DNA of 32,000 nucleotides from Zymomonas mobilis subsp. mobilis ATCC 10988 (GTDB taxonomy: Bacteria > Pseudomonadota > Alphaproteobacteria > Sphingomonadales > Sphingomonadaceae), in assembly GCF_000175255.2 (NCBI RefSeq), contig NC_017262.1, positions 1,530,001 through 1,562,000 on the forward strand, given 5' to 3'. The notes under the pieces were generated by a model that was given only the letters and a program-made list of their open reading frames with translations, ran no database searches and was not told where the DNA came from. Both the position numbers and the translations under genes were made by a program. Within the stretch, counting starts at the first letter, position 1; each line of letters starts with the position of its first letter. Shown piece after piece: positions 1-32,000 of the stretch.

Positions 1-782
1 GACGGGGTATCAAACTGGTCGGATACATCAGACAGGATCGTGTATTTGACCCCCATCAGATCAAGCATCCGTTTCAATTCACGGTTATTTCCGACGGCAT
101 AACCATCAAAACCCGGAATAATATTGATGGAGTCATTGGGGGTTCGTGTTTTGTCTTTCCAGAAATTTTCTAGAATACCCCGCATCATATTGTCATAGCC
201 GGTGATGTGACTGCCGACAAAAGCCGGAGTATGGGCAAAAGGCACATTGAAATCAGCCGGAACCGAGCCTTTTTCTTTGGCCGTATTGATAAAGGATTGC
301 AGGTCATCCCCGATTACTTCGGCCATGCAGGTCGTCGAAACCGCGATCATTTTCGGGTTATACAGGCTGTAGGCGTTGGCCAGCCCATCAACCATATTGT
401 TCAAGCCTCCAAAAACTGCTGCATCTTCGGTCATCGAAGAGGACACTGCCGAGGCTGGTTCTTTGAAATGGCGGGCGAGATGAGAGCGGTAATAGGCTAC
501 ACATCCCTGCGAGCCATGCACAAAACTTAAGGTACCTTCAAAACCGGCGGCGGCAAAGACCGCACCTAGAGGCTGGCATGATTTTGCGGGATTGATCGTC
601 AGGGCTTCGCGGGCAAAGTTTTTCTCGCGATATTCCCAGCTTTTAGTCCAATCGGCAATCTCTTTGACCTTGTCGGCTTCCGGCATATTTTCAAGTTTGC
701 TTTTGGCCGACAGCATCTCTTTATATTCTGGTTCCAGAAAAAGAGAGGCATAATCAAGGGTTTTTTCAACAGATTGAGGCAT
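1..782 (-). CDS. nifK: Nitrogenase MoFe protein beta chain NifK, N-terminal ~260 codons (3' end lies beyond window start)
   Basis: Absent from the ORF track because it is open to the window edge. My reverse-complement translation from ATG 782..780 reads [24 protein letters not shown]...[34 protein letters not shown], a typical NifK N-terminus with P-cluster Cys region. It lies 59 nt downstream of nifD in nifHDK order. Confidence 0.9.
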
Positions 783-841
783 CGTCTAATCCTCTTTTAT
801 CAGGGGTGGCAGGGACTTTGCCCTGCCATAGGCTGCCCCAT

Positions 842-2317
842 TTAAGCAGCGGTTTTCCAAGGGGCTTTGAACATGCCCCAGACTGGGCTATTGATGGCCA
901 AATCCATGTCACGGGCAAAAATGGCAAAGCCGTCATAACCATGATAAGGCCCCGAATAATCCCATGAATGCATCTGGCGGAACGGTATGCCGGCTTTTTG
1001 AACCGCATATTTTTCCTTGATGCCGGAACCGACCAGATCGGGGCGAATGGCCTCGATGAATTTTTCCAGCTCATAGGTTGAGGCGTCGTCATAAATTAAC
1101 GTGCCTTCTTTGACGTAATGGCCTGTCCGTTGGTAATCATCGTTATGGGCAAATTCATAGCCAGTCGCGACGATTTCCATCCCAAGATCGGTATAGGCAT
1201 TGACGACATGGCGTGACCGCAATCCGCCGACATAAAGCAGCACTTTTTTGCCTTCGAGGCGGGGGCGGTATTTGGCAATCACCGCATCGGCTAAAGGCTG
1301 ATATTTGGCGATAACGCGCTCGGCACCTTCTTTGATCTTGTCATCAAAATTTTCGGCAATTTTCCGTAAGGAAGCGGCAATTTGGCTGGGGCCAAACAGA
1401 TTATATTCCATCCACGGAATACCGTGCTTTTCTTCCATATAGCGGCTGATGTAATTCAATGACCGATAGCAATGGATCAGATTCATCTTGGCCTTAGGCG
1501 CTCGTTCGATTTCAGCCAAAGTGGCATCACCCGACCAGCTACCGATTACCCTCAAACCCATTTCTTCGAGAAGAATACGGGAAGACCACGCATCACCGCC
1601 GATATTATAGTCACCCAAAATATTCACATCATAGGGCGAAGGTTCAAAGGGAACCTGATTACCGTCTTGGTCAAGCACCCAGTCACGAATGACATCGCAG
1701 GCGATATGATGCCCCAAAGACTGGGATACCCCGCGAAAGCCTTCACAGCGCACCGGAACGATGGTTTTTCCGCTGATTTTTTTCTGTTCGCGGGCAACGG
1801 ATTCTATATCATCACCGATCAAGCCGACCGGACATTCTGATTGAATAGTCGTGCCATGATTAAGCGGGAACAACTCGTCAATTTCGGTGAGAATTTTTTT
1901 CAGCTTTTTATCACCGCCGAAAACAATATCTTTTTCCTGATAATCGGAGGTGAATTGCATGGTGACAAAGCTATCCACGCCGGTGGTGCCGTTATAGAAA
2001 TTCCGGCGTTGCGACCATGAATAATGACCGCAACCAACGGGGCCATGACTGATATGAACCATGTCTTTGACAGGCCCCCAGACCACACCTTTTGAACCGG
2101 CATAAGCACAGCCGCGGATCGTCATCACACCCGGAATAGATTTGATATTCGATTTAACGCTGCATTCGCTTAAGGCACCCGGATCGGCTTCGGTGTCGGG
2201 GGCTTTGGCAACCGTCAGATGTTTCTGACGGCGCTTTTTGGCCTTGGCCGGATAGGCTTCAAGCACTTCCTCGATGAGGCGGGTGTTGAAGATGGTTTCT
2301 TCTTCATTCAAGCTCAT
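842..2317 (-). CDS. nifD: Nitrogenase MoFe protein alpha chain NifD (491 aa)
   Basis: The full ORF carries NifD hallmarks ([42 protein letters not shown]). It starts 10 nt after the nifH stop. Confidence 0.95.
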
Positions 2318-2327
2318 CTTGCGCTCC

Positions 2328-3335
<1,008 letters not shown>

Positions 3336-3378
3336 TCATCAGAAAAAAGGAGTGCGATTTATAAATTGTAAGGTTCTT

Positions 3379-3394
3379 TGTTCGAAGCGCGACA
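3379..3394 (-). promoter_or_regulatory. NifA upstream activator sequence (TGT-N10-ACA) for nifH
   Basis: The sequence is TGTTCGAAGCGCGACA (palindromic class, so the same motif on both strands). Its centre is about 95 bp upstream of the -24 element. Confidence 0.75.
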
Positions 3395-3515
3395 AATCAT
3401 ACATTATGATGTCGCAAAACATATTATATTTATAATTTTTAATTTTTTATTATAAAATAATAATATGTGCTTTTAATGCACGGATAAAAGGTAAATTATT
3501 TTACAGGTTAAATTT

Positions 3516-3534
3516 GATATTGATTCTCATTATT
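3516..3534 (+). promoter_or_regulatory. Fur box overlapping the putative -35 of the TonB-dependent receptor promoter
   Basis: GATATTGATTCTCATTATT matches 15 of 19 positions of the Fur consensus GATAATGATAATCATTATC. A possible promoter is TTGATT-17 nt-CATATT. The site lies about 60 nt upstream of ATG 3593. Confidence 0.6.
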
Positions 3535-3592
3535 TTTGTTATCATATTCCCCTTCCATTGCGAGACATTATCAATAAAAAATAGAGGAATGA

Positions 3593-5722
3593 ATGAGAAA
3601 CCCGTTACAGAAATGGGGAATGCTGCAAAGCGGAACATGTCTTGTTGCCCTTTTGCTTTCATCGCCATCACATGCTGCAAAAGGTAAAAAAGAGGATCCC
3701 GCTGATCTGGTGATTACCGCCAAAAAAGACAGCGATGACTATGGGCAAAAACGCAATACGGCGGCCAAGATAGATATTGCCAATCGTGATTTGCCCCAAA
3801 CCGTCAATACTGTATCGGCGCAGTTAATGCGGGATCAGATGGTTCTATCCCAGCAAGATGCCTTGAAAAATGTTCCGGGCGTTTCTTTTTCTACGGGGGA
3901 TGGTCAGCGCGATCAGGTTTTTATCCGTGGTTTTAATGCTTTTGGTGATGAATTTGTAAATGGTTTTCGGGATGATGCCCTTTATTTCAGGGATATGTCC
4001 AATATTGAAAATATCGAGGTTTTAAAGGGGCCATCGGCCGCCCTATTTGGACGCGGATCAGCGGGCGGTATTGTCAATCGGGTCACAAAACAGGCTGATA
4101 CCAATATAACCAATGTGACTTTTACCGGTGGGTCATGGAATGATTATCGTGGTCAATGGGACTTTGGTCGTAACAGCAAAAGAACCGGTAATGGTTTCCG
4201 TTTAACGGGGGCGATCGAGAATGGTGACAGCTATCGCGATCAACAATTTGTCCATCGTTTCGCGATAGCACCCTCTTTCATGTATGGGAAAGGCACGGAT
4301 ACGGTTGTGACGTTTCAGGCCGATTATTTGAAAGATCGCCGAATTGCCGATTTAGGCAACCCTTCTTTGAATGGTCGCACGATCAATGTCGATCACCCCG
4401 AAATCTATTACGGGTCAGCCGATGCGGCTAAATATGACTATACCCAATCCACCGTATTTTCTCAGACGATCAACGCCGTCCATCATTTTTCTGATAATTT
4501 ATCATTAAGGGATGGCTTTCGTCATTATGATTATAAGATGTTTCGGGGCAATACCAGTCCGGCGAGCGGGGTCGTTGATGGATTAGTCCAGCTTTCTCAC
4601 CATCCGGCTTCTCGAGATGAAAGCGGATGGGATAACCAGTTAGAGCTGACGCAAAAAATCGACAGCGGCAAAATTCATCAGACATTGCTTTATGGCTTTG
4701 AAGTTTCTCGTCAAAGTAAACTTTCTACTACCTATGCGACTTATCCCGGTAAAAATGCTTCGGCCGCCGAGAAAGCCAGTTTTTATGTCGATGCCTATAA
4801 TCCGGTTTTGCCCACTATTACAGGGGATGACCTTACCAGTATTACCAACCAGAATCGCGGCATTTTTTATGATTATGGCCTGTATATTCAGGATGCGGTC
4901 GATTTTTCTCATGGATTTAAATTACTGGCGGGTATCCGCTGGGATTCCTTTAGTCAGACGACTTTACCTTTGGCTGGATCCGCCAGCTATGCCCATCGCC
5001 TCGATCATACATGGAGTCCCCGTGTTGGTTTGACCTATGAACCGGATAACCACCAATCCTATTATATCTCGTGGAGTAAAAGTTATCAGCCCTCTGGTGA
5101 AACGCTGAATATTGTGGCCACGCAAGCGGATTTGATTCCTTCTGCGACAACGTCAAAGGAAATAGGTGCCAAATATAACCTGTGGCATGATCGCTTAACG
5201 ATACAGATTGCCGGTTTTATCATTAAGAAAACCCATATTCAGGCGACCAATCCACTGGATAATAGCACGATGGCGATAGGCACCCAACGCAATGAGGGGG
5301 CTGAATTTTCGGCCACCCTTGATGTCGGGAAAGATATTCATTTGATTGCGGGCTATGCCTATTTAAGAACCAAAAATCTGGCTTCGGCTGTGCCGGCTTA
5401 TGTTGGGAAAGAAGGCACCTTGGCACCTCATAACCAAGGCAATTTCTATATCACCAAGAGTTTTGGCAAGCATTTCGGTATTGGCGGCGGCATGAATTAC
5501 GTTGGTAATCGTTGGGCTGATCCAAGCAATACCGTTATTTTACCGCATTATGTGACGGGTGATGCCATGGGATGGGCACAATTCGGGCGATATCGTTTCC
5601 AGATCAATGCCTATAATCTATCGAATGCCCATTATGTCGTTTCAGGACATGGCACCAATGCCAATCTGAACATGCCGGGCGCTCCACTGAATTTCAGGGG
5701 AACGATCAGCGTGTCTTTATAA
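3593..5722 (+). CDS. TonB-dependent outer-membrane receptor, siderophore-receptor-like (709 aa)
   Basis: It has a signal peptide (…LLLSSPSHAA), a TonB-box-like DLVITAKK and plug motifs (NVPGVSFS, RGFN…, IEVLKGPSAALFGRGSAGGIVN), followed by a long beta-barrel region. GAGGAA lies upstream as an RBS. Confidence 0.85.
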   Translation: MRNPLQKWGMLQSGTCLVALLLSSPSHAAKGKKEDPADLVITAKKDSDDYGQKRNTAAKIDIANRDLPQTVNTVSAQLMRDQMVLSQQDALKNVPGVSFSTGDGQRDQVFIRGFNAFGDEFVNGFRDDALYFRDMSNIENIEVLKGPSAALFGRGSAGGIVNRVTKQADTNITNVTFTGGSWNDYRGQWDFGRNSKRTGNGFRLTGAIENGDSYRDQQFVHRFAIAPSFMYGKGTDTVVTFQADYLKDRRIADLGNPSLNGRTINVDHPEIYYGSADAAKYDYTQSTVFSQTINAVHHFSDNLSLRDGFRHYDYKMFRGNTSPASGVVDGLVQLSHHPASRDESGWDNQLELTQKIDSGKIHQTLLYGFEVSRQSKLSTTYATYPGKNASAAEKASFYVDAYNPVLPTITGDDLTSITNQNRGIFYDYGLYIQDAVDFSHGFKLLAGIRWDSFSQTTLPLAGSASYAHRLDHTWSPRVGLTYEPDNHQSYYISWSKSYQPSGETLNIVATQADLIPSATTSKEIGAKYNLWHDRLTIQIAGFIIKKTHIQATNPLDNSTMAIGTQRNEGAEFSATLDVGKDIHLIAGYAYLRTKNLASAVPAYVGKEGTLAPHNQGNFYITKSFGKHFGIGGGMNYVGNRWADPSNTVILPHYVTGDAMGWAQFGRYRFQINAYNLSNAHYVVSGHGTNANLNMPGAPLNFRGTISVSL

Positions 5723-5734
5723 AAGAGGCGGGTT

Positions 5735-6595
5735 CTATTCAGCTCTCCTTTCGAGGAGAGTTGAAGAAAGATAATCAGATAAAAAATCCGCTATTTTTTT
5801 GAGCGAAAGCGGTAACGCGATTATCTGCATCTCTTCCAAAAAGCGCCGTTCATTTCTGGTCAGATTCTCGATATCGACTAGGGCAAAATGAGGCGCTTTT
5901 GATCTTTTGATTATCTGCCTTGCAAAACTTCTCAGCATTTGGTCATCAAAATGGCAACCGATGAACAGGAAGCTGCATGATGACCGCCTTTCTTGCACTG
6001 ATTCAGGGATGGGGGTCTGAATATCAATTTCGGTCAAGACTTCGACATAATCGGAATCTGAAATCAGATAATTCTGATGCGGTGAAACAGAGCCATGCGG
6101 TTTGTAAAGAAGGGTTTGCCATTCTTTAACGCTTTCCATCGGGACTTCTTCGCCCGTGGCATCATAAGCTGTGAACCAGCGATATTCGTTAATCGCTGCG
6201 TGATTGATGCCTTGAATTTCGCCCCAGTTCAAAGTCTTGTCTTGGGATAAAGCCTGACGCATGGCGCCATCATACCAACTGTCAACGATAAGCGGGGGAT
6301 GAAGCGCGGCGATAAGCTGATGCAGTGGGGAAGGGGGCACCGGATTTTCAAAGGCGGCATTCATAATCGCCGTCAGGGTTTTTCGATGGCGGCGGCTTTC
6401 GATATATTGCGCGGCAGCCCAAGGATTACCTTTTGCCCGTTTAGGAAGGGCGACCTTCTTCCCGAAAAAATCGGCTAGCCCCTTTATGGAAACCGGCGTC
6501 CACTGATTGGCGGTGATCGCGGTGACATCGGGGCCTAGATAAAAAGCGAGCGCCTGACGCGATAAATGGTCAGAAATATCTGACAGGATATCCAT
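5735..6595 (-). CDS. SIR2-like (SIR2_2-type) domain protein, last gene of the nifB operon (286 aa)
   Basis: Four blocks resemble, from memory, the SIR2_2 family: AFYLGPDVT (in place of FlGAGvS), PLIVDSWYDGAM (in place of iiTTNYDxLlE), LYKPHGSVSPHQNYLISDSDY (LHGs…DY) and FLFIGCHFDDQMLR (llFlGySlxDxxlr). Its start overlaps the nifT stop (TGATG at 6593..6597). Confidence 0.55.
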   Translation of the reverse strand: MDILSDISDHLSRQALAFYLGPDVTAITANQWTPVSIKGLADFFGKKVALPKRAKGNPWAAAQYIESRRHRKTLTAIMNAAFENPVPPSPLHQLIAALHPPLIVDSWYDGAMRQALSQDKTLNWGEIQGINHAAINEYRWFTAYDATGEEVPMESVKEWQTLLYKPHGSVSPHQNYLISDSDYVEVLTEIDIQTPIPESVQERRSSCSFLFIGCHFDDQMLRSFARQIIKRSKAPHFALVDIENLTRNERRFLEEMQIIALPLSLKKIADFLSDYLSSTLLERRAE

Positions 6596-6807
6596 CAGTT
6601 TTCTTCTGCGCGTTTACGCGCTTCGATAGTAATCGGTAATGGGGTATCGGCGGCCATATCTGGCAATTCCAATGTCCATCCGTTTTTTAAGCGTATCCAG
6701 CCGCCCCAAATATCAGGCTTTTCCTGTTCGATAACCGCTTCTTCAAGGTCTTTTTTCGGAACATAGACGGAAAGCCCTCTTGCTGTTTGGCGCAGCATTA
6801 TTTTCAT
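6595..6807 (-). CDS. nifT: Nitrogen fixation protein NifT/FixU (70 aa)
   Basis: MKIMLRQTARGLSVYVPKKDLEE…WGGWIRLKNGWTLELP matches the NifT/FixU pattern. The gene follows nifZ. Confidence 0.85.
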   Translation of the reverse strand: MKIMLRQTARGLSVYVPKKDLEEAVIEQEKPDIWGGWIRLKNGWTLELPDMAADTPLPITIEARKRAEEN

Positions 6808-6827
6808 ATTGTGTCTCCGAAAGAAGT

Positions 6828-7082
6828 CTAAAGCGCGATGTCTAATTCTCGTTTCCGCATACCAACAATTTTGCCACGTTCGACGAAATCGACGGCATAA
6901 ATATAATAGCGTTGAAGAAAGACACCGATATCGCGGATATAACCGACATCGCCTTTGTTAATCAGGATTTCGCCAATATCGGCACCGATAAAAGTCCCGT
7001 CATTTTTGATATAAAGGCGTGATTTTACCTTGGTTCCAACGGGAAAGACCGGTGCTTTTTGAATTTCATTTTCGTCATTCAT
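6828..7082 (-). CDS. nifZ: NifZ (84 aa)
   Basis: The NifZ-domain pattern is present: KNDGTF…GEILINKGDVGYIRDIG…YIYAVDFVERGKIVGMRKREL. Confidence 0.85.
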   Translation of the reverse strand: MNDENEIQKAPVFPVGTKVKSRLYIKNDGTFIGADIGEILINKGDVGYIRDIGVFLQRYYIYAVDFVERGKIVGMRKRELDIAL

Positions 7083-7115
7083 CCATTCAGCCTTTCCCGA
7101 AGTCAGAATTTAAAA

Positions 7116-7310
7116 TTAGGCCGGAATGCAGGTGTCTGGCATCGGGCAGATGGCCGCACATTGCGGTTCGTCAAACTGACCGTCGCATTCGGTGCAGCTA
7201 TTGGGATCGATGATGAAAACATCGCCTTTCATTTTGATTGCTGAATTGGGGCATTCAAATTCACAAGCGCCACAAGCGGTGCAATTTTCAGCAACAATTT
7301 TATAAGACAT
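7116..7310 (-). CDS. fdxN: 2x[4Fe-4S] ferredoxin (FdxN / ferredoxin III type, 64 aa)
   Basis: The [12 protein letters not shown] and CTECDG…C motifs are present. The gene lies immediately downstream of nifB, as in other alphaproteobacterial nifB-fdxN units. Confidence 0.85.
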
Positions 7311-7349
7311 AGTTCCAATCCTTCTACTAAAGTAATGATAAACGGATAT

Positions 7350-8819
7350 TCAGGCTATCCGGCGATTCTCTTTGGAAAACCGTGCCGCATACCAAGAAGA
7401 AAGGCCACTTTCTATCCAGTCATGGGCATAATCGACATTGACTTCGATACCAGCTTTTTCCAGTTTTTCCCGAGGACAATCACCAATACGGGCGCATAAA
7501 ACCGCCTGAATACCTTCTAAGGCTGTGATAATACTATCCAGCCGTTGGTCATCGCCATTGCCTTCCGCACAATAAAGCGGAATTTTGCGATGACTGATGA
7601 ATTTTACGCCATAAGGGGAAACTTCGTAAATCTGAAATTCTTGGGCATGGCCAAAATGCTGGTTAATCCGCCCGCCTTGTTTGGAAACAACGGCAGCAAG
7701 GATAGTTGGCTTGGCCTCTAATTCGGCCAATTTCTTCTCAGCCGATTTCTTCTGTTCCAAATGTTCACCCCGCTCTTGGGCAACAATTTCACGATAGCTG
7801 GCACGATTGGCGGGGTTATATTCCAGTGTTTCTGGGATTTTATCCATCGAGAAGGCTTGTCCCCGATCCTCCCCCAATAAACCAATGGCATCCGCCCGAC
7901 ATTGCCGACAATGGCGCATCAATTTTGTGCCATCGGCTAATTGATTTTGAAGTGCCATCAATTCCTGATGGCTGGGCTCTCTCTGTCCGGTCAGGCCAAA
8001 ATGGGTTCCATGTGCCGGATCAGAAATCAGCGGCATGATATTGTGAAGAAATGCGCCTTTTTCTTTGACGACCCGATTAACTTCTAACAAATGCGTGTCA
8101 TTGATGTTCGGTATCATGACTGAATTGACTTTGGTGAGAATGCCGCGTTCTTTCAGCAATTCTAAAGCCAGCATTTGCCGTTCATGCAGAATTCGGGAGG
8201 CTTCTCTCCCCGTCCAGCGTTTATTCTCGAAAAAAATCCAAGGATAGATTTTTGCCCCGATTTCAGGATCAACCATATTGATCGTCAAAGTGACATGATC
8301 AATATTCATTTTGGCAATGTCGTCGATACAATCCGCCAAAGCCAATCCATTGGTTGAAAGGCAGAATTTTACATCAGGGATAGCCTTGGCTACCTGTTCA
8401 AAGGTTTCTTTGGTTTTTTCCCAATCGTAACAGGCATCTCCGGGGCCTGCGATACCCAGAACTGAAAGCTGAGAGACTTCATTGGCAACGGCAATGACTT
8501 TTCGCAGCGCTTGTTCCGGTGTCAGCCTTTCCGAGACGACCCCCGGGCGGCTTTCATTGGCGCAGTCATATTTTCGGTTGCAATAATTACATTGGATATT
8601 GCAAGCCGGAGCGACCGCTACATGCATACGGGCAAAATATTGATGTGCCTCTTCGGAATAGCAGGGGTGGTCTTTGACTTTTTCCCAGATATCATCTGCC
8701 AAATCCTTTGCATCTGACATTTTACCACAGGCCGATGAAGCACAACCCTGTGTCGCGGGGCGGGGGCTAGGGATACCCCCGTTGGGTTCCAATGGCTGGA
8801 TATGGATGAGCTGGGACAT
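7350..8819 (-). CDS. nifB: FeMo-cofactor biosynthesis radical-SAM protein NifB with C-terminal NifX-like domain (489 aa)
   Basis: It has the CNIQCNYCNRKYDC radical-SAM motif and a C-terminal NifX/NafY-like domain (…VSKQGGRINQHFGHAQEFQIYE…). I chose ATG 8819 (AGGA 6 nt upstream). The track start at 8840 is a GTG only about 8 nt from the predicted sigma-54 transcription start. Confidence 0.9.
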   Translation of the reverse strand: MSQLIHIQPLEPNGGIPSPRPATQGCASSACGKMSDAKDLADDIWEKVKDHPCYSEEAHQYFARMHVAVAPACNIQCNYCNRKYDCANESRPGVVSERLTPEQALRKVIAVANEVSQLSVLGIAGPGDACYDWEKTKETFEQVAKAIPDVKFCLSTNGLALADCIDDIAKMNIDHVTLTINMVDPEIGAKIYPWIFFENKRWTGREASRILHERQMLALELLKERGILTKVNSVMIPNINDTHLLEVNRVVKEKGAFLHNIMPLISDPAHGTHFGLTGQREPSHQELMALQNQLADGTKLMRHCRQCRADAIGLLGEDRGQAFSMDKIPETLEYNPANRASYREIVAQERGEHLEQKKSAEKKLAELEAKPTILAAVVSKQGGRINQHFGHAQEFQIYEVSPYGVKFISHRKIPLYCAEGNGDDQRLDSIITALEGIQAVLCARIGDCPREKLEKAGIEVNVDYAHDWIESGLSSWYAARFSKENRRIA

Positions 8820-8857
8820 AACATTCCTAACGGCTAACACGCTTTACCAAAAGGATA

Positions 8858-8873
8858 TGCAATGGGCGTGCCA
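8858..8873 (-). promoter_or_regulatory. Sigma-54 (-24/-12) promoter of the nifB operon
   Basis: The minus strand reads TGGCAC-GCCCA-TTGCA, a perfect consensus match. Confidence 0.9.
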
Positions 8874-8928
8874 TAAGCTGACATCGCTTTAAATTCAGGA
8901 AAATGGCCTTTTTGTCTCAGACATAAAT

Positions 8929-8944
8929 TGTCTTAACTCTTACA
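8929..8944 (-). promoter_or_regulatory. NifA UAS (TGT-N10-ACA) for nifB
   Basis: The sequence is TGTCTTAACTCTTACA, centred about 65 bp upstream of the -24 element. Confidence 0.7.
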
Positions 8945-9027
8945 AAATTGTCGGTATCGGTAAAATTTTTGGAATAATCAGACATTATTCGCCAAAAATA
9001 AAGTAATGGCATTACAAAAAAACAGCT

Positions 9028-9093
9028 TTAGAATTTTTTGATAGATATCCCGTTTTTCCGCAGCGCATAGCCTATCTGGCGCGGGGTCATGCC
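9028..9093 (-). pseudogene. nifA: Detached 3' end of nifA (21 codons plus stop), encoding the HTH recognition helix
   Basis: The minus-strand translation is GMTPRQIGYALRKNGISIKKF*. It continues the nifA frame exactly once the IS and one TA copy are removed. The TPRQ.GYALRK pattern is the conserved NifA/Fis-type helix. Confidence 0.9.
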
Positions 9094-9095
9094 TA

Positions 9096-9105
9096 GGCTC
9101 AGGAC
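9096..9105. repeat. IS left terminal inverted repeat
   Basis: GGCTCAGGAC, identical to the reverse complement of 9933..9942. Confidence 0.85.
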
Positions 9106-9168
9106 CTGTTAATTTCTTGAGTTGAGCGGGCTGTTGTGATTCACAGGTTTACCGATAGAGGTGAAGCT

Positions 9169-9932
9169 GTGAGTGACGTGTTTTTGCTGTCTGAGCACCA
9201 GATGGAACGGATTAAGCCGTTTTTTCCACTGGCGCATGGTGTGCCGCGTGTCGATGACCGTCGTGTCCTGAGCGGGATCGTTTACGTGATCCGCAACGGC
9301 CTTCAGTGGAAAGACGCCCCGAAAGCGTATGGCCCGCACAAGACTTTATACAACCGGTTTATCCGGTGGAGCCGCCTGGGTGTCTTTGACCGGATCTTCG
9401 TCGCCCTGACGGAGCAGGCAGGCCGTTCGAAGCGTCTGATGATCGATGCAACACATCTGAAAGCACACCGGACAGCGGCCTCCCTGCTCAAAAAGGGGCT
9501 TTTCCCCGCCATATCGGACGCACGAAAGGCGGACTGAACTCAAAGCTTCACGCTGTATGCGATAGTCAGGGCCGCCCTGTCCGGCTGCATCTGACCGCAG
9601 GTCAGGTCAGTGACTTCAAAGGCGCGGATGTTCTGCTGGCAAATCTGCCGGAAGAAACACAAGAAATTCTCGGGGACCGGGGATACGACAGTAATAAAAT
9701 CAGACAGTCTCTCGCAGACCGGAATATCACCGCCTGTATTCCGCCGAAGAAGAACCGGAAATCAAAGCCGCCTTACGACTGGCATCTGTATAAAAAGCGT
9801 CACCTCATCGAAAATATGTTCGCAAAGCTCAAAGACTGGCGGCGTGTCGCAACACGATACGACCGGTGCGCTCACACATTCATGTCAGCAATCCATATCG
9901 CAGCAAGTTTCATCTTCTATCTCAAAGAATGA
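9169..9932 (+). CDS. IS transposase (OrfAB fusion, DDE), needs a -1 frameshift near 9492..9498
   Basis: Frame 0 reads (GTG 9169) SDVFLLSEHQMERIKPFFP…LMIDATHLKAHRTAASLLKKG and stops at 9537. The -1 frame is open from 9390 with no start codon and reads AFPRHIGRTKGGLNSKLHAVCDSQGRP…GDRGYDS…IENMFAKLKDWRRVATRYDR…, ending with TGA at 9930..9932. The DDE residues are split across the two frames. The start codon choice (9136 or 9169) is uncertain. Confidence 0.8.
9492..9498 (+). other. Candidate programmed -1 ribosomal frameshift heptamer A-AAG-GGG
   Basis: This X-XXY-YYZ-type slippery site lies in the 148-nt overlap of the two transposase frames. Slipping here joins …LLKKG to AFPRHIGRTKGG…. Confidence 0.55.
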
Positions 9933-11583
9933 GTCCTGAGCCTAGGATACGAGCGGCTTTTGCCTGCACCCAACCGGCTTGTTCCATAGCGTCGATCAGT
10001 TGTTCTTTCTGGCTACGAAATTCCGATTGTGTCGTTTTTTCCTTGGGAAAAGCTAAATCTGTCTTGTCTGATTCCGCATTGGATGCAGCCTGACAATGCT
10101 GGGCAGAAGGACATTCGCTTATCTCGCCTTCTGAACCATGATTTTTGCAGACATGCGGAGTCTTTTCTTCTTCGCGATGCCAGAAAATAGAGGACAGACA
10201 ATTGTCATTGTAACAGGTGAAATCTTCGGCGGTAATTTCTGTATTTCTGGCAAGAGTAGCTGTCCGCCGAATACAGTTTTCAAGCTCTCGGATATTACCC
10301 GGAAAATAACAATGGGACAGAACATCCAAGGCATTTTGATCAATGGTCAGATGGGTTTTGTTTTCCAGATTGAAATGCCGCAAGAATTCTTTCGCCAGCA
10401 GAGGAATATCTGACGGATGTTCACGCAAAGGGGGAAGAAAAATGGGAATGACGCTTAGGCGATAGTAAAGATCGGCTCTGAAATTGCCACGGCTGACCGC
10501 CTCTTCCAAATTGACATTGGTTGCCGCGATGACACGGACATTAACCTTTAAGGTTTTGGTGCCGCCAACCCGTTCAAATTCGCCTTCTTGTAAAACGCGT
10601 AATAATTTGGCCTGGAAATTGGGTGATATTTCGCCGATTTCATCCAGAAGAAGAGTGCCGCCATCTGCCAGCTCAAAACGGCCTTTCCGCATTTGGGCAG
10701 CGCCGGTAAAAGCCCCTTTTTCATGCCCGAATAATTCGGATTCCAGAACCGATTCCGGCAAGGCTGCACAGTTTAATTTGATAAAAGGCAGTTCTTTTCG
10801 GGGGGATGCCTGATGAATGGCTTGGGCGAAAAGTTCTTTCCCCGTGCCAGATTCTCCGCGTAGCAAGACTGTCACATTATTTTTGGCAATCAGATTGATT
10901 TTTTGGAGGATCGATCGAATGATTGGGCTGTCCCCGATAATACGGGGGTGAGGCATATCTTCTGCCTGCCGAGGAGCGGTATGGCTTGATTGCCGGAGCA
11001 GAAATTCATGTTCGCGCCGGATCATCTGATGCAGTCTTGCCGTTTGTCCCAAAAGAGCCGCAACCATCGATAACAGGCGGGCATCTCTATCCGGTGCCAG
11101 AGCCTCTCTTTCATTTCTGGGCGTCGGGCGGTCTATCAATAAAATACCGGAGACTTTATTCCGATCCAAAATCGGAACGCCGATGACGCAGCTTTTTTGA
11201 TTGATATGCCAAATATGAGACCGGCTATTTGAAAAATACGGGTCTTTGGAAATATCCCTGATGATGACTGGCATTTTGCCCGTCACAATTTGTCCGACAA
11301 TTTGTTCGGGGATAGAATCAAAATATATCTTGGCACCTTGCTGGTCACTTTTCGCACCAACCAGAATTTCAGCTTCCTGATCTTCATCAAAAAATGCAAT
11401 AATCGCATGATCGAGATCAATAAAGCTTTCAAGAACAGAAATGACCCGCTTGATAAGGGTGACCGTTTCCATCGGCGCACAGAGAATTTTTGAAATTTCA
11501 TAAAGGCCGAACAAGGCCATATCTGGCCAAGCCGTTCTGTTCCCTAGCGACATATCTTTATAAGCAAATTGTTTTGAAGGCAT
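9922..11583 (-). pseudogene. nifA: nifA, sigma-54-dependent nif activator, truncated by IS insertion (547 native codons plus 6 IS-encoded codons)
   Basis: The ORF has an N-terminal GAF-like region and an AAA+ domain with GESGTGKE (Walker A), GAFTGA and DEIGE. It carries an exact Cys-X11-Cys-X19-Cys-X4-Cys motif (C425, C437, C457, C462; 10198..10311). The C-terminus reads …EQAGWVQAKAARIL, then GSGLIL* read from the IS right end (native sequence ends at 9943). AGGGGA lies before ATG 11583 as an RBS. Confidence 0.9.
9933..9942. repeat. IS right terminal inverted repeat
   Basis: GTCCTGAGCC is the reverse complement of the left terminal repeat. Confidence 0.85.
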
Positions 11584-12122
11584 GGTCAGATCCCCTATTC
11601 TGTTATCTAAACGGGGGGAGAAATGGCTTTTGATGAGGTCGAAATTACTCGAGCTCTATTGAAAGTCAGGATAGCTCATCATCAACAAAGTGCAACAATA
11701 AAATAAATAAGAATCAATATATGGATTTTTATAAGATAAAAAATGCTTTAAATATAAATAAGTTACTAGCATTTAACACGCAGAATGAAAGCCGCCTATT
11801 TTTTATAGGATAGATATCAGGGGGGTTCGTCCTGTCCTTTGTCCGATTTTAAAATATCGAATTTTGGGAGAAAGATATTGTGTTAAATAAAATAATAACA
11901 AAATATTCATCTATGCTTTTATTAAAATTTAACATTGTAACTTAAAATTATAAAATTTTTTGAAATAGATATCATGATTATCTGGTTGTTTTTTTTACAT
12001 AGCCAATATTATTGAAATATAAAATTACAATCACTTATTTTTATATAATATTTTATTACTCGATGCTATTTGAGATAACTCTTTAGATTTTTCTTGCTTT
12101 TATCTTTGTATTTTTGAAATTT

Positions 12123-12141
12123 AATAATGATTATTACCTTC
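12123..12141 (+). promoter_or_regulatory. Fur-box-like site upstream of the second TonB-dependent receptor
   Basis: AATAATGATTATTACCTTC matches 13 of 19 positions of the Fur consensus, about 90 nt upstream of the ATG. Confidence 0.4.
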
Positions 12142-12231
12142 AATTTGTATATTTATATTTATTTCTATTTGATTTTTATAATAAAATTTTTAAAATTGCC
12201 CGATCATTGATATTTTTTGATGGGGCGGGTA

Positions 12232-14502
12232 ATGCAAAAAAGGCAATCCTATAAGACGCTGCTTTTATATTCTGCAATATTATCAATAGGATTGATGACC
12301 GAAAGCAAAGCGGAACCCCCCGTTGATTACAGTAAAAATGATTCTGTTTTGGATCGCGACTCTTCTCAAAATGATTCGAATAAAAAGAAGCCGTCGATAT
12401 CCCATCAGAAATCAGGGCAAGAGGTCGCTTCCGCACAAGACATCACCGTTAATGCCAAAATAGAAAACGGTACCGGAGCGAGAACCGCTTTACCGGTCGT
12501 CAATTTTGGCCCTTTGGGTGATATAAAGCCGGAAAACGCCCCTTTTTCAATTTTAAGTGTGCCTCATGATGTTATCCGCAACCAGCAAGCGCGGAATGTG
12601 AATGATTTGATGCAATATTTGCCTTCGGTGCAGCTGGAAATGCGCGGTGATCCGGGAACTTCCCGCCCTCAATCACGAGGCTTTGAAGCGGATGTGATTG
12701 CCAATAGCCGCATGGATGGTTTTAATATTGCGACCACCACGCCTTATGCTGCCGAGCAGTTTGAAAATCTCCAAGTTTTGAATGGGTTGGCCGGTGCGAT
12801 CTATGGCCCTCAAAATCCGGCAGGCACCTTTGAATATACGTTAAAAAGACCAACCACCGAAATGATGGAGGATTTTTCGGTCGGAATCGACTCCCGTGGC
12901 ACCGTAACTGAAGCCGCTGATATTTCAGGATCGACGGGTAAAAACAACTGGTTCGGCTATCGCGTCAATCTGGTGCATGGTGCCGGTTCCAACTATGTCC
13001 GAACAGGGCATATCAATCGTAATTTGGTGAGTGGCAGTTTCGACATCCATGTCGATCCCCAAACCGTTATCGAATTGAATGCCAGCCATTATGTCTATGA
13101 TATCAAAGGCGGCGCACCCGGATTTTCTTACAGTAACAATATTCAACTTCCAAAGGCGCCCGATCTTAGCACTCCTTATCTGGGGCAAAGCTATGCTGGA
13201 TATAACGCCCAGACAGATACGGCCTCTGGTAAAATCAAACATCAATTCGGTGACAATTGGAGCCTTGTTGCCGGAGGCTTATTTCAGAATGCGTGGCGGG
13301 ATGTCTTTGCCAATGCCAATACTTTGATTGATAATATAGGCGATTATAAACAGACGATTGCCTCGGCTGCCACGGCCTATCGATTTAAAATTGCCAGCAA
13401 TCTTGCCTATTTAAACGGGCATTTCCATACCGGATTTGTGCGTCATGATGTGGCTTTGGGTTCCAATGGCTATGTCATGAGCAATTATAACCCAACCAGT
13501 AGCCAGAGTTTTTCTTTAGGCACCAGCAATCTTTATAATCCTACCCGATTTGATGGCACGCGCCCCCGTTCCTCGGGTAGTTATCGTTCAGCCATTGCCC
13601 GCAATCAATCGCTGATTGTCAGCGATACGATTACCTTTAACAAGCATTGGTCGATCTTGGGTGCCTTTAGTTGGAGCTGGATGACATCTTCAAGCTGGAA
13701 TAAGGCCGGAACCCGTACTGCCCATAATTATACCCAAGGCGCTTTTAGCCCGAATACCAGCCTGATTTATCATCCTATTGAAAATCATACCGCTTATTTT
13801 ACATGGGGGCGCAGTATTCAGCAGGGCATGACGGCACCGGCTGGAAGTGCCAATGTCAGCCAGATTCTTAACCCTTATGAAAGCGAGCAATATGAGCTGG
13901 GCTATAAGGTGAAATGGCGCAATTTGTCCTTGAATATCGACGGTTTCAGAATGACCCGACCTTATGCCTATGTCGATACAACCACGAATGTTTATGGCAT
14001 GTATGGCACCCAGCGGAATTGGGGTTTTGAATTCCAGATGGCGGGTCATATCCGTCATGACCTGTCGGTATTGGGTGGGGTGACATGGCTGGATGCCAAA
14101 GTCGGTTCGACGGGCAATCTGACAACTTCCCACAAGGAAATTGTCGGGGTGCCACCTGTCCAGTCGAATATTCTGATTGATTATACTTTGCCATTTTCAA
14201 AAGAGAGTTTGGCAAATGGTTTGGCGATTAACGGGAGCGTCCGTTACACTGGAACGCGGGCGGCGAATAACACCAATACGACATATGCGCCCCAATTCGT
14301 AACGGCGAATATTGGTATCCGCTATCCTTTCAAAATGGCGAATAAACCTTGGGTTGCCCGTTTTACCGTCAATAATATCATGAACGAACATTATTGGGCT
14401 TCGGTCTATCCATCTTCTATCAATGGGGCTGCCGGAGGCACCAACAGTGCTTATGCCGGTTTACCGCGAACCTATTCCTTTACTTTGGAATGCACCCTTT
14501 AG
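12232..14502 (+). CDS. TonB-dependent outer-membrane receptor (about 756 aa)
   Basis: It has a signal peptide (MQKRQSYKTLLLYSAILSIGLMTESKA), a low-complexity linker, a TonB-box-like DITVNAK, plug motifs (RGF…, NLQVLNGLAGAIYGPQNPAGT) and a long barrel. The start is uncertain (12217 TTG, 12220 ATG or 12232 ATG). Confidence 0.8.
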   Translation: MQKRQSYKTLLLYSAILSIGLMTESKAEPPVDYSKNDSVLDRDSSQNDSNKKKPSISHQKSGQEVASAQDITVNAKIENGTGARTALPVVNFGPLGDIKPENAPFSILSVPHDVIRNQQARNVNDLMQYLPSVQLEMRGDPGTSRPQSRGFEADVIANSRMDGFNIATTTPYAAEQFENLQVLNGLAGAIYGPQNPAGTFEYTLKRPTTEMMEDFSVGIDSRGTVTEAADISGSTGKNNWFGYRVNLVHGAGSNYVRTGHINRNLVSGSFDIHVDPQTVIELNASHYVYDIKGGAPGFSYSNNIQLPKAPDLSTPYLGQSYAGYNAQTDTASGKIKHQFGDNWSLVAGGLFQNAWRDVFANANTLIDNIGDYKQTIASAATAYRFKIASNLAYLNGHFHTGFVRHDVALGSNGYVMSNYNPTSSQSFSLGTSNLYNPTRFDGTRPRSSGSYRSAIARNQSLIVSDTITFNKHWSILGAFSWSWMTSSSWNKAGTRTAHNYTQGAFSPNTSLIYHPIENHTAYFTWGRSIQQGMTAPAGSANVSQILNPYESEQYELGYKVKWRNLSLNIDGFRMTRPYAYVDTTTNVYGMYGTQRNWGFEFQMAGHIRHDLSVLGGVTWLDAKVGSTGNLTTSHKEIVGVPPVQSNILIDYTLPFSKESLANGLAINGSVRYTGTRAANNTNTTYAPQFVTANIGIRYPFKMANKPWVARFTVNNIMNEHYWASVYPSSINGAAGGTNSAYAGLPRTYSFTLECTL

Positions 14503-14535
14503 GGAGTCGTTCTTCTTTTCCTCGCTCATGATGTC

Positions 14536-14580
14536 AAAAGCCAAGCGGGTATTTTTTGGAATATCCGGCTTGGCTTTTCT
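14536..14580 (+). terminator. Rho-independent terminator after the receptor gene
   Basis: AAAAGCCAAGC…GCTTGGCTTTT forms a stem of about 10 bp followed by a T-run. Confidence 0.7.
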
Positions 14581-14757
14581 AATTATTAAAAAGCGTCAAG
14601 ACGCGGATTCCGCTCTTGTCTTTTTATAAAAGATTTACTTGTCGCTTTTTTGTGAAATCTTTTTCAAAAATTCTTGTTGTCGGCAGAGTTTAATTTCAAA
14701 AATCTCTTGAACTTTTTACGGAAAGGCTTTCTTTTCAGCGACATAATGTGTTTGTTT

Positions 14758-14773
14758 TGTCACTTTTGCGACA
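14758..14773 (+). promoter_or_regulatory. NifA UAS (TGT-N10-ACA) for the rnf operon
   Basis: The sequence is TGTCACTTTTGCGACA, centred about 73 bp upstream of the -24 GG. Confidence 0.7.
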
Positions 14774-14806
14774 ATAAATGCCGAGAAAAGGCGCATTTGC
14801 TCTGAA

Positions 14807-14820
14807 AAATCACCAATTTA
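14807..14820 (+). promoter_or_regulatory. Possible IHF site between the rnf UAS and promoter
   Basis: AAATCACCAATTTA fits WATCAANNNNTTR with one mismatch. Its position between the UAS and the -24/-12 element is typical for IHF-assisted looping. Confidence 0.25.
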
Positions 14821-14836
14821 GCGCTAAATATAAGAG

Positions 14837-14852
14837 TGGCATAAGATTTGCT
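14837..14852 (+). promoter_or_regulatory. Sigma-54 (-24/-12) promoter of rnfABCDGEH
   Basis: TGGCAT-AAGAT-TTGCT lies about 120 nt upstream of the rnfA start. Confidence 0.8.
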
Positions 14853-14970
14853 CAAAAAATTTACAAAGAACCCATTCCATATTTCGTCTGTCAGTTGATA
14901 TATCCGGCGGGAATATGAACAAGGGGGCGTAGCTTTTCGCCTTCAGACCTCCTGAGGAAGGAATAAAACA

Positions 14971-15552
14971 GTGACGGATATACTACTTCTGGTGGTAAGT
15001 GCCTGTCTGGTCAACAATGTTATTCTAACGCGCTTTTTAGGTTTATGTTCCTTTATGGGTGTAACTACGCGCGTTGATACTGCTGTCGGGATGGGGGCGG
15101 CCTGCACCTTTGTTATTACCACCTCTTCTATGGCAAGTTGGGCTTTGGAGCATTGGTTACTCGCCCCCTTTGGTCTGGGATATCTTCGGACGGTCACTTT
15201 TATTCTGATTATCGCTTCGGCGGTTCAGCTGACGGAATCGTTTTTTCGTAAATTCTCGCCGACTTTGTTTCGGCTTTTGGGCATTTATCTGCCGCTTATC
15301 ACAACCAATTGTGCCGTTTTGGGCATTACCTTGCTGTTGGTAGAACAGCATTATGGATTTGTGGACAGCACGGTTTTCGCTTTTGCTTCCTCGGTTGGAT
15401 ACAGCCTCGTTATGGTGCTGTTTGCGGGATTACGTGAAAGATTGGCGTTATCGGTAACGCCTCGTTTATTTGAAGGCCCTCCTATCGGTTTTGTGACGGC
15501 AAGTTTGCTGGCGCTGGCTTTTATGGGTTTTTCTGGAATGTCTGTCCACTAG
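14971..15552 (+). CDS. rnfA: Rnf electron-transport complex subunit A (193 aa, GTG start)
   Basis: MTDILLLVVSACLVNNVILTRFLGLCSFMGV is a typical RnfA/NqrE-like polytopic membrane protein. GGAAGGA lies upstream as an RBS. Confidence 0.9.
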   Translation: MTDILLLVVSACLVNNVILTRFLGLCSFMGVTTRVDTAVGMGAACTFVITTSSMASWALEHWLLAPFGLGYLRTVTFILIIASAVQLTESFFRKFSPTLFRLLGIYLPLITTNCAVLGITLLLVEQHYGFVDSTVFAFASSVGYSLVMVLFAGLRERLALSVTPRLFEGPPIGFVTASLLALAFMGFSGMSVH

Positions 15553-15568
15553 ACGGGAAGAAAGAACG

Positions 15569-16231
15569 ATGTTGATAGCCATTATAAGCCTGACTGTCAT
15601 GGGGCTGGCACTTGGCCTGATGCTGGGGCTGTCCTCGAAATTGCTGCGGGTAGAAGAAGATCCGATTGAAGGCCAGTTACAGGCTTTGTTGCCGGGATCA
15701 CAATGCGGGCAATGCGGTTATGTCGGCTGTTCACAATATGCGGCCGCTTTGGCGCATGATGGCGCGCCTGTAACCCAATGCACCCCTGGGGGTAGAAGTG
15801 TTGCTGAAGCCTTGGCCAAGGCCTTGGGTGTCAGCCTTGATCTGTCACAAGCGGAAGATATTGGCCCCAAAACCGCTTTGATCCATGAAGATTTATGTAT
15901 CGGATGCACGGCCTGTATTCGCGATTGTTCCAGTGATGCCATTATCGGGGCGGCGCGTCAGGTGCATACGATTATTCCTGATGTCTGCCATGGTTGCAGC
16001 AAATGTGAAACGGCTTGTCCGACGGGGGCTATCGAAATGGTGCCGGTGGCGGTCACGTTGGACAACTGGCATTGGGATAAACCCAATCTGGCAATACAGG
16101 ATAGTTTAGCTAATCCAGCCTTTGCGGCGCAGGCATTGGCCAATCGGATAACGGATGAATCCGATGGTGGACAGGGTAAAGCCTATAAAGCTTCTCTTGA
16201 AAAAGAAGCCGAAGAAGAAAGCTTGGGCTAG
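15569..16231 (+). CDS. rnfB: Rnf complex subunit B, Fe-S protein (220 aa)
   Basis: It has an N-terminal TM helix, a CGQCGYVGC…C cluster motif, two ferredoxin CxxCxxCxxxC(P) motifs and an acidic C-terminal extension. Confidence 0.9.
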   Translation: MLIAIISLTVMGLALGLMLGLSSKLLRVEEDPIEGQLQALLPGSQCGQCGYVGCSQYAAALAHDGAPVTQCTPGGRSVAEALAKALGVSLDLSQAEDIGPKTALIHEDLCIGCTACIRDCSSDAIIGAARQVHTIIPDVCHGCSKCETACPTGAIEMVPVAVTLDNWHWDKPNLAIQDSLANPAFAAQALANRITDESDGGQGKAYKASLEKEAEEESLG

Positions 16232-16241
16232 GGGAGCAGAG

Positions 16242-17705
16242 ATGAAATTATTTTCAGTCCGTGGGGGTATCCATCCCAGTTATCGGAAACAGGCGACTAC
16301 AGCTAAAAAGATAGAGCCTTTGCCGATTGTGCCATTCTATTTTCTGCCTTTGCGGCAACATTCCGGCGCTCCGGCGGAAGCGGTTGTTAATATTGGTGAC
16401 CATGTTGGGAAGGGGCAACTTTTGGCGGCTCCGGCTGGCCGGATATCCGCGCCTATTCATGCTCCAACCTCTGGTATTATTCGGGCAATCCAGAATATGA
16501 CCGCGCCTCATCCTTCCGGTTTGCCGGGGATGACGATGGTTTTGGAAGCGGATGGCAAAGATAGCTGGGCGGAATTACCCGAAGCCTATAGTGATCCTTT
16601 CGCCGTCGATCCGCAGTTAATTCGTGAACGGGTGGCTTGGGCTGGCGTTGTTGGTTTGGGTGGCGCGGCTTTTCCGGCAGCTGTCAAATTAGAACAGAGC
16701 AGCCAGAAACCCATTAAAATGGTGGTGCTGAATGGTGCCGAATGCGAACCCTATCTGACGGGCGATGATCGGGTAATGCAGGAATATGCCGATGAAGTTA
16801 TTTCCGGCGGCCGTCTGATTGCCCATGCGGTAGGTGCGCCGAAGGTCGTGATCGGGATTGAGCGGAACAAGCCCGAAGCGATCGCGATAATGAAAAAGAC
16901 CGCCGAAGCCTATGACAATGTCGAGATCGCGGATTTACCGGCGCAATATCCGGTAGGTTCTGCCCGTCATTTGGTGCAAGCCTTGACCGGTCTAGAAATT
17001 TCAGCCCGCACCCGTATCGCTGATGTTGGGGTTCTGGTTCAAAATGTCGGGACTGCTCGCGCGGTTTGGCGTTCTGCCCGTTATGGCGAGCCGCTTATCT
17101 CGCGTATTGTGACGGTTTCTGGCGGCGGCATGAATGACCCGAAAACATTAGATGCACCGATTGGGTCACCGGTTAAAGCCTTGATTGATTTCTGCGGCGG
17201 CATGAATGAAAAAGCCGAACAGATCGTCACCGGAGGCCCTTTGATGGGGGTCGGCCTGCCGAATATTGATGTTCCGGTTATCAAAGGCACCGCCGGTATT
17301 TTGGCTTTGACTTCCGAAGAAATGGATCATCGCCCAACCGAAGCCTGTTTGCGTTGTGGCCGTTGCGTTGATGTTTGCCCTTGTGGTCTAAGTCCGGTTG
17401 AAATGGCCAGTTTGATCCGGCGTGATAAATTGGAAGAAGTTGAAAAGCTTCAGGTGATGGACTGCTTTTCTTGCGGTTCCTGTTCTTATGTTTGTCCGTC
17501 CCATTTGCCTTTGGTGCAATATTTCAACTATGCCAAGGGCGAAATCTGGAATCGGCGTGACGAAGAGAGAAAACAGAACAAGATCAAGGCCTTGGCCGCT
17601 GCCAAAGAGGCGCGTCTGGCTGAAGTCTTGCGCCAGAGGCAACTTGCGGCAGAGCGGGCGAAAGCCGCCAAAGCTGCCGCCAATAAAGAGGAAAAGGCAG
17701 TTTAA
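16242..17705 (+). CDS. rnfC: Rnf complex subunit C (487 aa)
   Basis: MKLFSVRGGIHP…, GLGGAAFP (NADH/FMN site), and two 4Fe-4S motifs (CLRCGRCVDVCP, CFSCGSCSYVCP) are present, with a Lys/Ala-rich tail. I chose ATG 16242 (GGGGAG RBS) because the track start at 16155 overlaps rnfB. Confidence 0.9.
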   Translation: MKLFSVRGGIHPSYRKQATTAKKIEPLPIVPFYFLPLRQHSGAPAEAVVNIGDHVGKGQLLAAPAGRISAPIHAPTSGIIRAIQNMTAPHPSGLPGMTMVLEADGKDSWAELPEAYSDPFAVDPQLIRERVAWAGVVGLGGAAFPAAVKLEQSSQKPIKMVVLNGAECEPYLTGDDRVMQEYADEVISGGRLIAHAVGAPKVVIGIERNKPEAIAIMKKTAEAYDNVEIADLPAQYPVGSARHLVQALTGLEISARTRIADVGVLVQNVGTARAVWRSARYGEPLISRIVTVSGGGMNDPKTLDAPIGSPVKALIDFCGGMNEKAEQIVTGGPLMGVGLPNIDVPVIKGTAGILALTSEEMDHRPTEACLRCGRCVDVCPCGLSPVEMASLIRRDKLEEVEKLQVMDCFSCGSCSYVCPSHLPLVQYFNYAKGEIWNRRDEERKQNKIKALAAAKEARLAEVLRQRQLAAERAKAAKAAANKEEKAV

Positions 17706-18781
17706 TGAGTGGCAGTATCGCAATCAGCGGGCCCTTTACCCATGCGGATAACAGTGTCTCGCGCACCATGCAGACGGTTATGCTGGCGCTTGTTCCAGCG
17801 ACCTTGTTTGATCTTTGGCTGTTTGGCTGGCCTGCCATTTTCCTTTTTGGTCTGACTATTCTTTTCTGTCTTTTGATTGAGGCGGGATGCCTGATGCTGG
17901 CAAAACGTCCGGTGCTTCCGGCGTTAAAAGATGGTTCTGCGATTTTAAGCGGCTGGCTTATTGCGATGAGTTTACCGCCTTGGGCACCTTGGTGGATTGC
18001 TTTATTGGGGGCTATTTTCGCGATTGCTTTGGCAAAACAGGTTTTTGGTGGTTTGGGACAAAATTTGTTTAACCCTGCCATGGTTGCCCGTGTCGCTTTG
18101 CTGATTTCTTTTCCGTTACAAATGACGCAATTTGCTGCCCCACATCCCTTATTGACTGCCCATGCGCCAGATATTCTGACAGGGCTAAAAATTACTTTGG
18201 GTTGTGAAGGTAATCTGGATTCTTTGTCGGCGGCTTCTGCGCTGGGTCATATCAAAACTGAATTGACGCGGGGGATTCCGGTCACCCGCACGGTTCAGAC
18301 CTTGCCCGGATTAAAAGATATGCTGTTGGGGATTAAGCCCGGTTCTATGGGTGAAACCTCGGCAATCTTTATTCTGTTAGGGGGTCTGTTCTTGATGTGG
18401 CGGCGGATTATTAGCTGGCATATTCCGGTTTCAATGTTGTTGACGCTGTTTTTATTGGGAAGTCTGTTTTCAGCTATCAATCCGGCACGCTTTGCTTCTG
18501 GTCTTATTGAATTGCTGTCCGGTGCTTCGATGCTGGGCGCGTTCTTTATTGCAACCGATTATGTCACCTCTCCGGTATCGAAAAAAGGTCAGGTCATATT
18601 CGGCTTTGGGGTAGGCTTCCTGACATGGATTATTCGTAGCTTTGCCGGTTATCCAGAAGGGGTGGCCTTTGCCGTGTTGCTGATGAATGCGACGACCCCC
18701 ATCATCGACCACTATAGCCGCCCTCGTGTGTTCGGTCGCACTCGCCAAGGACAACCGGTGGCATTTGGGGACAAGAAATGA
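17705..18781 (+). CDS. rnfD: Rnf complex subunit D (358 aa)
   Basis: It is a polytopic NqrB/RnfD-like membrane protein. Its start overlaps the rnfC stop (TAATG). Confidence 0.9.
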   Translation: MSGSIAISGPFTHADNSVSRTMQTVMLALVPATLFDLWLFGWPAIFLFGLTILFCLLIEAGCLMLAKRPVLPALKDGSAILSGWLIAMSLPPWAPWWIALLGAIFAIALAKQVFGGLGQNLFNPAMVARVALLISFPLQMTQFAAPHPLLTAHAPDILTGLKITLGCEGNLDSLSAASALGHIKTELTRGIPVTRTVQTLPGLKDMLLGIKPGSMGETSAIFILLGGLFLMWRRIISWHIPVSMLLTLFLLGSLFSAINPARFASGLIELLSGASMLGAFFIATDYVTSPVSKKGQVIFGFGVGFLTWIIRSFAGYPEGVAFAVLLMNATTPIIDHYSRPRVFGRTRQGQPVAFGDKK

Positions 18782-19488
18782 CCGATCAAAAGGATGAAGC
18801 CGAAAACCGGAAAGAAGCCGTCGAACAAGACGCTTTATTTCAGGCCGATGAGGCGATGCATGAAGGGGATAAGCCAGAGAAAGAGAAGGCTTTCTTCTTT
18901 CATGGCCTTGTGTTGGCCGCCTTTTGTTTGGGCTTTGGGGCTTTATTGGCCTTAACTTATCATTTGACCGCTCAAACAATCGTAGCGCGCGGGGTCGAAG
19001 ATCAGCAGGCTTCTTTGGAACAGGTTATTCCTGCCTCGATTCATGACAATGATATCTCTGCTCATCCGCTCCATCTAAAAGATGCCGAAGGGCATGATGT
19101 AACGGTTTTTCGCGCGACAAAGGCCGGTCATGTGACGGGTGTTGCCTATGAAATTTCTGGCACTGGCTATAGTGGTGAAATCCGTTTGATGATGGGTGTC
19201 GATGCCGAAGGTCATATTCTTGGGGTGCGGGCGCTGGCTCATAAAGAAACCCCAGGACTGGGTGACAAGATCGAAGCCAATAAATCGAATTGGATCTTGC
19301 GCTTTACCGGCCTGTCTTTGACCAATCCGTCAGAAAGCAAATGGAAAGTCAAAAAGGACGGCGGTCAGTTTGACCAATTTTCCGGTGCAACGATTACGCC
19401 ACGTGGTGTTGTTGCGGCGATCCATCGTGGTCTGGAATTTTTCGAGACGCATAAAAACACTCTGTTGGAGAGTTCAAATGTCCAATAA
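18778..19488 (+). CDS. rnfG: Rnf complex subunit G (236 aa)
   Basis: It has a single TM helix and the FMN-attachment motif FSGATITPRG. An ATGA overlap links it to rnfD. There is a charged N-terminal extension of about 35 aa, so the start could be later. Confidence 0.85.
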   Translation: MTDQKDEAENRKEAVEQDALFQADEAMHEGDKPEKEKAFFFHGLVLAAFCLGFGALLALTYHLTAQTIVARGVEDQQASLEQVIPASIHDNDISAHPLHLKDAEGHDVTVFRATKAGHVTGVAYEISGTGYSGEIRLMMGVDAEGHILGVRALAHKETPGLGDKIEANKSNWILRFTGLSLTNPSESKWKVKKDGGQFDQFSGATITPRGVVAAIHRGLEFFETHKNTLLESSNVQ

Positions 19489-20152
19489 TGAGTATTTCCG
19501 TATCGCCAAAGACGGTCTTTGGGACAATAACGGTATTCTAAGTATGTTGTTGGGGCTTTGCCCAACAATGGCTGTTACGACCAGTGCCACAAATGCCTTG
19601 GGCATGGGATTGGCAACCGCCGCAGTGATGGCGGCTTCCAATCTTTTGGTTTCTGTGTTTCGGCATCATATTACCTATGAAGTACGTGTGCCGGTTTATA
19701 TCCTGATTGTGGCGGCCATGGTGACCTTGGTTGATCTGGTGATGAATGCCTATATGCACCCGCTTTACAAGGTGTTGGGGCTGTTCATTCCGTTGATCGT
19801 TTCAAACTGCTTGCCGCTTGCCCATTTGGAGGCCTTTGCGGGCAAAAAACCGCCTCTGGCCTCTTTAACCGATGGTGTTTTTGCTGGATTGGGCTTTACC
19901 TTTGCCCTGACGATCATTGGTGGCCTGCGTGAAATTATCGGTTCAGGCACTCTTTTTGCCAATGCGGCTTTATTGCTGGGATCAAGCTTCCGTTTTCTGG
20001 AATGTCATCTGTTACCGACGGATTGTCATATTTTGATGATGGTTTTACCGCCGGGGGGCTTTTTGGTGACTGGCTTCGTTTTAGTCGGGAAAAGAATGAT
20101 CGACGTGGCACAGGGCAAAGAAATTTCTATGTCCGGCGCGCATGGGGCTTAG
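19478..20152 (+). CDS. rnfE: Rnf complex subunit E (224 aa)
   Basis: MSNNEYFRIAKDGLWDNNGILSMLLGLCPTMAVTT is the conserved RnfE/NqrD N-terminus. I chose ATG 19478; the longer track ORF overlaps rnfG. Confidence 0.9.
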   Translation: MSNNEYFRIAKDGLWDNNGILSMLLGLCPTMAVTTSATNALGMGLATAAVMAASNLLVSVFRHHITYEVRVPVYILIVAAMVTLVDLVMNAYMHPLYKVLGLFIPLIVSNCLPLAHLEAFAGKKPPLASLTDGVFAGLGFTFALTIIGGLREIIGSGTLFANAALLLGSSFRFLECHLLPTDCHILMMVLPPGGFLVTGFVLVGKRMIDVAQGKEISMSGAHGA

Positions 20153-20164
20153 GGAGGCAAAAAG

Positions 20165-20431
20165 ATGAAGATATCCGTCGCTTATGCCAAACCGGAACGC
20201 CAGTGGTGGCTTGAATGTGAAGTCAAAGAAGGCGCGACTATCGAAGACGGTATTAACGCTTCCGGTATCTTAAAGCGGTGCCCTGAGATCGATCTTGAAA
20301 AACAGAAGGTCGGTATCTTTGGTAAAGTCGCTAAATTAGATGCGCCTTTAGAAGAAGGGATGCGGATCGAGATTTATCGGCCGCTTTTGGTTGATCCCAA
20401 AACTGTCCCTAAAAAGAAAAAGAAGGCTTAA
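20165..20431 (+). CDS. rnfH: RnfH family protein (88 aa, ubiquitin-like fold family)
   Basis: MKISVAYAKPERQWWLECEVKEGATIEDGI…IEIYRPL matches the RnfH/UPF0125 pattern. It is the last gene of the rnf cluster. Confidence 0.85.
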   Translation: MKISVAYAKPERQWWLECEVKEGATIEDGINASGILKRCPEIDLEKQKVGIFGKVAKLDAPLEEGMRIEIYRPLLVDPKTVPKKKKKA

Positions 20432-20435
20432 AGTT

Positions 20436-20472
20436 AAAAAGCCTGTCCTTGAAAAAGGGCAGGCTTTTTTTT
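20436..20472. terminator. Bidirectional rho-independent terminator between rnfH and the convergent receptor gene
   Basis: AAAAA-GCCTGTCC-loop-GGGCAGGC-TTTTTTTT forms an 8-bp stem (one G-U pair) flanked by an A-run and a T-run. Confidence 0.85.
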
Positions 20473-20481
20473 GATGTCTTT

Positions 20482-22866
20482 TTATAAAATCGTCATCGTT
20501 AAATTAAAGAACACGCTTCTTCCTGACAACCGCCAGTATAGCGGCGCACCATTTGGATATTCTGCGGTGGTTTTCGATTGATTACCCGCAAAATCGCTGA
20601 TGGCATGGCTACCGAAAACATTCGATATTTTAATGCTGGGCGTGATATTTCTTAGGATATTGCCACCGACATTTTTGAAATGCCAGCCAAACGCCATATC
20701 AGCGGTGATGTTACTGTGTATTAAATACTGGTTTTTAAAGACGGTGTTTCCAGCTGTGTCTGTTGTACTATCCAATCCCCAATGATTGCCGACATATTTC
20801 CCGATAAAAGAGAAATAGGGACCATCTTTCTTCTCGTATAACACGCCGAAAGAGGCCAGAGATTTTGGAGATGCGGCCACCCGTATTTTGGAATCTTTAT
20901 AATGGGCGCTATTGACGCTGTAGTTTCCATAAAGGGAAACGCCATATCCGATGGCATATTGGCCTTCGATTTCCAATCCTTTGTAAATTGCGCCGCCGCT
21001 ATTCACATAAGTCGTTTCTGTGCCGATATTGGGGACGTTAATTTGGGCAGAAGCAATATAGTTTGAAAAATCGATATAATAGCCATCGGCAGAAATCGTC
21101 CAATTCTTCTTTTGAAGAACCGTTCCGACTTGATAATTCCACGTTGTTTCCGGTTTTACATAACCGACATTTTGCGTTTGAAAGACACTGAGGGGCGGGG
21201 CTAGGAAACCACGTGCAATTTGACCATAGGCACTCCAACCTTTCATCAATATTTGATTGATTGCGATGGAGGGCTGCCATGATTTGAATGATTGGTTATC
21301 CTTTAACGCGGTTTTGGTATTCTTGTTGATCGCCGCATCATAATTCCGGTGAAAATAAGAATATTTTATACCCGGTTTTACGGTCATGCCTTTCATCGGA
21401 TGCCAGTCGAATTCTAAATAAGGCTGTAGGGTCGTATTGATGTCATGGATATTATAGCTGTAGGCCGATCCATTCTTACCCGGAACCATGATAGAATTTT
21501 GGGACAGATCAACCGCATAGGTATAGCGTCGATCATTCTGAACATCTGCCCAGACCCCCGTTAAAATATCGCCGACAGGTGTTTTCGCCTTTAAAGCCAG
21601 CGTGTCCCCATAGGCTCGAAATTGAGCATCGGCATATTTGCCGGGAACATCATTGGCATAGCTGCCGACTTTTTTACCGGCGGCATTATAAAAAGTAACC
21701 CCATTTGCCGAGGGACTGTTTTGGCTGGCATCGGTTGTTTTTGTATAAGAATGTTCAAAGCCGACAGAATAGACTTTATTCTCTAATTCTAACCAAGAGA
21801 GCGGCTTCGCCTTTAGGCTGATATAACTAAAATCAGATTTATAGGTGCTTGGATTATATTTATAAAAACACTGTAATTGAGGATCATTACATAAGCCGTA
21901 ATTCTTCCCATATTGGGCATATTCGGCCAAGGTTGCGCCTTGGGTGGTATATTGATGCTCTTTATTGAAGGTAGTGGCCGCCGTAAGGGTGATGTCTGAC
22001 CCTAATTTGATAACATCTTTAAACATGATGTTGCTGCGGCGTTCATTTGAATGCGTCAAATAGCCATCCGTGGCTTCATGCTGCAAATCAAGAACCATTT
22101 TTCCGGCAATGGTTTCTCCGCTATCGATTTCTAAACCACCTGCGCGGGTATTATAACTGCCATAGGTTCCATAGGGCGTAATACCAAATTTTTCAGAAGG
22201 TTTTCTTGAGGTAAAGCCAATGGTTCCCCCAAAAGTAGCATTCCCGATAGTGGAAGCTGTGCCGGGGCCGCGATCAACTTCAGCTTGACCGAGGAAATGG
22301 GCTATAAACAAGGATGAGGTCGAATGATGTAGATCGCTGGCATCTCCAAAAGGGATGCCATCAAAGGTCATATTATATTGCCCATCCTGAAAGCCTCTTA
22401 GGCTCATCGTTTCAGCTTTACCAATACCGGGGCCATTGGGATTTTGTGTCCAGACACTGGGCTGATATTTGATAATGTCATCCACACTGGCCAAGGGAAT
22501 AATATTATTGGCCATAAAAGAACTTTGAATGATGGATGTCGGCTGTGTGATGTTCAGAGGTACGGAGGAAGGCGCCAGACGCTCGGCCTTCCCAATAACG
22601 GTTATTTCCTTGCCGCTCCAATAGACATTCTTTTCGTCTTTAGAGTGATGATCCGCTTCATTTTTCTGAAAATTCTTTTCCTTATCGTTTTTTTTATCAG
22701 GCAAAGAAGATTTTAAATCTGAAATAGGGTCTGATGACAAAGATAGATTATCTGATTTATTATTGGTTTCAGTATATTGATGTGCCTGTAATCCGGCCGG
22801 TAATGTTATTGTTCCAAGACTGAGCGTTATAATAATAGCTGTTTTTGAATTTACTTGGAAAGACAT
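20482..22866 (-). CDS. TonB-dependent outer-membrane receptor (794 aa)
   Basis: It has a signal peptide, a Lys/Asp/Ser-rich linker of about 70 aa, a TonB-box-like EITVIGK, plug motifs (SLRGF…, VDRGPGTASTIGNATFGGTI) and a long barrel. Confidence 0.8.
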   Translation of the reverse strand: MSFQVNSKTAIIITLSLGTITLPAGLQAHQYTETNNKSDNLSLSSDPISDLKSSLPDKKNDKEKNFQKNEADHHSKDEKNVYWSGKEITVIGKAERLAPSSVPLNITQPTSIIQSSFMANNIIPLASVDDIIKYQPSVWTQNPNGPGIGKAETMSLRGFQDGQYNMTFDGIPFGDASDLHHSTSSLFIAHFLGQAEVDRGPGTASTIGNATFGGTIGFTSRKPSEKFGITPYGTYGSYNTRAGGLEIDSGETIAGKMVLDLQHEATDGYLTHSNERRSNIMFKDVIKLGSDITLTAATTFNKEHQYTTQGATLAEYAQYGKNYGLCNDPQLQCFYKYNPSTYKSDFSYISLKAKPLSWLELENKVYSVGFEHSYTKTTDASQNSPSANGVTFYNAAGKKVGSYANDVPGKYADAQFRAYGDTLALKAKTPVGDILTGVWADVQNDRRYTYAVDLSQNSIMVPGKNGSAYSYNIHDINTTLQPYLEFDWHPMKGMTVKPGIKYSYFHRNYDAAINKNTKTALKDNQSFKSWQPSIAINQILMKGWSAYGQIARGFLAPPLSVFQTQNVGYVKPETTWNYQVGTVLQKKNWTISADGYYIDFSNYIASAQINVPNIGTETTYVNSGGAIYKGLEIEGQYAIGYGVSLYGNYSVNSAHYKDSKIRVAASPKSLASFGVLYEKKDGPYFSFIGKYVGNHWGLDSTTDTAGNTVFKNQYLIHSNITADMAFGWHFKNVGGNILRNITPSIKISNVFGSHAISDFAGNQSKTTAEYPNGAPLYWRLSGRSVFFNLTMTIL

Positions 22867-22879
22867 TAAGATATTTCCT

Positions 22880-22907
22880 AATATTGCTATTATTCAAAAT
22901 ATTATTC
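22880..22907 (-). promoter_or_regulatory. Fur-like AT hexamer array upstream of the third receptor
   Basis: The minus strand reads GAATAATATTTTGAATAATAGCAATATT, with three NATWAT-type hexamers, 15-40 nt upstream of the ATG. The match is weak and judged by eye only. Confidence 0.3.
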
Positions 22908-23047
22908 CTGATAAAAACCTCTTAAATTCAATTGATTGCAATTTTGTTTCACCTTTGTTGCAAAAAGGTTTTGTTACATTTGGGAAATGTTAAATAAGGC
23001 AACGCCGTTATTTTTTATTTTAAGATAATCTGAAAAAAGAAGGACAA

Positions 23048-23647
23048 ATGAATATGGATATCGCGCAGCAACGCCAACATATCCTAAGCGGCGCTTATTA
23101 TAATGATCTCACCCCTGAATTGATAAAGGCAAGAGAAGAGGCGGTTCGGCTTTCCAATCTTTATAATGATAGCTTTGGTGAAGCTCCGGCAAAAAGAGAA
23201 AGCTATCTGCGGCAATTATTGAAGAAAATAGGCAAAAATGCCTATTTTGAGCCGCGCTTCCGTTGTGAATTTGGTTTCAATATTAGCATCGGCGACAATT
23301 TCTACGCCAATTTTGACTGCATTATTTTAGACGGGGGCGAAGTCACCATCGGGGATAATGTTCTATTTGGCCCTCGTGTCGGTATTTATACCTCGAATCA
23401 TGCGATCAACCCCGATGAGCGGAAGGCCGGAGCTTGTTATGCCAAAGCCGTGACAATTGGTCATTCTGTGTGGGTCGGCGGTGGCGTTAACATCAATCAG
23501 GGTGTGACAATCGGTGATAACAGTATCATCGGTTCGGGAAGCGTCGTCACAAAAGATATTCCGGCCAATGTGATTGCGGCAGGGGTGCCTTGTCGGGTGA
23601 TACGGCCTATTACTGATGCCGACCGTGTGGGTTTTAAAGGCTCTTAA
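23048..23647 (+). CDS. maa: Maltose/galactoside O-acetyltransferase family (hexapeptide-repeat) protein (199 aa)
   Basis: It has an N-terminal Mac domain pattern (…YNDLTPELIKAREEA…) and left-handed beta-helix hexapeptide repeats (IGDNVLFGPRVGIYT…VWVGGGVNINQGVTIGDNSIIGSGSVV). Confidence 0.8.
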   Translation: MNMDIAQQRQHILSGAYYNDLTPELIKAREEAVRLSNLYNDSFGEAPAKRESYLRQLLKKIGKNAYFEPRFRCEFGFNISIGDNFYANFDCIILDGGEVTIGDNVLFGPRVGIYTSNHAINPDERKAGACYAKAVTIGHSVWVGGGVNINQGVTIGDNSIIGSGSVVTKDIPANVIAAGVPCRVIRPITDADRVGFKGS

Positions 23648-23873
23648 TTCCTTTTGCGCTTTTTCTCTGTCTGATGGGCTTATGCCGCTTACAGGATTTT
23701 TTGCTGTCATTCTGTTCTGACCAGCTTCATAAATAGGAAACAGGATAAATAGTTACTTTGGGCGATAGAGCTTTTTGATTTGAAACTTTCGCTTATCCGT
23801 CAGGGATCTCGCGCTTGCCATTTGAGTCCGTGTTATCGCCAAAGATAGAATAGTGTTGGGTTGGGAAGAGCTT

Positions 23874-24527
23874 ATGACTTTTGATTTATTATTCGATTTG
23901 GACGGGACGTTAGTCGATACCGTTTATGTTTCTTCTGATGTCTTGAATGAAATGCTGCAAGAACGCGGTAGTCGTCGGGTTATCAAGCCAGAAGAAACGC
24001 GTCCGCTCGTTACTTTAGGGGGCGAGGCGATGATTGCCGGTTTGTTCGGCGATGATTGTGTCGATCCTTTGGTTGATGTGGCTGAATATCGGCGGCTTTG
24101 TGCTGGTCGCGATACCCATGATGACAGCTTGTTCCCCGGGGTGCGGGAAGGTATCGAACGGCTTTATGCCTTGGGTATGAAAATGGCGGTCTGTTCTAAT
24201 AAGCCGCAAAATCTGGTCGAAAAAATCATGAGCGATCTTGGCTTTGATAAATATATGGTCGCGCTGGTCGGTGCCAGACCTGACCTACCTCGAAAGCCTA
24301 ACCCTGCTTTGTTGAATGTCGCCTTGGAAGAAATGAAGGGCAATAGTCAGAATTGCTGGTTTATCGGCGATGGTGAAACCGATCAGGAAGCCTCGGCGGC
24401 GCTTGGTATTCCGTTTATTTTTACCTCTTATGGATATGGAACGCCCATTGAAGGCGTGCCGATTGAGGTAACTTGCCCTGATTTTAAATCAGTTACTGAC
24501 TTTCTGGAACAGAAGGCTAAAGCCTAA
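23874..24527 (+). CDS. HAD-superfamily hydrolase, phosphoglycolate-phosphatase-like (217 aa)
   Basis: HAD motif I FDLDGTLVDT, motif II CSNKP and motif IV GDGETD are present. I chose ATG 23874 (GGGAAGAG RBS) over the GTG at 23853. Confidence 0.75.
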   Translation: MTFDLLFDLDGTLVDTVYVSSDVLNEMLQERGSRRVIKPEETRPLVTLGGEAMIAGLFGDDCVDPLVDVAEYRRLCAGRDTHDDSLFPGVREGIERLYALGMKMAVCSNKPQNLVEKIMSDLGFDKYMVALVGARPDLPRKPNPALLNVALEEMKGNSQNCWFIGDGETDQEASAALGIPFIFTSYGYGTPIEGVPIEVTCPDFKSVTDFLEQKAKA

Positions 24528-24534
24528 AGAAATT

Positions 24535-24583
24535 CCTGTTTTGCTTATAGAATGGAATATTTCCACTCTATAAGCAGGAACAG
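24535..24583. terminator. Long intergenic hairpin between convergent genes (putative bidirectional terminator)
   Basis: TGCTTATAGAATGGAA-TAT-TTCCACTCTATAAGCA forms 16 bp with one mismatch, extendable by CCTGTT/AACAGG. There is no clear U-run, so its function is uncertain. Confidence 0.45.
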
Positions 24584-24586
24584 TGG

Positions 24587-26020
24587 TTACAAAGATTTCT
24601 GTTTTTTGCGCTTATACAGATTATAGCTGCCGTAAAAAACAAGGCCGATCGCATTCCATAACAAGAAGCGGATCGTCGTATGAAGTGGCAGACTGGTGAA
24701 TAAATAAAGGCAACCGATAACGGTGACGCTGCCTATCACAAAAGGAAATGGACAAGAAAAACGCCGCGTCCTTTCCCCTTCTCGAACGCGCAGAATAATC
24801 AAAGAGAGACCGACAGCGATAAAGGCCACCAAAGTGCCAGCGTTGGCTAATTCTGCCAATTCATCCAATCGGAAAAAACCGGCAATTAAAGCAATGACAA
24901 TACCGGTAAACAGGGTCACCTGACTGGGGGTGCCATGCTTGTTTACTTTTGCCAAAAAAGGCGGCAACAGATGATCTCGCGCCATGACAAAAAAGACGCG
25001 GCTTTGTCCGTAAATCATCGCCATAATAACCGAAGGCAAGGCAACAAGCGCAGCCGCCGCAATCCATTTTGCTGCCGTCTCATGATGTAAATTTCTAAGA
25101 ATAAGGGCCAGCGGTTCGCCACTTTTGATAAATTCGCTAAAGGGTGCCGCCCCCAATAAGCAGGCCGCTACACCAATATAGATCAGAACCGAAATAGTCA
25201 TCGAACCGATAATACCGATGGTCAAATCCCGCTTGGGATTTTTGGTTTCTTCTGCCGCTGTGGCGACAGTATCAAATCCATAAAAGGCAAAAAACAGAAT
25301 AGCCGCGGCCGCCATAACGCCTCTGACTTTTCCATCCGGCGAAATATGGCTGACAAAACCGTAAGGCATGAAAGGATGGTAATATTCAAAATGGAAAGCG
25401 GGCATTGTCAAAACGACAAATAAGACCAAGGCGGATAATTTTAAAATAACCAGCGCCAAAGTCAGAGTCGCGCTTTCCTTGGCACCTGCGGTCAACAATA
25501 GGGCGATAGACAAGGCCACGATAACCGCCGGTAAATTGATAATCCCGCCATCATGAGGACCCGCCAATAATGCCGCGGGTAAATTGATACCAAAAGAATG
25601 AAGCCATCCGACAAGATAGGCCGACCATCCAACGGCGACGGTCGAGCTTGCCAGTGAATATTCAAGGATGAGGCTCCATCCGACAATCCATGCCATATGG
25701 CGGCCAATCGCCATATAGGCATAAGTGTAAGCGCCACCGGCTTCCGGTATCAATGTGGATAACTCGGCATAGCCAAGGGCAGCCGTAGCACAGATAAGGC
25801 CGGCAATAATAAAGGCAATAACAACAGCAGGTCCCGCCCGATCAGCGCCGACACCTACCAATGTATAGATACCTGTCCCGACAATCGCGCCGACACCTAA
25901 GGCAATAAGATGCGGCCATGACAAATTACGGGAAAGCGCTTGGTCTTTTTTATGAGGGTGAGACTGTTGTGAAGAAAGTGAACGAAATTTTTTACGAGAG
26001 CCAAAATATTTTTTTAACAT
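24587..26020 (-). CDS. APC-superfamily amino acid permease (477 aa)
   Basis: It has about 12 predicted TM segments and the conserved N-terminal block LIALGVGAIVGTGIYTLVG…GPAVVIAFIIAG…ALGYAELSTLIPEAGGAYTYAY. AGGGGA lies upstream as an RBS. Confidence 0.8.
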   Translation of the reverse strand: MLKKYFGSRKKFRSLSSQQSHPHKKDQALSRNLSWPHLIALGVGAIVGTGIYTLVGVGADRAGPAVVIAFIIAGLICATAALGYAELSTLIPEAGGAYTYAYMAIGRHMAWIVGWSLILEYSLASSTVAVGWSAYLVGWLHSFGINLPAALLAGPHDGGIINLPAVIVALSIALLLTAGAKESATLTLALVILKLSALVLFVVLTMPAFHFEYYHPFMPYGFVSHISPDGKVRGVMAAAAILFFAFYGFDTVATAAEETKNPKRDLTIGIIGSMTISVLIYIGVAACLLGAAPFSEFIKSGEPLALILRNLHHETAAKWIAAAALVALPSVIMAMIYGQSRVFFVMARDHLLPPFLAKVNKHGTPSQVTLFTGIVIALIAGFFRLDELAELANAGTLVAFIAVGLSLIILRVREGERTRRFSCPFPFVIGSVTVIGCLYLFTSLPLHTTIRFLLWNAIGLVFYGSYNLYKRKKQKSL

Positions 26021-26166
26021 GCAGTCCCCTTTTTGGCCTTTTGCCGTAAAAAGGGGGGAGGGGTCAAGGGAAGCCCTATTACAGGGGCATAGCCTGTCAG
26101 GCTGTTTTAGAAATCTTGATACCCGATATTTCTAAAATAAATCACTTCATTTCATTGAACGCATCA

Positions 26167-26468
26167 TGGTGCGGGCGGAGGGACTCGAACCCTCACGGGC
26201 AAATGCCCAACGGATTTTCTTACCTGCCACGGCTTTCACCGCCACTGCTTATGCAGTGTTTGGGGTCTGGACTATCCCTTCACCCTGCCCTTTGAAAAAG
26301 GGGGTAGGTGCTGCCCGTCTAGTCTCTACACCTTCCTGAAAAAATCAGGCTTGGCTCGGGATCGGCATTTTACAGCTTTCCCCGAATTTGAGCAGTTCTG
26401 CACCTTTCGTTTCCGAAGGGGCACTCAAAATTTTAAGTCCGTAGCGTCTACCATTCCGCCACGCCCGC
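26167..26468 (-). tRNA. tRNA-Leu(UAA) gene split by a group I intron (exon 1 26435..26468, exon 2 26167..26218; CCA encoded)
   Basis: The joined exons give GCGGGCG-TG-GCG-GAATGGTAGA-CGC-T-ACGGA-CTTAAAA-TCCGT-TGGGCATTTGCCCGT-GAGGG-TTCGAGT-CCCTC-CGCCCGC-ACCA. This is a complete 86-nt type II (long variable arm) cloverleaf with anticodon UAA. The acceptor, anticodon and T stems are all Watson-Crick paired. Confidence 0.9.
26219..26434 (-). ncRNA. Group I intron (IC3-like, 216 nt, no ORF) inserted between U34 and A35 of tRNA-Leu(UAA)
   Basis: The 5' exon ends in U and the intron ends in G. Exon ACUU can pair with intron GAGU (nt 9-12), giving the U-G wobble at the splice site. The next hairpin has a GAAA tetraloop (GCCCCUUCG-GAAA-CGAAAGGUGC). 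The tracts CAAAUUCGGGGAAA, CCCGAGCCAAGCC and AAGGUGUAGAGACUAGACGG (26315..26334) match, from memory, the catalytic core of the Azoarcus tRNA-Ile and cyanobacterial tRNA-Leu introns. Confidence 0.85.
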
Positions 26469-26515
26469 AACATTATGCCGAATCCGCATAGCGGGGCTTG
26501 GGGGTAAAATGCAAG

Positions 26516-26800
26516 CTAAATTTCAATATTAAGATGTTCTCGTATCTCTTTTCCCGGTTTGAAATAGGGGACACGTTTGGCTTCGACCTCGACTTTTTCG
26601 CCGGTTCTGGGATTCCTGCCCAGACGGGCGTCCCGAAAACGGGTGGAAAAGGCACCAAAACCCCGAATCTCTACCCGACCACCTTTGGCCAAATGATGGG
26701 TAATCCCGTCAAAGAAAACATCTATAATATGCTCTATTTCTTCTGATGAAAGTTCAGGATTATCATTGGCTAATGTTTGGATCAGTTCGGAACGAATCAT
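26516..26800 (-). CDS. ihfB: Integration host factor beta subunit (94 aa)
   Basis: [11 protein letters not shown]…[42 protein letters not shown] is the HU/IHF fold with the IHF-beta pattern. I chose ATG 26800 (AAGGAA RBS) because the longer track ORF adds a non-conserved leader. Confidence 0.9.
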
Positions 26801-27076
26801 CGCATTTCCTTTTCCTGACCAGTCCGGTCTTATTATCCCGAGTGAGACAATTTTTATCGGACAGAATCTTCTTATCAAAGATAATAAAATATATTCTTTG
26901 TTAAATAAAGTCACCGAAAAGATAGAGTCAATAATAACAGGTGAAAAAGCTGTGCTTCCTTGGGCTTTAAAGTCATCCTATAAAATGTATTAAATAACAT
27001 TGTTTCTCATCTTGCGACCTCCGGCTATACTCTGTCGAATATCACTATAAAAATAGGGTTATTAGGATGGCTCACT

Positions 27077-27916
27077 ATGGAATATGATTTCCAGCAAGTT
27101 GATGTTTTTACCTCTGGTAAATTTAAGGGAAATCCGGTCGCGGTTGTGGCTTCTGCCGATCATTTATCCACTGAAGAGATGCAAAGCTTTGCAAGATGGA
27201 TGAATTTGAGCGAGACGACTTTTTTATTAAAGCCAACCTCTCCTGATGCGGATTACCGATTACGGATTTTTACCCCGCGCGCCGAATTGCCCTTTGCTGG
27301 ACATCCTACTTTAGGGAGCTGTCATGCTTGGCTACAGGCTGGTGGTCGTCCGAAAAAGTCTATTATTATTCAGGAATGTCAGGCTGGACTGGTGCCTATT
27401 CGTCATGAAAATGACCGTTTAGCTTTTGCCGCACCGCCTTTAATCCGTTCTGGCGATTTGGATAAAGATCTGTTGGAAAAAATAGCCGCAGGGTTACGGA
27501 TTCCGCTTTCTTCTATTCAAGCATCGGCTTGGGTGGATAATGGCCCCGGATGGGCAGGGATTATGCTGAAATCCCGTGAAGAAGTTTTGGCTTTGGAACC
27601 TGATTATGCCTCTATGCCTGATCTCCGTTTCGGGGTGATTGGCGCATGGGATAGCGAGAAAGACGGAACAGACGCAGAATTTGAAGTGCGGGCTTTTGCT
27701 ATGGGATTAGGCGTTAACGAAGATCCCGTCTGCGGCAGTCTAAACGCCAGTATGGCACAATGGCTGATTGGAAGCGGTTTAGCCCCGAAAAACTATATTG
27801 TGAGCCAAGGCAGTCTTTTGGGACGGGATGGCCGGATCTATGTCGATCAGATTGGGGATAGCATTTGGATCGGTGGTGCCACGACATCGAATATAGTCGG
27901 TAAGTTACGGCTTTAA
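27077..27916 (+). CDS. PhzF-family (phenazine-biosynthesis-like / YddE-type) isomerase (279 aa)
   Basis: QVDVFTSGKFKGNPVAVV…LSETTFL…FTPRAELPFAGHPTLGS…EDPVCGS are typical PhzF-family blocks. Confidence 0.8.
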   Translation: MEYDFQQVDVFTSGKFKGNPVAVVASADHLSTEEMQSFARWMNLSETTFLLKPTSPDADYRLRIFTPRAELPFAGHPTLGSCHAWLQAGGRPKKSIIIQECQAGLVPIRHENDRLAFAAPPLIRSGDLDKDLLEKIAAGLRIPLSSIQASAWVDNGPGWAGIMLKSREEVLALEPDYASMPDLRFGVIGAWDSEKDGTDAEFEVRAFAMGLGVNEDPVCGSLNASMAQWLIGSGLAPKNYIVSQGSLLGRDGRIYVDQIGDSIWIGGATTSNIVGKLRL

Positions 27917-27984
27917 TCCCGTAGGATAAGAGACAATTTTAACCTGTAAAATCTGTTATTTTTCTGTCTTTTTTCCATCGCCAT

Positions 27985-28024
27985 AAAAAAAGGCATGCGC
28001 TGTTTCCAGCCCATGCCTTTTTCT
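27985..28024. terminator. Bidirectional rho-independent terminator between the PhzF-family gene and rpsA
   Basis: AAAAAA-AGGCATG-loop-CATGCCT-TTTTCTT. Confidence 0.7.
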
Positions 28025-28042
28025 TATTCGTTTCAGTAGAAA

Positions 28043-29749
28043 CTAGTTCTGCTGATCGCGAGCCTTGTTGAGGGCTGCACCAAGAATGTCACCCAAGGAA
28101 GCGCCAGAATCTGACGAACCATACTGAGCAACTGCTTCTTTTTCTTCTGCAACCTGCATTGCTTTGATGGAGAAGTTCGGCTTCTTCTGACGATCGAAAC
28201 CGATCACCATAGCATCGAGCTTCTGACCAGCCTGGAAGCGATCCGGACGCTGTTCGTCACGATCACGACCCAAGTCGCTGCGACGGATGAAGCCGATGGC
28301 ACCATCATCACCAGCCTGAACTTCCAAACCACCATCGGTGACAGCAAGAACGGTAACGGTGACAACCTGATTGCGCTGTAAAGAGCTACCTGCGTTGGCG
28401 GCGGGGACGTTACCACGTTCCAGCTGCTTCATACCAAGCGAGATGCGTTCTTTTTCAGGATCAACATCAAGAACGACAGCTTTAACAACTTCACCTTTGT
28501 GGTGGAGGCTCAAAGCTTCTTCACCGGACATACCCCAAGCGATGTCGGACATGTGAACCATACCATCAACATCATTGTCGAGACCGATGAACAGACCGAA
28601 TTCGGTGGAGTTCTTGACTTCGCCTTCAACGGTGGAGCCAACCGGATGAGCTTCGGCGAAGCTTTCCCACGGATTCGGCTGAGCCTGTTTCAGACCAAGG
28701 GAGATACGACGTTTTTCAGCATCGACTTCCAAAATGACAACTTCGACTTCCTGACTGGTGGAAACGATTTTGCCCGGATGAACGTTTTTCTTCGTCCATG
28801 ACATTTCGGAAACGTGAACCAGACCTTCGATGCCGGGTTCAAGTTCAACGAAAGCACCATATTCGGTGATATTCGTGACGCGACCCATGAATTTGGCACC
28901 GACCGGATATTTGGCACCAACGCCTTCCCACGGATCGGTTTCAAGCTGCTTCATGCCCAGCGAAATACGCTGTGTATCGCGGTTGATGCGGATGATCTGA
29001 ACCGTGACGCTGTCACCGATAGCGATCATTTCGCTCGGATGACCAACGCGACGATAGCTGAGGTCGGTTACATGCAACAGACCATCAATGCCGCCGAGAT
29101 CAACAAAGGCACCGTAGTCGGTGATGTTTTTGACAACACCGGTGATAACCTGACCTTCAGCCAAGGACTGGATCAGACCGGAACGCTGTTCTGCGCGGGT
29201 TTCTTCCAGAACGGCACGGCGGGATACCACGATATTCCCACGACGACGATCCATCTTTAAAATCTGGAAAGGCTGCGGAATGTCCATCAGAGGAGCAACA
29301 TCGCGTACCGGACGGATGTCAACCTGACTGCCGGGCAAGAAGGCAACTGCGCCGGAAAGGTCAACGGTAAATCCGCCTTTAACCCGTCCGAAGATAACGC
29401 CTTCAACGCGGCTGGAGTTAGCAAATTCAGCTTCCAGTTTATCCCATGCCGCTTCACGACGAGCGCGGTCACGGGAAAGCATTGCTTCACCCTGACTGTT
29501 TTCAACGCGGTCAACGAAAACTTCGACTTCGTCGCCGGCTTTCAATTCGGCTTTCTGACCGGGGGCTGCGAATTCGCGCAGCGGCACGCGGCCTTCAGAT
29601 TTCAGACCAACATCAATAACAGCCATGTCATTTTCAATAGCTGTGATGGTGCCTTTTACAACGCGTCCTTCAAAGCCTTCTTCTTCACCAAGCGTCTGGT
29701 TAAGCAATGCTGCAAAATCATCGCGAGTAGGATTTGCCATAGTGGCCAT
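28043..29749 (-). CDS. rpsA: 30S ribosomal protein S1 (568 aa)
   Basis: It contains six S1/OB repeats (…GFTVDL…AFLPGSQVD…, YGAFVDLGGIDGLLHVTD, YGAFVELEPGIEGLVHVSE, FGLFIGLDNDVDGMVHMSD…). Confidence 0.95.
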   Translation of the reverse strand: MATMANPTRDDFAALLNQTLGEEEGFEGRVVKGTITAIENDMAVIDVGLKSEGRVPLREFAAPGQKAELKAGDEVEVFVDRVENSQGEAMLSRDRARREAAWDKLEAEFANSSRVEGVIFGRVKGGFTVDLSGAVAFLPGSQVDIRPVRDVAPLMDIPQPFQILKMDRRRGNIVVSRRAVLEETRAEQRSGLIQSLAEGQVITGVVKNITDYGAFVDLGGIDGLLHVTDLSYRRVGHPSEMIAIGDSVTVQIIRINRDTQRISLGMKQLETDPWEGVGAKYPVGAKFMGRVTNITEYGAFVELEPGIEGLVHVSEMSWTKKNVHPGKIVSTSQEVEVVILEVDAEKRRISLGLKQAQPNPWESFAEAHPVGSTVEGEVKNSTEFGLFIGLDNDVDGMVHMSDIAWGMSGEEALSLHHKGEVVKAVVLDVDPEKERISLGMKQLERGNVPAANAGSSLQRNQVVTVTVLAVTDGGLEVQAGDDGAIGFIRRSDLGRDRDEQRPDRFQAGQKLDAMVIGFDRQKKPNFSIKAMQVAEEKEAVAQYGSSDSGASLGDILGAALNKARDQQN

Positions 29750-30015
29750 GCAGTTCTATATTCCTTGAGAAATTTTTCCGGCCATCCGGTTGTATCCGGA
29801 GGTCTTTTGGCCGAACCGCTATACAGGCCTCATACCTTGTATAGCATCGTTCATACAGCTTGCCTTAATAAGGCAACGATTGCAGATTTCAGGGTTACTC
29901 TAGTTCAAAAACCGACGGAAATAACGGTCAGCCTTTGACGCTTTCCAATAACCGCAGCATAAAACACGGCCAGCCCCGATCTTGATTCCGGCAAAAAATG
30001 ATTGCCGTTTTTCGA

Positions 30016-30648
30016 TCAGCCCTGCACCGTTTTTAGCTGTTTTTCTACAAGCGCCACTGCACGCTCGATGGCCATATCTATACCGAGTAAGCTTGAATCG
30101 AGCAAGTCCGCATCTTCAGCCTGTTTCAGCGGCGCTTCTTTTCGGCTACTATCCCGAAGATCGCGGCTTTTGATATCTTCCAGAATGATATCATAGGTTA
30201 AATCCGGATTATTTTTTACTAATTCGTCATAGCGTCTTTTTGCCCTAATTTCGGGCGATGCCGTGATAAATAGTTTGACATCCGCATCAGGAACAATGAC
30301 CGTTCCGATGTCCCGTCCATCAAGAACCGCGCCACCTGTTTGAGCCGCAAAATCGCGCTGTCTTTTAATTAAAGCCTGCCTGACTTTTGGAAAGACAGAG
30401 ATTTCTGAAGCCAGTTTTCCAGTTTGTTCACTGCGGAGTCGGGAATCAGACAACAGCGAGTCCGCAAAATCACAGGCAGACAGAGCATCAGATTCACGGC
30501 TGGAATCGCCTTGGTTATCCAAGAGTGAGACGGCAACCGCGCGATAAAGCAAACCGGTATCGAGATAGGGAAGGGCATAATGCCGTGCCAAAGCGCGGGC
30601 AACGGTGCCTTTCCCAGAAGCGGCAGGTCCATCTATCGCAATAATCAT
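30016..30648 (-). CDS. cmk: Cytidylate kinase (210 aa)
   Basis: MIIAIDGPAASGKGT (P-loop) and LDTGLLYRAV are present. An ATGA overlap links it to the aroA stop, in the conserved aroA-cmk-rpsA order. Confidence 0.9.
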   Translation of the reverse strand: MIIAIDGPAASGKGTVARALARHYALPYLDTGLLYRAVAVSLLDNQGDSSRESDALSACDFADSLLSDSRLRSEQTGKLASEISVFPKVRQALIKRQRDFAAQTGGAVLDGRDIGTVIVPDADVKLFITASPEIRAKRRYDELVKNNPDLTYDIILEDIKSRDLRDSSRKEAPLKQAEDADLLDSSLLGIDMAIERAVALVEKQLKTVQG

Positions 30649-32000
30649 TTTACAAGCCCCATTTCGAATTCAGCGCCCAATTCTTTGAATAGCTGACCAA
30701 AGACCGGAAAACTGGTCATGATCGGACGGCGATCATCGATCGTGACCCCACCTTCGGAAACAAGACCGGCTACCGCAAAACTCATGGCAATCCGATGATC
30801 GAGATGTGCAGCGATGGATACCATTTTGCCTTTTTGACCAAGGCCTTCACCCGCTGAGCCTTCGATAATCAGGCCGTCTTCTTTTTCTTCCAAAGAAACG
30901 CCCAAGGCTTTTAGACCTTCTGCCATCACGGCAATACGGTCAGATTCTTTGACCCGTAATTCAGCGAGACCTTGCAGCGTGCTTTTACCTTCTGCCATGG
31001 CAGCGGCGATAAACAGAATGGGGAATTCATCAATCATCGACGGCACAATCGAAGGCGGCACGTCGATAGCCTTTAAATGAGAATATTTAACCGAAAGATC
31101 AGCAACAGGTTCACCGCCAACTTCTCGTGGATTGAGATATTCGATTTGACCGCCCATGGCTTTTAACATGGTATAGAGACCAGAACGGGTCGGGTTAAGG
31201 CCAACATTTTCAACAATCAGATCAGACCCCGGAACAATAAGTCCCGCTACGACCAGAAAAGCCGCTGAGGAGGGGTCACCCGGCACTATAATATGCTGTG
31301 GTTTTAACTCGGCTTCGCCATGGATAGAGATAATCCTGACACCGTCATTTTCTTCGACCGAAAGATTGGCACCATAGCCTTTTAACATCCGTTCGCTATG
31401 GTCACGAGTCGGCACGGGTTCAATAACGCGGGTGATGCCCGGCGTATTCAAACCTGCCAGTAATATTGCTGATTTCACCTGTGCAGATGCAACCGGTAGG
31501 CGATATTCAATCGGGATCGCCGGATAAAGGCCGGTAACCGTCATCGGCAAGCGATTGCCTTCTGCCGCTGAAAAACGCGCCCCCATCAGAGAAAGCGGGG
31601 TTGAAATACGTCCCATTGGTCTTTTGGATAAAGAAGCATCCCCGATAAAGGTCGCCGTAATGGGATGGGAAGCGACAACTCCCATCAATAAACGGGTAGA
31701 GGTACCTGAATTACCCATATCCAAAGCCTTCTGCGGCTGTAAAAGACTTCCGACACCGACACCATGAATATGCCAGCATCCTTTTTCATCTTTTCGAATA
31801 TCCGCGCCCATAGAACGCATCGCTTCGGCTGTTGCCAGAACGTCTTCGCCTTCCAACAGGCCTTCTACAAAACTTTCACCAACCGCCAAGGCAGACAGCA
31901 TCAACGCCCGATGGGAAATTGATTTGTCACCAGGGACATGCACCTTGCCGGAAAGCGGCGGAGCCTTGCGACTAACAAGCGGGCAAGCGTGAACAGGACG
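30645..32000 (-). CDS. aroA: 3-phosphoshikimate 1-carboxyvinyltransferase (EPSP synthase), 5' end outside the window
   Basis: …GKVHVPGDKSISHRALMLSALA…, LDMGNSGTSTRLL and RVKESDRI are present. The frame stays open upstream of the track start (31943) to position 32000 (RPVHACPLVSRKAPPLSGKV…), so the true start lies beyond the window. Confidence 0.9.
   Translation of the reverse strand, partial: RPVHACPLVSRKAPPLSGKVHVPGDKSISHRALMLSALAVGESFVEGLLEGEDVLATAEAMRSMGADIRKDEKGCWHIHGVGVGSLLQPQKALDMGNSGTSTRLLMGVVASHPITATFIGDASLSKRPMGRISTPLSLMGARFSAAEGNRLPMTVTGLYPAIPIEYRLPVASAQVKSAILLAGLNTPGITRVIEPVPTRDHSERMLKGYGANLSVEENDGVRIISIHGEAELKPQHIIVPGDPSSAAFLVVAGLIVPGSDLIVENVGLNPTRSGLYTMLKAMGGQIEYLNPREVGGEPVADLSVKYSHLKAIDVPPSIVPSMIDEFPILFIAAAMAEGKSTLQGLAELRVKESDRIAVMAEGLKALGVSLEEKEDGLIIEGSAGEGLGQKGKMVSIAAHLDHRIAMSFAVAGLVSEGGVTIDDRRPIMTSFPVFGQLFKELGAEFEMGLVK

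Follow-up and report, generated by a model that had tools for sequence, protein, structure and literature searches.

[quoted passage not shown] Within the last 60 bp of nifA, at a CC-TA-GG site, the gene is interrupted by an 847-bp IS5-family element with a TA target duplication. The features of the disrupted gene and of the insertion sequence (IS) are listed below by their positions in the window.

9922..11583, minus strand: truncated nifA ORF, 553 aa long (residues 1-548 are native and SGLIL is appended), ending in EQAGWVQAKAARILGSGLIL and a stop
9940..11583, minus strand: native nifA codons 1-548, part of the 553-aa ORF
9922..9939, minus strand: IS-encoded tail SGLIL and stop codon, the end of the truncated ORF
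9028..9093, minus strand: detached nifA 3' end, encoding GMTPRQIGYALRKNGISIKKF and a stop (G548, then the lost residues 549-568)
9096..9942, plus strand: IS5-family (IS427-like) insertion sequence, 847 bp, with its transposase antisense to nifA
9094..9095, no strand: left copy of the TA target duplication, judged from the empty site in L005
9943..9944, no strand: right copy of the TA target duplication, judged from the empty site and from the sequences that flank other copies
9096..9105, no strand: left terminal inverted repeat GGCTCAGGAC, 10 nt, perfect
9933..9942, no strand: right terminal inverted repeat GTCCTGAGCC, 10 nt, perfect
9169..9537, plus strand: IS orfA, 122 aa, DUF4096, identical to AEH63594.1 (32,283-bp plasmid of ATCC 10988)
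9495..9932, plus strand: IS orfB with a DDE domain (DDE_Tnp_1), in the -1 frame relative to orfA

The truncated product, identical to WP_049779046.1, TQL27225.1, and TQL28655.1, still contains its GAF domain, its GAFTGA-bearing sigma-54 AAA+ domain, its Cys-rich linker, and helices 1 and 2 of the helix-turn-helix (HTH). Gly548 is preserved by a codon at the IS end, and the 20 residues that are lost (549-568) comprise the recognition helix (551-560) and the C-terminus. A tblastn search with the ZM4-type NifA placed residues 1-548 at 11583..9940 and residues 547-568, at 100% identity, at 9096..9031. In silico removal of 9096..9944 (849 bp, the IS plus one TA) gives an open 568-aa NifA, and the resulting junction, GTCATGCCTAGGATACGAG, matches exactly the empty site of a ZM4-type locus (L005). 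The repaired protein matches the NifA equivalog model TIGR01817 with 669.9 bits (cutoff 528.85) over model positions 2-534 of 534; as it stands, the gene is a disrupted member of the NifA family. An earlier note on this DNA had described a minus-strand nifA frame broken by an IS with a TA duplication, a same-frame remainder beyond it, and a 568-aa protein rebuilt by deletion, all of which is borne out here; the comparison with sister strains that it proposed finds an intact 568-aa NifA in ZM4 (AAV90440.1), NCIMB 11163 (ACV75957.1), NRRL B-14023, and metagenome-assembled genomes.

Pfam assigns residues 42-180 to GAF and residues 215-381 to Sigma54_activat (E 8e-73), and GHEKGAFTGA can be read directly in the protein sequence. 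As encoded, a complete C-terminal Fis-type HTH is absent, being restored only by in silico removal of the IS: HTH_8 matches the truncated protein over just profile positions 6-29 of 42. In the AlphaFold model of an intact, 99%-identical protein (block-mean pLDDT 72-88 across residues 521-560), helices span residues 525-535, 540-547, and 551-560, and the NifA C-terminus aligns with the NifA structure 9qq6_C and the NtrC-family DNA-binding domain 2m8g. On this model, the cut after residue 548 falls in the turn of the HTH, separating helix 540-547 from helix 551-560, and the recognition helix is therefore gone, as the earlier note had proposed.

The inserted element belongs to the IS5 family. Joining orfA and orfB at CAAAAAG (9489..9495) gives a 254-aa transposase that is identical to TQL28656.1, equals annotated WP-type 254-aa entries, and scores 279.2 bits on the IS5-family model NF033580 (cutoff 110; positions 4-257 of 258). 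The CAAAAAG sequence and the annotated fused product are compatible with putative programmed -1 frameshifting from orfA into orfB. A 133-aa start variant of orfA had no match in our look-up, in which the 122-aa variant matched solely short metagenome or Logan contigs. We also considered a 4-bp CTAG duplication, with an IS of 845 bp; this was ruled out because another copy of the element (L010) has TTAG on its left flank and CTAG on its right, and the duplication is therefore TA only (a further copy, L011, gives the left TTAG flank only). Judging from protein accessions, ATCC 10988 carries several copies of the IS, with at least two more chromosomal copies (AEH62933.1 and AEH63281.1, on the 2,024,562-bp contig) and one plasmid copy (AEH63594.1, on the 32,283-bp plasmid), and copies also occur at differing sites in other genomes and metagenomes. 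A sigma-70 consensus scan of the IS ends found no outward promoter directed towards nifB.

The closest relative of the element is a copy in Acetobacter fallax (L004), 99.4% identical at the DNA level and the sole match in a scan of genome contigs for the exact 26-nt IS end, while copies on Acetobacteraceae plasmids are 85-88% identical. These IS427-type elements of A. fallax LMG 1636 and of Acetobacter, Gluconobacter, Kozakia, and Komagataeibacter plasmids share the length of about 847 bp, the GG...CC ends, the TA duplication at CTAG-like targets, and the orfA (DUF4096)/orfB (DDE) arrangement with a -1 frameshift-joined 254-aa transposase. Their hosts are acetic acid bacteria, whereas the present host is the sphingomonad Zymomonas, and this difference implies horizontal transfer. 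We infer that the direction was from acetic acid bacteria, to which the IS would be native, into Zymomonas, plausibly in the sugary fermentation niches that both might share. Another IS5-like element, ISZm1068 from Z. mobilis CP4, likewise belongs to the IS5 family and is active in Zymomonas (Galeros et al., 2001, as cited in PMC4094786). Its name gives 1068 bp, compared with 847 bp here, and the relatives of the present element are all from Acetobacteraceae; judging by size and relatives, identity of the two is unsupported.

Beyond nifA, the regulon is unbroken within the window, in agreement with the earlier description. The three enhancer/promoter pairs, upstream of nifH, nifB, and rnfA, consist of an upstream activator sequence (UAS) of the form TGT-N10-ACA and a sigma-54 promoter of the form TGGCAC-N5-TTGC, and all 16 of the 16 other nif, rnf, and neighboring ORFs align without gaps and at full length with ZM4-type proteins, at 98.8-100% identity.

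3379..3394, minus strand: NifA UAS of nifH
3279..3293, minus strand: sigma-54 promoter of nifH, TGGCACGCTGTTTGC
8929..8944, minus strand: NifA UAS of nifB (TGT-N10-ACA)
8859..8873, minus strand: sigma-54 -24/-12 promoter of nifB, TGGCACGCCCATTGC
7350..8819, minus strand: nifB, full length, 489 aa
14758..14773, plus strand: NifA UAS of rnfA
14837..14851, plus strand: sigma-54 promoter of rnfA, TGGCATAAGATTTGC

The C-terminal HTH of NifA binds TGT-N10-ACA, and UAS-dependent activation is lost in HTH mutants and deletions of Klebsiella pneumoniae and rhizobial NifA. In the ATCC 10988 lineage, an IS5-family (IS427-like) element has transposed into the CC-TA-GG site of nifA, such that NifA now ends five IS-encoded codons past Gly548 and lacks the recognition helix for its TGT-N10-ACA enhancers. 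Without tethering to the enhancers, NifA would not be concentrated at the sigma-54 promoters of nifH, nifB, and rnfA, and nif expression at native NifA levels would be abolished or strongly reduced. The allele is thus probably a loss-of-function or severe hypomorphic one, caused by the IS and fixed in the ATCC 10988 lineage, and nitrogen fixation in this strain is predicted to be weak or absent. A second nifA that might compensate was absent from the best 120 homologs, among which each Z. mobilis subspecies was represented by a single NifA cluster. Our literature search found neither data on the nitrogen fixation phenotype of ATCC 10988 nor any mention of a disrupted nifA in Zymomonas.

In addition to the insertion, the nifA allele of ATCC 10988 carries three unique substitutions, D142N, E227Q, and F312L, of which the last affects a Walker-B residue shared without exception by the other NifA proteins compared (120/120). 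Lineage-unique changes number six non-synonymous and six synonymous in the nif genes vs. zero and 10 in the rnf genes (Fisher p = 0.015). When compared with the nif genes of other strains (15 non-synonymous, 43 synonymous), however, the nif counts of ATCC 10988 do not differ significantly (p = 0.16), and the lineage-unique substitution test on nifA alone is likewise not significant (p = 0.33). The three nifA substitutions hint, if weakly, at relaxed selection.

The strongest alternative, which we nonetheless consider unlikely, is that the truncated NifA still oligomerizes and activates the sigma-54 holoenzyme from solution, so that nitrogen fixation persists, perhaps with altered regulation, and that F312L, a conservative replacement of an otherwise invariant residue, might help it to do so. 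Some activity is retained by C-terminally truncated NifA of K. pneumoniae and R. meliloti. Engineered versions of these two proteins from which the C-terminal HTH had been cut off were reportedly described by Morett et al. in 1988 and by Huala and Ausubel in 1989; as in the present allele, DNA binding was removed and the central activating domain left intact, and the expectation from them is that UAS-dependent activation is lost and that weak UAS-independent activity is possible. Those were laboratory constructs, usually overexpressed, whereas the present allele is a natural one under native expression and, unlike them, has lost helix 3 alone and gained five foreign residues. More generally, an enhancer-binding protein that lacks its DNA-binding domain can, when highly concentrated, activate from solution (PMC2831303). 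Residual or even sufficient nif expression is therefore conceivable in ATCC 10988, where the GAF domain, the GAFTGA-bearing AAA+ domain, and the Cys linker are unbroken and the nif/rnf ORFs and promoters are all intact. However, such activation generally requires overexpression (PMC2831303), a point on which NifA truncation studies reportedly agree. Naturally enhancer-independent AAA+ activators likewise work without enhancer binding, but these proteins and their promoters have evolved to do so, whereas the target promoters here keep canonical NifA enhancers. The UAS is strictly conserved before all three operons, which argues that tethering matters, and the six non-synonymous and six synonymous nif changes of the lineage are compatible with lost constraint.

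A second alternative is that the insertion acts as a reversible switch, with precise excision, by recombination between 7-bp repeats or by the transposase, restoring nifA under selection for nitrogen fixation. Direct repeats of GCCTAGG do lie at 9091-9097 and 9940-9946, the terminal repeats are perfect, the intact transposase frames and multiple copies point to a probably active element, and the regulon is otherwise unbroken. By contrast, the insertion is present in six of the six occurrences that we found, with no mixed or empty-site contig for the sequencing runs, precise excision is rare for IS5-family elements, and excision would leave F312L in place; we therefore regard a switch as very improbable. 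Some small chance may be assigned to an HTH-less NifA that is alive in one of two forms: a natural enhancer-independent NifA with an adaptive F312L, or a gene under an IS-based on/off switch for diazotrophy. If either were true, ATCC 10988 would be a natural experiment on the need of NifA for enhancer tethering.

Both junctions of the insertion are supported by three independent SRA runs as assembled in Logan: the right junction was recovered from SRR066225, SRR3925454, and SRR3925455 (L001-L003) and the left junction from SRR066225 and SRR3925454 (L014, L015). Each of these contigs breaks off after precisely 30 nt (k-1) of the repeat, and the junctions link unique nifA- or nifB-side DNA with 24-26 nt of IS end. 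In one NCBI assembly, the accession numbers of the truncated NifA and of the IS transposase, TQL28655.1 and TQL28656.1, are consecutive. Although multicopy elements such as this one are a classic source of misassembly, a collapsed or misplaced IS repeat in nifA is effectively refuted, since the junctions recur in k-mer assemblies of independent SRA runs, two more NCBI protein records carry the insertion, and a perfect TA duplication matches an exact empty site in sister strains.

With regard to age, the earlier note had considered the event probably recent. The insertion itself stands, but this dating needs qualification: because the allele carries three lineage-unique changes, including F312L, and the insertion is seen in three separately sequenced cultures, it is fixed in the ATCC 10988 lineage and perhaps not of very recent origin.

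Inactivation of genes by IS elements is commonplace, and the event described here is an ordinary mutation of a known type in an interesting position, of practical interest for Zymomonas workers. Z. mobilis is under development for N2-fertilized bioethanol production, work that uses ZM4. ATCC 10988 is the type/lectotype strain and is in common use both in the laboratory and for modeling. In RefSeq, the 553-aa truncated product (WP_049779046.1) is named “nif-specific transcriptional activator NifA,” and the defect is therefore not flagged by automatic pipelines. The locus also bears witness to recent movement of IS elements, probably out of acetic acid bacteria and into Zymomonas. If nifA is disabled, as we propose, nitrogen fixation results would not be transferable to ATCC 10988 without repair of the gene, and scoring this strain as nif-complete, whether in metabolic models or in comparative or pan-genome work, would be misleading.

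In ATCC 10988 (ZM1), the gene for the nif master activator NifA runs into an IS5-family (IS427-like) insertion sequence (IS) near its 3' end. The features of the interrupted locus are as follows.

9922..11583, minus strand: truncated nifA ORF (553 aa), C-terminal end ...AKAARILGSGLIL followed by a stop
9028..9093, minus strand: detached nifA 3' end on the far side of the IS, encoding GMTPRQIGYALRKNGISIKKF followed by a stop
9169..9537, plus strand: IS orfA, antisense to nifA
9495..9932, plus strand: IS orfB, in the -1 frame, antisense to nifA

According to Pfam, the truncated protein retains the GAF domain (residues 42-180), the sigma-54 interaction domain (residues 215-381, E 8e-73) and the AAA lid, with only the first part of the Fis-type HTH_8 domain (profile positions 6-29 of 42). 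Deletion of 9096..9944 in silico reopens a 568-aa ORF that scores 669.9 bits against TIGR01817, the equivalog model for NifA (cutoff 528.85), and with this repair and the ORF translations, the break, detached end and reconstruction described in the earlier note all hold, as do all of its coordinates. Three Zymomonas mobilis entries, WP_049779046.1, TQL27225.1 and TQL28655.1, match the truncated NifA at every residue and are named "nif-specific transcriptional activator NifA" despite the truncation to 553 aa, the disruption being unflagged in public databases.

Directly 3' of the nifA break, the IS is bounded by the perfect inverted repeats GGCTCAGGAC and GTCCTGAGCC and encodes a DUF4096 ORF and a DDE_Tnp_1 ORF (Pfam). 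When fused at CAAAAAG, orfA and orfB yield a 254-aa transposase that matches NF033580 (IS5 family) with 279 bits and is identical to TQL28656.1, the neighboring accession of the truncated NifA TQL28655.1. Other copies of the IS (L004, L006-L013 and L024) have CTAG or TTAG at the end of their left flanks and CTAG at the start of every right flank seen. Since TTAG on the left stands opposite CTAG on the right in one of these copies (L010), only TA is duplicated, and the IS is therefore 847 bp, GG...CC, at 9096..9942. Together, the inverted repeats, transposase ORFs, NF033580 match and TA duplication support the identification of the insert as an IS.

Comparison with sister strains, as proposed in the earlier note, recovered the uninterrupted allele. 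A ZM4-type locus (L005) is 99.0% identical to the window over 1..9097 and 9940..21585, two segments that overlap by 7 nt (GCCTAGG), and its empty site, GTCATGCCTAGGATACGAG, exactly matches the junction repaired in silico. Intact 568-aa NifA proteins with 98-99% identity are found in ZM4 (AAV90440.1), NCIMB 11163 (ACV75957.1, CP001722), NRRL B-14023 (CP003715), NRRL B-1960 and several MAGs.

The nifA-IS junction is present in Logan assemblies of three SRA runs (SRR066225, SRR3925454 and SRR3925455), in contigs 100% identical to the window that stop at 9917, and the nifB-side junction is found in contigs of SRR066225 and SRR3925454 that start at 9121. At either junction the contigs break off exactly 30 nt (k-1, k=31) into sequence common to other IS copies, which is the behavior expected of a multicopy repeat. 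The junctions in these assemblies and in NCBI records rule out a one-off assembly artefact, for which long-read or PCR support had been the suggested check, and show that the insertion is fixed across separately sequenced cultures.

The repaired C-terminus aligns to a NifA structure (9qq6_C, E 7e-12) and to an NtrC-family DNA-binding domain (2m8g). An AlphaFold2 model of an intact, 99% identical NifA (70 aligned sequences; mean pLDDT 76.6, block means of 72-88 over residues 521-560) has three C-terminal helices at 525-535, 540-547 and 551-560. In this model, the IS cut after Gly548 is placed within the turn of the helix-turn-helix. In Fis/NtrC-type domains, helix 3 is the recognition helix; here, helix 3 and the last 20 residues of NifA are replaced by SGLIL, as the note had claimed for the recognition helix.

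NifA is tethered to TGT-N10-ACA via its C-terminal helix-turn-helix and reaches the sigma-54 holoenzyme by looping. TGT-N10-ACA is the NifA-binding consensus (PMC4999443), and three such upstream activator sequences (UAS), each paired with a sigma-54 promoter, are located in the window.

3379-3394: nifH UAS, with sigma-54 promoter at 3279-3293, TGGCACGCTGTTTGC
8929-8944: nifB UAS, with sigma-54 promoter at 8859-8873, TGGCACGCCCATTGC
14758-14773: rnfA UAS, with sigma-54 promoter at 14837-14851, TGGCATAAGATTTGC

On its own, TGT-N10-ACA shows no enrichment across the window (six matches vs. 4.3 expected); what counts is the pairing of UAS with -24/-12 elements before three operons. The products of nifD, nifH, nifT, nifZ, fdxN, nifB and rnfABCDGEH align full-length and ungapped to ZM4-type proteins with 98.8-100% identity, as do those of two TonB-dependent receptor genes and a SIR2_2 gene. 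The remainder of the regulon in the window is thus intact, as first read, with canonical UAS/sigma-54 pairs.

Two of these neighboring genes deserve mention in their own right. The TonB-dependent receptor gene at 3593..5722 (plus strand), between the SIR2_2 gene and nifH, encodes 709 aa here and in ZM4, and only two small ORFs are left of it in NCIMB 11163 and one MAG (L018 and L021, about 15012..15500), a deletion within the nif region that varies between strains. The SIR2_2-domain gene (5735..6595, minus strand, 286 aa) lies directly 3' of nifT in the nifB-fdxN-nifZ-nifT unit, with its start overlapping the stop of nifT. Every Z. mobilis locus examined that reaches far enough past nifT keeps this gene.

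The interrupted allele also carries D142N, E227Q and F312L, which are absent from 12 other subsp. mobilis and three more distant Zymomonas NifA proteins. Across 120 further aligned NifA proteins, N142 and Q227 are seen occasionally, and F312, which lies in the Walker-B strand GGTLFLDEIGE, never varies (120/120). The F312L change (codon 312, 10648..10650, minus strand; GGTLFLDE to GGTLLLDE) could reflect decay after inactivation, hitch-hiking or adaptation. Lineage-unique changes, counted at the codon level against six other loci, amount to three non-synonymous and four synonymous in nifA (Fisher p 0.33 vs. nifA of other strains), 6/6 in seven nif genes (p 0.16 vs. 15/43 in nif of other strains) and 0/10 in seven rnf genes (p 0.015, nif vs. 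rnf within the lineage). These counts, which do not date the insertion, give a weak hint of lost constraint in the nif genes and not in rnf.

With respect to the origin of the IS, an exact scan for its 26-nt end in one genome per species matched only Acetobacter fallax LMG 1636, whose copy (L004 4770..5616) differs at four of 847 positions (99.4% identity). Copies with 85-88% identity occur on plasmids of Acetobacter, Gluconobacter, Kozakia and Komagataeibacter, and the 90% protein cluster is mostly Acetobacteraceae. The near-identity to A. fallax and the other relatives, all of them in Acetobacteraceae, suggest an IS of acetic acid bacteria that recently entered this Zymomonas lineage, and such sequence similarity points to recent horizontal transfer between the two groups. 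Within ATCC 10988, orfA is identical to AEH63594.1, a transposase of a 32,283-bp plasmid, and two near-identical chromosomal copies are listed (AEH62933.1 and AEH63281.1).

Elsewhere in the window, a 216-nt group I intron interrupts the anticodon loop (U34|A35) of a tRNA-Leu(UAA) gene (26167..26468, minus strand); the Rfam RF00028 match is at 26252..26444 (54.8 bits against a gathering score of 50, E 1.8e-11). ARAGORN missed the unspliced gene and called the spliced exons as tRNA-Leu(taa). Six other Z. mobilis genomes, ZM4 and NCIMB 11163 among them, carry this 302-nt gene with 100% identity. A group I intron in tRNA-Leu(UAA) is the classic arrangement of cyanobacteria and plastids; no mention of one in Zymomonas was found in the literature searched.

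Overall, the ATCC 10988 allele encodes a NifA without the recognition helix, and its target operons keep their enhancers. At native levels, such a protein would render the allele null or strongly hypomorphic, and the strain should therefore be Nif-minus or impaired in nitrogen fixation. Residual activation from solution by the truncated NifA seems rather improbable to us; enhancer-binding proteins that lack DNA binding do still activate in this way when concentrated (PMC2831303). An IS disruption of this sort is familiar and conceptually unsurprising, and no description of an interrupted Zymomonas nifA was found in the literature searched. We infer that a natural IS insertion has knocked out, or severely weakened, the nif master activator in the type-strain lineage of Z. 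mobilis, with a predicted effect that would be relevant to those using ZM1/ATCC 10988 for nitrogen fixation and to anyone counting the strain as diazotrophic.

Follow-up and report, generated by a model that had tools for sequence, protein, structure and literature searches.

Two short segments on the minus strand of the Zymomonas mobilis subsp. mobilis ATCC 10988 genome resemble the halves of a single leucine tRNA, yet they are held apart by 216 nt. The locus therefore raises the question of whether a tRNA-Leu(UAA) gene is interrupted here by a group I intron and, if so, how the intron would be removed and how it came to reside in an alphaproteobacterium. We analyzed the locus within a window of 32,000 nucleotides (contig NC_017262.1, positions 1,530,001 to 1,562,000), and positions given below refer to this window unless another genome is named. 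The original prediction, which was made from the letters of the window, described a group I intron in tRNA-Leu(UAA), regarded such an intron as unusual outside cyanobacteria, and suggested horizontal transfer or deep retention as its source. We found that the structural reading was right, whereas the claims of rarity and horizontal transfer were not. In our view it is very likely that the Z. mobilis tRNA-Leu(UAA), which is probably the only one in the genome, is split between U34 and A35 by a 216-nt IC3 intron that is spliced as proposed below and that was vertically inherited in the Sphingomonadales.

Structure and surroundings of the split tRNA gene

The 5′ exon (26468-26435, minus strand; 34 nt, GCGGGCGTGGCGGAATGGTAGACGCTACGGACTT) supplies the acceptor arm, the D arm and the first half of the anticodon arm; its last base is U34, which is the U at position −1 relative to the splice site. 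The 3′ exon (26218-26167, minus strand; 52 nt, AAAATCCGTTGGGCATTTGCCCGTGAGGGTTCGAGTCCCTCCGCCCGCACCA) begins with A35 and continues through the long variable arm, the T arm and the acceptor strand to an encoded CCA. Between the exons lies the 216-nt intron of the IC3-type subgroup (26434-26219, minus strand), whose first letters are AAAATTTTGAGTGCC and whose last letters are GGCAGGTAAG. Reading of the sequence together with ARAGORN placed the exons, the intron and both junctions at exactly the predicted bases, with the insertion after U34 and a terminal G on the intron. When the exons were joined in silico (junction GGACUU/AAAAUCCG, window 26435 to 26218), ARAGORN called an 86-nt type II tRNA-Leu(taa) with a long variable arm. 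Thus, the two halves 216 nt apart do make the tRNA that had been predicted, and all of its stems are intact. The anticodon loop reads CUU/intron/AAAA, which is the site that defines the Leu.3Ug type. As in other bacterial IC3 tRNA introns, the insertion site is in the anticodon loop, the intron is small (~200-350 nt for this group) and there is no ORF; in agreement with the prediction on this last point, no frame in the intron is able to hold an endonuclease.

The gene was also expected to escape a standard tRNA finder. As expected, ARAGORN in its default mode reported no tRNAs in the whole 32-kb window, and with introns allowed it found the tRNA-Leu gene with a 216-nt intron at 34/35. Gene calls in public assemblies cover the locus with ORFs of 42 and 57 aa, the latter because the opposite strand has one frame that is open across the entire intron. 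Both of these ORFs are spurious. Table S1 of Vera et al. 2020 (PMC7566282) contains no annotation revision at this locus, and neither the intron nor an Rfam group I entry appears in the supplementary material of the REFINE small-RNA study of Z. mobilis. A literature search that combined Zymomonas with group I intron found no description of it, as the matches either made use of the Tetrahymena intron or contained the terms without linking them.

Along the minus strand, aroA, cmk and rpsA are followed by a phzF-like gene in the opposite orientation, then by ihfB, the split tRNA and an amino-acid permease gene. The rpsA gene (28043-29749, minus strand) encodes an RpsA protein that is identical in many Z. 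mobilis genomes, including CP001722.1 and CP023715.1 (ZM4). The ihfB gene (26516..26800, minus strand), which encodes a 94-aa protein of the HU/IHF family (Pfam PF00216), is the upstream gene in the rpsA-ihfB-tRNA-Leu context, and 47 nt separate its stop from the start of the tRNA. When the flanks of the tRNA were scanned for consensus signals, neither a sigma-70-like promoter in the gap after ihfB nor an intrinsic terminator downstream of the tRNA was detected, which suggests that ihfB and the tRNA may be co-transcribed. Of six Z. mobilis genomes compared, five have exactly the same intron and exons, and the sixth departs from them by a single G-to-A substitution on the 3′ side of P8. Across 13 genes encoded in the window, 21% of leucine codons are UUA; hence, by standard decoding rules, a tRNA-Leu with a UAA anticodon is needed.

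Group I identity and fold of the intron

The original prediction named a scan with the Rfam group I model as a check on its reading. The Intron_gpI family (RF00028) gave a significant match at 26444-26252 (minus strand), scoring 54.8 bits where 50 is the gathering score, with E = 1.8e-11, and the match spans the full model (1-253). This was the only Rfam family above threshold in the entire 32 kb. A permissive Rfam scan of the locus revealed no family that could compete with Intron_gpI. The core tracts listed in the prediction were present as well. The core 18-mer GGTGTAGAGACTAGACGG spans J6/7, P7 and P3′ of the Zymomonas intron and is identical in many bacterial tRNA introns, including those of betaproteobacterial tRNA-Ile(CAU) and alphaproteobacterial tRNA-Arg(CCU). 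The Rfam gathering threshold was reached by only 2 of 15 homologous loci that we tested, with the other 13 falling below it. Because Rfam at this threshold finds so few relatives, homology was established by alignment and covariation instead. The low rate of detection is in line with the composition of the Rfam seed, which is without bacterial sequences (Williams, bioRxiv 10.1101/2020.01.27.920355).

A P1-P9 model containing 62 pairs was derived by hand and tested on a MAFFT alignment of 58 tRNA-Leu introns. Under this model 96.1% of the cells were paired, compared with 30-42% when the 3′ partners were slid by 1-3 columns. Compensatory changes were observed in 33 of the 62 pairs, compared with 14-19 in the slid controls, and none of 500 shuffles reached the observed pairing or covariation values. 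Covariation was strong in P2, P3, P6a, P8, P9.0 and both P9 hairpins. P3, P4, P5, P6, P6a and P8 were 94-100% paired (99.7% for P3 and 100% for P4, P5 and P6), with compensatory changes in all of these helices except P6. Since P6 and P7 are invariant, neither helix provides covariation evidence, although both are fully paired. The splice-site U·G, the omega-G, the L2 GAAA and the J6/7-P7-J8/7 core are also invariant in the alignment, and the L9 GAAA is nearly so. The minimum-free-energy fold of the intron had a z-score of −2.61 and recovered P2, P4, P5, P6a, P7, P8 and both P9 hairpins. The P1-P9 fold, together with an Rfam match above threshold, bears out the prediction that this tRNA-Leu(UAA) holds a group I intron.

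The internal guide sequence UUGAGU (26423..26428, minus strand; intron nt 7-12) pairs with exon ACUU and intron A1-A2 to form P1, which is 98% paired. The prediction that exon ACUU pairs with GAGU and places a U·G at the 5′ splice site agrees with the alignment, as the U34·G9 wobble is kept in 58 of 58 homologues. A possible P10 would pair intron U5-U8 with the AAAA of the 3′ exon. The P2 hairpin (26400..26422, minus strand; nt 13-35), with compensatory changes in seven of its nine pairs, was found to carry the GAAA tetraloop expected of it. The 5′ strand of P3, J3/4 and the P4-P5-P6-P6a domain extend over 26330..26395 (minus strand), with the P3 strand at nt 40-45 and the domain at nt 50-105. 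In the hand-derived model, P3 is formed by nt 40-45 with 119-124, P4 by nt 50-55 with 74-79, and P5 by nt 59-60 with 69-70, a minimal 2-bp stem with an 8-nt loop; P6 and P6a occupy nt 80-105. Within this region compensatory changes were seen in P3, P4, P5 and P6a.

In the next segment (26311..26326, minus strand), the 5′ strand of P7 (G109, bulged A110 and GACUA at nt 111-115) leads through J7/3 into the second strand of P3 (nt 119-124). The partner strand of P7, UAGUCC, lies further on at 26269..26274 (minus strand; nt 161-166). P7 forms a pseudoknot relative to P3 and is 100% paired. We take its G111-C165 pair to be the guanosine-binding site, by homology with the Azoarcus and Tetrahymena introns. 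P9.0 (nt 169-172 with 210-213) and the two hairpins it encloses, P9a (nt 177-192) and P9b (nt 193-206, with a GAAA tetraloop), lie within 26219..26266 (minus strand); the P9 helices (11-13) are 87-94% paired and contain many compensatory changes. The omega-G, G216, is at 26219 (minus strand). The variable loops of the Zymomonas intron are AT-rich.

The P8 hairpin (26283..26308, minus strand; nt 127-152) reads CCUACC...GGCAGG in Zymomonas and is thus without the receptor motif CCUAAG...UAUGG. Among the matches listed, only 5 of 82 relatives carry the canonical motif, so its absence is the norm and not a defect. In IC3 tRNA introns of the Azoarcus and Anabaena type, P8 and P5 provide the receptors for docking of the GAAA tetraloops on P2 and P9. 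The Azoarcus intron contains GAAA tetraloops on both L2 and L9, as does the Zymomonas intron, and has canonical 11-nt receptors in P5 and P8. In Zymomonas both tetraloops are conserved, whereas the canonical 11-nt receptor motif is absent from P8, which is a variant, and P5 is minimal. For this reason tertiary stabilization may be weaker than in Azoarcus.

Distribution and origin of the intron

We scanned species-representative genomes with the core 18-mer GGTGTAGAGACTAGACGG, a pattern that picks the T/A core variant and hence a non-cyanobacterial sample. The scan returned at least 120 stretches, most of which were inside tRNA anticodon loops when ARAGORN was run with introns allowed. In this mode ARAGORN labeled about 21 genes as tRNA-Ser, tRNA-Phe or tRNA-Ile. 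We rejected these labels; the genes are tRNA-Leu(UAA) with the intron boundary off by 1-2 nt, and the labels were corrected by reading the exons, re-splicing at ACTT/...G/AAAAT and re-running ARAGORN. At least 82 loci that were neither from Zymomonas nor from cyanobacteria proved to be tRNA-Leu(taa) split at U34/A35, a count from which six further loci were left out as they were cut by locus ends or masked bases. The hosts are Alphaproteobacteria (at least 50 loci, at least 8 of them in Sphingomonadales), Acidobacteriota (at least 14), Betaproteobacteria (at least 6), unclassified Proteobacteria (at least 5), Gammaproteobacteria (at least 3-4), Bacteroidota (at least 2) and Binatia (at least 1). 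Among the matches listed, the same core was also found in introns of tRNA-Ile(CAU), tRNA-Arg(CCU) and several other tRNAs, such that within the sample the Leu introns and the Ile/Arg introns have one common core.

These counts, which are of species representatives, do not agree with the view that an intron at the UAA site is unusual outside cyanobacteria. The claim to novelty was to fall if the lineage commonly had such introns, and they are indeed common, including in Sphingomonadales. The description of the intron as compact was correct: 216 nt is small, but it is unremarkable in a family in which the 82 listed relatives measure 202-336 nt with a median of 234. It is also close in size to the 205-nt Azoarcus intron (PMC13168695), and is for that reason unexceptional. 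A survey published in 2020 identified 5,292 group-I-split tRNA genes in 80,413 bacterial genomes and counted Leu.3Ug among its four classical types, each of which is IC3; it reported tRNA-Leu introns in Proteobacteria, with the Leu.3Cg variant occurring only in that phylum (Williams, bioRxiv 10.1101/2020.01.27.920355). The Zymomonas intron is therefore an ordinary, previously unannotated member of a classical and widespread family. Vepritskiy et al. reportedly described in 2002 a tRNA-Leu(UAA) intron at the same site in a subsurface gamma-proteobacterium. Although the class of that host differs from that of Zymomonas, the intron provides an earlier published case outside the cyanobacteria.

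The Zymomonas intron has the same host tRNA and U34/A35 site as the Leu.3Ug introns of cyanobacteria and plastids, and both have a −1 U in a U·G wobble, a terminal G, IC3 architecture and no ORF. In contrast to those introns, its host is an alphaproteobacterium, and its core is the form common to proteobacterial tRNA-Ile and tRNA-Arg introns. It has the same set of helices as the Azoarcus tRNA-Ile intron, the model small IC3 ribozyme, and sampled betaproteobacterial tRNA-Ile(CAU) introns of the Azoarcus type contain the identical core 18-mer. However, the host tRNA is different, and the Azoarcus site follows anticodon-loop position ~36 rather than lying at 34/35. The tRNA-Arg(CCU) introns of Agrobacterium tumefaciens and Bartonella bacilliformis (BbgpI) have hosts of the same class, belong to the same intron subgroup and have the same core, but they differ in host tRNA and insertion site. 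Moreover, the tRNA-Arg(CCU) introns have been described as sporadic, whereas the Leu(UAA) intron is syntenic across Sphingomonadales. The host tRNA of BbgpI was likewise unannotated until its intron was removed in silico (PMC7717549).

The evidence for synteny comes from at least five other Sphingomonadales genomes (Sphingomonas yantingensis, S. canadensis, a Sphingobium, a Novosphingobium and one Sphingomonadales MAG), in which rpsA is closely followed by ihfB and, after a gap of 52-82 nt, by the split tRNA-Leu(UAA). In a sixth genome the split tRNA follows ihfB after 1.6 kb. The exons of the split gene in other Sphingomonadales genomes match those of Zymomonas at 88-93% identity. Host taxonomy is partly reflected in a neighbor-joining tree of the introns, in which there are clades of Burkholderia, Caulobacterales, Acidobacteriota and Bacteroidota. 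The Zymomonas intron, whose branch is long, is placed next to two Sphingomonadales MAGs and a Devosiaceae sequence. Its nearest relatives among the matches listed are only 72-77% identical, a level that fits AT-rich drift in the variable loops of the Zymomonas intron, and overall identity is in this range for 80 or more tRNA-Leu introns. Given this identity and the long branch, the tree alone is no proof of vertical descent.

The suggestion of horizontal transfer has to be judged against these results. A recent acquisition by Zymomonas from a cyanobacterium or a plastid-like source would be in keeping with the history of the site, as Leu.3Ug introns at U34/A35 of tRNA-Leu(UAA) were first described in Anabaena, other cyanobacteria and plastids (Williams, bioRxiv 10.1101/2020.01.27.920355), and with the mixing of host classes in some clades of the intron tree. 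We nevertheless consider such an acquisition extremely unlikely. The split gene has its rpsA-ihfB context in common with the other Sphingomonadales genomes, its exons match theirs closely, the UAA-site intron is carried by at least 82 non-cyanobacterial species, and the core 18-mer recurs in proteobacterial tRNA-Ile(CAU) and tRNA-Arg(CCU) introns. For the non-cyanobacterial sequences compared here, the best explanation is vertical inheritance within the Sphingomonadales and not recent cyanobacterial transfer.

RNA 3′ ends and the proposed splicing pathway

RNA 3′ ends of Z. mobilis ZM4 were mapped by Term-seq (Vera et al. 2020, PMC7566282, Data Set S3), and we located these ends on the split gene. 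In the coordinates of CP023715.1 the gene is on the plus strand, with exon 1 at 1846285-1846318, the intron at 1846319-1846534 and exon 2 at 1846535-1846586. TERM_1936 (ZM4 1846534, plus strand; window 26219) falls exactly on the omega-G and was recorded in conditions A, C and D. TERM_1937 and TERM_1938 (ZM4 1846585 and 1846586; window 26168/26167) correspond to the CC and CCA ends of the tRNA, respectively, and were recorded in all six conditions. Two other listed sites on the plus strand of ZM4 are within the intron: TERM_1935 (ZM4 1846457) is at intron nt 139 in the P8 loop, whereas ProSite_1834 (ZM4 1846503) is at intron nt 185 in the P9a loop. The presence of 3′ ends at the omega-G and at the CCA end fits excision of the intron in vivo. 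The end at G216 could instead reflect 3′ splice-site hydrolysis or nuclease trimming, and not exon ligation.

In the published map, TERM_1936, TERM_1937 and TERM_1938 were classed as d2, meaning internal and antisense, and 3′ ends that overlap annotated tRNAs were by rule treated as processing sites (PMC7566282). The d2 class, taken together with this rule, indicates that the tRNA was apparently missing from the annotation used in that study and that a minus-strand ORF was annotated over it. Vera et al. 2020 (PMC7566282) make no mention of an intron.

We propose the following pathway for removal of the intron. The tRNA gene would be transcribed, probably with ihfB, whose end is just upstream, and the intron would then fold into P1-P9. 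Pairing of the guide GAGU with exon ACUU would generate the U·G wobble at the 5′ splice site, which an external guanosine bound in P7 would attack. The terminal G216 would subsequently take over the guanosine pocket, with P10 (UUUU:AAAA) holding the 3′ exon, and the freed 3′-OH of U34 would attack the 3′ splice site. Exon ligation would yield the 86-nt tRNA and release a linear intron ending in G216. The Azoarcus intron, which is of a related IC3 type, self-splices in vitro (PMC13168695), and splicing of the Bartonella tRNA-Arg(CCU) intron was shown both in vivo and in vitro (PMC7717549). By analogy with these introns, we infer GTP-dependent autocatalysis for the Zymomonas intron, which is real and very probably functional.

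Two other readings accept the intron as such but not its autonomous splicing. If it were a decaying relic that no longer splices, an intron-less tRNA-Leu(UAA) encoded elsewhere would have to decode UUA. A second copy of that kind would serve this purpose, the canonical P8 receptor motif is missing in Zymomonas, and a truncated second copy in one relative indicates that decay does occur. Even so, this is a highly improbable account of a gene in which the core elements and tRNA stems are all intact, which is identical or nearly identical in six strains, and which occupies the conserved tRNA-Leu(UAA) position of the order. The 3′ ends at the CCA end in every condition and the one exactly on the omega-G also count against a relic. 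It is less improbable, though still unlikely, that the intron is spliced in vivo yet not autonomously, a protein cofactor being needed owing to reduced peripheral tertiary contacts. The 2-bp P5, the divergence of the P8 receptor from the canonical motif and the AT-rich variable loops are consistent with such a need, and many group I introns are assumed to require protein help in vivo (Hausner et al. 2014, as quoted in PMC7717549). On the other hand, IC3 tRNA introns of similarly small size, from Azoarcus (PMC13168695) and Bartonella (PMC7717549), self-splice in vitro, the Zymomonas intron retains both GAAA tetraloops, and the P8 motif that it lacks is rare among its listed relatives. We therefore favor autonomous splicing of a functional intron as described above.

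It is also conceivable that the intron is more than a neutral passenger. UUA codons are probably read by this host tRNA and no other, so guanosine-dependent splicing might tie the availability of tRNA-Leu(UAA) to growth state or to guanine-nucleotide levels; another possibility is that the intron persists after excision as a stable RNA with its own function. Either role seems very unlikely. The 3′ end at the omega-G, found in only three of the six Term-seq conditions, is compatible with condition-dependent accumulation but is no demonstration of it.

The Zymomonas example leaves knowledge of group I introns unchanged, and its value is in annotation. The intron would offer a naturally small ribozyme from a low-G+C mesophile, and its widespread family systematically escapes detection by default tRNA finders and at the Rfam gathering threshold. 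The annotation of Z. mobilis, an engineered ethanol producer, is heavily curated, yet the tRNA that reads UUA appears to be absent from it; the split gene for this tRNA is probably essential. In the published genome-wide map of 3′ ends, the CCA end of this tRNA and the end of its intron are filed as antisense internal terminators. Correction of the locus matters for models of codon usage and tRNA supply in this organism, and for its lists of small RNAs and terminators.

RNA 3′ ends and gene calls at the tRNA-Leu(UAA) locus

The published Term-seq map of Z. mobilis ZM4 contains several RNA 3′ ends that fall within or next to the split tRNA gene. TERM_1936 lies at window position 26219 (ZM4 1846534), the last nucleotide of the intron (omega-G), while TERM_1937 and TERM_1938 lie at 26168 and 26167 (ZM4 1846585 and 1846586), the CCA end of the tRNA. 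In the original data set (PMC7566282), the sites at the omega-G and at the CCA end are classed as antisense internal terminators, not as sites of tRNA or intron processing. Within the intron, TERM_1935 maps to the P8 loop (26296; ZM4 1846457) and ProSite_1834 to the P9a loop (26250; ZM4 1846503), and TERM_1939 is positioned 8 nt past the tRNA (26159; ZM4 1846594). About 30 nt 3′ of the tRNA there is an AT-rich inverted repeat, TTTTAGAAAT...ATTTCTAAAA (26105-26137, minus strand). This repeat is without a T tail, terminator calling gave no terminator there, and no Term-seq 3′ ends are listed at it.

Two ORFs in public gene calls overlap the tRNA and its intron. One, of 42 aa, shares the strand of the tRNA (26345-26473, minus; 13277-13405 in the syntenic Z. 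mobilis loci L001 and L002), and the other, of 57 aa, is antisense to it (26166-26339, plus; 13411-13584 in L001 and L002). The latter was called because a single frame on the strand opposite the tRNA stays open over the full intron. Neither ORF had a Pfam match, and both are probably spurious. On the permease side, 3-11 kb from the tRNA locus, are genes for RnfD, RnfG, RnfE and RnfH of the Rnf complex and for a TonB-dependent receptor (14971-20431, plus; 20482-22866, minus). These assignments come from the Pfam annotation of genes called in syntenic Z. mobilis loci, and they agree with the original prediction that rnf genes are present in the window.

Strain variation and a truncated copy

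The sole difference seen among six Z. mobilis genomes was at intron nt 150, in the 3′ strand of P8 (window equivalent ~26285), where CP021053.1 (L005) has A in place of G. This change would convert a possible U129·G150 wobble to a U-A pair and is compatible with the modeled structure. In a proteobacterial MAG (L015; 5654-5671, plus, and 6129-6146, minus), the intact split tRNA-Leu(UAA) is accompanied by a second, inverted copy ~450 bp away. The second copy, which retains the intron's 5′ half along with the 5′ exon and diverges directly past the P3′ strand, looks like a truncated pseudogene.

Detection of bacterial tRNA introns

The Zymomonas intron clears the Rfam Intron_gpI gathering threshold by a narrow margin (54.8 vs 50 bits). 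When 15 clearly homologous bacterial tRNA introns were tested, L008 and L112 alone reached 50 bits; the threshold failed 13 (L035, L062, L064, L108, L116, L057, L012, L104, L065, L027, L018, L066 and L030). The intron mode of ARAGORN set the exon-intron boundaries 1-2 nt off in about 21 tRNA-Leu(UAA) genes among the matches listed (L009, L024, L035, L039-L043, L047, L051, L060, L064, L068, L072, L079, L084, L090, L092, L099, L105, L116 and L120), labeling them tRNA-Ser, tRNA-Phe, tRNA-Ile or tRNA-Leu(aag). We rejected these labels, as re-splicing after ACTT and between the final intron G and AAAAT gave tRNA-Leu(taa) in every case.

Distribution among tRNAs and host classes

Judged by ARAGORN host labels alone, the core 18-mer also occurs, among the matches listed, in introns of Thr(GGU), Thr(CGU) and Arg(UCU) tRNAs, and in tRNA introns of the candidate phyla radiation (Saccharibacteria and Kaiserbacteria); these loci are L017, L025, L026, L082, L029, L052, L103, L109 and L117. 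Seven of the matches listed (L012, L014, L069, L070, L073, L098 and L124) have exons that are nearly identical to one another (…AGAGACTT / AAAATCTCTCGA…), and P5 is extended in their introns. Their alphaproteobacterial hosts span several orders (a Rhodobacteraceae, Hoeflea, a Hyphomicrobiales MAG, the sphingomonad Pacificimonas and an unclassified MAG), and their gammaproteobacterial hosts are Carnimonas and Microbulbifer. This distribution suggests that the entire tRNA-plus-intron locus transfers between classes.
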